Assembly: GCA_964270895.1 (NCBI GenBank) | Contig: OZ185437.1 | Source of the DNA: Podarcis filfolensis | Taxonomy: Eukaryota | Direction: 5' to 3' (one strand) | DNA length: 64,000 bases | In this document: positions 1-64,000 of the stretch, piece by piece | Layout of the letters: every line of letters begins with the position of its first letter | Numbering within the stretch: the stretch's first letter is position 1 | Translations under genes and position numbers: made by a program | The notes under the pieces: generated by a model | What the model saw: only the letters and a program-made list of their open reading frames with translations | The model's database searches: none | Told to the model about the DNA's origin: nothing

Positions 1-337
1 CCCTGACCATTAGGTCCAATCGTGGCCGACTCTGGGGTTGCAGCGCTCATCTCGCTTTATTGGCCAAGGGAGCCGGTGTACAGCTTACGGGTCATGTGAC
101 CAGCATGACTAAGCCACTTCTGGCGAACCAGAGCAGCGCACAGAAACGCCATTTACCTTCCCGCTGGAGCGGTACCTATTTATCTACTTGCACTTTGATG
201 TGCTTTCGAACTGCTAGTTGGGCAGGAGCAGGGACCGAGCAACAGGAGCTCACCCCATCGCGGGGATTCAAACTGCCGACCTTCTGATCGGCAAGTCCTA
301 GGCTCTGTGGTTTAACCCACAGCGCCACCCACGTCCC
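1..337 (-). mobile_element. Sauria SINE (tail end cut by the window edge)
   Basis: Same sequence as the copies at 6797 and 8794; tRNA-like head GGGACGTGGGTGGCGCTGTGGGTTAAACC on the minus strand. Confidence 0.88.
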
Positions 338-915
338 TGGATAGGATTGGATGGATAGGATTGTACTAAAAGTATCTCATCCTGCTTCCTACCCCTCTTC
401 TGACAATGCAGTATCAATTTCCATCCAAATGCACTGACTACTAGAAGCAGGTGAAAAGTCAAAGTTTGGACTTTGAGTAATGTTAGTGGATGAGCGTTTG
501 ACACTCCTAGGTGCATTTTGCAACAAGGAATTTCATTGGCGCGAGCAGTTTCTGAGCTCTGGGTACAGTACAGCTCCTGAGAATTCAGATTAAAACTACA
601 GAATGGAAGGAAAGGAGGACCATTTTTTGTCCCTCCCACATCCAGCTATTCTTTGAAGGCTGGAGAAGAGACCCTCTTAAGAATATTAGGGTGGTGGGCA
701 GGGGAAGGACTAGACCATGTGAAAATGAACGTAAGAATTTAGCTGCAGTTCATTCATTTTCAGCTTTGTATTTTCATTATAAAAAAAATGTACCTAGACA
801 TTCTGCTGTTGCGCTCATAACCTAGGTACAAGGTGCAATTTAGCACCTAGCTTTCATATCTCAGTTTCTAACACTGGAGTGAGTGAGTGAGTGAATGGAT
901 GGGATTTACCTAGGG

Positions 916-1051
916 CAGGAATCCCCAAACTCGGCCCTCTAGATGTTTTGGGACTACAAGTCCCACCATCCCTAGCTAACAGGACCAGTGGTCAGGGGTG
1001 ATAGGAACTGTAGTCCCAAAACATCTGGAGGGCCGAGTTTGGGGATGCCTG
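916..1051. mobile_element. Palindromic hAT MITE (~136 bp)
   Basis: Perfect 8-bp TSD ACCTAGGG (908-915 and 1052-1059); near-perfect hairpin. Confidence 0.9.
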
Positions 1052-1334
1052 ACCTAGGGAGCCCTGTAAGCAGAAGGCTCACACAAAAACTTCTGCTTAT
1101 TCCATGGGGCTTTCCCCCTCTCCTCCCCCACCACATGCCCCCCAAAATTGGCTCAGGGGAGTCGGGGGAAACCCCAGAACAGTACAAGGGGAAGGATCAT
1201 TCCACCTGACAGGCTGAAATGCTTCTGCAGACAGAACGTTCGTGAGAGTGTGACATTGGATTCCACCTGGAATATTTAATTATTGCAAAATTTCTGTAAC
1301 TGATGAACACTGTGAGGTTGGAACAAAGCTATTA

Positions 1335-1336
<2 letters not shown>

Positions 1337-1366
<30 letters not shown>
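1337..1366. repeat. (CA)n microsatellite
   Basis: Direct reading. Confidence 0.95.
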
Positions 1367-1368
<2 letters not shown>

Positions 1369-2328
1369 TGCACAGTTGCAAAAAAGACGTAAGAGCAGCA
1401 CATTTAGGCGCTGAAGGCTAAAAAGAAGCTTAAATGTTTATGGCAAGAGTCAGATTTACCCCAGTTCTTTCTGCCTTTCCTGACTTAATGAGCCATTGGC
1501 CTCAAGGCCCAAGATCTGTTCAGACAGACTATTTAATGTTTATCATTAAGTTCAGCATTCTGCTGTGCTTAACTGTGCTTCTCTTGTATTTAGGATCTGT
1601 TTACTAGCATATTTAGAATCGGTATAAATAGGATGGTATATCCCTCGGAGACAAAATGTATAATGTGCCTTTCTTGAACCTTTCCCATTTAGATGCACAT
1701 ATAATATTACTGACCTACTGTTATCTGCTGCCCCCAGCTGTCCTGAGTTGATTTAGGAAGATTATCCATCTGGTGCATATGGAAAGCTCGTGTGGACAAT
1801 CCTGGTGCTGACTGAAAAGATGTGTGGCTTTTTTCTTTAGTGGAGAGATGTTTGGTGCCAAGTGTGGTGGATTGCCATCACACTCTAAGGGACAACACCC
1901 CCCCCCCAAAAAAAAAATAAACCAGACATATTTCTGGAAAGCATAGCTGAACTAGTATACAGTACTAACTTGTATCAACAATTTGGTGTCAGGTATCTCA
2001 AAAAGAGTGTAGTAGATTAAAAAGTCCATACCGGGGATGAAAATGACCATATCATTCGGCATTTTTCTGCAACTAATTCTAAAACAGGGTGATAAAATCA
2101 GGGTTGCCGTGACCATGAAGCCTGGTGAGGCGGCCACCTTGGGTGGCAGAAGCCCAAGAGGTGCCCCACACCACTGGCAATATCTTACTGAAATCTCACG
2201 AGATCTCGCGGGATTTCATCAAGCTTACACACTGCTGCCACTTAGTGACTGCCGCAGCACAACCCATGTAAGAGAGGAACAAAAGGGCTGTTCTGGAAAG
2301 TGTCCCATGTCTGGGCTCACTTTGAAGA

Positions 2329-2575
2329 AGAAGAAGAAGAGTTTGGATTTGATATCCTGCTTTATCACTACCCTAAGGAGTCTCAAAGCAGCTAACAATC
2401 TCCTTTCCCTTCTTCCCCCACAACAAACACTCAGTGAGGTGAGTGGGGCTGAGAGACTTCAGAGAAGTGTGACTGGCCCAAGGTCACCCAGCAGCTGCAT
2501 GTGGAGGAGCGGGGAATCAAACCCGGTTCACCAGATTACGAGTACACCGCTCTTAACCACTATACTAACCCCAGA
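2329..2575 (-). mobile_element. tRNA-derived SINE with (CTT)n tail, Squam3-like
   Basis: Minus-strand head TAGTGGTTAAGAGCGG...GGTTTGATTCCCC (pol III A/B boxes); near-identical copy at 34103-34350. Confidence 0.75.
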
Positions 2576-3531
2576 CCCCCAAAATACTGGAATACACCCT
2601 GCTTCCTGCCAAACTGGTTGTTATATATCAGAGACAGCTAAAAAAACCCCTCATCTATATAGTTGAAAAGAGAGAAAAAGAGAGAGATTCTTATTTGTAT
2701 ATGTGACATCATTATAATTCCATTAATGTGAGCTGTCATATAGACAACTCTGTTTGGCTTCATTAAGGGGTTTTCCAAGCCCACGCAGGAAAGACAGAAA
2801 AGGAACGAGCTAATCTTGACTATTTTCAAAAGGACTATAAATTTATTTAAAACTGCGCGGTGCTCCTGTATAATTGCCAGTATAAATCAGAATAGCTCTA
2901 TTAAAGCAAATGAAATCACTCTGATTAAAACCAGCACAAGTTCTAGTTCCAAGACGCAGGCAATTCACGTCCTCATACAACAACTTATGTCCTTGCTTTC
3001 CAACTGCTGAAGAAGGATCTGCATTTGCCTAACAAGGGCATTCCTCTTGGGAGCAAACTCCGACTGCGGTTTACAAAATCCTTTTTGCAGACCCCATTTA
3101 AGCTCCCAGCCTCTTGTTACCATCCCTTTTCCATTGACAACGACCATCCATTCATCTTTAGAGCTTCTGCTTACATACTGATGTTAAATCCAATAAAACA
3201 AAGTAATAAATATCCTCCCCCATCCATATCCTCCCTTCTTAATGTGTCCATAAATTTCTAGCCAAGACTAGTCGGTAATAACACGTACAAAGCTTGCACA
3301 CATTAAAAAAACAGCGATTGAAAGTAAGCCGAGACATGGGCTATATCTGACCGCATTGCTCAGATGATGGTCAAGCTCCCATCTGCAGGATAGGAATCAA
3401 AACAATTTTTGGTGGCCACAGGTGTAGGTGGGTTCAGACATGACCCAAGACCAGATTTCAGCTCAAAAGGATTTATTGTAGCAACAGGAACAAGACTGAC
3501 AAACAGGGGCACTTGGACCAGTATATTTACC

Positions 3532-3930
3532 TTAAAGGTAAAGGTAAAAGGTAAAAGGTAAAGGACCCCTGGAAGGTTAAGTCCATGCAAAGGCAACTAA
3601 GGGGTGCAACGCTCATCTCGCTTTCAGGCCGAAGGAGCCGGGGTTTATCCACAGACAGCTTTCCGGGTCATGTGGCCAGCATGACTAAACCACTTCTGGC
3701 GCAAGGAGACACCGTGATGGAAACCAGAGTGCACTGAAACGCCGTTTACCTTCCTGCCTCAATGGTACCTATTTATCTACTTGCACTGATATGCTTTCAA
3801 ACTGCTAGGTTGTCAGGAGCTGGGACAGAGCAACGGGAGCTCACCCCGTTGCAGAGATTCGAACTGCCAGCCTTATGATTGGCGAGCCCAAGAGGTTCAG
3901 TGGTTTAGAACACAGTGCCACCCACATCCC
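3532..3930 (-). mobile_element. Sauria SINE, diverged subfamily
   Basis: Repeated ACCTTT-like tail, homologous body and tRNA-like head. Confidence 0.85.
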
Positions 3931-4780
3931 TTAAGCCAGCCAAGGCAAAACACACAACCCACCTGTGATAGGTCGCCTTAATGCTGCAATTAGCAAATCA
4001 CAACAATGCCCTATCTCAGCAGGGATTGGCTGCCTGCCAGTTCCTAACAATGTCATTGGAGGGTTTTAGAATCCTCTCTGTCTTTTGTTATGCAGATGGA
4101 GCTCCGGGAGGCCTTAAGGCCTAGGCCAGCATTGCATGCATATAGCCTGACTTTGGCCTCCAATGCCTGCATACATCATCACCACCACCACCCTAAATCT
4201 GCTCTGGACCATCTCCCAACCCTTGAGTAAATTTAGGGATTGGGGGACTTTTCCTTCCTTTCCTGTTCCACTGACTGAAGCTTTAACATCAAGTGAGCAA
4301 CACCACTGAATGAATGAATACATACATACATACATACATACATGATTTCAATTGTATGCAACCTTTCCATAGTTCAAACCATACTCAAGGCAGCTTGCAA
4401 CATTAAAAAAAATTGCATAATTACTAACATAACAAAAGTAGTCATAAACAATGAATAGAACATCAAAAAGTACACAACACAATTAAACAATTTCCACATA
4501 ACGATACAGTGGTACCTTGTTTTTTGAGTGTCTCGGAAGATGAATGTTTTGGTTTTCGTACACAGAAAACCCAGAAGTAAATGCTTCTGTTTTCGAATGT
4601 GCCTCAGAAGTTGCCACAGCAACTTTCTATTTTTATATTAATATGTTAATAAACAATGAGTGTGAAATGCATGGGGAGGAACAAGTGCACAACCCATGAA
4701 ATGGGGGTGTCCTGTGTCTTCCTCCTTGTGGAAATATCACTAGAAGCAGGCACATCAACCCGTAAGTAGTAACCATTGTA

Positions 4781-5076
4781 CAGTGGTACCTCGTGTTACA
4801 AATGCCTCAGATTACAAACGCTTCAGGTTACAAACTCCGCTAACCTGGTACAGTGATACCTCAGGTTACAGACGCTTCAGGTTACAGACTCCGCTAACCC
4901 AGAAGTAGTACCTCAGGTTAAGAACTTTGCTTCAGGATGAGAACAGAAATTGCATGGTGGCGGCACAGCAGCAGTGGGAGGCCCCATTAGCTAAAGTGGT
5001 ACCTCAGGTTAAGAACAGTTTCAGGTTAAGAACGGACCTCCAGAACGAATTAAGTTCTTAACCCGAGGTACCACTG
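4781..5076. mobile_element. Tc1/mariner-type MITE with doubled left end
   Basis: TIR CAGTGGTACCTC, TA TSDs, second left end at ~4851. Confidence 0.85.
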
Positions 5077-5511
5077 TATAAGGCTTTTAAAGTTCAAAAT
5101 CTGCCAGCAGATGTCACTGTTGCCCTATGCCTTTCATTGGAGAGAAACCTGCCAACCCCACATACAAAAATGTCCCAAGAACCAGTCCAATATGGGTAGA
5201 CTATGCAGCATCTTGTGAGGCCAAATTGCTAGTCAGGCAGCAGGCTAAATAAACACTTTAGTTTGCATAACACAGTGTAGCCCTCTTAACTTTTATGTAC
5301 AATATGGTCAGAGGGTCCAACTCTTGTATTTTAAACGGCAATTCCAAGCTTGCAGGGCTGAATATTAACATTGACTGAGGCACGCAAGCTCCATTAGTTT
5401 TTCTTCCCCCCCCCCCACAGAACCAATGGCTATTATTAATTAATTTCATATAGTGCCCTATACCCGCAGGTCTCAGGGTGGTTCACAGGATTAAAAAACC
5501 AAAGCAAACCA

Positions 5512-5738
5512 AGAAAGGAGATTCTGATGAAACATCAGGAAGAACTTTCTGACACCAAGCACTGTTCCTACAGTGGAACAGATTCCCACAAGAAATGGCA
5601 CACTCTTCGTCCTATGAAGTTTTTTGAACAGAAAGTTGGATAGCCATCTGCCATGGATGCTTTAGTTGAGATTCCTGCATAGCAGGGGGTTGGACTAGAT
5701 GACCCTCAGAACTCCCTCCAACTCTACAATTCTATGAT
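5512..5738 (+). mobile_element. CR1 LINE 3' end
   Basis: AGGAAGAACTTTCTGAC...GGGTTGGACTAGATGACC...ATTCTATGAT terminus. Confidence 0.75.
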
Positions 5739-6296
5739 GGGGTTTCCTACTTCTTGCAGAGTCTTTTGCCGCTCCAAGCTGCTCCTCCTGTTTCTGGACA
5801 AGGGAGGGAACAGCTCAAAACGCCTGCTAAGAGGCTCCCACCCCCCACCCCAAATGAATAAAGCACCTCTGGCTGTGGGCAATGCCTGCTGTTCCTTCTT
5901 GGCTCCTGCTTTTGAAAGAGAAAACACAGAGAGGGAGAGAGGTGTGAGCTTGGTGCACTCGGCTTTCCAAGGGTTAAAATGAACTGGGCTGGATTTCTAG
6001 AATGAACTGGAGGATCAGTGTGTGTGCTTGGTGTGGGAGCTGTTTGAAACACCAAAGTGAACTCCTAGGTAGGCAGAACTGTTTACCTTAGAGTTGCCAT
6101 ATTTCAAAAAGTGAAAATCCAGACACAGGTTGCCAAATTCTCCCTCTCAAAAAATTCGCCAAAAGCTGTTCACGAGAGCTATGTCTGGGAAATTCTGGAC
6201 TAATGGCAATCCTAGAGTTTACCGTTTTTTTGATGCTTGTCTGCATTGATTTGGGAGAAACAGGCCTGGTTCACATGCAACACTTTACTGTTAGGG

Positions 6297-6554
6297 CAGG
6301 GGTAGGCAACCTAATGCCTGTGGGCTGGATGTGGCCCAAATGCCTTCTCAATCCAGCCCACGGACGGTCCAGGAATCACCGTGTTTTTACATGAGTAGAA
6401 TGTGTCCTTTTATTTAAAATGCATCTCTGGGTTATTTGTGGGCATAGGAATTCGTTCATTCTCCCCCCCCCCCCCGCAAAAATATAGTCCGGCCCACCAC
6501 ATGGTCTGAGGGACGGTGGACCGGCCCATGGCTGAAAAAGGTTGCTGACCCCTG
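6297..6554. mobile_element. Non-autonomous hAT element (CAGGGGT TIR)
   Basis: CAGGGGTAGGCAACC...GGTTGCTGACCCCTG, degenerate 8-bp TSD (..TTAGGG); second, truncated copy at 41353-41730. Confidence 0.75.
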
Positions 6555-6796
6555 CATTAGGGCATACCATTTTAGAGGGCAAAACTGAATTATATTAACT
6601 TAGCCAAAATATCTTTAGAATTACCAAGTCATGTCACAACACTTTGGCACCCATTTTTGAAATTTGAAAAATTCAACGAACCCTACCATACCACGGTTTA
6701 TTAAACCATGGTTTTCATCCTCCAAACCCAGCACAGCAGCTTAACCATGGGTTATTAACTACCACCAAACCATGCTGGATTCACAGTTGGCTTATA

Positions 6797-7145
6797 GGTA
6801 AAGGGACCCCTGACCATTAGGTCCAGTCGTGGCCGACTCTGGGGTTGCGGCGCTCATCTCGTTTTATTGGCCGAGGGAGCCGGCGTACAGCTTCTGGGTC
6901 ATGTGGCCAGCATGACTAAGCCGCTTCTGGCGAACCAGAGCAGCGCACGGAAACGCCATTTACCTTCCCGCCGGAGTGGTACCTATTTATCTACTTGTAC
7001 TTTGACGTGCTTTCGACCTGTAGGTTGGCAGGAGCAGGGACCAAGCAACGGGAGCTCACCCAGTTGTGGGGATTCGAACCGCCAACCTTCTGATCAGCAA
7101 GTCCTAGGCTCTGTGGTTTAACCCACAGTGCCACCCGCGTCCCTA
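6797..7145 (-). mobile_element. Sauria SINE with 12-bp TSD
   Basis: AGTTGGCTTATA at 6785-6796 and 7146-7157. Confidence 0.9.
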
Positions 7146-7707
7146 AGTTGGCTTATAAACTATGGTTAATTGTGCAAACCCAGCCACTGACAGATTTAAA
7201 GCACTGGAAAGCTATGTGCCGCCACTATTAAGTGAAGCACCGATTCCAGGAAAAATCAGTTTTTAAAAAAAAAAAAAAGCAAAAAAGGGAGGGTTGAGGG
7301 GGTGGTATCCACTTAGCAGGATTGTACAGGTAGCAAGCTATTTCTGTTCCCTAAAGTCTTTAATCTGTATCCCTCAGGTACTTTGTAACCTTGATGGGAG
7401 CATGAGTGTCCTTGAGGCAGTGTGTTCCTATTTGAAAATTACTGTTCCAAAAAGGTTTACTTTAAATGATGTCAGAGCAGACCTATTGTACACAACCATT
7501 TCCTTGTAGTTTGCTTCCCCCTTTTCCTTTTCGAGACAACTATTTTCTAAGTCGCGCACAAACTGTGTTGGTTCATAAGAAGAGAAAATCTCCAAAAGAG
7601 CAATACCTTTATTGGGACAAACCAAAATGTCGCAAAAACGGGATAAGCTTTTAGTTTCTAAAACTATCAGGAAAGAAGTTACACAAAAGCAATAGTTTGT
7701 TTATGTT

Positions 7708-7713
7708 TTTATT
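7708..7713 (-). terminator. Candidate CENPF polyadenylation signal (AATAAA)
   Basis: TTTATT on the plus strand ~300 nt past the stop codon; a second one at 7608-7613; no transcript evidence. Confidence 0.35.
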
Positions 7714-8008
7714 ACATTTTGGGAGGGAGGAGGTGGATGAAAAAACTAAATGGACAAAATTATTATTCATTAAATGTGTATATCGCCCTTCATCCATAGA
7801 TCTCAGGGTGGTTCACAACGTAAAATTGCAATATAAAAAATGCAAAATATATAATAAAGATAAGAACAAAAACAACCCAGTAATCTCCTCCTCCCGCAAC
7901 ACATTTAAAAGAGCATCAGATGTCAATCAGCCAAATGAAATCTTCTTTCAGGATTTTCAGTTCCTAAACAACCCTTTGCTCTCACCATTTCAAGTCCAGA
8001 ATCCAGAT

Positions 8009-8206
8009 TTACTGCACGTGGCAGGCTTTGTCCAGCTCGTTTTCTTCAGTACTTTGAGGGCTTTTCGTTTCAATTGCACTGGGGGTCCTAGCAGATCTTC
8101 CATCAACTGCTTGGGCTGACTGGTTGCAAGCTGAAAGGGGAGACCTGGGAGCAAATCCCAAGGGCGAAGCAGCAGCTAGGATTTCTTGCAGCCGCACGTC
8201 ATTTAT
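8009..8206 (-). CDS. CENPF: CENPF last coding exon, ends in CAAX farnesylation motif CHVQ
   Basis: INDVRLQEIL...ENELDKACHVQ*; CCCAG acceptor; human CENP-F ends CKVQ. Confidence 0.88.
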   Translation of the reverse strand: MNDVRLQEILAAASPLGFAPRSPLSACNQSAQAVDGRSARTPSAIETKSPQSTEENELDKACHVQ

Positions 8207-11200
8207 CTGGGAACACAGACACACAGAAAAAGTATACATGTATCAATCCATGCAAGGAAGACGTTTATTGATTCCAATGGCGAGGACTACTTTTCGCATT
8301 TCTGAGTCTAGTAGCGGAGCTGAAGGCCATGTTTTTCAAAAGTCAGTTGGATTGGCCTACTGAACCCTTGCCCTGCTCCCATGTAAGCCTCATCATTGCC
8401 TCTTATGGTCAGCTGGCTGGACCTGCTCAAAGTCCACTTTTTGATGGAGAAAGGTGTAAGGAAAAGAGGGACTTGTTATTGTTATTATTCCAGCACTGAG
8501 GCACTAGATCATATGAGCAGAGATGTTTCAAACAAGACCTTTGTCAGAATGTAGAATGTGGGAGGCAGCAGCTGCAAGTTGCCGGTCTCTGCAGCCACAG
8601 CAGGCGCTGTGATTCTCCAGTGGTTTGACTTCACCCCTAGAGGCACACTCCATTGTCTCTTGAGACAGATGCCAACAATGAATGAAGTGCAAAATTTAAC
8701 TGCTGGTTTTAGAATTTGGCATCCTAATTTTCTAGATGTATGAGGAAATTAGCAAAGGATTCTGTGTTTTGTTTATGTAGTTATATTGTATTAGGTAAAG
8801 GTAAAGGGACCCTGACCGTTAGGTCCAGTCGCGGACGACTCTGGGGTTGCGGCGCTCATCTTGCTTTACTGGCCGAGGGAGCCGGCGTACAGCTTCCGGA
8901 TCATGTGGCCAGCATGACTAAGCCGCTTCTGGCAAACCAGAGCAGCGCATTGAAACGCCGTTTACCTTCCCGCTGGAGTGGTACCTATTTATCTACTTGC
9001 ACTTTGACGTGCTTTCGAACTGCTAGGTTGGCAGGAGCTGGGACCGAGCAACGGGAGCTCACCCCGTCACAGGGATTCAAACCGCCGACCTTCTGATCGG
9101 CAAGTCCTAGGCTCTGTGGTTTAACCCACAGCGCCACTCGCGTCCCTTATATTATATTATATTATTATTAGGTTAAACTATTATTATTGTTATATGTATT
9201 TATACTCCACCTTTTTCTCAGACTGAGACTGAAGATGGCTTACAGATAAAAATACAAAAAAGCAGGCAAAAGAGAAAAAGCAAAAAACATAGAAAAGTTA
9301 GCCATTAACGATTAATTAAGCACTAATGGAATGAAAACAATATAAAGAAATCAATTAAAAATACTGATTGTAACAACAAGAAAACCATGGCAATACTTGC
9401 CCTTGCCTTAAAAAGTCAGTTTCCAAAGGCCTAATGGTAGAAAAAGGCCAATGGCAGAGAGACAACAAGAAGGGAGCCAGTCTAAATTCTCTAGGAAGGG
9501 AGATTCAAAGTCTGGAAGCAGTACAGCGACCAACAGCCTTGATTCAGAGGGATCTACAAACAGCAGTATGCCCAGGCCAAACTGGTGTGAAAGCTCTGAG
9601 AACAGTAAATCTCCACTTTTGAGATAACTAGAGGACATGAATGCAACACTCCCATTCCTAAAGGGGAAGGGGTGAGGCCGGCTTTAGCTCTTCAATTCCA
9701 TCCGCACCATGCAAAAAGGGACCAGCACTGAGAACACCAGCCACTACTTTGGGTACTGCATGCACAAATGCCCAGTGCTGGAAATACCATACACATATCC
9801 AAGCAGCTGGTTTGGGTATCCAGTGCCAGGAACCGCAGGTATAGAAATCCAGCAAGAAATGGGACAGGTGCAGGGTTTTGCATAGACGGTAAGATTCGGT
9901 TCATGGGGGATAAGGCTATCAGAACCACTAGGCATGATGGCTGTGTACTATCTCCGGTGTTAGAGGCAGTGTACCTATCAATCAGTAGCTGAGAACTGCA
10001 AGTTAGGACAGTGCTATTGTGCTCATGCCCTGCTTGCAGGCTTCTCACAGGTAACCGATTGGCCAAGGATGGGCCTTTGGCAAGATTCAGCAGGCCTCTT
10101 TTCTGTGTTATTCTATAAGTTTTCTGGTTAGATTTAATAGTCAGACCCAAAGCTTTCAGAACAAGAAAACTAGACCTTAACTATACACCTACACACCAGG
10201 TATCTGAAAGCTCATACCAATAACAAACTTGGTCTCTAAGGTGCCACTGGAAGGAATTTTTTTTATTTTGTTTCGACTACGGCAGACCACACAGCTACCT
10301 ACCTGTAACTATACACCTATGTATTTAGCACTCACTCCAGGTAGGTACTCAGTTAAGTGTTTTAAAGACACAAAAACCCAAAAACATCCCTTTTAAGTTC
10401 TTGAACATGTACCATGATTCCATACAGGCTTCATGATTTGTAAGCCAAATCTACACAACAAAGTTCTCTTCAGATTTTATAATTGGGGGTGTGGGGAGGA
10501 GCCATACAAGATCTCTGCTGCTAATTTATGGTCACTTCCTCCTATATTCACTTTTTCCATCTTCACGCTGATATGCTCACAACTTGTATAAGTAGAACGT
10601 GACACTCCCATAACCACTTGCTCAGATACATTCACAATCTGAATTTCTTGTGCTTTGGTACATTCAAACTCATGTTTAATAATACGCGCAAGTTACCTTT
10701 TGTAGTTTGCTGCCCTCTGGTGTTGCTTTTTGGTTTTCAAGCAAGCAGTCGCTCTCAGTTGTTTGGGAGTGATCAGTAAACGGTGGTGATCTCAAGCTTG
10801 GAAGGACAAGACAGGGGCTCGCTCTGGGAATTAGATATGCCCTGTGGGAAATGCAAGAGCTGCCATTTCCTAGAGGAACATCAGAAGATCCTGAGGGAGG
10901 AAAGTGCGTGGTGATCATTGTTTGTTACATTTTAAAAACTATGACAGGAATAAAAACAAAAAAGAAATAAAAAGGAAAACAACAACCAACTGTTTAAAAA
11001 CGGTTGCCAGCTCGCTTTTTGGGTCCAATTCAAGGTGCTCATATTACAGTGGTATCTCGGGTTACAGACGCTTCAGGTTACAGACTCCGCTAACCCAGAA
11101 ATAGTAACTCGGGTTAAGAACTTTGCTTCAGGATGAGAACAGAAATCATGCTCCGGCGGCGCGGCAGCAGTGGGACGCCCCATTAGCTAAAGTGGTGCTT

Positions 11201-14200
11201 CAGGTCAAGAACAGTTTCAGGTTAAGAACGGACCTCCAGAACAAATTAAGTTCTTAACCCGAGGTACCACTGTAGTGTTTAAATCCCTAAACAAGTTAGG
11301 CCCCATATACCACCTTATTCTTCTGACTGTAAATTGTATAAATTGATTTTAATCTTGCGTTTTTATATTGTTGCAACGTGCTGAAGGATGAGTAAGATAC
11401 CCAAAAGAAGAAATAAATAATATCAATGATAGTTTGTTGCTGTACAGTATGCATTCTGGCCCTGCAGCATCTGAAGACTATGCAAGGTTTTACAGAGGTG
11501 TGTTGTTTGTCAATTAGGATTATCATAGAATCATAGAACTGTAGAGCTGGATGGGACCCTGAGGATAATCTAGTCCAACCCCCTGCAGTGCAGGAATATG
11601 CAGCTGTTCCCTACGGGGATCAAACCTGCAGTCTTGGCATTATCAGCACCATGCTCTAACCAACTGAGCCATATAGGAAGTTCCCTTCTACAGTCAGACC
11701 ATTGGTCCACCTAGCTATGAACTGTCAGTGGATCTTCAAGAGTTCACACAGGAGATGCTCCTAGATCTACCTGGAAATGCCAAGGACTGAACCTGGATCT
11801 ACTGCATGCTAAGCGGTTGATCTACCATTGATCCATAGCCCTTCCCTGACATAAATCCTTACAACAGGAACATATACTTATTTTCATTTCAAGTACTACA
11901 GATAAAGTGTTTCTGCAGTCTCCCAGGTGGGTGCTTTCAGCTTGAAAGATAATGGTTTCCTTTTGCTAGTTAGTATCTGCATAATGTGAGGCCACTGGCC
12001 CCAAGGCTATTAAGGAGTCAAGCATTCATGGAATGAGCCCACAGACTTGCGTTCTTGAGTAGTCCCAAGCTTAGCGATTTCATCAGCGGTTAAGTGGTTT
12101 GCAAGCTGCAGCTCCAATGGCCACAAAGGCCTCTCTTGCCCTCACCAGAATGCGCCCACTGTATCTTGCTGCCCCAACTCCTGTTGTTGGCAATAATCCT
12201 AAATCCAGCTGAGCCTTTTCTGAGAATGTCGAATGGAGAAAAGCCTTCCACGTGAACATCTCCCTTTACAGAGATCGCAGGAAAAAGCAGTTTGCAGGCA
12301 ACCACTTGTTTGGGTATATTATACTTCTGTGGTTGTAAAGGTTTGGCAATAGCGTTAGACAACTCTCTCATCACTTTATAAACGCCATCTCCAACTCCTC
12401 GAAAGATTCAATCAACTGTTTCTCCAAAAAATTTTACACATCACTTTGGAAGACAGGTGAACTAATGCCAGTGTACTTGGAGAAGCAAAGGTCGCCAGTG
12501 TCGAAGCAATTATTCTTCAACATTAACTTTGTTAGACTGGTCATGTTGTTCAGATGCCTGATCAACATCTTCCAAAGCAACTACTCCATTCTGAACTTTA
12601 AAATCGAAAATGTAATGCTGGTGGTCAACGCAAGAGGTTTAGAGACAAATTTCTAAAAATGTAGTATAAACACTGACAATTGGGAAACACTGGCCTGCGA
12701 GCGCTCCAATTGGAGAACAGCCTTTACCAAAGCTGTCATGGGCTTTGAAGACACTTGTGAACTCAGGTCGAAAGGGAAAAACATGCTAAGAGGAAGGCAT
12801 GTTTGGCAAACCCTCACCATGATCCACTTCTGACCGGAAACCTATGTCCCTACTGTGGAAGGACGTGTGGATCCAGAATTGGCTTCCACAGTCACTTACA
12901 GACTCACTGTTAAGACTGTGTTCATGGAAGACAGTATTACTCGGCTATGAGTGATTGCCAAAGAAGAAGATGATCACTTTACATGCAGAATTTTACACCC
13001 TTATGCCTTGTAATGGCAGCCTTAAATTTTATTCCACTGGTCATACAAATGAGAATACAAAATGGTAAAGGGCAAACATAGGGGGATAGATTCAGTTACC
13101 TCTATTGTGCCTCTGTATCAAGCTGTAACAGGAATGTTATTAAACAAACATCAATACTGTTGTGAAAGTGATTACCTTTGCCTCCCACCTCTGTGGAACC
13201 ACCTGACTCAAATTCTGCATTTTCTAGGGGCACTTTTGGGCTGTGCTGTTGAAATGCGGTTCTTCTTTTAGTTTGTTTTGAGGCAGCCTCTGGAAAAGGA
13301 GATGTAGCACTTTCACCATTGTTTCTGTTTTCATGACAACTTTGCCTCCTCACAGTAATCTTAGTAATATCTTCAGATAAGTCCTTTTCCACAAGCAGCC
13401 CATTAGTGATTTTTGTTTGGCTTCCTGGACTTTGTAGAGGGGAACTGGAAGAGTCTGATGACTGTTTGAGCCGAGTGTTCAGAAGAGAGACTTGTGTCTT
13501 TAGCATCTCGTTTTCTTCCTCTAATTTATCATAATCAATTATCAGGGTACAGTACTTATCCAGGTTTTGATCAGCTTCTGCAGTTTTCTCTTCAACCAGT
13601 TCCTTCAGATCTTCCAGCTCCAACCTTATCTCTTCTGCGGTGGCATTCCTATCAGAACCTATGCAATGAAAGAACAGCCCTTAATAAATGAAGGATTAGC
13701 AACAGAGACTTCCAATATACTTTACCTGAAAATATTGTAAAGAGCATTTCAGCAGCAGTGGACACCAAACACGATCGACTCCTTTAGATATGTAGTTCAT
13801 CTTAAGACCTAAAGATCTTCCTCAGTCCTCCTGGAGCATGGCCCTTTCTGCAGTGGCACCAACGCTGTGAAACTCCCACTCACTGGGTATCTATTTCATT
13901 TCCTGTCTTTAGTTTCTCTGATGGTTTTCCAATGTGCTTTTTCAGGGAATGCTATAATTGCTTTAATTTTTATTTTAAAAGATGTAATTTGTGGGCGATG
14001 CATGCTGTGGGCCACCTGCACCAAATGATGAGTTAAAATATTTTAGCAACTACCTAACTACTATGAAATTGCCAGAAGCTTCATATGAAAAACGAGAGGT
14101 GGGGACCTCTTCTCTGCTGTTGCCAGTGGATGAAATAACAAGTAGGGTGGCAGGAGCTGGCCCAGAATGGGATAAAAAAGGCATCTGTGCAGAAGGCTGT

Positions 14201-17200
14201 AGATAAAAGCTCAATGCACACCAGGATGATTATGCTAGATAGTGGGTTGATGCTGACCATGGCACAACCAGAATCCCAGCATGACCTTTTTTCAGGGTTA
14301 GAACGAACAGCAATACTTTTTTGCATTCTAATGTCAGCCGGGGCTACTGATGAGGGAACTGTTGTTGCATTTTTGCACACATACACACAAAGGCATGAGG
14401 AATCTCCAGCCCACAGGCCAAATTAGACCCAGCAGAGGTCCTAATTTGGCCCCTGAGGCTTTCCCCCCCAAACCACGGCCAGCTGCCCCTCACACGTGAC
14501 ATCAGATGTGGGACATCAGATGTGGGGTTGCAAAGGGACGATGAGGAGCTTAAAGTGACTGTTAGGTGATTAATAGGTGCGCAGCCCCACACACATGTCA
14601 AAGCAGCCCAAGGTGGGGTTGAGGGAGGAGGCCTGCCTGCAGGATGGAAAAAGCTCCCCACGCCTGCACTACATACCTGGATCCATCTTCTTCAGTTGAA
14701 TCTGAAGTTCATGAATCTGCTTCACCATCACCTTTTTCTCCTGCTTTAGTTCTGTGTAGGTTTTCAGCCAATGCTGAAATCTATGATGGAAAGAATCAAA
14801 TTCTGTCTTGAGTTGCACTGTTTGCTGGTGGCTATTTGCCTGCAAAATAAAATAAAAATAAACCGGTAAACATGCATTCAATTATTGCTGCAGAAGCAAT
14901 AATCACCCAGCCAAATGCAAAACCGGGCTTCTCATTAGTTCAAAGTAAAGCGCATGGATGTTCTCCTTTCCTTCCATAACACCCACACTGTTGGGGCAAC
15001 TATGCTATTTCCTAACAGGACCTGTTAACTAGAGCATCTGATGAATTCCATAAAACGAAACAAACGTCTACTGATGTCCTTCGGTTTGCACCAGACAGGC
15101 CCTAGCTGTCTATGCCAGAGATCCAAAAGCAGAGTCCAGTTTGCACATGCTGTTAATGGTTCACTTCAAGCATGCAGAAGGCTCTCAATGCAATCCTCCC
15201 ATGTGGCCAGGGAGATGTTAATCCAGACACTAAACCAAGGTTTCTTCTCGGCTTACCAACTGCAGCATGTTTGAGCAAATCTTGGTTTGTTCAGAATGAA
15301 ACAAACCACAATCCCTAGTTCGGACATAACACTAAGCCAGGGATCATGGCTTGTTCTTCCTGCCATCTAGATGAGATGGGTAAAAGGGAAGATTTCTGCA
15401 TGTTCGCAGTAAAGCATTACTATGGTTTACCATAACGTGCAAACACTGCTGCTATGTTGCACATCACAGCAACTCTTTACTATGTACGCTGTAAGTAGCA
15501 CAGTAATAGACTAGGGCTACTATCCTATGCACGCTTATCTAGGTGTAACTCCCACTGAACACTGAGTACTATTTCTGAGGAAACATCCATAAGATTATGC
15601 TCTACATCAGGCATAGGCAAACTCGGCCCTCCAGATGTTTTGGGACTACAATTCCCATCATCCCTGACCACTGGTCCTGTTAGCTAGGGATCATGGGAGT
15701 TGTAGGCCAAAAACATCTGGAGGGTTGAGTTTGCCTATGCCTGCTCTACATATTTCATGTTATACTTATATATAACATACTTTACAGTTATGATTGCAAT
15801 AGAACTATAAACTTAAATATCAGCTTGTCTTCTTCAGATAAAGTGGATTTTGATTTTGGGAACCACATCTGCAGTCACTCAATGTTACTTTGTTATTTGG
15901 CGCCAGGCAAAATGTATTTAATCTCTACATGCATATTCTAGAAAACTCCCCCAATATAAAAAAACCCCCAAATCAGCCTTTAATTTCAGAAGGAACCTAT
16001 TAACCTACAAGATATTCTACCCATGATGTCAACAATATGCTGTACCTTTTCAAGGAAGGCAGGTTTTTCAGAAGTTGCAGCTTCCAACTCCACCTCTGTA
16101 GCCTCAAGACTAGACTGCAGAGTTTCATTTTTGGGCAACTGCTCCAGAACAGGATCACTGTCATCCAGCTTTTGTATGAGGTCTTGGAATTGCTGGGCGA
16201 GGACCTCCAGCAAATGCTCCATTTCAGAATGTTTGTGTTTGGCTTCCTGTAGATGATGAGCCAACCGTCCATTCTCTTCTTTGACACAAGCAACTTCATC
16301 CATCAGATCCTGTTCTTTTGTCTTGAAATTCTCTTCTTCACAATGAGGAAGTTTAACTTCTTCACGGGCCAGTTTCAACTGGGATTCCATCGACATCAGC
16401 GCGTTTTCAAATTCACCTCTAATTTGCACCTTCTCCTTCTCCCTTTCTTCTAGCTGCTTCACAAGCATGGAATTAAGACCTTCTAAATCAGATACTTTAT
16501 CCTGATTTTCTTTCAGCTCTCTCTCTAGAGATCCTTTTTCTAACTTTAAGGCATTCACCTCACATTCCAAGCTTTGCAAAGTCGCACGCATCATTTCTAT
16601 CTCCGCAGTGGCTGTTTCTGTCTCTGCTTTAGCCGTCTCTGCCCTAAGAATTGCATCTTCCAAATTGTCCTCTGACATCTGCAATTCTCTTTCGAGATTC
16701 TCAATTCTGTCTGCAAGGGAGTCAGCTTTCCGTTCGCTTTCTTTCAGTTTTCCCGCAAGGTGACACCTTTTCTTTTCGTCGGATTCTATTTTTATTTTGA
16801 GCTTCTCGATGCCCTGTCGCAGCTGAGACAACTCCTCCTGTGCTGAGTTCAGCCTAGTTGCAAGTTCACCCTTTTCTATTAGCGACCCTTCCAGAGACTT
16901 TGATATCTTGGCATATTCCATTTCAGAGATACTTAACTTGCTGTGCAAAGTTTCATATTCCCTAAGGCTCACTTCTTTTTCCTCATTCAGATGCTCTATT
17001 TGGCTTTGCGCTGCCTCTTTTTCTAACACAAGAGCCCTCATAACCTGATCCAGATTCTGTAACTGCAGCAGAAGTCTGTCCTTTTCGGTTGATAACCGAT
17101 GAGTATCGGCCTTCGTGGCCTGAAGCAATTTTGCCTGAGTATTAGCTTCGGCTTCCAATATCCTGATAAATTCAGCAGAATCCCCTTTACTCGACTCAAG

Positions 17201-20200
17201 TTCTTTGATAGTCTCTTGCATTTTCTGGCACATTTGATCCGATTCTTCTTTATCCTTCAACAAAGCACTCAGATCTTGACTAAATTGGTTTCTCTCAGTG
17301 ACGAGTATATGAAGCTGCTCTTGAAGGCCAAAAATGCTTTTCAGTTTATTTTCGTTTTCTTTTTCCAAATGCTCGTTCTTTAACTGAAGCTCCTCGATGT
17401 CGGTCTCCATGGATAAGGCATGGTTCTCAATATTTGCTTTCTCAGATTTTATCCTCCTCAGCTCATTTTCAGTTTCAAGAAGCCTCTCAGTCCAGTCGGC
17501 CTTGTCCATTTCCAAATCTTCCAGAGTCTCTGTTGTATTGGACAGTCTTGCCTTGTACATTTCCATATCAGATTTTACCTTCTCAAGTTCTATTCCAAGA
17601 GCCATAAGGCTGTAAGACAACTGCTGGTTATCAAAAGTAACAGACTTAAGTGACTCATTTAAGTCTCCTTTTTCTTTTTTGAGTGCTACAACTGTTTTGT
17701 CCAACTCTGCACAAGCAGTTCTCTCTGCAGCCAGCTCTTTGTCCTTTGAATCCAGGCCTGACTTTAGGTTTTGGATCTCCATTAGTAGAATATCAGCTCT
17801 TTTACTGCTTTCCTCCACGTCAGGGAAGGGCTTGGAGATTTTATTACATGTCTGCTCTACTTCTAGCAGAGGCTTTTCAGGGGCCCTTTGGCTTTCCAAG
17901 GTGTTCACAGGCATCGCATCAGTGTTTTGAGAAGGAAGAAACGATAACTCACCAGGATAGTTTGGAGAATTAATGGATATATCTGTTGCATTTCTGGATT
18001 CTGTGTCTAAGTCCAGAAGGCCTCTTTCTCTAAATTTCATGCAGATTGCTTGGCAAATAGATTCTTCATCTTCTGTTCTATTCGCTTCACCTGCCCTTGC
18101 TGATATTTTACTATTTTCAGCTTCAAATGTTGTGCTTTCACTGGACATGCCATACAGTTCCAGTTGACCCAAGGGATCAATTGCTTGCTTAGCGGGAATC
18201 TGGACTTGCTAGAAGTAGATGGGGAAAAGAGAGTCATTTTAATTAATAAGTCACTTTTATCAAACTGATATATTTATTCTTTTATTTATTACATTTAACT
18301 GTGATACTTCCTCCCCAAAGGAGTCCAGGGTGGCAAAAAAATAAATAAACACATCTTCAAAAACAATGCCAATGACCTCTGCTGAATAAAATGGGAACCG
18401 ATATGTAATGTTTTGGTAGATAAAGAACACACTTAATATTCTAATATGGGCCCTCCTGTTGATCACCTGGGGAAATTGTTTTCTGCAGGGTCCTCTGATT
18501 GTGTGGAGAGCTCTACTCACTTTCAGAGAAATGCAAACGTAATTGCTGCACAGACCTTCCTAGTCCAACACAGGGAAGGCTGGGGAACTTGGGCAGTTGG
18601 GGGCAGAGCATTGGGGGCAGGACATGCATGTGGGCCCCGCTGGCTACACAACTTGGTGCTCACATTTTCAGGCAAATGCTTGAAGACACCTCATCTCTTA
18701 TGCAACATTTCACCAAAGCAGGCTCTTCCCACCTACTGATGTCATTCCCTATTACATAAATTGGTCCTCTGTAGCAATAATCACACATAGCTGTTGTTGC
18801 TGGATTTAATACAGTGGTACCTCCGGTTAAGTACTTAATTCATTCCAGAGGTCCGTTCTTAACCTGAAACTGTTCTTAACCTGAAGCACCACTTTAGCTA
18901 ATGGGGCCTCCTGCTGCTGCCGCGCCGCAGGAGCACGACTTCTGTTTTCATCCTGAAGCAAAGTTCTTAACCTGAAGCACTATTTCTGGGTTAGCGGAGT
19001 CTGTAACCTGAAGCGTATGTAACCCGAGGGACCACTGTATATGAAAGAACCTGGAACTGAAATACTAATATTTAGCAACCTTGGCATACTCAACAAGATT
19101 GCTTTTTTGCTGTCAAGCATACTCTTCTCCCCTCTCTGAGCATATTTCTTGGCTGGAGCCAGGGAGGGACAGAATTTAACTGGCAATAATGGCCATAAAT
19201 TGAGGCTTTAAAAATGAGTAAGTTGATGCGAAGCTCTTCTTTCAGAATTCGGATACAAAACCAAATCTTTATGTATCTTGATTCACTGTTTCTTAGAATA
19301 CAGAAACTACAGCATTTCAAGGCTGTCAAAATAGTTTCAAATTGGGTGCGTGTGTGAAAGAAATAAGTTTTAAAACAGGGATAGTTAACATGGTGCCCTC
19401 CAGATGTTGTTAAACTACAACTCCCATCAGCCCCAGCCAATATGGCCAAGGGTCAGGGATGATGGGAGTTGAAGTCCAACAAAACATCTGAAGTTAGCCA
19501 CCGTGCTTTTTGAACAGCCTTTGCTCCCAGTCTAAAGAGACTTCCTCCCTTCCCTCCCAAAACAGTACACATGGGTAATCTATTGAACATACATGCAAAA
19601 CTGCATGATAAGAAATTAGGCACACTTACGTGTTCGGTGTCAACGCAAAGCAGAGACTGAGAACCTAAATCAAGGCCTTGCAGTGGTTCCTCTAGTTCCT
19701 GAGGCAACAGGTCAGGATGTTTCTTCTCGGCTGGCAATTTAGATGCCACCTGCAAGACCACATCATTAAGTTTTCGTTGCCACTGTTTGCTTTCCGATAT
19801 ATTTTGCTTTTGGAGACCATCAACTTCCTTCCTTACAGAAAGGAGCAGTTCTTGGATCTTTTGGATCTCTTCGTCTTCAAGATTTTTATGCGACTCAAAT
19901 GAGTCTTCAAGCATCCTGAAGGACTTCTCATAAGCCTCACGTAGGAGGTGTTCGACTCTCTTTTTTAAATGATGTCTTTCAGGCATGGCACGCCCCTTCT
20001 TCATGATACAGGCCTGTGGGTCACTGTCATTCCCTTCTGAAAGAAAGTGGCCATGTTCCTCAGGGGTACTTTCTAGATCAGCTTGTTTGTTACTACTTAG
20101 GTCACTTATTTCATTTGATGGTCTGTACTGATCAGAGTCGATATCAGATTCCACAAGAGTTGGACTTGTACACAAGGAGATTTTGCTGCAAGAAGGAAAT

Positions 20201-23154
20201 CTCACGGAGAACTTTCCATGTGAATGAAATTCTTCATTCATTAGAAGAGGGGTTACCTGTGTTGTGAAGGAAGAATTAGTGACTTGGTCGAGGCTGGTTG
20301 ATAGTGCAGCATTTTCCTCCTTGAGCATGTCAACATAGCTTTGCAGCTCTGATATTTTGGCGGCCATACCCGAGTGCTGCTCTTGCAAGCTGCTATATTC
20401 ATTTTTCAAAGAGAAGATTTTTTCCTTGACCCCGTCAAAGTGCATTTTAATTTCTTTGCTGGATGGCTTCAAACCTTTGCAGTCAAGTCCATCACAACAT
20501 TCCAGAGCTATTAAGGGCACTTGCTCAATATCAGATTGTGCTGCTATTTTACTGTGATCTATTAAACCACCAGAAAAAGCGGCGCTCTCTTCTGTTCCAT
20601 TATTAATTCTGCCGATGAGCTCTTCTGCCATTGCGCCTGTGATGCATTTCAATTGAGAGTCTTTCAGCTGTGATGCTAATGTTGACTTTTCAATCTGCAG
20701 GTGTTCGAACATTTTCTCCAACTCATTGAGCTTGCTCATTGTCATGTGTAGGGAGGCTACTAATCGGACATAATCACTTTGGCTGGGCGTCAGATCATGA
20801 GGAACTGACGAACACTTGGCATCTATCTGTCCGCTAAAGTTGTCCTTGGAAACAGCATTGAAATGTGCTGCTGATTGGTCATTCCCTTCCTCTTCTGTAA
20901 GCTCTAAATGTGGATTTTCCACATCTTTAAGAGCTTGCAATTCGTGGTTCAGCCTCTCTCTCTCCGTTTCGTTTTCTTCCAGTTTTATTTCCATAGTTCT
21001 CAGAGCACTCTCCAGCTGCTTTACTTGATCAGCATAGTTCTCTACTGAGGCCTCTCTGTCCTCAAGGTCCATTTGAAGCAGCTCTAGCTGAACCTGATAT
21101 TTATTCAGTTCCTCCTCCTTTTCTTCCACAGATCCTCTCAGCTGTCCCAGTGAAGTCTTCTCCACAGGAAAGCCACCAGCTGCACGTTCGTCCCTTATTT
21201 CCAGTTCCTTGACAAGTTCCTCGTTCTCTTGCAGCAACACAGCGTTATGATGCTGCATTTTATGAAGTGCTGCTCTTTCCTGTCCTAGAATCTCAGTTTC
21301 TTCAGGTACTGCCTGCATTTTTTCAAGCTGCTGAAGCAGAGTGTTATTTTCCTTCTCCAAGGACACAACCTTACACTTCAGCTCCTCGTGTTCGTTCATG
21401 AGCTGCTTCTCTCGCTCTTCAAATGTGGCTTTCTCCACTTCAGAATGGCATGCTTGCTCCCTTAAAGCACATTCTAAGTTCTTATTCTCTGCTTCCACTG
21501 ATCCACATTTCTTTTTTGATTCTTCAGATTTAGACAGCAACAAGCTTTTCTCTTTAGGCCTTTCTGACAGTTCCAAGAGGCTTTCCTCCCTCTCCCTCTG
21601 GCTTCTGGACAGACGGAAGCTGGTCTGCATTACGTCTAGATTTCTTTGCTCTAGGGCACTGATATCAATCTTAAGGCCAAGATTTTCATCACTAACTCCT
21701 TCAATTAGCTTTTTATTTAAGGCTATTGGTGCCAATGCATCTGGTTCCTTGTGGCTAACTGTTTGAGGCGTAATTTTCAGTTGCTGCACTGTATCCTCAA
21801 GGAAAGAGTTACTGCTTCTTAAATTCAGAATCTCTGCTTGCTGCCTCTCTGATTCTGCAATCAGTGCTTGCAATGTCTTGTTTTTCTCCTGGAGAGCCTG
21901 TAAAGTCTTAGTGACCAAGTCCTGCTTTTCGGAAACAGCTGCTTCCAACTCACTTATGCGCTTTTCCTTCTCCCTAACAAAATCTTTATGCCTTTGCTCT
22001 GCGGCAGCCAGTTTTCTTTCTGTCTCATCTCTGGCTTGGACCAGCTCCTCACATTGTTTCTCGAAGCTGGATTTTAACTGCACGTGGGAAGCTAAGGATG
22101 TTTCCAAAAAGGCCATACATCTGTCCTTTTCCAACATTTCCTCTCCTACCGTCTCCAGTGTTTTCTGTAGAACATCCACTTGTTTGGTGAACTCAGATAA
22201 TTTCAGTGAATTGTTTTCTCTCTCTTTTCTGTGTTTTTCCTCAGATGCTGCTGTTTTATCCTGAAGGTCACTGTGGGCTTTTCTTTCTGCTTCTAGCTCT
22301 GCTGTTTTGTCTTCCACCATAGCTTTGAGATTTCTAATCTCCACACAAAGGTTTTCATTCGTACCTTCTAAAGCTTTTACTCTCTCATTACTTTTAAGTT
22401 GTTCGGTCATTAAGGCCCTTTCCAGGCTGCAAATCTTGCTCATCAAATCTTCTTTTTCTAAAACAAGTTCATTTATGAGTTGCCCACTTTCTTTTTTCCA
22501 CTGGGAAAGAACCTCAACCTCTTTTTTAAGTTCTTCACACTCTGTAAGAACTTTCTGCAAAGCTTCCAGATCCTCCAGTTTTACAGTGAGCTCTTCAATG
22601 GTGTTTTCTTTGTGCTTCAGAAGCTGCTGGAGAGAGTCTCGTTGGTTTTCCAATTCAGAAATAGCAAGTTTCATTTTCTCCAAAGTGAGAGGATTCTCTT
22701 GTTTGCTCAGATTCTCTTCAAGTAGTTTTAACTCTTTTTCCAGAGAGCAATTTTTATCTGCAATCCAAGTGATTGAAAGAAAAGGGGAAGTGTTTAATTT
22801 ACAAAAAGTAAGATTCCTTTATTCTCTTTATTAGTGTTACTCATTTACTTTATCTATTTTATCCCACTTGTTCTCATCTGGTAACTTAAGGTTTACACAG
22901 ACACACCTGGATCTTATCTTTTTCCCTGTACACTGCAAAACATAATGCATATTGCATAGAATTCTAGCCCAATGGTTGCCATTAATTTGATTTTGAATTG
23001 ATTTTAGAATGAATTGACTTTAGAATGCATTTCAATTAATTGATTGTGATTTTATGTAAACTGTGTTACTTTTATTGTTGTTAGCCGCTCTCAGCCCGGC
23101 TTTGGCTGAGGAGGGCGGGATATAAATAAAAATTATTATTATTATTATTATTAA

Positions 23155-23200
<46 letters not shown>

Positions 23201-25386
23201 TTATCCAGTTATCAAAATCTACAATGGTCGCCCAAGCTGCTTACAACATGCTAAACAAGATTTAACTCAGTATATGCTATACAGAGGGACCTCAAAACAC
23301 AGAATAAGGTTCGGAATGGGAAGGAAACCTAATAAAAATTGGTGACTCACTTTTCATATCTTCAACGACGTTTTGACTCTGCTGCAGAAGTCGTTTGGTT
23401 ACACAGAGCTCTTCTTTTAACTGACAAATTTCTTGCAACTGTTGAGCCGACTGGCAGTGAAGGAGGCCATTTTGCTTCTTTGTTTCCTTGGACAGCAAGA
23501 ATTAAACAAGTGACAGTTAAAGAATTGGCTACCTTTGACTAAGGTTCTTTGACTCATTGAGCCAGCTAAGACATACATTCCGAGTTTGCTAAACCATAGT
23601 TTACCAAGCCAGGAACTAGCAGCGGGTCTTCTCCCCTTGCTCAGCAATCTTGGGTACCCAATCCCTTCCTTTCGTATTAGTTCTCAGAAGCTTAAACTAC
23701 ACTTCCCCCATTATGCCCAAAATGGGGAACTATGGTTTAATGTCGGTTTACTACCCATCGTTTAAGATCCTGGTTAATAAGCTGACCTTCAAACCATAGT
23801 TCCTTGCTTTCAGACATAATGGAAGTAGGAGCAATGTGCTGAGAAAGGGAGGAGAGCGTGCATAGACAACTCCAGCTTGCTAAAGTATAGCCACTGCTTG
23901 CAGGGAACTTTTAAATTGCAAATAGAGGATCCAGTAAGAAATAAAACAAAAACAACTGCTGAGAAGGCTTTGCTAGGAAAAATATCAAGGGAGATGAAGT
24001 CTCCAATGTGATTCCAGGCACAACAGTGACCTTGAACCATACTTTCTTTTCTTTCTGGATGTATAGCCTACCATCCAAGCCCAAACATATAATTCAGGCA
24101 CTTTACATGTAGGAACATTGCAATTATCTAGCCAGCTATACCTTTTCAGGTCGTCTGGCCCACACAGTCCCATCATCAGGAGAAGAGTGGAAACGGCTGT
24201 GGCTAATTGACTTGCCTCCCAGCCCACAGACCAAGATAAGAGGGCTGCTGAAATGAAGGCCTTTAGAGATTGCCGTGAGGGTGCCAACCCCTTTAATTTT
24301 GAACTGTTGAATGCATTATCCGGTAGGAGGAAGTGTGTGATGTATTATTATTGGGCAGTAGCTAGAACTGCATTTTTGCCGCCCCGAGCAACTGTCTCGA
24401 TTCTCATGCACTTGTGCATTTCAGAGCTGCTTAATACCGCTCAGTGTGAGAGACTGAACCGAACCCTGCATTGGAGAGAGACAGGAAGGAGGGGTGGAAA
24501 TGTTGCTCTTTATATATTATATATGGCCTTAGTCTGAGGTGGGTGAATGAGCTGGTTGTCAATTATGCTTAATGCTGCTATGTATTTTTGTAGACCAGAT
24601 GTTTGCTTTGTAATAAATGGTTGGCTGGGAATTAGCTTTGTTATCTGTATTCCTGGTGGGAATGCATGAGTGAGACTAGGAGAACTGCTAAGGGTGTATT
24701 TTGGAGAGGTTGCCACCGTGTGAGGGGTGTTTAGGAGTGTAGGCCCAGCTTCTATTTCAGTTATTTCGTTTAGTTGCCAACGATGCTGTTTAGTGGAGTT
24801 TTACTGTATTTTTGTATTTGATATCTTCCTGTATTTTTTGTATTTAAGAAAATGCTTTCTTTTCCTGATAATACATTGGTTGAAATGCGTTATTTTGTAT
24901 TTGACCTTCATCTGTAAGGTTTTATGTTGATGCTTTTGCAACGCTTCATTTGATGCTTTAAGTAAGGTTGTGGAGCGCTTTGAGGTATTTTTTGTTTGTT
25001 TTTTTACATACAAAGCAGTACAGAAATTATTTAAATAATAAGTAAATAATTACTGGAGAAAGCCTTAGCAGTCCAGACATGGTCTACATGCTTTGGACTG
25101 TATCAAGCTGGTCTGTAGGGCTAACGTCTCTAAAATGCGAAAGGAACTTGAAGCTACACTAGCTGCTTAAGACACACCCATTCTAAATGTAAATCCCAAC
25201 TAATGTCTGCCAGATGCAATGATGTCCCTCAGTGTATTCCAAGAAAAAAAGAGAGAAGAGTTACCCTGAAATGTGCTTAGAATCATTTAAAGGTTTATAG
25301 TCCTCAATGTGGTGTATTTTTCATCTTTGTTGGAAGCCGCCCAGAGTGGCTGGGGAAACCCAGCCAGATGGGCGGGGTACAAATAA

Positions 25387-25425
<39 letters not shown>

Positions 25426-28400
25426 TATTATTATTTATTATTATTTATTATAGAAAGGGAAAAAACCACAAAAATGTGTTACATATATAATACAAAGACA
25501 ACTGCACAACATCAGGACCATAATTTTACAAATAGTTCAAGACAGTATTCACTGAAATATAAGGCTTCTCCCTGTGGGTTAAACCACTGTGCTGCTTGGG
25601 CTTGCCAATTGAAAGGTCGGCGGTTTGAATCCCCGTGATGGGGTAAGAACATCAAAGTGCAAGTATGGCCGGCCATATGACCCGGAAAAACTGTCTGCGG
25701 ACAAACGCCGGCTCCCTCGGCCTTTAAAGCGAGATGAGAACCGCAACCCCAGAGTCATTTGTGACTGGACTTAATTGTCAGGGGTCCCTTTCTTTACCTT
25801 TACTCTCTCCCTATCTGAACTAAGTAGATAAAAAAGATGCAAAAGAGAATGACGACTTCCTGACATCTAGAGGTTCTGCACACATCTGAGCAATTCAGCT
25901 GTGGGAAACAAAAAACGCATTTTATGCTATGTACTTTCTGGCTTAGAAGGCTTCTGAAAGGAAGCCATGTTTGGTCCAGTAGCCCAATTCCACCACACTT
26001 TTCCACAAACGCAAATAACCTTCTCCTCCATCAAGCGAGAGTTATCGGTTGACAACTGCCCTATCATTTCTTATACACCAAGAGAACGGCAGCAGAAATA
26101 TTATCACACTGGCAGGCTACAGCTGACAGGCAGTGCACTCTAAGCAGCTGCCAAGCGGCATATGCTAAGTAAGGAAACCTCTAGCCTGCTATAAATTATG
26201 CCAGGACAAGGGGGTTTTGCAGGTCAAAAAAGGGGGGGGGGGTGTATCAGAGAACCACAACCCAATCACGGCCCCTTTAGTGCTTAATGGAAGAGGGAAA
26301 CTCGACAGCCAAAGGTCTCTGAGTTAAAACTGCTATCAGAGACAGGGTTAGAACTCATGGAGGCTTCGGGGCCAGGTCTTTTCGGCAGAAAGCAGGTATC
26401 TCGCGGATAGATAAATCAAAAGCTAGCCGCCCTCCTGAACAGTAGATCCTAAACACACGATCGCCTTGCATCTAAACTCTTCCCCAGGAAGGAGTGTGAA
26501 ACAATTTGGAGCACTCTGCACTGAACCTTGAAAGCATTAGAAGAAAAAAGAACTGGCCCCTGTCATCATAACTCACTCTCCCTTGGGAAGCAAAAATAAA
26601 AAGCCAGTTCCTAAAGAAAATGGCACGTACAAACACATACCGCCCACTCCTGAGCCGCTAAGATAACAGATGGCATTGGCAGGGCTTTGTTGGTCTCGAG
26701 CCCTCAATTATCCATCTAGTTACTACTAGCAGATGGGCACCAAACGCACCAAAGCCAAATTTAAGAGAAGGGACAACCAGGATGGGAAGCATAAGCTGGA
26801 AATTTGCTGGCAAAGCAGGTCTGTATTTCCAGCTATTTAAGCAAATCAGCCCGAGAGCAAGATTAAACTTGTTGTTGCTTCTGCTCATCGCCCGTCCTCC
26901 CCGCACGCCCCGTGCCGCAACCCCCGCTCAGCTCCCATCAGAAAGAGAAGAGGCAAACTGCAGCGCCAACGTTTCCCACACAAGTGCCCAAATGCAAAAG
27001 CTCAGGGTTTTTCTGACTTTTTTTTTTTTTTTTTTTGGATGCGCAGCGCGTAATGAGCATCCTGCAGTTAAAGGCTCCTTAACAGTTTTAAGCACAAGCA
27101 TAAGGACCATTAGCCGGCGATTTAAAAAGCGCTGCTGGAATACGATCACGGTCAAGTGGCTTAAACGGATGCAGAGAGCAATGGGGCTTTGCATCCTGTG
27201 TGATTATCATTAGGGGCCGGACCAATAAGCTCACGGGACTTTGACAGAAGACACGAGCTCTGGCCTTCATCATCAAACTGTGCACAAGGAAGCAACGAGA
27301 TACTCTTTTATTCCATCCCCACCCCTGGCTTGGCTTTTCTCCTCCCACATCCCAGTTCTCCCAGTGATGCTACCAGCAGGCACATCACCATAGCTGTCAA
27401 CGTTTCCCTTTTTTAAAGGGAATTTCCCTTATTCCGAATAGGATTCCTCGCAAGAAAAGGGAAAAGTTGACAGCTATGCACATCACTCTTTTGAGATGAC
27501 AGGTGCAAGGAGCTGTAGGCTCCGTTAACGTTTGCCGGAGCCTCTTATTAATGATGGGGCCCTGCAGTGAGCCCCTCCCCAATAACAGCTTAGGTAGCCG
27601 GGGGTCTGGCAAAACCTCAGCCAGTCTGGGAGCCTGGGCATTGTGTGGACCGGAGGCTCTGCAGCAGCAATCGAGTCTGCTGCATTTCACTGGATGGGAA
27701 GCAGTCACAGGCGTTTCCAGACGGATCTGCAACTTGCCCCGTTTGGCTGAATGCACCAGTAACGAGGGCAGAAGATACCTCACAAAAGCCTCCTGGATGC
27801 CACCTTTCGAAGTCTCTCCAGAGGTTTGGAGGGGATTCCTACAGAAAACTGTGGGCTGTGTTTCACGGGACTATAGTGGGAGTGGCTAAATAATTTCAAG
27901 TTTGCAGGAACAGTACACTTCACCTAACCAAGTCCTTCGCTGCAGCTTGCAAGTTCAAATATATATCGGCTGATGGTCGATACACGGTCATAAGGCAAAA
28001 ACCTCCATTATCTCTCGCCACTAACACTTGCGCTCTCTCTGGCTTGCAGATCGCGGCTGACAGCCATTCTGACTGCTCTGGGCCAGGTCACAGTGATATT
28101 GTTAACTGTGCAGTTGATGGGTCATGCAGTGTCCTGCTCCTAAATATATCTCTTCTTTGCCAGAACTGAAAGGGCAAGTGGGATTCACATCAGCGACACC
28201 AGGCCATGGGTCGTAAATATGCAATTATTCCTGTAATTCTGTTTACCTCACAGGCTTTTTTCAGTTCGCTTTCCTTCAGCTGCATTGCCTGAGTAGCCTG
28301 GTCCGCTCGACTCAACTTCTGTGAAAAATCATCAACCTTTTTTTCCAATTGCTGCTTTGCAGACTTAGTCTAAAGGGGAAAAGATGGCACGTTTTACTTT

Positions 28401-30681
28401 GCAGCCACGTGTGACATTAAACGATACGGAAATATTCTCAGTGCAGCTGGGGATTCACAGAAGAGGCCACTTAGAAGCATGTTTTTGGAGGTCAGTGACT
28501 GGGATGATGAGGGGGTCTAGAAACCTATGAGGAACGTTTGAAAGAGCCACGTTTGTTGAGCCTGGAGAGGGCTAAGGGGAGAAGACAGAAGACAGAGCCG
28601 ACTTGTTGCTTCAGAGAGCAGGCCTAGAACCAAGGCAGATTTCTGCTCAGCATTAAGAGAGCCAGGGTAGCCTAGTGCCCAGGACCTGGGAGACCAGGGT
28701 TCAAATCCCCTCAAAGCTCATTGGGTGACCTCAGGCCACTCACTATATCTCAGCCTAGCCTACCTCACAGGGTTTCTGTGAGGAAAAAATGCAGAGGGGG
28801 GATATGTGTGCCACCTTGAGCTCCCTGGAGAAAAAGTGGGATATAAATGTAATAAAAATACTAAATTAAAAATAATTATTTAATTAAAGAGATCTTGGTG
28901 AACCAAACAGCCTCAGGAAGTGGTGAGCTGTCCCTTACTGGAGTTATTTCAGCAGTGACTGGATGGTTTGTTTGTTTTTATTATTTAAAAAATGTCATTG
29001 ACTTGAAAGATTCATGCGCTGAGGGAGCTGCACAAGCTCACCTCCAAGATCCCATCTGACTCTATAAAGTTCTAGGATCCCTCCCCCTCACCAGCCATGT
29101 TTAAAAACTACCTACTTTCTCAAGTTCTGCTTGAAGAAGATTGTAGTTGTTCTTGGCTTGATGCAGTTCCCCTTGCAATTTCGTTTTCACTTGATTGAGC
29201 TGGAGAGACGCTTCCTAAAACAGCAACGTTGGGGGAAACGAAAATGATTATAAACCAGGAATGTGGCAAATTGTCAGATATTCCTGACCTGATCTCAGGT
29301 GGTGAAGGAAATGAAAAAAATAATAATGGGTGAAATTTCCAAGTTGCTATGCACCCTGAAGACCTGCATGGCTTTTTGTTGGTGAGCCTTTTACTAAGAA
29401 AGGAACAATGAGGAAATTGGAATATATAAATAGATATTTTCTACTGTTCCACTTTTCATTATGATTTTGTTGACAAGAAGGGTGGGAAGGATTCAATTGC
29501 ATATACAATTCACTGAATCGCATCTATGGCCTGTAAAACTGGTGCCATCAGCCCAGTGGGGCCTTAGAGACTTAGTTTTTCTTGAACAGCTGCCCTCCTA
29601 TGGCAAATTGCTTTGGAAACCAGAAGAGTTTCAAAAGCAGCTTGTGACATGGCATGAAGGTTAGGAGTTCAAAGGAAAAAAAGGGGGGAGGCAAAAACTC
29701 CACCGAAATTGCACACCCTGCATGTGAGCTTAAGTAGGTATGCTGATTCTAGCCTAAGTAGGCAACATTGGAGGACGTAGGAGAGAAATCAAATGTATCT
29801 GCTGGTATGCAACTTGTGGCAGGAACGAAAGAAATATTAAGGAGCAGGGCAGATTAAAGCTGCAATCCTATGCACGCTTATTTGGAAGGTAAAAAGAAGC
29901 ATTTTTTCCATGGACTGAAATGGGAATATATATTTTTAAATTTACTGGTCTTCATTCTTAAAAGAAATGCAAATCTTCGTTAAACCTTGATAGTCCTGGT
30001 ATTTTGAAAGATGCCCAAGATATCAAGAAACAAGCCAATAAACAGGCTGTTCACCTGTGGATGTGGGCTGATGGAAGTGCGATGCAGGACTGAACATTAG
30101 CAGGATCCTTCCAGGGACCCATGGGCTCCCCCAACCCCCCTTTCACTTGTGAAAATTTCCCCCTTCCCTGGCTTTACCTCCTGGTACTCTTTCTCCTTCT
30201 CTTTCATTTTCTGTTGCAAAGAGTGTTGGGCTCTTTCAAAATTTTGTCTCTGGCAGTTCAGCTCCTCTGAAAGCCTTTTCACCTTTTCCTCGGATGCGGT
30301 GTGCTATAAAACGAGTAATTTCAATATCACAAGGGTTAGAATTATCTGGAACTAATATGAGCTGAATTAAATTATAGCTGGAAAAGGGGGGAACAGTAGA
30401 GCATCTTAGAATAAAACAAATAAGAATGAATTATTTATAGATGAATAATTGTGAAGCATGAGGTAAGGAAGTTGTCACCCTCACAGAGCAATGGGAAAGA
30501 CTTCGTTTCACCTGCTCAGGTAGGATTGCTGCTGTTAAAATGCTTTTTTCCCAGTTCTTGCTAGCAACGACAACAACTCAACAGATATAGCCATAACTTA
30601 TTTCAGTATATGGCATAATGGAAAATTAGGGCCAGGATTTTATATTTTTTGGGGTTGGTTGGTTGGTTGGTTGGGGGGAGG

Positions 30682-30725
<44 letters not shown>

Positions 30726-32310
30726 CAGTCAATCCCAAATTTACAATCATATTAGGCAGCAAACTAGATTAATTAGATGGTAGACTGGACAACAGGGTTG
30801 AATTCCACTACATCAGGCTTACATAGGTAATGTCGGGAGGGTGGTTCCATGGTTCTGCTCCACATCAACCACTACTGAGGTCCACTGAAAAGCATTGCTT
30901 CAGCAGATATCAGATTATATGAATGTCTCTCCAATATCAGATCCACAAAAATATACAATGAGTGTTGTGCATGCATGTGGGAAATGCCTCTTAAAAAGTC
31001 TAAGATTTAATAAAGCACCTTACCTGATTCATGGTCTGGTCAAGTTGTGCGTTAATTCTAGTTACTTCGTTTCTACTCTTCTTCAGAGCTGTATCTTTTT
31101 CTGTCGACTCCATTTTTATATGTTCCAGCTGCAGCTTAGTTTCCTGAAGTTTAGCCGTGGTTGATTTCAAATCCTGTGTTTGAATCTGTAGATTACGTTC
31201 CAGTTCTTGAATCTTGGATCTTAACTCTGTATATACACAAAAGTGTGAATAATATAGTGTTGCTTCATATACCTTGGACAGAGTTTGCTTGCTTCTCTAC
31301 AGGGAGATATTGAAATCATCTCTGCATACGAGTTTGTAAAATGCATTGTTAGCTTAGCTTTGTAAACACATCTGCCTTGAAACCCTCTTAAAAATCATAC
31401 TTAAATTCTGGCATAATATACCTATGAGTGATTGGGAACGATTATGGAAAAAAATATATTAGGTTCACTTTTATGTTATAATTTAAAAGAAAATATAATG
31501 AAAATGCAATACAGGTGGAACTTAACCCCAGTCAAATTGGCAAAGATATATAAAAATAACACAAATATGTGTTGGAGGTGTAAAGAAGGACTAGGAACGT
31601 TTATCCACATGTGGTGGGAGTGCAAGAAAATAAGAGAATTTTGGGAGGTTATTTACAATGAAATTTTTAAAAATGTTTAAATTCTCCATTAACAAAAAAC
31701 CTGAGGCTCTTTTACTTGGTATTATGCAACGAGAAATTTAAAAAACTGCTCGACCCATATTTATATACGCGACCACCGCAGCTAGGATTATAATAGCCAA
31801 AAATTGGAAAAGCAATAACATTCCCACGAATATTGACTGGTTAGTAAAAATGATGGAGTACTCACAGCTTGCAAATTATCTGGGAGATTAAGAGGAAACA
31901 CCATACAAAGAGTCAATAAAGATTGGTCAATATTTAAAGACTATCTCAAAATTTATATAGAAAATACAAATCTGACAGATGTATAAATAAATCTAATAAA
32001 TAGAGAAGTTGAATGAGAAAAGATGAAATTATTACAAAAGAAAAACAAAATAAGCAAAATGAAATGTGCATAGATTTAATGAGTGACAAAATTACATAGT
32101 GAGACTGGCTGGAAGTCAATAATCACAGTATGTTCGCATCTTGGTTGGTAGGTAGGTAGAAGGGGTGGTGAAGGTGAAGTATGTGTTGTATGTTTTGTAT
32201 GTAATATATGTAAAGTAATGTTAAGTATATATTGTTTTGTAAAGTATTGATATTTATAATAAAATCGGGGGGGGGGGATCATACTTAAATTCTTTTGAGT
32301 TCTCTAGATA

Positions 32311-32342
<32 letters not shown>

Positions 32343-35300
32343 GTAATGATGATGTCCTGATCTTGGGCAAGCATGTAACTCAGGGATGCAGAACCAGTAG
32401 ACCCCCAGATATAGCTGGACTCCAACTCCCATCATACCCAACTCGTGGCTGGGCTAATGGAATCCAACATCTGGAGGGCCACAGGTTCTCCATCGCTGAT
32501 GCAAGCATTTGCAATCTGGAATGAGCACTACTATACCACTGTAGTGCCAGCATTGCAAGGACATCAGTTGCATTGTGTTGCAGGAAGCTAACTAACTGCA
32601 AAGTTCAAGAACGAGTTCAAGTTTGTTACGATATTTGCGAGATACCTTGGTTCTGGATTTTCATCTTGTCAATGAATGAAGAGTCCTTGCAACTGTCTGA
32701 GACGCTGCTGGTGACCTCTTTCTTTGCCGATCTCCGGTCTTTGTCACTGGGAGTTGTCCCAGATTCCCAAGGAAAATGCGATGGCATTGACCCGCTGCTC
32801 ACAGGAGTTTCTTGACTACTGGATAAAGGCCGGCTTGGCGTTTTCTCTTGTTGCCATGAGAACACAGAGGAGGAAGCCTGTTGCCGGGCAATTTCTCTGC
32901 GACTTATAGTACTTTCAGGATGCGAGGGGATTGTTTTCTTTTAAAAACAAAAGAAGAGAGGGAAAAAATGCTTACCTAATTGGACTGGCCTCAATACAGA
33001 AGATTCTTCAGAGAAAAAGAATTGACTACTGAGAGCTGGAACAAACAACAGAGGTCACTCTCTAGCATACTGTTCTTTATGAGGAGAATGAAAACCTCTA
33101 CGCATTCATCATTCTTCAACCTGTATGACAGTTTTGCAATCTGAAAGTCAACTGTGGGCTGCTTCACTATTTTGTTTAGCTTTCTTTTGGTTGAGAAACT
33201 CCACCTTTCCTATTCTGAACCAATTCTTTGTGTTAACAGCATTCTAAGCCTTGTTTCATACCATTACTTGACACTTCACGCTCTTCAGTTCAGCTTCCAA
33301 CCTCCTCCTTTCTTCTGTTTCTTTGTTGTATTTTACTTGAAGCTCCTCAAACTTTGAATCTGTTCGTGCAAAAAATAAACATCTCAATAAGCTTATGAAG
33401 CAAATGTTATACGTCTCTGTGTGTCCTTATAAAAAGAACAAAGATACTGAAGTGTGATGTTTCTCAACATGGCATACTAGCAAATCATGCCATTCTGATG
33501 TAAGGAGCATCCTTTACAATACATAAAGGCTCTGTCTGCATACAGAGGCAAGCTAAAGTACTTGGATTAAGAAACCAGAGCGTGCAAAAAGCAAGAGCTT
33601 CCTGACAACTAGAAGAATGGCATCTTGTAAATCACAAGTTTGGAATATTGCTGGACTACAATTCCTATCATCCCTGACCTTTGGTCATTCTGGCTAGGAT
33701 TGATGGAAGGTAAAGGTAAAGGGACCCCTGACCATTAGGTCCAGTCGTGGCCGACTCTGGGGTTGCGGCACTCATCTCGCTTTATTGGCCGAGGGAGCCG
33801 GTGTACAGCATCCGGGTCATGTGGCCAGCATGACTCTGGCGAACCAGAGCAGCACACGGAAACGCCGTTTACCTTCCCGCCGCAGCGGTACCTATTTCGC
33901 CGTTTACCTTCCCGCCGCAGCGGTACCTATTTATCTACTTGCAATGCTAGGTTGGCAGGAGCAGGGACCGAGCAACGGGAGCTCACCCCGTTGCGGGGAT
34001 TCGAAACGCCAACCTTCTGATCGGCAAGTTCTAGGCTCTGTGGTTTAACCCACAGTGCCACCCACGTCCCATTTGATGGAAGGTAGCGTGAAACAATTTC
34101 TAGAAGAAGAGAAGAGTTTGGATTTGATATCTCGCTTTATCACTACCCGAAGGATTCTCAAAGCGGCTAACATTCTCCTTTCCCTTCCTTTCCCACAACA
34201 AATACTCTGTGAGGTGAGTGGGGCTGAGAGACTTCAGAGAAGTGTGACTAGCCCAAGGTAACTCAGCAGCTGCATGTGGAGGAGCGGGGAATCGAACCCG
34301 GTTCACCAGATTACCTGTCCACCGCTCTTAACCACTACACCACGCTGGCTCTCAGATTCGCCATTCCCTAGGGCAAACAAACCAGGTGATGCCTCTAGTT
34401 ACGAACTTAATTTGTTCTGGTACCTCTAGTTAAGAACTTAATCCGTTCTTAACCTGAAATTGTTCTTAACTAGAGGTGTCCTTTCGTAATGGGGGCTCTT
34501 GCTGCTGCTGTGCCGCCGGCACACGATTTCCGTTCTCATCCTGGGGCAAAGTTCTCAACTCGAGGTAACTCTTCCAGGTTAGCGGAGTTTGTAACCTGAG
34601 GCGTTTGTAACTCGAGGTACCACTGTATAGAGAACAGTCTAGTGTTATGTCTGAACCTGAGGTTGTGGTTTGTTTTTCCGTAAGAAACCAACCAGGAGTT
34701 AAGGCTGGCTAACAAGTATGGTTTGTTAGGGTAAAACAAACTTTTGTCCCAAGTACAGTACGGACCTCCAGAACGAATTAAGTTCTTAACCTGAGGTACC
34801 ACTGTACAGGCATAAGGCTAAGCTGTCCTCTTCTGGCTTGTTCATCCACTCACACCAGAGGAGGAACAAATCAGGAGCAACTGTTTATATGCACCAGCAC
34901 AATATGGTGTAATAAGCAAAGAGCCCTGGCTTACTAATTTTATGTTTGTTGAATTGTGTTAAGGAAAAAGAGTAACAAAGAACATTGGTATCCAAGTGTT
35001 GCACATTTAACAATCATCAGAATTATGCATGCAAAAGTGAGGAAGGATAGTTGAGAAAGAGGAAAGATGGAAATATTTGACAGCAAAAAGCAGTTGTTAA
35101 GCTGGACATAATCTTAAGGAAACAAGGAAATTATAGAGAAAAACTGGAGTCTGGAGGCCGGTTGAGCAATACCGTACATAAAAAGAGCATTCAAAACATA
35201 AGAAACTGGGATAGATTATATTATATGTTGATATGAAGAAACTAAAGTTAAAGTGTAAATTTTAAGCATTATTTGTTACGTTAATAAGGTTGGTTTTATT

Positions 35301-37299
35301 CATGTGGCATTTTGATAAAAACCTCAATATTGCTGTAAATGGCTTCTTGATTTTCCAGGAAGTTTGAAAATGCTTATATGCACAATTATAAAGTGTTTGC
35401 TTTTTAAGAACCTCGGTTTACCACTACATGTGAACACAGTCACTGTCTGGGCACTTTGCCCTCAAGATGAACATGACACAATTAATATATAATATGGATG
35501 ACAGTTGGCCATGTGGGCAGGAATGCACCATTGTTAACTTTTAAAAACATACGGGTACAAAAAACATCTAGGAATTCTATCCATAAAGTTCTTAAGATAA
35601 AAACAAAGCATACCATTGTGACTTGGTGTTGAAGGAGCAGCGAAGTTCTTCTGTGGTGTACTATTGAAAGATATATCTGCAGCAGCAAAAGTTTTCTGGC
35701 TTCTTTCTAGTTCGTATTTGTATCTATTTTTTAATAAAAATAAATAAAGGCATAGAAAGTTACCTTAATAATAAGAAATGTAAGTTTGGATTCAGACTAA
35801 ATTAGCTGAACCTAGGTCACATTAAAATCGTTGGGACAAGTTAGCCATGATTTCATTGTGATCCAAGCTCAAATAACTTACTTGGCAATCTATTGCACAC
35901 TCACTTAGAAGCAAGTTCAAGGTAAAGGGACCTCTGACCATTATGTCCAGTTGCGGGCGACTCTGATGTTGCAGCGCTCATCTCGCTTTACTGGCCGAGG
36001 GAGCCGGCGTACAGCTTTCGGGTCATGTGGCCAGCATGACTAAGCCGCTTCTGGTGAACCAGAGCAGCGAACGGAAACGTCGTTTACCTTCCACCGCAGT
36101 GGTACCTGTTTATCTACTTGCACTTTGACATGCTTTCGAACTGCTAGGTAGGCAGGAGCAGGGACCAAGCAACAGGAGCTCACCCCATCATGGAGATTCA
36201 AACCACTGACCTTCCAATCAGCAAGCCCTAGTCTTGCTGCCACCCATGCCACCTGCGTCCCCTTGCATCTAATAGAGCAAAGATGGCTAACCCCTGGTTG
36301 GGAGGAGCTCGGCTCGTAGAACCTCACCTTTTAAGTTCTTGTTCAAGCCTTTCAGTTTGTTTCTTGCTCGAGAGGAGTTGTCCTTCTTGAACGCTGACTT
36401 GTGTTTCTTTCACCTGAAGTTCATGAGAAAGTTTCTTCCTGGTTTTCTCTAGGCTGTCACAGAGTTCCATCAAGTTCTGGTTTTCTCTCTTCAGCGTCGC
36501 TCCTTCGTTTTTTTCATTTTCCACCTAATTGGAAGAGTGCACAGCCACACCCAGTATGACTTGATGTAGGTTGCCTCTTTTAAAGTTATGTTTTATTATC
36601 ACATTTTTGTATTGCAGTAGATTGTTATAAGGTGTACATTCTTTGTTTTTTTCAGCTTGTCTTGAGTATTGTAAGTTAGAAAGACTGTATACAAATTAAA
36701 AGTGATGAAGATGATGATTTTCACTGCTGTTCTGTGAAAAACCACGTCAATCAGTTCTGGAGAAGAGTTACTATTTTTATCCGGACTGGTTTTCAATGGG
36801 ATATCAACATAACATTGGAGTGGAATATGAAAAGTCTAATCTAAACGTTAAACCAAAACTAGCCAGTGTGGTGTCCTTGTACATAAATTATAGTGTCGTC
36901 CTTTTTAAGTTGCCCTCAAGGATAATGTATGACATTCATGGTGATTCTGGCCACTGTGGCTCTTCCCCTCTCAGCTTCTAGTCATTAAACAGTAAAAACT
37001 TGCTAGAAGCAGAAATACTACATATTTCCAGTATGTGCCTTTTTAATTGAAGCAATGAAAAAATTATGAGAATATATTAGCAATATCAGATTGTCCCCTA
37101 AATCGGTGCTATATTTATATCTATATAGTTATACTACCTTCTGCTTCTGCTTTTGCAAAGCAGCCTCCAGAGACTCCAACTGAAACTGCCTTTGCTGCCG
37201 CTCTTTTTTGAGCTTCTCAAGTTGACTTTCAAGTTCTTGAATCTTGTGAAGGGCTCTTGTGGAAAGGCCTTCCTTCCACTCTTCCACAGCCCAGCTCAT
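8009..37299 (-). CDS. CENPF: Centromere protein F, full spliced CDS: join(complement 37138-37299, 36328-36524, 35614-35723, 33268-33359, 32646-32937, 31024-31226, 30178-30303, 29116-29214, 28247-28369, 23351-23486, 19630-22757, 16046-18208, 14677-14839, 13176-13658, 10697-10890, 8009-8206); 7869 nt, 2622 aa
   Basis: N-terminus MSWAVEEWKEGLSTRALHKIQELESQLEKLKKERQQRQFQLESLEAALQKQKQK matches vertebrate CENP-F. Long coiled coil, LDKYC motif and terminal CAAX (CHVQ*). All 15 introns read GT..AG and exon phases join into one open frame. Confidence 0.95.
8794..9146 (-). mobile_element. Sauria SINE
   Basis: Full-length copy flanked by TTATATT(G/A)TATTA. Confidence 0.9.
10697..10890 (-). CDS. CENPF: CENPF coding exon 15 (194 nt)
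   Basis: SSDVPLGNGSSCISHRAYLIPRASPCL...KATPEGSKLQK; CTCAG acceptor, GTAACT donor; phase fits both neighbours. Confidence 0.85.
11047..11272. mobile_element. Tc1/mariner-type MITE (~230 bp)
   Basis: TIR CAGTGGTA(C/T)CTC...GAGGTACCACTG, TA TSD. Confidence 0.9.
11524..11670 (-). mobile_element. tRNA-head SINE with CR1-like (ATTCTATG) tail
   Basis: ATCATAGAATCATAGAA tail plus tRNA-like head; related plus-strand copy at ~61635-61762. Confidence 0.55.
12370..12975 (+). mobile_element. RTE-clade LINE 3' fragment (decayed)
   Basis: Translates with stops as LYKRHLQLLERF..KILHITLEDR..GHVVQMPDQHLPKQLLHSEL..AGGQRKRFRDK..CGRTCGSRIGFHSHL; GAA-repeat tail. Confidence 0.8.
13176..13658 (-). CDS. CENPF: CENPF coding exon 14 (483 nt), kinetochore-targeting leucine zipper
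   Basis: LEDLKELVEEKTAEADQNLDKYCTLIIDYDKLEEENEMLKTQV...ENAEFESGGSTEVGGK; ATAG acceptor, GTAATC donor. Confidence 0.92.
14677..14839 (-). CDS. CENPF: CENPF coding exon 13 (163 nt)
   Basis: ANSHQQTVQLKTEFDSFHHRFQHWLKTYTELKQEKKVMVKQIHELQIQLKKMDP; strong T-rich tract plus GCAG acceptor, GTATGT donor; phase 0 in, phase 1 out; heptad pattern. Confidence 0.85.
15608..15743. mobile_element. Palindromic hAT MITE
   Basis: 8-bp TSD CTCTACAT (15600-15607 and 15744-15751). Confidence 0.9.
16046..18208 (-). CDS. CENPF: CENPF coding exon 12, second giant exon (2163 nt)
   Basis: QVQIPAKQAIDPLGQLELY...ENLERELQMSEDN...SEKPAFLEK; TTCTAG acceptor, GTACAG donor; in frame with the 728-aa ORF. Confidence 0.92.
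18812..19037. mobile_element. Tc1/mariner-type MITE, inverted relative to the 11047 copy
   Basis: Reverse complement of 11047-11272, TA TSD. Confidence 0.9.
19630..22757 (-). CDS. CENPF: CENPF coding exon 11, first giant exon (3128 nt)
   Basis: Contains most of the 1076-aa ORF (LTLEKMKLAISELENQRD...LQGLDLGSQSLLCVDTEH); TGCAG acceptor, GTAAGT donor. Confidence 0.93.
23133..23199. repeat. (ATT)n microsatellite (LINE-like tail)
   Basis: Direct reading. Confidence 0.95.
23351..23486 (-). CDS. CENPF: CENPF coding exon 10 (136 nt)
   Basis: ETKKQNGLLHCQSAQQLQEICQLKEELCVTKRLLQQSQNVVEDMK; CAAG acceptor, GTGAGT donor. Confidence 0.88.
25575..25803 (+). mobile_element. Sauria SINE, internally deleted, opposite orientation
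   Basis: GGGTTAAACCAC head to TTTACCTTTAC tail with the middle missing. Confidence 0.8.
27389..27478. mobile_element. hAT MITE with CATAGCTGTCAAC TIRs
   Basis: Perfect 8-bp TSD CACATCAC. Confidence 0.85.
28247..28369 (-). CDS. CENPF: CENPF coding exon 9 (123 nt)
   Basis: TKSAKQQLEKKVDDFSQKLSRADQATQAMQLKESELKKACE; TTTAG acceptor, GTAAAC donor. Confidence 0.9.
28665..28860 (+). mobile_element. Older tRNA-derived SINE (Squam3/MIR-like)
   Basis: GGGTTCAAATCCC B box, GGGTGACCTCAGGCCACTCAC core, A-rich tail. Confidence 0.6.
29116..29214 (-). CDS. CENPF: CENPF coding exon 8 (99 nt)
   Basis: EASLQLNQVKTKLQGELHQAKNNYNLLQAELEK; TTTTAG acceptor, GTAGGT donor. Confidence 0.88.
30178..30303 (-). CDS. 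CENPF: CENPF coding exon 7 (126 nt)
   Basis: HTASEEKVKRLSEELNCQRQNFERAQHSLQQKMKEKEKEYQE; TAG acceptor, GTAAAG donor. Confidence 0.92.
30685..30720. repeat. (GA)n microsatellite
   Basis: Direct reading. Confidence 0.95.
31024..31226 (-). CDS. CENPF: CENPF coding exon 6 (203 nt)
   Basis: LRSKIQELERNLQIQTQDLK...AQLDQTMNQ; CAG acceptor, GTAAGG donor. Confidence 0.9.
31432..32270 (+). mobile_element. L1 LINE ORF2 C-terminal/3' fragment
   Basis: RWNLTPVKLAKIY..CWRCKEGLGTFIHMWWEC cysteine-rich motif typical of L1 ORF2. Confidence 0.8.
32646..32937 (-). CDS. CENPF: CENPF coding exon 5 (292 nt)
   Basis: ...RREIARQQASSSVFSWQQEKTPSR...KMKIQNQ; AAG acceptor after pyrimidine tract, GTATCT donor. Confidence 0.92.
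33268..33359 (-). CDS. CENPF: CENPF coding exon 4 (92 nt)
   Basis: SKFEELQVKYNKETEERRRLEAELKSVKCQ; CAG acceptor, GTAATG donor. Confidence 0.9.
33709..34070 (-). mobile_element. Sauria SINE with an internal ~35-bp tandem duplication
   Basis: CGCCGTTTACCTTCCCGCCGCAGCGGTACCTATTT repeated at ~33863-33932; flanking TTGATGGAA duplication. Confidence 0.88.
34103..34350 (-). mobile_element. tRNA-derived SINE, Squam3-like
   Basis: Second copy of the element at 2329-2575. Confidence 0.75.
34395..34807. mobile_element. Rearranged Tc1/mariner-type MITE pieces
   Basis: Two GAGGTACCACTGTA ends (~34627 and ~34806) and a scrambled left part. Confidence 0.7.
35614..35723 (-). CDS. CENPF: CENPF coding exon 3 (110 nt)
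   Basis: YKYELERSQKTFAAADISFNSTPQKNFAAPSTPSHN; TAG acceptor, GTATGC donor; phase 2 in, phase 1 out. Confidence 0.9.
35921..36261 (-). mobile_element. Sauria SINE
   Basis: Homologous to the other copies over ~340 bp. Confidence 0.85.
36328..36524 (-). CDS. CENPF: CENPF coding exon 2 (197 nt)
   Basis: VENEKNEGATLKRENQNLMELCDSLEKTRKKLSHELQVKETQVSVQEGQL...ELKR; TAG acceptor, GTGAGG donor. Confidence 0.95.
37138..37299 (-). CDS. CENPF: CENPF coding exon 1 (gene exon 2), start codon; exon probably begins at 37317
   Basis: ATG at 37299-37297, 54 aa MSWAVEEWKE...QKQKQK, donor GTAGTA after 37138, acceptor TTAAG before 37317. Confidence 0.95.
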
Positions 37300-39209
37300 C
37301 TCGTCAGATTCCGACCCCTTAAGGAACAGGAGGCTTCACAAAGCAGGGGGGGGGGGGGGGGGAGAAAAGAAAAGAAAAATAATGACCTTAAAGGCATTGC
37401 CCTTTTGAGTGTCCACAAATATTTCTCTGCTAGCCTTTGCCAAGCTGGTGCAATCTAAATGTTTCGGACTACAATTCCTATCAGCCCAAATTGTTGGAAG
37501 GGCACCAGATTGGAAAAGACTGGTCCATATGATTGAAATAAAGGATAGAGTCTGTGTCTGTAAGTCTTATTCCTCAGTTATGTACTAACTTAGAAAGTGG
37601 GTGGAAGTCATTATAGGTGGAAGGAATTTTTTATGTATAGAAATGTTTTCTTTTATGTATGTTATCTGTTTTGCTATACTGTTGACTGGTGATATATATG
37701 TGTGTGTGTAAAAGAAAGTGGGCTGGTGGCATGAGGCAGGGGTCTTACTTGTTCACTACAGAGACTACAGAGCCGAAGGCTGAGGTGAAAGGTGGTGCGT
37801 GGGTTGAGCCCTCAGTTATTATTACTAATTTATATGCCACTTAACGTCAATGTCGATTTTTAAGTGGTTTATACAAATAAAAACCAAGTATGCAAAGATT
37901 TTTAAGTCATTCTGCAATCCTAACCTTCAGATGGGCCATATGGGGGAGATCAGGATGTGGTTGTGTGTTTTATTTGCTAATTGCTGTTGTTCTTTTCTTC
38001 TTTTTATTTTATTCTTCTCTATTTCACTTTTTCCTTTGTTTTTTCTTTCTTTTGTTTTTCTTCTCCTTTTGGAGTCCTATGTCTGGAGCCTTTATTAAGG
38101 TCCATAGACTGCATAGTCTCCCTGGGTGAGAGGCTGCGAGAAGAAAGGAAAGATCTCAGGTGAGAACTGGGAAGAACTACTGTCCTCTGTGGGTGGTAAG
38201 GGCCATGAATTACTTTTAAGAGAGCACTCCATACTTTACTTGTTCCGTTTGCATTTCCTGTAGTTGCAGTTTTACTATAGGAAAATCTTAATAAAATATT
38301 TTCTTTTTTAATGATGTGGTGTATCTCCCCAGCTGAAGAGGCCTCAAGCTGGCATGGATGACCTACCCTGGCAAATCTACTGATGGCGGCTGAAGGAAAG
38401 CTCTGCTGCCCCTCTGATTAGGAGGGCAAAAAAGGGGGGGTTGTCAAGGCAGTAAGTGGGTGTGTTGGGTGCAAGCAGAGGGATAAACAAAGTTGTGCTG
38501 CACCCAACTCCCTTAATTTCACTGGCCCCGTTCACAGAGCTCAGTGTAATTTACACCACCAAAAATGCAGGCATAATTAACACTCATCCTGAAGGAATTG
38601 ACAGAAGGGCAGAAAATTAAGGTTTACACTGCTCCTCACAACCCCAATCCCCTGCCTAGGAACAGCTAAGATGCAGCTTAACTTGCAAAGGAGGCAGTGA
38701 CTGTGATGACTGACAGTCCTAGGTGAGTCGATCGCCATCATATTTTGGCTGATCCACTATGCAGGTACGCCATTGCCAGGCACTATGTTTTTATGATCTT
38801 ATATTGTTTTGATTATATATGTCACTGTATCTTTTTTGGGTATAATGATTAATATTAATTACAATTATATCTTGCCCTTCATTCCCAAGGTGCCCAGCGC
38901 CATTCTCCGCATGAGGGACTCAACACACTGTAAAAAGAAGCTGATGCTGCTTTTGCTCTGAGTAAGGCAGCATGACCAACTAACCAATGGTCCCTTAGAC
39001 AACTTCTAAAAGGGGGATTCATGGGAGATCAGTCTACCAATGGCTTCTAGTAAGCATGATGTCTACATGGTTCACCCAGGATCAGAGGCAGTATGACTCT
39101 CAATACCAGTCTCTAAGGAGACTGGACAAACAGATAGGTTCCCTTTCTACCAGCACTCACTTACCTACATAAATTTCCTGGTAACCTATGGTAACCAACC
39201 AAATAGTTA

Positions 39210-39449
39210 CAGTCATACCTCATGTTACGTCCGCTTCATGTTACGTTCTTTCAGGTTACGTGCCGCAGCAACCCGGAAGTACTGGAAAGGGTTACTTCCG
39301 GGTTTCGTCGCTCACGCAAAATGACGTCACTCGCAGAAGCGGCGAATCGCAACCCGCACGTGCGCAGACGCGCTGATGCGGGCTGCGCTCTTTTCATGTT
39401 GTGAACAGGCCTCCAGAACGGATCCCGTTCACAACCAGAAGTACCACTG
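39210..39449. mobile_element. Distinct CpG-rich Tc1/mariner-type MITE in CENPF intron 1
   Basis: TA/CAGTCATACCTC...GAAGTACCACTG/TA; internal sequence unrelated to the common MITE. Confidence 0.7.
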
Positions 39450-39789
39450 TATTAGAAGGCAGAACAGATACATTTTTACCCTTAATGTAAAAATCTATAA
39501 TGAAGGTGCCAGGCTTCTCCCTGGGGAGAGCACTCCAGAGATGAAGAGCCACTACAGAGAAGGCCTGTTCTTGTGTTGCCACCATCCAAACGTCTTATGG
39601 AGGAGGCACATGAAGAAGGGCCTCAGATGATGAATGCAGAGTCTGGGACGGTTTATATGGAGAGAAGGTGGACCTTGAGGCATTGCGGTCCTGAGCCATT
39701 TAAGGCTTATAGTCAAAATCAGCACTTTGAATTGGGCCCGGAAGCTAGTTTTATGTTCCTGGAATGACAAAGTGGCTTTTGAAGTAAGG

Positions 39790-40050
39790 TTACAGGGAAT
39801 CAGACAGAGGGCCTTCTCGGTAGTGGCGCCCACCCTGTAGAACAACCTCCCTTCAGATGTGAAGGAAATAAGTAGCTATCCTAGCTTTAAAAGACATCTG
39901 AAGGCAGCCCTGTTCAGGGAAGTTTTTAATATTTAACGCTGTATTGTTTTTAATACTTGATTGGGAGCCGCCCAGAGTGGCTGGGGAGACTCAGCCAGAT
40001 GGGTGGGGTATAAATAATAAATTATTATTATTATTATTATTATTATTATT
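39790..40050 (+). mobile_element. L2 LINE 3' end with (ATT)n tail
   Basis: GCCGCCCAGAGTGGCTGGGG..CCAGATGGG..GGTATAAATAA; the same terminus occurs at ~25330-25450. Confidence 0.7.
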
Positions 40051-40599
40051 TTGATATGTAAAGAGCACTTACAAAAAACAAAACAAAACCCACAAGTACT
40101 GCAAAATGCAACATTTTGAACCCTCCAAAAACTGTGTTTCCCAGACAGGTGGAGAGGGGCGGGGAGCAGTTTCCCACCTCTTCAAAATTTCCATTCATTT
40201 TAGATTTTACACCTACCTGGAAGTAAGGCTGCAATTCTATTCCCCCCGCTTACTTGAGAGGAAGCCCCACTGGATGAAACCAGAGTTTCTTATGAGCAGA
40301 CATGTATTGAAGTGCATGGTTAAGTCTTCCCTGCAACCTTCTTTCTTTCTTTTTAGAAATCTATTGAAGAACGTCAGTGCAAACGTATGCACTTCTACTG
40401 GGGAGTAAGCCCTATGGAACTTCATGAGGCTTAAACTTCTGAACATCACATCAAATAGATAAATATCTATCTATACATACATGCATACACACGATAAACA
40501 GATACATAAACTATACAATGAAAGCTGTGCATAATATAAAAATAATAATGCAAGACATATATTCTGCTCTGAGTCCATCCTTCACCTCCCACGGGAAGA

Positions 40600-41020
40600 T
40601 CCGCTCTCCTACCTTCGTTTCCCGCTGCAACACCCAGGATCTCGCCTTCGCTCCTCATTCAGCGCTTACAGAGGATTCAAACCTGCCACCATCTCCCCGA
40701 CGCAGGCGGTTAGCGGAGGACAAGCCGGGACACCGATTGGCCAGCCCCGAATGTCAATCTCTTTCCTGCGTTCTTCAGTTGAGCCAATAGGGAATCACCG
40801 GCGGGTGTGACGACACCTCGCTTCTGAGTGGCGAGTTTGGGTTTCCTCTTCAAACCTCATTGGCTGGGAGGGCGGAAAATAAAGGCGGGAGGCGACGTTG
40901 CGCTTTCTTTTTATCCAACAGCGAACGCGCCAAGAGTTCCTTTCGGAGTCGTGTCACAAAAGGCAACAAAGGAGTTATTGTAAAGCGAGGGTAGCCCGCG
41001 TCGTGGGTTCCCGCCAAACC
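40600..41020 (-). promoter_or_regulatory. CENPF: CENPF G2/M-type promoter (CpG-rich; CHR, CCAAT, E2F motifs)
   Basis: Minus-strand TTTGAA at 40676-40681 and 40849-40854; CCAAT boxes at 40736-40740, 40784-40788 and 40859-40863; E2F-like TTTTCCGCCC (40870-40879), CGCGCCAA (40926-40933) and TTCCCGCCAAA (41008-41018). Confidence 0.75.
40613..40675 (-). other. CENPF: Putative non-coding exon 1 of CENPF (boundaries uncertain)
   Basis: Lies just downstream of the CDE/CHR-like element; candidate donor AG/GTAGGA after 40613, alternative AG/GTGAAG near 40586. Confidence 0.4.
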
Positions 41021-41458
41021 TTCTGGACTACAACTCCCATCAGCCCCCGCGAGCATGGGGACTGGTCAGGGGTAATGGGAGTTGTAGTCCACAACATGAG
41101 GCGTGGTGAGAGATGAGCCACCACAGCAATAGAGACTAACCAGTTTAGCATGGCATGAACTCTCGTGGATTAGAGACAGTAATCACGAAAAGGCTGTGCG
41201 GAATCTGGAACCCCCTTTGTTTGCTCTTTATGCCTGGACGGATCTGCTATGCCCAGTCCTCACTGCTGAAGAGACCAGCAGTGGAGACTGGGGAGCACAG
41301 GGTTGTTTTTTGTGATGTGTCACCCAGAGAGATTTGTTTTCTTTATTTAGTTCAGGGGTAGGCAACCTAAGGCCCGGGGGCTGGATCACCTTCTCAATCC
41401 GGCCCGCAGACGGTCCGGGAATCAGCATGTTTTTACATGAGTAGAATGTGTCCTTTTA

Positions 41459-41684
41459 CACTGGTACCTCGGGTTACATACGCTTCAGGTTACAGACTCC
41501 GCTAAACCAGAAATAGTACCTCGGGTTAAGAACTTTGCTTCAGGATGAGAACAGAAATCGTGCTCCGGCGGCGTGGCAGCAGCAGGAGGCCCCATTAGCT
41601 AAAGTGGTGCTTCAGGTTAAGAACAGTTTCAGGTTAAGAACAGACCTCCGGAACGAATTAAGTACTTAACCTGAGGTACCACTG
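41459..41684. mobile_element. Tc1/mariner-type MITE nested inside a hAT element
   Basis: TA TSDs at 41457-41458 and 41685-41686; the host sequence is uninterrupted in the copy at 6297-6554. Confidence 0.9.
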
Positions 41685-43640
41685 TATTTAAAATGCATCT
41701 CTGGGTTATTTGTGGGGCATAGGAATTCGTAAAATAAGTGGAAACATGTAGATAAGAAATGAATAAATATAGAGGCAAATGATGGGCTCAGTTCAGTTAC
41801 ATGTAATTAAGTTTGGTTTCGGCATAGGACGAAGATATTGTGGATTTGCTTCTTCTAAGTAAACATGCGTAAGATTGAAATATGAAGTCTCTATTTAAAA
41901 CTGTGCTTGTCATGGGATTGTTAAAGTTGAAGAAATAAGTGCTTTGAAATGGGGAGAATGCTGTTGTTATTGGTCCTTCTTATGGGCTTTTCATAGGCAT
42001 CTGGCTGGCCACTGCAAGAGCAGGGAGGTGGAATAGATGGGGCACATATATATTTGAAAGCAACTGTTCTCAGGTCATTCCACTAAAAATTAAGTCCAGG
42101 ATGTATGCAATAATAAAGATGTTAACTATTCTGTAACTGATAATGTGCTCCTTTCATTTATGAGCTTTGCCTGATTTTTTGAAATACAAAGATCAGAATA
42201 CCTTATCTGTTCTTGCCACTAGGTGATTCCCTTTTCCACAGGAAAAGGCAAAACAATTCTGCTCGCTTTTATACAGGAAAAGCAGAAATCTGTCTACAGT
42301 GGGGGTTTTTTAAATAAAAAATGTTAGGAGTGCTGTATAACCAGGACTCTAGCTGTACCAGGTTTGTCAGATGACTGATATTAGATCTTGTTTTGAAAGA
42401 TTACCACATTCTGGAACATCTCTAGCATGGTGTTTGGAATAGTTTGCTTTTTGGCATCAGTGTAGCAATAAGGCTACAATTCTTATTCCTGCACTTAATC
42501 AATCCTATCCACCTCTGCGGAAGGGAAAGGATTCATGCAAGCAGAATGCTAATGATGAAGTATGGGCCATTCCTCAGCCCTAACAAACATACATTTTTTA
42601 ACACATATTTTCATTTCATGTGAACGTATCCTCATTTTTGAATAGACATTTAGGCAGATGCAAATGGTTATTATGTTTCCCTTCACCCTTCAGTTTGTGA
42701 CTGGCCTTCAGACCTCTTACACTGACCCTTTCCCCATTATCCATGCTAGCATCCCATTAAAATATATTAAACGGAACTTAACAGGCTTCAGCTCAGGCAG
42801 AAGATCAGTATTCCCATCACTGTTGAAAAAGCAACTGCTTATGTTCGCACTCTTAAGTGCCAACTTGCACAGATAAAGGAAAGACCTGAGTCTGTAAGCT
42901 AGTCAAGGCAATAATTTCAAAAGCAATGACCTCATGCCTTTTTCTTTTTTGGATGTGTAGGTTGCGGCGGGGTTATATCACCTAAGAATCAGAAACCATT
43001 ACGTGAGATATTTTATTTCATTTGCCTGGGGCTGGGAACCTTTTTCAGGTCAAGGGCCACATTCCTTTGTGGATAGCCTTCCAGGGGCCACATTCCAGTG
43101 GTGGGTGTGCCCAGACATTCATCACTCTCCAACCTCCATCCAGGCAAGGAATATATGTTATCACAGTTCAAGGGCAAAATCTGGGTAAAATCACTAGCTG
43201 GGTAAAAAAAGCTGGGTAAAATCACTAGAGGAGGCCAAGGAGCAGAGGCGGTTTTAGGGAAGTGCAATCGGTGCAGCCACACTGGGTGCTGTGCTGCAGG
43301 GGGCGTCACAACAATGCTGTGGAATGGAGTGAGAGAGGTGGGGCGCACCAGATTCTAGCGTCACACAGGGCGCTGCTGAAATCTGAGAGCCCAAAGTCCA
43401 CCACTGCACAGAGCAGTGCCAGTGAGAGTTGTGGTCTAAGGGACGTGGCTCGGATAGAGTTTTGAGAACCAAATAAAGAGGCTGGCAGGCTGCATTTAGC
43501 CCTTTGAACCTGAGATTTTCCATCTGTGCTCTATACCCACTTACCTGAGAATAAAGCCCATGGAACTCAATGGTGCTTCCTTCTGATTAGGCATGTGTAG
43601 AATTGCACTCCAAGTAACTTTGATTTAAATAACACAAACA

Positions 43641-43642
<2 letters not shown>

Positions 43643-43683
<41 letters not shown>
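43643..43683. repeat. (CA)n microsatellite
   Basis: Direct reading. Confidence 0.95.
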
Positions 43684-43685
<2 letters not shown>

Positions 43686-44354
43686 GCCCTGCCCTGCTGC
43701 TATGGAGTCTGAGAATTCTCGCCTGGAGCACTTTTCTTGAATTATTGGGAAAATTATAATCAAAAATAGGAAACATGGCTCTATAAATAAGAACACATCA
43801 GCATCTCAGTCTCCAGGGATAAATGAGAGAAAATTCCAAAATGTTGAGAAAAAACAATGGTGCTTTTAGTCTACAACTTGAGTCTGTTATCTTGCTTGAT
43901 GTCTTTTTTATTTTTATGGTTGATAACCTAGTGAAAACTATTTGGCTCAGTGTTCTGCTTTAGCAACTGTAAGCCATAAAGTATTAAAACATGTTAGCTC
44001 ATGCTTCATGACAACAGGTTTGTTTTCCAGCATTGTGTAATCCAAATTCCTTTTCCAAAAGAAAAAAAAGAAAAGAACAATTACTAAATGTAACTATTAG
44101 TTGGCACATCAGACATTGGAAAAATAAACTTACTTATTAATTATGGCGCACATCACAAAATTTAAAAAGTACCGTCTTGCGCAGCATGAATGCCATTGGC
44201 TGTAGCTTCTTCTAATGTACATGTTGTGTATTAAGAGTTCTGAAAGGATATTTGGTGCCTGTGCATCACCCAGAATTTGTACACATGACATTGGTCCCAA
44301 GATGGTTGTACATGAGAAGTGAGCCTTGAGATTCTATGTCTTCCCACACATATA

Positions 44355-44596
44355 CAGTGGTACCTCGGGTTTAGAACTTAATTCATTCTGGAGGTCCGTT
44401 CTTAACCTGGAACTGTTCTTAACCTGAAGCACCACTTTAGCTAATGGGGCCTCCTGCTGCTGCCATGCTGCCAGAGCACGATTTCTGTTCTCATCCTGAA
44501 GCAAAGTTCTTAACCCGAGGTACTATTTCTGGGTTAGCGGAGTCTGTAACCTGAAGTGTATGTATCCTGAAGCATATGTAACCCGAGGTACCACTG
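44355..44596. mobile_element. Tc1/mariner-type MITE
   Basis: Same TIRs, TA TSD. Confidence 0.9.
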
Positions 44597-45356
44597 TAGT
44601 TTGAACCATATGATCCAGTCTGTACACTTCATCAGAGGCTATTTCCATATGCTCCACCTGAGAGTGATGTGGAGGGTGGCCACATGAGAACAGGCCTTTT
44701 CCGTGGCTCCCCCGTGTCTGTAAAACACTCTCCCTAGGGAGATATGCCTGGCACCATCTTTGTGTTTCAGCAGCAGGCAAATACCTTTCTAGGCCTTTGG
44801 TTAATTAGCAGTGGTACTCATCTTTTAGTGGGTAGGCCTTGTCTTTACTAGTATGTTGCTGGATGAGCATTTTATGTATTTTGTACTGTTCACCATTTTA
44901 CCTTTTTCTGGTTTTAAATTGCCTTTATGTCCTGTATTTCACCTTGTCAGGTCGCTTTCCACAGCCAGGTGATTGCCTCTGTCTATCTGCCATTTCCTCT
45001 CCTTCAAGTGGAAGAAGACTGGGCAATGCGAAAGGTCACAACTGTAGCCTCGTACGTTCTGTTGGGAAAGAGGAAAAGGCCCACCTTTAGAGCTGCTCAC
45101 CTGCCATGTACTTTTGTGATCACAGATGGTCCATAGCCAATGGCAACATCATTATCTCATTGGGTCTCACAAGTGCTAGTTGGTGGGTCCTGCTGATGTC
45201 ATTAAGCATGACATGTTAAAGCATTAACTGCAGTACAACACATGAGAAGGCAGAGCGGAGGACCTTGCAACCTATGCTTGTTGTGAACTGCTGTTGTGGA
45301 TTAATGATGCAATTGCCAAAGTGTGCATTTAATTTCCTCTGACCTTACTCTCTATA

Positions 45357-45582
45357 CAGTGGTACCTTGGGTTAAGTACTTAATTCGTTCCGGAAGTCCG
45401 TTCTTAACCTGAAACTGTTCTTAACCTGAAGCACCACTTTAGCTAATGGGGCCTCCCGCTGCTGCCGCGCCGCCGGAGCACGATTTCTGTTCTCATCCTG
45501 AAGCAAAGTTCTTAACCCGAGGTACTATTTCTGGGTTAGTGGAGTCTGTAACCTGAAGCGTCTGTAACCCGAGGTACCACTG
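45357..45582. mobile_element. Tc1/mariner-type MITE
   Basis: Same TIRs, TA TSD. Confidence 0.9.
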
Positions 45583-45670
45583 TATTCCTCTTCACCAGTT
45601 CGTATGCCATTATGCAATTTGGTACTTTTTAAGGTGCCACAATACATTACTGCTTGTTCAGAAAAACCCC

Positions 45671-45968
45671 TGTTATGTACTGAGTTGAATAGGATCCAAA
45701 AGGCAGCAGTCTGATTGGTGCTAGAACAATAGGGTCCAGAATGCAGCAGTCTGATTGGTCCACAGGAGCCACCCAATCCAGCTCCAGGTGGAAGTGAATC
45801 CGCAAACCGATTGGGCTACAGGTGAATCCCAGAATTAGCCAATCACGTCGGGCCCATTGTGTAAATAATGTACATAAAGCAGACATTCTGGGGGAACTTC
45901 CATTCCTCCTCACCACTATGAGCTGAATAAAGAGCATGAAATCCACTCTCGACTCCGAGTATATTTCA
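45671..45968 (+). mobile_element. Solo LTR, CCAAT-rich
   Basis: TG...CA ends, AATAAA near the 3' end, 5-bp TSD ACCCC (45666-45670 and 45969-45973). Confidence 0.8.
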
Positions 45969-48334
45969 ACCCCCAAAGACATTTAAGTGTTCATTGGATA
46001 AAGCAGGGACTGAAGCTGCTCTCATCTACCTAGAGATTCAAGCCCTCCCCTTGCCACCCAGGCAAACATGAAAACTTCTGCTCAACCTGGGAGGTCTGGC
46101 AACTCTATGTGGACCAGACCTTAATAAATTCTTCGGGTTTAAGACCTTTTGCTGCACCCAAAGTCGAGAGGCAGAGTACCCAAGCCTGATCCAGTTATTT
46201 ATTAATCAAGTTAATTATTAAAGGCCTTGTACATTTATACAATTCATATGTTTACTTCAAGCACTATATATTCCACACATCACCAGGATTAAATAACCAC
46301 TTTTAAGAGCCATATCTATAACATAAATATGCAGGATTTATCTCGATGTGAAATTTATGCCCAATATCCCCATAGGTTTTGCAGCCATCATTGGAAACAC
46401 ACTTAAATTTGCAATTTTAGATGCATACTCTAAACTCATAAAAGTGTGTGCATCTTCAGAAGATGCCAAGGGAATTGTGTTATTAAGTAGCCCTTACTTT
46501 CTCAAGCTCTGTTCATTTAAAAATTCAATAGTTTTGGTTCAAAATCCCATACCAGCATTTCTCAGTCCATTACCAAGGAAATCAAAGCTAGATGAAAGTG
46601 TATATGTGTATATATATAACACAATATATATATGGTATATATATAACACAATATATATATGGTAGATTTTATTGCAGAGTGAAAAGACCATGTATAGAAA
46701 TGTAGGCATCCGCCTCCAGTTTTGTGGCTTATGCCATAATTTACAGTACTACAAACCAATTTTGTTTGTTTTTGCATCAACATGCGACATTTGAAACTCC
46801 GGTGTATCAAGTAAAAAAACAAAATCGGAGTCAAATTGTTATGCTTTTTATTTGATATGTAGACATTTGAAATGCCATATATTGATAAAAAAACAAAAAA
46901 AAGATACTTGTTGCACTGTAAATGATGGCATAAATAAAGAAATGGGCTGGTCTTTAAGCTTCGGCAAAAGTGTTATTTTCACTGCAACAGAATAACAGTT
47001 ACCTCTCTAGAACATGTTGTTGTGCAGCTATAAAAAGATTACCTTTTTAAAAATGCACCATCTTTCCCATATTCTGAAGGATACCAATACAAAAACATGA
47101 GCACTTGAACACTGGTGAGCCTTGAGCAAATTATGCTTTTGGTTTACCAGTATATAAAATCTTGTTAAATATCCAAAATGGTGGTTAAAAAAAGTATGGG
47201 GAAAAGATCTGGGAAACGTTATCGAAGACAAAGATTGGGACAAATTGAGGTCAAGCAACCCTGAGATGGTTTCTGCTAATATTAAAGAGGCCACTCAAAA
47301 AATATTACATCAGTGGTAAAGGCCGCACATGCAATGGGTTCTCATTACCTCCACGATCAGTTGTGTTTTGGAGGGGATGTGGGATTAAAGGTACATATCA
47401 TCACCTCTGGCGTGAATGCACTCTGATATGAGGGCTTGGTCTTATGTACAAAATGAACTGATTAGTATTACAGGTGATAATAGTGAATTTACTCTAGCAT
47501 TATTTTTGCTTTCTATGCTTATGGGACATAATAAGGATATCAAGTCTAAGGACTTAATTTCACACTTTCAAATTGTGCAAAAACTTGGCAGTGCAAAAAC
47601 TCTGGACAGCCATAACTTACCAACAAAGTACAGAACGATTTAGACTTTAGCAATGGTGGAGAAAATTACACATAATATCTGAGCTTCATAAGGAAAAGAA
47701 AAGCCACTATAATTTTACGTCACCTGGCATGACTTTATTACACGTGCATCCAGCAAAGACCTACAAAAACACACACACCGGCAGTTATGGACTTTTGGCA
47801 ACTTCAGTGTATATGAATTGAACTCTTTGCTGTGCCTTTTATATTGCGTGGGTTTTTTGTTTTCCTTTTTCTATGTTTTATATAGTATTTTTTTTTGCTT
47901 TAACATCAGGAATAGATACATGATGATGATAGAGATAGATAGATGGCTACACACTTAGACCTGCTCATCCAGGTCTTATCTTCTTATCTGTGTTCCTTGC
48001 AGGAGTTCCAGCCCAAATCTGGAATGTTTCTCCTTTTCCTTCCTTCCTTTTACCAACTCATGGTGTGACATGCAAAGTTCCCCAGGGCACTGTGCTATGC
48101 AGCACAACAAAGAGTATAACCTGGTTAATATTACCTTGGAACCTTTTTCATAAGTTTCCATCTGTATGGAGAGATTTCAATATGTATACTGAAGGTCATC
48201 CAGAATTTAATGCCATGGAGGCAATCTCTACAGGCCCATTTAAACACATGGCAGTGGCCGAATTACACTTCCTTCCAGCAATTCTCTACAAAGGGTAGAG
48301 CATGTGGCCATTCTAGATTTCAGTACATTCCAGG

Positions 48335-48657
48335 TGAAATATACTCAAGAGTGGAGTGTGAATTTCATGCTCTTTATTCAGCTCATAGTAGCAATGAATG
48401 AACCTTTCCCCAAAACGTCTATCTATATATACATTATTTACACAATGGGCCCCGCATGATTGGCTAATTGCGGGCTGCTCCTGTAGGCCAATCAGGTTGC
48501 TGAGTCACTTCATCCAGGAGCCTGATTGGCTGCTCCTGCAGGCCAATCAAGTCGCTGATTCACTTCCACCTGGAGCTGGATTGGGTGGCTCCTGCAGACC
48601 AATCAGACTGCTGCATTCTGGATCCTATTGTTCTAGGATTCAGCTCAGTACATAACA
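48335..48657 (-). mobile_element. Solo LTR of the same family, opposite orientation
   Basis: Reverse-complement homologue of 45671-45968; 5-bp TSD CCAGG (48330-48334 and 48658-48662). Confidence 0.8.
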
Positions 48658-48989
48658 CCAGGTATGCAACTAACAATTACTGCAGAGCTGCTGTAGCTTT
48701 TAGCAGCATTCATTTATTTGGTTTTGCAAGGTAAGGAAAGTACATCCACACCATACAATGTAGGACCCTCACAGAGCTACAAATACCAGCACCCTTAAAA
48801 AACTACAGCTCCCAGGATTCTTTGGGGAATCCATGACTGTTAAAAGTGGTATACAAGTGCTTTAAATCTACAGTGTGGATGTGACCATAGGGGGCATAAG
48901 TTAACAGCCAAATGTTTTATCATATGTGGCCTACCCAGATGCGTAGAATGTTGAGTTAATTTTAATCTTGTCTTGGTATTTTAATTTTT

Positions 48990-49400
48990 GTATGTTTTAA
49001 AGTACAGTTGGAAGACTGGAGAAGTACCATCAAAAGCACCATGGCAAGAAAAGTTGACGAAGTATGCAGAGTTAGCAAAGTTAATGGACAAACTGCGTGA
49101 AAAGGACAATAGTGACTTTGAAAAAGAATGGGAACTCTTTACAATATATTTGCAGAAACAACAAAAAGAAATGGTCTCGCTGGCAGGATTTAAATAAACA
49201 TTTACAATTTTAATTACAGAGAACACGAAGTATAACAATGTGATAACATAAAATTGTATATAAACAGCAGAATGTATCATCTGATGTAATAAACCAGAAA
49301 TGGTAGTTGAGGGAAGTCAACGGGGGGGGGGGGGGGTTTGGAAAACATACGTTTAACAATGATATTGGATATTTGTTTTGAGAAATGAAAATTATTAAAA
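48990..49400 (+). mobile_element. L1 LINE 3' fragment
   Basis: WKTGEVPSKAPWQEKL..YAELAKL..FEKEWELFTIYL resembles the L1 ORF2 extreme C-terminus. Confidence 0.55.
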
Positions 49401-50445
49401 ATAAAGTACAGTTGTGATTTTTTCTCGATGGTGGCTCTCATTTACTCTCCATCTACTGTACAGGATGAGTTTTCTAAGAACATGGTTGGTGCAACATCTG
49501 GAAGGGCCAATTTACTACCTTTCATGAATTATGGCAGGGGTGGTAAACCTGTGGCCCTCTGGTAATTGTTGGAATCCAGCTCCTATTTGTTCCAGCCAGT
49601 GGTCAATGGGGGTTTGTTCTGCCAAGAACAGTTATTATTTTTGGATTTGGACAAGCCAACAAGCATGCCAGGTTTGTTCCTTGATAATATTTTATTTACA
49701 GGTAGGATGTGAAAACAAGGAACAAAGGGAAATGCAAAAAACTAATAATTTATATCCCTTTAGTCACTGGGAAGCCCTCAAAACAACAATGGGCAAGTTC
49801 GTGAAATAGCCATCTTCCATAGTCTTGATCTATGCTAAGATTCATGGAGTTTCCAAGCCCCCCCCCTTTGCAAACTTAAACATTCTCGGGGACCAAGTGA
49901 CTAGACACCAGCGTTCCTTTAACTGGTGGCCAGTCTTGAGGCCCTGCTGCCCATGACTAAGTGATAGGCAAGAAATTAGCCACCTTATCAGCAGGAGTCC
50001 AAACCCATGATAAGAGATGCAGCTGGCTAAAGGGGGTCCCAGACCCCCTCCAAAAGAATGGTCTGGGTATGAGGCGACATTGCTGTATGTACACCTCAAG
50101 CTTCTCACAATACCAAGGCATTCTGCATTACCGTTTCAGAGTTGTGGCCGAACATCTGAAGGGCCAGTGGTTCCTCATCCCTGCATCATAGCTTTAATGT
50201 AACTATAAAGCACTACTATTATTGATTCTAACTTCTTGTTCTAAGCATATTCCCTTGGTAGCGATACTTCCAACAGGGCTTTCTTTCATGTGTGTATGCC
50301 TGCAATTGCATCTGAAACCTGTGACCACAAACAATATTCAAGGTTCATCTCCTTCCCCAGAATTTCTAGAAGTCAACTCTCTGACTGTATGTGAGTGTAT
50401 GATGCATCTTGTCCACAGTGCACATATGTAGAAATGTATGTAAGT

Positions 50446-50601
50446 CATAGCTGTCAACTTTCAGATTTGAAAATAAGGGATCAGCAGCCTCACCCGTCCC
50501 GGGGACAGTCTACGGGATATCTAAGAATCCGGGATAGCAGCGGGAAACGGCGCTGGAATAAGGGAATTTCCCGCCCAAAAAAGGGAAGGTTGACAGCTAT
50601 G
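50446..50601. mobile_element. hAT MITE with CATAGCTGTCAAC TIRs (longer variant)
   Basis: Perfect 8-bp TSD ATGTAAGT. Confidence 0.85.
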
Positions 50602-52089
50602 ATGTAAGTGCATATCAACATGTGAATTCTACACTAAAGCATCATGCACAGCCAGGCAGGGGTATATTTTGAGCTGTTAACATATTGTAATACAATTGTT
50701 TTTCTCTCTAGCAACAAATACCATTGTGTTTGACTTTGAAGTGAATTGAGGGCAGGCTCATGTAAAGCAAATAAACACAGCACCATCAATGTGGGATGGG
50801 CAATTCAAATCCCTATTGCGGCATTGGACTTGGCAGAGAGGTTGAAAAGCCAATATGAGGATGAAAAAATATTCCATCCCTGATAGCATTTTGCGCTCCA
50901 AAACAATTTTTAAAAAAATTAATTTTCACGAGGAAACAACAATGAACAGGCAACTTCCTCTGCAACCCTCTGAAGGACAAGCAAGTGAAAAGCTTTTGAG
51001 GCTATCTAAAGTAGAAGAAATCAAGAGTCCAAATGGCAGGCCTTTTTTTTAACCCCTGGCGGCTGCCACCAAATTGGATCAGGCTGGCTAGCAGACCACT
51101 GGGGCAGGATCAGGCCTGTGGGTTGATGGTCCACCACGTGGTATATAGGAAGAAGAGCAGGCCTTGACAATATGTAAAGGCCGGAGTGGCACTTGATGTG
51201 ACATAATGGCGTTTCAAGCATATCCCAATGTCTTCTGTGAAAAGCTTGTGGGCATGTGGCAATATCCCCGGGTTTCTTGGGAAGAAGGATCCACCTCCGC
51301 AGCTCTGTGGGGAAGAATGGGGAGTCTCCCAACACCTCCCAGAACCCTTAACAAAACACTGATCCTGCTTTAAATGCATAGTGCAGATGGAGCCTTACGT
51401 TCCTTCCCCGGAGTTGGAAGCTATCATTTTTAAAATGCAAGCTAAGGACAGAACTGTGAAGGCCTTTCCCTGCAACCAGGCCTGCGAGGCGGTTTTCAAA
51501 GGAACTCTTTCATAAAAGGCGCGAGACGAAGCCTGGCTTCGTCCGCCAAGTCCAGCCACCCCCCTCAAACTCCGCTCCCACCCGCGGAGGGGAAAAGCCG
51601 CCACCTTCCCTTTCGGCTTCTTTTTCCAAGTCCAAACTTCCTTAAGAGTCAGGGAAGCGCCTCCCTCCCCTTGTCTGCGACGCACAAAACACACAGCGCG
51701 ACTTTCCCGGTTCTTTTGCTTTGCGGCAGGACCCTTGCAGATCCGAAGTTTGCCCCCCCCCCACCGCAGGCAGCGGTCGGGTCTTTGCTCTCCTCTCCCC
51801 CACCGTGCCCGCGGTTGCAGCGCGCCTTCCTGCAGAGCAATCCCCACCCGCGTTGCGATCCACCTAGGCGCCTCCCTCCTCCTCCTCCCTCCCTTGGCAT
51901 CTGCTCTGCCCTCCTCGGGAGAGAGTCGCACTTGGAAGGCATCATCCTTGGCTTGGGCTGGAAGAACAGCCCATATTTTTTTTTAAATTTCCCCTTTCCA
52001 CACTCCTCTCTTCCATTCATTTGCTATATACATATATGTATAGTGTGAGCCGTGTAAAAAAAAAGGGGGGGAGGGAAAAAAGGTGAGTG

Positions 52090-52135
52090 AGAAAGAAAGC
52101 AAGAAAGCAAGAAAGAAAGCAAGAAAGCAAGAAAG
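52090..52135. repeat. (AAGAAAGC)n purine repeat inside the CpG island
   Basis: Direct reading. Confidence 0.9.
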
Positions 52136-52344
52136 CCAAGTCCCCGCCGACGTCTCCTGCCCTGCCGTGGCAGCGGCCGCTCCGCATTCTTGGCATTCCT
52201 GGGCCGTGACTCCGAGGTCGGCGGCTGCTCCTCCAAGCAGCTCCGCGTTACGCGCCAGAGAAAGAGCGCCGTGCGCGCGCGCGCTTCCCGACCGCCACTC
52301 CGGCTCCTCCTCGCTTTATAATCCAGACTCCAATCCCCTCCCTC

Positions 52345-52876
52345 ACGTCCTTTCCCCACCCTCCTGGCTCCCTAGCCGCCCCCTGTCCCAGCGCCCGTCC
52401 TGCCCTCCTTCCCGAATTTTATGCCTCCTCTCTCAAACTTCTCCAAACTTTCCCCAGCGCCGCTGGGACGCACGAGTGTGTTTCTTAGCGAAGGGGGAGG
52501 AGAAGGCGGAGTCGGTTTTCCTTCTCTTTCTCTCCCTGTTTGCTACTTCCCAACAAAACTTCGCCACCATCCAGATTCTCCCTTTTCTCACAGCACCGCC
52601 CCCCCCCCGCGTCTCCAGCTATTATTATTATTATTATTATTGCAGCGAACAACTTAAAACTTTCTTCCCCTTGCTGCGTGGATATTTTTTATTTTTTGGT
52701 GAAGAAGTAAACTTTGCGCATCCATCGCTGGATCTTCCTCACGGAGTTTTGTATTGGTGCGTGTGTGCTTTGCATAAAAGCTTTACTTTTTCTCTTGGGG
52801 GCGGAGAAAGGAAGGGATCCCAGCGGACGAGGCGCGTTGGGGAGAAGAAGCTGCTTTTGGGTGACCCAAGAAACAG
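52345..52876 (+). other. PTPN14: Putative non-coding first exon (5' UTR) of PTPN14; start approximate
   Basis: Consensus donor CAG/GTAAGT at 52876/52877 at the end of the CpG island; no recognisable coding exon in the following 11 kb, consistent with a long first intron. Confidence 0.55.
52620..52641. repeat. (TAT)7 repeat in the putative 5' UTR exon
   Basis: Direct reading. Confidence 0.9.
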
Positions 52877-55862
52877 GTAAGTGCAGGGATCGGAGCGGGG
52901 GGGGGCGAAATTGAAGAGTTTGGACGCAGTTTATAGCGTTAAACAGGAAGCTGGAATCTTGTGATAAGACGATGCTGTGTGTTTTGTGTTAGGGGGAAAA
53001 GTCTGCCTATAAAATGTGGGAGCAGTTGGCATTCAGTTTCTGAGACAAGCTTCTACTTCTTTTACTCTCCCCCCCCCTCCACCCCGCCCCGATTTTAAAT
53101 AGGGTTGGCTAATGTGCAGCTTTGCATTTAGAGGGAGTCCTGAAACTCAAAGGGCCTTTTAGACAAAACACCACTTTTGTAACCTACAGTGCATGCCTAC
53201 TTGAAAGTAAGTCACATTAGGTTCAGTGGAGCTTGCTCCCAGGTAAGCAGGTTTGGGATCACGCTCCTTCGCTCCTTTCTGTTGTTTGTTTTAAAGCCGG
53301 TAAACAGATGAACGAACTTCTCTGCTCCGTGGATCTTTTGCTCAACTTTCAGCCAGCTCCCCTCCCACTCTCTGCTGGGTGAATTTACCTTCTTGCTCTT
53401 TGTTAGTTACCAGTCAAGTCTATACTGGTCACCCAGCGCTGGCAAACTGCGGTGTCAAGAAGCAAGGAATGTGGTGGCGTCTGCTTGTGTTCCTTGTCTG
53501 ACAAAATCTATTAATCTAAAAAAAAAAAAAAAGTTTCTAAAAGCTATCTTTTAAGGGATGAGTCACTGGCGGTCCAGTATATACACAGAATAAGGTCTCT
53601 GTGTGTGTGCACTTAAACATTGTAAATGGGATGAGGTTTGCTAGTTTTGAACTCTGTGGGCAAAAGGGCCCTTTTGATTACAAGTTTCTTTCTTTGTAGT
53701 CTCTTGGAATGTGGATAATGAAAGGTGCGGATAATGAAGGGAAGGTGTCAGATACGGAATGTCTTGCTTTAAATATTTCCCCCTGTGATGTCTTTATTCC
53801 TGTGAAATGTGCATGCTGAAAAGTTTATGTAATAGGAAGACTTGTTTTATATTTGCAATGTTTATTTTAGAAATAAAGCACACACAAGTGGTTTCTGTAG
53901 ATCCTAGTCATGCGTGGACTTTTACAAGCTCTAAGCTGGCGTGCTTAGATGCTCACTAGCCATTAGGAATGCAAGGAAAGCCATGGTGGACCAAACCTAG
54001 AGTCTACCTAGGCTTAGCCACCTATGTATTGTGGCCACCTAGATGCATCAGAGAAACAAGTAGGACACGAAGGTAGCTTACCTTGTTGCTTGATGCTGGC
54101 AGTTCATATATTTGCATGCTGTAATGTTTTGTCCACAACTTGCGCTGCTAGTGTATATAATGTGGTCTCCACCAGCTGGATTTCCCAGTGGATATGAGAG
54201 GTGGATCTACTGTATTCAGGCCGTGCTTAGCAGTAGCCTTGGAAAGAATGTCTAGATCTGGACCTTTTTTGATTTGCACATAAATGCGGATCACTGGATT
54301 GCTGAGACTGATAATTGTGCAAGAGATGCCTGGCTGCGGAATGTGTGAACCGGTTTAAGTGAAAAGCAGTGTGTCTGGGCCAACATGATAGTGATGGCTC
54401 ATACATACAGGCGTCACTTGATATTGTAGTCATCCTATGATAGCCAGGGATGTGTGAACCAGACAAGCTGCGTGGTGAGGTAACTTGGGCAAGGGGGTGG
54501 TGACTTACCTGAAGCAGATCACTCAACTTTGGGGTCTCCGGCAACTAAGCTCAGAATGTTGTCCATCACTACTGATTTTTGGATCTGGCTTGTGGTCATG
54601 GTGAATGAGGGCCTGGGTGCCTTTTGTAAGCTTCTTCTCCCAGCTCCCATTTATAGTGTTGTTTTCCAGCGTGCTTTAAGAACATAAGAAGAGCTCTGCC
54701 ATATGAGACCAAAGGTCCATCTAGTCCAGCATTCTCATTGGAAAACAGTGGCCAGCCAAGGTTACTAACCCTGATGACTATCACTGTACGTACCTCCACT
54801 GTCAGAAGCAGTACTGTATGACCCTGCATACCAGCTGCTGGGAAAAGTGCTTTTGCGCTAATACCCTCCTTGCAGGCTTTTCACAAGCATCTGGCTGGCC
54901 ACTGTGATAACAGGATGCTGGACAAGCTCTTCTTACGTTCTTCTGTTAGCCAGACACATATGGAAAACTCACTAACACGGCACAAGTGCAAATGCACTCT
55001 CTCACTTGTTCTTCTCAGCAACCGGTACTCAGAGGTATCCTTGTCATAATGATTAATAAGTAATATTTCTCTCACTGATCTCAGGTGGACTTACTTCTCA
55101 GTGAATGCTAAACCATCCTAAAACAAGCAAGAATGTTGACTTTAAGTCAGTTAATCCATGAGTGTATTTTGGGAGTCTTAATAGTGCAATGCTACTCAGA
55201 GGAAAGTTCTGTTCATTGGGGCTTACTCCTTGGCAAGTAGAGATAGGATTGCAGTCTAATTTGTGAATCTTTTTGAACTCTGGCAACATGGATTGTGTTA
55301 TTTACTTTGCAAGATGGAAAAAGTATTTTGTTGATGATGATAGTGATGTTAATATAAGTTTGGGTCAAATGAAAAGTCAGGGTTTGGTGGCCTTACAAAC
55401 AAATGGCTGGGGTTAGGCATGTTTTGTGGACATAATTAAATATTTTCAGAAGAGGCTTGAAAACCGATGTACTTCTGTGTTGTGGCTGGCAGAGGAAGCT
55501 CTTTTCATACCAAAGAGGAGCATGAATGAGCATACAGTGCCTGACCAAAACACCTCAAGATATCACTGTGTAGTAAGCACTTGAATGAGGATGCTAATTA
55601 GTGGTGTTAGAAGAGAGGGCAGTGCAATTCACAATCCAATTAAGTTGCAATACTTGATTAGGCTTTAAGTAGGCCTATCAACAGGATTCAATAAATATTA
55701 GGCAATAATCTGATGCTCACATATGCAAAAGTAAATCCCGTTGAACTTAGTGGGTAGCAGTTGCTTGGCTCTTAAAGGATTTGGGGGAATGGGCCCATAG
55801 GCACAAATGTGCATAACATCTGCATATGCTTATCTGTGTGTTTAGATAAAATTTAGAACACT

Positions 55863-56147
55863 GTTTCTCAGACTTGGGTCCCCAGCTGTTGTTGGACTAC
55901 AACTCCCATCATCCCTAGCTAGCAGGATCAGTGGTCGGGGATGATGGGAGTTGTGGTCCACGAGAGACTCCCACGAGAGGTTGTGGACTCTCTTCCCTTG
56001 GCGGTTTTTAAGAAGGTTGGATGGCCATCGGTCATGGATGCTTTAGCTGAGATTTCTGCATAGCAGTGGGTTGGATTAGATGACCCTTGGGTTCCTTCCA
56101 ACTGTTAAGATTCTATGATGGGAGTTGTAGTCCAACAACAGCCGGGG
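55863..56147. mobile_element. Related hairpin MITE interrupted by a CR1 3' fragment (55961-56114)
   Basis: GGACTACAACTCCCATCATCCC arms split by a CR1 tail ending ATTCTATGAT. Confidence 0.75.
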
Positions 56148-56289
56148 AGTAAGCCAACAATTTTCCCATCCAAATCAGCTTAGACTCTTTCTTCAGTTAC
56201 TTTGCACACACCGTTCACTCCATATTGGCTCTTTTTATCTTTATTTACCCCCTCTTCCCACAATTTCCCATCAAATTCTATTATAAATT

Positions 56290-57030
56290 GAGGGAATGCT
56301 CATCAAATTTGCAGATGACACCTAACTGGGGGGGGGGCAGCTAATGGAGATGGGCAGGGCTGGGTGGTAGGACACTTCCGCCCAATCCAAGCCCCCCCTC
56401 CCCCCCACAACGGTGCAAAGGTGCAACTGCATTTGGTAGACTGTGTACAGTTCCGTCGTGTCACATCCACGAGGATACAGTGGTCCCTCGGGTTACATAC
56501 ACTTCAGGTTACAGATTCTGCTAACCCAGAAATATTACCTCGGGTTAAGAACTTTGCTTCAGGATGAGAACAGAAATTGCACGGCGGCAGCAGGCCCCAT
56601 TAGCTAAAGTGGTGCTTCAGGTTAAGAACAGTTTCAGGTTAAGATCGGACCTCCAGAACGAATTAAGTACTTAACCCAAGGTACTACTGTATTACGGAGT
56701 TGGAGAAGGTTCAGAAAAGGGCAGCCAAAAGAATCAAGGGGATGGAACACCTTCCCTATGAAGAAAGCTTGCAGTGTTTGGGACTTTTCAGTTTAGCACA
56801 AAAGTGAGAGGCGACATAATCTAAGCTTTTATCAAATTAAGTATGGTTTGGAGAAAGTAGATAGAGGGAAGTTTCTCTATATCAAGGCACTAAAATTTAT
56901 GGACATCCAATGAAGATGAATGTTGGAAGACAAAAGAAAGTACTTTGTGCAGGGCATATATAGTTAAACTGTGGAACTCGCTCTCACCAGAGGCAGTGAT
57001 GAGGGCAGCCAACCTGGATGGCTCTAATAA
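56290..57030 (+). mobile_element. CR1 LINE ORF2 fragments
   Basis: KFADDT RT motif at ~56308 and ELEKVQKRA segment from ~56696, interrupted by other sequence including a MITE. Confidence 0.7.
56478..56689. mobile_element. Tc1/mariner-type MITE lying within CR1 remnants
   Basis: Same TIRs, TA TSD. Confidence 0.85.
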
Positions 57031-57338
57031 AAGAGGACTTTATTCCGACTTGTCTATTATGGCCCATGTCTCCTGTTTCAGAACAGTCGTTAAACATACA
57101 TTTATACCTATGGAATGATGGCAATGATAGAAACCCAGATATATAATCTAATCACCAAATAGCAGCTTTGGTATTGTGGTACCTACCTTTTGAAATTCCC
57201 TCCTCTCGAATATTAGTCAGATGCAGACTCTGTTGTCTTTTTGGTGCCTTACTTTTCAGACCTTCCTCTTCCAACAAGCCTTTTAAATTGAGATCTTTCC
57301 CAGTCTGCAGCTGTGTTGGCATTGCAAGCTGTTGTGTA

Positions 57339-57339
<1 letters not shown>

Positions 57340-57374
<35 letters not shown>

Positions 57375-58430
57375 GTTATTGTTATTGTTATTGTTATTAT
57401 TGTTATTATTATTTATTTATACCCGGCTCATCTGGCTGGGTTTCCACAGCATATATCAGAACGTACCAAAACATCAAACATGAAAAACTTCCCGATAGAG
57501 GGCTGCCTTCAGATGTATTCTAAAAGTCAGTTTATTTCCTTGACATCTGAAGGGAGGGTGTTCCGCAGGGAGGGCATCACAGTTCAGGGGCACAGTTCAG
57601 GACCAGGGAATCCCCCACACTTGCCTGCATCCTGTCCCACTAAAACAGTACTTCTGTCCTGTCAGGATTCAACCTCAATCTGCCATCCATCATCCAACTG
57701 CCTCCAGACACTCACACAGGATCTTCACTGCCTTAACTGGTTCAGATTTGAAGGAGAGGTAGAGCTGGGTATCATCCACATACTGGTGAATGCCCAGCCC
57801 AAACTCCCTGATGACCTCTCCCGGCGGCTTCATATAGATGTTAAAAAACATGGGGGAGAAGACAGAGCCCTGAGGCACCCCACAAGTGAGAGCCCAGGGG
57901 TCTGAACACTCATCCCCCAACACCACTTTCTGCACAGAGCCCAGGAGTAAGGAGCAGAATCACTGTATAACAGTGCTCCCAGCTACTCTAGACAGTCCAG
58001 AAGGATGTCATTGTCAATGGTATCAAAGGCTGCTGAGAGATCCAGCAGGACCAGGGAACAGCTTTCACTGGTCCGCTGGAGATCATCGACCAGGACAACC
58101 AAGGCCTGAATCATGATTCAACCATGATGAGGCCTGAATCCCAATTGGAAGGGATCCAAATGGTCCGTATCTTCCAGGCATGCCTGGAGTTGTTCACCCG
58201 CTCAATCACCTTGCCCAAGAATGGAAGATTTGAGACTGGGCAATAGTTGGCCATATTGGCCGGGTCCAAAGATGGTTTTTAAAGAAGCAGTTTAATAACT
58301 GCTTCTTTAACCATCACCCAGCACTTCCCGGCTTGCTTTGATGAGCCAGGATGTGCAAGGATCAAGGAGTCAGGTGGTCGGTTTCACTCATCCAAGCAGC
58401 CTTATTGTTTCATTACTTTCTGTTTGCTAT
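57340..58430 (-). mobile_element. L2 LINE fragment with RT domain and (AAT)n tail
   Basis: CGVPQGSVFSPMFFNIYMKP..IHQYVDDTQLYLSF; AAT/AAC microsatellite tail at 57340-57420. Confidence 0.82.
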
Positions 58431-59502
58431 CCTGAGCTCCTTGGGGAGGAAAGGCAGGATATAAATTTAATAAATTAATTAACTGGACGTCTTATTATTC
58501 GAGCTGATCCTTAAGATTGTGTAGACTTGTGGGAGCTTCGGTGCTAATGCTTTAATCCTTTGTAAACTTACCGGGAAGCAAGCTCAATTGAACACAGTGC
58601 GACTTATTTCCAAGTTTAAACATGTATTGGATTCTGCAGTAAATGCCTGATTGCGGAATTAAAGCATGCCAGAAAAATGAGGACAGCCTTAGTAATGATT
58701 GTGATGAGGTTTCATTTTTTAAAAAAGTAATCTAAAATGAGGAAACTGTTGTTTCTGCCATCTTTCATTGATCATGTATAGTAGCAGTGATAGCCTAGGT
58801 GCAACATTGTTCATGGGAGCAATTAATAGGCAGCTGGTGTTGATGTGTCTCAATGCTCTTCTCAGCTGGCCATTAATTGGCAGCAGATGCTATGCGCGTC
58901 TTCTACTGTTGTTGCTTAAATGTGGGACAGGCTCCTGTGAAACAGATCTGGTCATATACAGTGTTGCATAATCCACAAGTGTCTAAACCGGGCATAACTA
59001 AGAGGCATAGACAAATCTGAAACAGAAAGGAACTATATGCATGAATTTTGTTTGTTTGTTCAAAGCGTTCATGCTGGAAAAGCTTCTAGAGTGGCTTACG
59101 AATCAATAAAATAATGCAGGAGAGTCCCTGCCCTCAGATACAGAACCTAAAAAGTCATCGCTCAGAAGCAAAAGAGGAAAACAAACTTGGCCCTCAAATT
59201 CTTGACATTGCAAGGTACTTATAATTACCAGCTTGGATTGGAATGGACTGTGGGGTTTTTATTTTATTTAAAAAATGGTGGTGGTGGTGGTGGAGCAGGG
59301 TGTGGCAGCTTCTGAGAAACAGTGGCACCAATAAATAGCATCAATGACAGGAGGGAGAAACCCTGGCCTATCGCAGACATAGTGGCCGCATTTGCACATC
59401 ACGCTAAACTATGGTTTAACAACGTGCTTGAGCGAAAATGAGCATGTGTGAGCCTAATCTCAACTTGCTATTATGTGTGAACCTTCAAGCATGGGTTCAA
59501 CC

Positions 59503-59638
59503 CAGGCATAGGCAAACTCGGTGCTCCAGATGTTTTGGGACTACATCTCCCATGATCCCTAGCTAACAGGACCAGTGGCCAGGCATGATGGGAATTGTAT
59601 TCCCAAAACATCTGGAGGGCCGAGTTTGCCTATGCCTG
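59503..59638. mobile_element. Palindromic hAT MITE
   Basis: TSD GTT(C/T)AACC. Confidence 0.88.
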
Positions 59639-60875
59639 GTTTAACCCTAACTCAGGACTGAGGGATCAGATGAGAAGGTGTTCTGGAAGGGATGAAGTTA
59701 GGGAAAGGGAATGCATGTCCACCGTGCTGGGTTTTGTTCTGCAAATCATGGTTTTCAGGAAGCCAGTGCATGCTTGGAGTGTATATTTGTTTACCCAAGC
59801 CAGTTTTGTCACACTTTTGCTCTGGTGTTGGATTGGAGTTGATTCAGTCAACTTAACTTGTGCAGTGTGCTACGTTGTAATATGATTCAATGGCTTTGTA
59901 GGGTTAGTCGGATTGTGAAAGACATTTGACTCTGATAGTTGGCTGGCAAGTACTTTCTAGTGCAGTCTGGCTAAGCTGACATCACTCAGGAATGGCTGGT
60001 ATAATGTGGTTCACAAATGTGAACAGAGTTGTGTTTTTCTTGTTTGAAATACACCTGAGCCCATGAAGTTGATCCCATGGCAGACGCTGGTTTGGAGGCC
60101 ACATTTTTCTCATAATTGGGTTGGGCCTGCATACTTTAGGGGGCACTTTGTCCCTCCTGCAGTCTGTGAAACTAACTGGGGTCGTCTCTTGGTATAGTGT
60201 TACTCAAGCCGCTACATTTTTAAAATTCTTGCCAAACTTTTCTGCACACTGAACCACCTGAGAGACAATGTGCGGCCCAGATTCATTTCTTAATGAAGGC
60301 ACCAGTCTGAGTGCTGCTTTCACATTTTTCAAAATGATTGACTAGCTGTCTTCCTTTTAAGACCTTGGGAATTAAATGAGATCTGGTTTTGGGCTGGCAG
60401 AAGAAAGGTATCCTTGCACAACAGCTAAAATTAGAGCGAATTGTTTAAAAGGTACTTTTACCTTTTTGGTTCACTATGGCCCAGCATCAAAGGGCCTACC
60501 TTGTCAAGTATTAATACTCATGTTGCTATCATGGAACCTTTTGTAATCATAAACCACACATCCTTTTCCTCCTGGTATGTTTTATTATTCACTCGGTTAA
60601 CCGCATAGCTGTATCCTATAGTTCCTTATTGGCAACTGTGACAGTTTAATCAAGGCAGCTGCAACAATCATTATTTGAAGTCAGCTTTGTTTGAAACTCA
60701 CTAAACATCATGTTAGTCATAGTTTGTTGGTCTGGATGATGCAGCAAACCGTGGTTAATAAAAAGTGGAAGGGAAAGAGTCCAAACTCCTTCACCTGACT
60801 GCGCCAGAGGGGCAGGATACACAAACCTGGGGAAAGGGTCTGCTCATTTACATATCACTAAACTATAGTTTAGCG

Positions 60876-61011
60876 CAGGCATCCCCAAACTCGGTCCTTC
60901 AGATGTTTTGGGACTACAACTCCCATCATCCTGAGCTAACAGGACCAGTGGTCAGGGATGATGGGAACTATAGTCCCAAAACATCTGGAGGACTGAATTT
61001 GGGGATGCTTG
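60876..61011. mobile_element. Palindromic hAT MITE
   Basis: 8-bp TSD GTTTAGCG. Confidence 0.9.
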
Positions 61012-62273
61012 GTTTAGCGTGACATCCATACACTACTACTGAATCAAATGGTTGGTCCACCTGACTCATCATTGTCCAGATTGACTGCAGCAGCTTTCCA
61101 GGGTTTCATACTGGGGTCTTTCTCAGTTCTGCTTGGAGAGGCTGAGGATTGGAACTCAAGACTCTGCATTTATAGCATGTGTTCTGCATCTGAACTCTGG
61201 CTCTTCTTCCCCAAGAATGTCCTTTGGTTTTTGCAGTAGAACGTGTCTGGAACTGTATTGGGGCAGCCTGGAGCAACTTAAATTATTTTGTTTAAAACAG
61301 TGCAGCTGGGTAAGTTTCCATTTCGAATTGCAACACCATTTCCTTCCCATTTGACGCTGTCATTTGTGCTACAACACAGACACACTTTCTTTAGTACTTT
61401 TCCGAATACAAGGGGATGTGTTCCCCTTGTGATCAAGGATCACTTCCTTGATGGAAGTGGCCGGAGCATCTAGCCCCTTTTGAGTTACAGCAGATGTTGA
61501 CAAGCAAGGAGAATACAATATCATTATAGTGTGACCAACTTGCATCTAGGGTTAATGAAGTAGCAGGATTAAGCAAGCAATAAGAATGCAACCATGCTAT
61601 TGGCATTAAGGACCTTTTGTTTCTTTCACAGCACAGTCGATAGAGCATGAGACTCAATCTCAGGGATGTGAGTTCGAGCCCAATGTTGGGCAAAAAAATT
61701 CTTTCATTGAAGGGGTTGGACTAGATTACTTTCATGGTCCTGTCCAACACTATGATTCTATGGCTTGGACATTTTTGCCCTGAGACGGTGGACATGGTTA
61801 TTTTACATTTACACCTGCGTTATGATATCTCCAGCTAAGATGTTAGATAGAGTTCCTAGCTTTTTCTTCCTTTACTCCTTTTCAGGATGTGCATAAAAAC
61901 GTGGAGGTCCACCCTACTGGACCATTCAGCAATGGTTCTCCATGATTTCTCTCCCAGGCCTATCTGGAGATGCCAGAGATGGCACCTGGGACCTTCTGCA
62001 TGCAAAGCAGTTGTTCTACCATGGAGCTATGGCCCTTCCTCAAAGAGCATGATTTCATGAATTCAGGGTAACCTTCTCATTTCTCCCCGCTGTATACAGA
62101 GCTCATTTGAAATCCATAGGTAAAGTTTGCATCCTTGCCCTAAGCAACTTAGCACTCATTGGAAGTCCTTTGTTTTATGTAGGGCAATTTATATTTAACA
62201 CAAATGCGAATGGTCTGCCCTAGATAACGCATTTCCTCTGCTCCTGTCTTGAATTGATTTAAAGTTGTATATA

Positions 62274-62513
62274 CAGTGGTACCTCGGGTTAAGTACTTAA
62301 TTCGTTCCGGAGGTCCGTTCTTAACCTGAAACTGTTCTTAACCTGAAGCACCACTTTAGCTAATGGGGCCTCCCGCTGCTGCCGTGCCGCCGGAGCACGA
62401 TTTCTGTTCTCATCCTGAAGCAAAGTTCTTAACCTGAAGCACTATTTCTGGGTTAGCAGTCTGTAACCCGAAGTGTATGTAACCTGAAGCGTATGTAACC
62501 CGAGGTACCACCG
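62274..62513. mobile_element. Tc1/mariner-type MITE
   Basis: Same TIRs, TA TSD. Confidence 0.9.
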
Positions 62514-64000
62514 TAATTCGGAGAGGTGATCCCAGGCTGATCACACCAGGGATTTTTGCTTGTTGAGTTCTGCAATGAAGAATTCCAGAATTGTGCAGTA
62601 GGGAAGGTCTAATCCTGTGCTCTGAATATAATATTCAAATTGATCTCTGTGATGCAGATTTGCATGCCATACAGATTAAGGCCACCAGTTCTGTAACTGC
62701 TTTTGTTTCTGAACTTTGGAAGTGTCGTCAGGCTTGAAACACCTGGGTTTAGATTGAGGTCGTTGGTGAAAGGATTTGTAATTGAGGAAGGCTGGAGAAA
62801 GTGACTTTATTATGATTGCTGTTACTTCTGCTGGCTTGCTGTCAACAGGGGAATGAATTAATCTCTAACTACTTGGCCTGCAGGGTCTCGGTGCTTGAAA
62901 CTTGAGAGCTTGAGGCATCTTCTGCAACAGCTGCTAAAGACTGAGAAAATGCCTATGATTACAGAATTGCAGAAACTACAAGTCCCTGCCTGTTAATTTG
63001 TGAGAATGCACTCTTTAAATGCGCATCGTCCGTACGCTTGAGCGAAGGAGCAGAGCCACCTTAAGGTCTTGCAGGGTCTTGGGAGGGTAAAATGGGGTGT
63101 TTGGCTTCAGCAACCTGCCCTCAATCCTGTCCTCTTCACCCCTCCCCCAAAACTAGGACTTTAGTATTTCCACAATTAATTTCGCTGCAGTTGCCCTTCT
63201 GCAAGAACACAAGCTCTTTAAGTGAGTAGGCAAGCATATGTTTACAAGGCTGAGTAGCCACAAGCATTCACTTACATGACACATTCCTGCCAGGCTTGTT
63301 GCATCAAATTGTGCCGTTTCTGCTCAGGAAAAGAACTCAGGAAATGCCTGGAAATCACTCAGGCTGGCCATTTGCACTCTAAGCAATGAACTGATTGGTA
63401 TAAGCAAACAAACAAAACCTCTTTGGTAATGGATCCTCTTGTCAAAGTGGCCAGAGAGGGGAAGGCATAGTCTCCATAAGAGATTGGCAGTGAAAATGGT
63501 GAGAACACTTGGAACAGCTCTGATATAAAGAGAAATGCAAGAAACCTCTTTTTTTTTAGAGTAGGTAGTAAATAATAAAAGGATAGCACAAATGATATAA
63601 AAATGTGATGAATGCTGGGGGAGAGATGTGTCAGGTTTTCTTATGTAGTATTTCTTTTTGCATTACAAAATCAGTTAAGCATTGACAGGTTCCCATTTGA
63701 AAGATCCCAAAGCCCCCCTTTTATTTTATTCTCCCCCGCTTCCTATTTGTAGAGCTCTGTTGGTTTTATTTAAAATAGGAGCAGGCTTGGGATTCCCATG
63801 TGGGCTGCTGCAATGGGATTGAATACGGTTGGAGAAAAGCATTTTGCTTTGAGCTGCTGGGATTACTATTTTTTAAATTCGTTGCATTTTTTAAAAATCC
63901 CACCATCTTTCCAAAACGTTCAGGGCAGCAATGGAAAGAAGAGAGGTAGCCCACAATTTGCTAAGCTCTCGCCATAAGCATCCTCAAAGGATGAAAAGCA

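What the first reader, a model, noticed from the sequence alone, without database searches (positions are those of the whole stretch)
10830..13215. Conserved EPEGLPEVVKKGFADIP (Miro/Rb-associated) motif is degenerate, critical Phe replaced by Ser
Seen: across the 13176/10890 splice junction the protein reads EFESGGSTEVGGKGSSDVPLGNGSSCISHR. The human sequence, from memory, is EFEPEGLPEVVKKGFADIPTGKTSPYILRR. The register and intron position are kept, but most conserved residues differ, including F to S at codon 10888-10886. Established: this segment is the conserved C-terminal CENP-F motif (Pfam CENP-F_C_Rb_bdg), and the Phe of KGFADIP is reported as required for binding the mitochondrial GTPase Miro. 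Inference: a natural loss of the CENP-F-Miro link, i.e. a lineage that may distribute mitochondria at mitotic exit without CENP-F, or a co-evolved Miro surface.
Basis: partly seen in the sequence, partly recalled or inferred. Interest (0 to 1): 0.7.

Follow-up and report, generated by a model that had tools for sequence, protein, structure and literature searches.

The report
Lizard CENP-F lost its Miro-binding motif
The stretch of the cell-division protein CENP-F that hooks it onto mitochondria is almost unchanged from sharks to mammals, but it has decayed in all sampled lizards and snakes, and in this wall-lizard family the one key phenylalanine is now a serine.

Summary
On the minus strand, exon 13658..13176 joins exon 10890..10697. 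The product reads EFESGGSTEVGGK|GSSDVPLGN..., with TCT (Ser, 10888-10886) where other vertebrates have TTT (Phe). Exon-only contigs from public runs of related species join these exons directly. No alternative exon or GFADIP-like frame exists in the intron or elsewhere in the window.

The gene is an intact, full-length CENPF (37299..8012) with its CAAX end.

The interpretation needs widening. The motif is not weakly conserved outside mammals: shark, coelacanth, amphibians, turtles, alligator and most birds keep GLPEVVKKGF[A/S/G][D/N]IP..SPYILRRTT.

All 20+ squamate CENPFs found are degenerate there:
- Four positions invariant elsewhere are replaced in every squamate.
- Pfam PF10490 scores 75-86 bits in outgroups and at most 22 bits in squamates.
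- Domain dN/dS is 0.7-0.9 in squamates and 0.12-0.21 in turtles and birds.

Phe is still present in geckos, skink, cordylid, anguid, Phrynosoma and the amphisbaenian Rhineura. It is Ser in all five lacertids. The core is missing in snakes.

Most likely, strong constraint on the CENP-F-Miro link was lost before crown squamates, and lacertids later lost the pocket residue. Binding itself was not tested. Tuatara and the lizard Miro genes were not obtained.

The parts
8012..37299 (-). Complete CENPF coding region (about 16 exons) of a lacertid lizard
   Evidence: tblastn of Podarcis muralis CENPF (P0076) covers 2596/2625 residues at 83-100% identity. Pfam CENP-F_leu_zip scores E=4.3e-59 on 15989-18172.
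13176..13658 (-). Third-from-last coding exon. It holds a coiled coil, a linker and the first 13 residues of the degenerate Miro-binding domain.
   Evidence: Acceptor AG at 13660-13659 and donor GT at 13175-13174. Covered by transcript-like contigs.
13177..13215 (-). First half of the domain: EFESGGSTEVGGK. Other vertebrates read E[Y/F]EP[D/E]GLPEVVKK.
   Evidence: Translation; alignment.
10891..13175 (-). Intron splitting the Gly codon just before the Phe/Ser position. It holds only repeat-like DNA and no alternative coding exon.
   Evidence: Three-frame scan. Contigs skip it exactly, and the high-depth pieces inside it are repeats.
10697..10890 (-). Second-from-last coding exon
   Evidence: AG/GT borders. 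Joints to both neighbouring exons are seen in contigs.
10799..10890 (-). Second half of the domain: (G)SSDVPLGNGSSCISHRAYLIPRASPCLVLP. Other vertebrates read GFADIPxGKxSPYILRRTTL..RTSPRLAAQ.
10886..10888 (-). TCT, Ser, at the position of the Miro-pocket Phe (human F2989). One T>C change away from TTT.
   Evidence: Codon table: TTT in turtles, birds, geckos and Rhineura; TCT in the window, Podarcis muralis, P. raffonei and Lacerta agilis.
8009..8206 (-). Last coding exon, ending in CHVQ plus the stop codon (CAAX farnesylation box kept)
   Evidence: The CAAX end is conserved in all squamates.

Best explanation
This is the genuine, expressed C-terminus of an intact lacertid CENPF gene. Its 46-residue Miro-binding domain (Pfam CENP-F_C_Rb_bdg) stopped being under strong purifying selection before the crown-squamate radiation.

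Several residues that are invariant from shark to mammal were replaced on the squamate stem: L of GLP, the second V of VV, and LR of LRR. After that the domain drifted at about the rate of the flanking disordered linker.

Against that background the pocket-inserting Phe was lost in several lineages:
- by a single TTT>TCT change in lacertids, after their split from amphisbaenians;
- by loss of the core from the exons in snakes;
- by deletion in the annotated models of some iguanians.

**Inferred consequence.** Lacertid CENP-F can no longer put a large hydrophobic side chain into the ELF pocket of Miro1/2, so it is not recruited to mitochondria at cytokinesis. Its coiled coils, leucine-zipper repeats and farnesylated CAAX end remain, and presumably so do its kinetochore and nuclear-envelope roles.

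**Shown:** sequence, splicing, fixation in five lacertids, squamate-wide degeneration, and domain-specific rise of dN/dS.

**Inferred:** loss of binding, and its timing relative to tuatara.
For: **Sequence and splice.**. Transcript-like contigs join the exons. There is no alternative exon. The gene is intact.

**Conservation outside squamates.** Shark, coelacanth, caecilians, salamander, frogs, turtles, alligator, birds, marsupials and placentals keep GLPEVVKKGF[A/S/G][D/N]IP and SPYILRRTT. Domain identity is 0.72 across tetrapod classes, against 0.25-0.32 for the flanks.

**Squamates.**
- All of 5 geckos, skink, cordylid, anguid, Varanus, 3 iguanians, 7+ snakes, Rhineura and 5 lacertids lack PF10490 in the precomputed Pfam column. 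Turtles, alligator, birds and amphibians have it.
- Direct Pfam scan: 75-86 bits in outgroups; 22.4 in Elgaria, 13.6 in Podarcis, no hit in the other five squamates scanned.
- My own HMM: 83-106 bits in outgroups, 3.7-27 in squamates, 17.4 for the window.
- Of 20 near-invariant columns, 4 are replaced in all 12 squamates with full coverage.

**dN/dS of the 46 codons.** Turtles 0.12, birds 0.21, turtle-bird 0.15. Lacertid-Rhineura 0.93, geckos 0.74. The Nd:Sd ratio differs between squamates and archelosaurs in the domain (Fisher p = 0.04 and 0.01) but not in the flanks (p = 0.9-1.0).

**Snakes.** In the Python locus the exons lack the first half of the domain and the GF core.

**Literature.**
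- G2988A and F2989A abolish Miro binding, and F2872A mice are healthy (PMC6428352).
- F2989 sits in the ELF pocket and D2991 pairs with MIRO1 R263 (PMC10897228).

**No replacement.** No motif of this kind occurs elsewhere in squamate CENPFs.
Against: - No binding or localisation data exist for any squamate protein.
- Gly-Phe is still kept in 6 of about 10 squamate lineages after roughly 200 My. Several squamate-specific states (S at the L position, SH for LR, SPCL) are shared across families. So the region keeps some constraint and may have been remodelled rather than simply abandoned.
- Within lacertids, domain dN/dS is 0.34, based on about 3+3 changes only.
- Miro clients tolerate very diverse motifs (PMC10897228), so a weak or alternative contact cannot be excluded.
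- The dN/dS contrasts rest on 46 codons and a few independent pairs (p = 0.01-0.04).
- Losses in Pogona, Sceloporus and most snakes rest on annotated proteins. Only Python was checked in DNA.
- Tuatara was not found, so the start of the relaxation is not placed relative to Lepidosauria.
Confidence: 0.7

Rival explanations
1. The domain was remodelled, not abandoned. Squamate CENP-F still uses this region, either for Miro through a changed contact (a compensating change in squamate Miro, or another hydrophobic residue entering the pocket) or for another partner or phospho-regulation. On this view the lacertid Ser is a functional variant.
For: - Squamate-specific states are shared across all families: S for L at column 28 in 12/12, H for R at column 29 in 10/12, G14 in 12/12, L43 in 12/12.
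- Gly-Phe is retained in geckos, skink, cordylid, anguid, Phrynosoma and Rhineura.
- Asp at +2 is kept in 10/12.
- Within-lacertid dN/dS is 0.34.
- Miro-binding motifs are short and diverse (PMC10897228).
Against: - Ser cannot fill a hydrophobic pocket. Even Ala at this position abolishes binding in human and mouse (PMC6428352).
- The ELF pocket is shared by many other clients, so a pocket change is heavily constrained (PMC10897228).
- Between-family identity in the domain (0.44) is no higher than in the flanks (0.37 and 0.56).
- dN/dS is 0.74-0.93 in the two deeper squamate pairs.
- Snakes dropped the core altogether.
Confidence: 0.2
2. Artefact: mis-joined exons, an unannotated alternative exon, an assembly error, or a pseudogene copy gives a false impression of a degenerate motif.
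For: - Gene models in this region do vary. Lacerta agilis reads 8 extra residues past the donor.
- Rhineura, two geckos and some parrot isoforms use an upstream donor that skips the first half of the domain.
Against: - Contigs of four public runs from related organisms join the three exons exactly as read.
- The same Ser codon is present in four independent lacertid assemblies.
- No alternative frame exists in the intron or the window.
- The whole gene is open and 83-100% identical to Podarcis CENPF.
Confidence: 0.03
3. Nothing special: the motif is simply poorly conserved outside mammals, so the lizard sequence is ordinary divergence.
For: - Mild variation exists in some birds. Parrots read GFADIT, GFADIH or GFTDTT, with LHR for LRR. 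Calidris pugnax reads GIADIP.
- Shark and one frog read GFANIP.
Against: - Phe is kept in 16/16 outgroup sequences from shark to mammals, as are 19 other near-invariant columns.
- Of 108 long CAAX-ending CENPFs fetched, 77 match a strict G[F/L][A/S/G][D/N][I/V]P pattern. The 31 that do not are the squamates, six parrots, Phaethon, Calidris and one protein of unnamed origin (P0036).
- Pfam scores are 75-86 bits in turtle, ratite and caecilian.
Confidence: 0.02

Closest known systems
Human/mouse CENP-F Miro-binding domain (human residues 2977-3020; G2988, F2989, D2991)
   Same: - Same gene, same place near the C-terminus, and same intron splitting the Gly codon before Phe.
- Gly and Asp of the core are kept, and the downstream CAAX box is kept.
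   Different: - Phe is Ser.
- GLPEVVKK is GSTEVGGK.
- SPYILRRTT is SSCISHRAY.
- The region falls below the Pfam PF10490 threshold in lacertids.
Engineered mouse allele Cenpf F2872A (PMC6428352)
   Same: - A single change at the same residue removes the large hydrophobic side chain.
- In mice this removes CENP-F from mitochondria while kinetochore and nuclear localisation stay, and the animals are viable and fertile.
   Different: - The lizard change is natural and fixed in a family.
- It sits in a domain that had already lost many other conserved residues.
- Its effect on binding is untested.
Other Miro ELF-pocket clients (TRAK1/2, MYO19, MTFR1/2/1L with FADI, FADV or LADI; PMC10897228)
   Same: The ancestral CENP-F core (G-F-A-D-I) is the prototype of this short motif class.
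   Different: The lacertid sequence G-S-S-D-V has no Leu or Phe at the pocket position, so it does not fit the class.
CENPF of other squamates (geckos, Elgaria, Tiliqua, Hemicordylus, Rhineura, Phrynosoma, snakes)
   Same: - The same eroded domain, with shared replacements.
- The same shorter protein (about 2440-2630 aa).
- The same CHVQ end.
   Different: - Most non-lacertid lizards still keep Gly-Phe.
- Snakes have lost the core from the exons.

Membership tests
CENPF orthologue | CENP-F leucine-zipper repeat domain (PF10473) | tested here: met
   E=4.3e-59 and 199 bits on window 15989-18172.
CENPF orthologue | Full-length collinear match to annotated CENPF of close relatives, including the N-terminal domain | tested here: met
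   Podarcis muralis CENPF (which carries PF10481 and PF10473) aligns over 2596/2625 residues to 37299..8012.
CENPF orthologue | C-terminal CAAX farnesylation box | tested here: met
   The product ends in CHVQ followed by a stop at 8023-8009.
Pfam CENP-F_C_Rb_bdg (PF10490) | Score at or above the gathering cut-off of 21 bits | tested here: not met
   - Lacertids: Podarcis muralis 13.6 bits; Lacerta agilis no hit at E<=10.
- Other squamates: only Elgaria reaches 22.4; gecko, skink, Phrynosoma and Pituophis give no hit.
- Outgroups: turtle 86, Rhea 75, caecilian 79.8.
- The two window exon pieces scanned apart gave no hit.
- The window's joined peptide was scored only with my own HMM: 17.4 bits, against 83-106 for outgroups.
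Miro ELF-pocket binding motif | Leu or Phe that inserts into the pocket (human CENPF F2989) | tested here: not met
   Ser, codon TCT at 10888-10886. The residue's role comes from PMC6428352 and PMC10897228.
Miro ELF-pocket binding motif | Gly just before the pocket residue (G2988, needed in CENPF) | tested here: met
   The split codon G|GA encodes Gly.
Miro ELF-pocket binding motif | Acidic residue at +2 (D2991, salt bridge to MIRO1 R263) | tested here: met
   Asp in GSSDVP.
Miro ELF-pocket binding motif | Physical binding to Miro1/2 and recruitment to mitochondria | not testable with these tools
   Needs yeast two-hybrid, pull-down or imaging. No multimer prediction tool was available, and no solved structure of the domain exists.

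The most novel reading that the evidence does not exclude
Squamata as a whole (over 11,000 species) is a natural knock-out or re-wiring of the CENP-F-Miro link. [quoted passage not shown] It then lost its key Phe independently in lacertids, snakes and some iguanians. On this reading, squamates distribute mitochondria at mitotic exit without CENP-F. The clade could be used to find out what the still unknown physiological role of this interaction is.
Probability: 0.5. Interest if true: 0.65.

Novelty: new variant of a known kind. Interest (0 to 1): 0.55.

Why it matters
The CENP-F-Miro interaction is well mapped at residue level, but its physiological purpose is unknown. [quoted passage not shown]

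A whole vertebrate order in which this domain has decayed, with repeated loss of the key residue, gives two things:
- An evolutionary measure of when the interaction is dispensable.
- A set of natural variants to test in binding assays: Gly-Phe kept with changed flanks in geckos and skinks, Phe to Ser in lacertids, and the core deleted in snakes.

It also corrects the published generalisation that the domain is nearly identical throughout chordates. I found no paper in the searchable library that links CENPF with squamates or lizards in this sense.

Tried and rejected
- **Pfam on separate exon pieces.** The two pieces gave no PF10490 hit. This says little, because the model spans the junction. 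I scanned whole C-termini of orthologues instead.
- **First word search.** The 1076-aa exon as query returned only N-terminal or exon-sized partial proteins because of the length filter. That justified the big representative search, which yielded full-length CENPFs.
- **Tuatara.** Neither the gecko-tail nor the turtle-tail word search returned a Sphenodon protein. The onset therefore cannot be placed relative to Lepidosauria.
- **Alternative exon or relocated motif.** None was found in the intron, the window or elsewhere in squamate CENPFs.
- **Solved structure of the domain.** None exists.
- **Miro (RHOT1/2) of lizards.** It is not in the window, and no tool-derived query sequence was available. 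The scan's notes hold nothing on it.
- **Related species' contigs at the Ser codon.** Read laying lists only the best-supported differences, so I cannot confirm the Ser codon letter by letter in the coded organisms A-D. The four assemblies serve instead.
- **Operator rules.** The window has no N. The reads call used 5,851 letters. No human contig or human sequence was fetched; human residue numbers come from the cited papers.
Full report
**1. What is in the window**

The minus strand from 37299 to 8012 carries a complete CENPF gene. Podarcis muralis CENPF aligns over 2596 of its 2625 residues at 83-100% identity. The exon at 15989-18172 matches Pfam CENP-F_leu_zip at E=4.3e-59.

The last three coding exons are:
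- 13658..13176
- 10890..10697
- 8206..8009, which includes the stop codon

All have AG/GT borders. The protein ends in CHVQ, a CAAX box. The window is 96-97% identical in these exons to Podarcis and Lacerta. It is therefore another lacertid.

**2. The observation**

The Gly codon is split G|GA. The next codon, 10888-10886, is TCT (Ser).

Public-run contigs that cover only the exons, and so look like transcript assemblies, confirm the joins. They come from four runs of three related organisms.
- One 1382-nt contig runs through all three exons with no extra letters.
- The 8206/10697 joint is present in all four runs.

A three-frame scan of the intron and a six-frame scan of the whole window found no alternative GF[A/S]D[I/V]P-like peptide.

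**3. What the residue does elsewhere (literature)**

- G2988A or F2989A abolishes binding. Mouse F2872A removes CENP-F from mitochondria but leaves other localisations. The mice are viable and fertile.
- F2989 is modelled inside the hydrophobic ELF pocket of Miro ELM1, and D2991 pairs with MIRO1 R263.
- The same pocket serves TRAK, MYO19, MTFR1/2/1L, VPS13D and Parkin (PMC10897228).

**4. Comparison across vertebrates**

The representative search and two tail-directed word searches gave about 150 CENPFs, many with source names.

*Outside squamates the domain is very well kept.* This holds for shark, coelacanth, caecilians, axolotl, frogs, four turtles, alligator, most birds, marsupials and placentals.
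- Twenty of 46 columns are near-invariant in 16 outgroup sequences. Phe is kept in 16/16.
- Mean identity across tetrapod classes is 0.72 in the domain, against 0.25 and 0.32 in the flanking linker and tail.

*Every squamate differs.* The sample covers five geckos, a skink, a cordylid, an anguid, Varanus, three iguanians, seven or more snakes, the amphisbaenian Rhineura and five lacertids.
- None has PF10490 in the precomputed Pfam column. Turtles, alligator, birds and amphibians do.
- A direct Pfam scan gives 86, 75 and 80 bits for turtle, Rhea and caecilian. It gives 22.4 for Elgaria, 13.6 for Podarcis, and no hit for Lacerta, gecko, skink, Phrynosoma and Pituophis.
- An HMM built from the 16 outgroups scores them 83-106 bits, squamates 3.7-27, and the window 17.4.
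- Four outgroup-invariant columns are replaced in all 12 squamates with full coverage: L of GLP, the second V of VV, and L and R of LRR. These changes most simply date to the squamate stem.

**5. Rates**

Among squamate families the domain is 0.44 identical. That is no better than the flanks (0.37 and 0.56), while the upstream coiled coil stays at 0.72.

I rebuilt codon alignments for the last three exons from loci of three lacertids, Rhineura, two geckos, two turtles and three birds. The Python locus was fetched as well, but it was used only to inspect its exons.

| Comparison | dN/dS of the 46 domain codons |
|---|---|
| Turtles | 0.12 |
| Birds | 0.21 |
| Turtle-bird | 0.15 |
| Lacertid-Rhineura | 0.93 |
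| Geckos | 0.74 |
| Within lacertids | 0.34 (about three changes of each kind) |

Fisher tests on independent pairs give:
- The non-synonymous to synonymous ratio in the domain differs between squamates and archelosaurs (p = 0.04 and 0.01).
- The flanks do not differ (p = 0.9-1.0).
- In archelosaurs the domain is more constrained than its flanks (p = 0.002). In squamates it is not (p = 0.5).

The sample is small, but the direction is consistent with a domain-specific release of constraint.

**6. The Phe itself**

- Gly-Phe is still present in geckos, Tiliqua, Hemicordylus, Elgaria, Phrynosoma and Rhineura. The full Rhineura exon reads ...GKGFAGVIP.
- All lacertids have Ser: the window, Zootoca, two Podarcis and Lacerta agilis.
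- The four lacertids with DNA to hand read TCT: the window, Podarcis muralis, P. raffonei and Lacerta agilis. Rhineura, the two geckos, the two turtles and the three birds read TTT. Zootoca is known here from its protein only.
- So one T>C change occurred after the lacertid-amphisbaenian split and before the common ancestor of these Lacertini.
- In the Python genome the upstream exon stops about 45 codons early and the downstream exon starts after the core. The motif is therefore absent from the exons. Four other snake proteins show the same pattern.
- The annotated Pogona and Sceloporus proteins lack the core too, but I could not check their DNA.
- No replacement motif exists elsewhere in squamate CENPFs.

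**7. Interpretation**

The best reading is that strong selection for the CENP-F-Miro contact ended before crown squamates diversified. The lacertid Ser is a later, probably terminal, step.

Even Ala at this site abolishes binding in human and mouse. Ser is small and polar. Lacertid CENP-F is therefore most likely not recruited by Miro. This is inference, because no binding was tested.

The main rival is remodelling with retained function. It draws on the shared squamate-specific residues, the long retention of Gly-Phe in many lineages and the diversity of Miro motifs. I give it about 0.2.

**8. Limits**

- Tuatara, teiids, Gallotiinae and Anolis were not retrieved.
- RHOT1/2 of lizards were not examined.
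- The runs are labelled RNA only by guess, although their exon-only coverage fits transcripts.
- The dN/dS contrasts rest on 46 codons.

**9. Novelty**

The gene and domain are known. The squamate-wide erosion and the lacertid Phe-to-Ser change appear unreported in the searchable library and contradict the stated near-identity across chordates.

I class this as a new variant of a known kind and score its interest at 0.55. It is informative for a small field. Two things temper it: the mild mouse phenotype, and the lack of any functional test.

Noticed in passing
   Followed up: partly
L005 (Python bivittatus) about 26350-28220: In Python the exon homologous to window 13658..13176 ends about 45 codons early and runs into a stop. 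The next exon begins after the GF core. Snakes have therefore lost the NLS-like KQTKRR stretch and the whole Miro core from the mRNA.
   Followed up: partly
P0089, P0092, P0100, P0105, P0120-P0122 (parrots); P0142 (Calidris pugnax): Parrots show a milder relaxation of the same domain: GFADIT, GFADIH, GFTDTT or GFPGIT, with LHR for LRR. Some isoforms skip the first half. The ruff has GIADIP, with Ile for Phe. Other birds are canonical.
   Followed up: no
P0180 (Latimeria), P0181 (Hypanus sabinus), P0182 (Rhinatrema): A shorter 'CENPF-like' paralogue (1383-1584 aa) carries an intact EYEPYGLPEVV.KGFADIP motif close to its C-terminus but has no CAAX end. No such paralogue appeared for any squamate.
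   Followed up: no
window 8684-9271, 10056-10447, 11036-11819, 12408-12995: Parts of the two last introns attract very many contigs at very high summed depth in all four runs. They look like dispersed, transcribed repeats. A related peptide-like frame (…RVALWVKPQSLGLADQKVGG…) recurs at 9146-8988, 7152-6994 and 376-179.
   Followed up: no
P0078 (Lacerta agilis), P0079 (Rhineura), P0070/P0071 (geckos), P0110 (Varanus): Annotated gene models disagree at these last exons:
- Lacerta reads 8 residues past the donor of the exon homologous to 10890..10697.
- Rhineura and two geckos use an upstream donor that drops the first half of the domain.
- The Varanus model runs into the intron after GGKG.
   Followed up: partly
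window 10874-10799: The window species differs from the other four lacertids inside the remnant domain: DVPL against DVPP, ISHR against ISHG, and LVLP against LVRP. This fits continuing drift.
   Followed up: no
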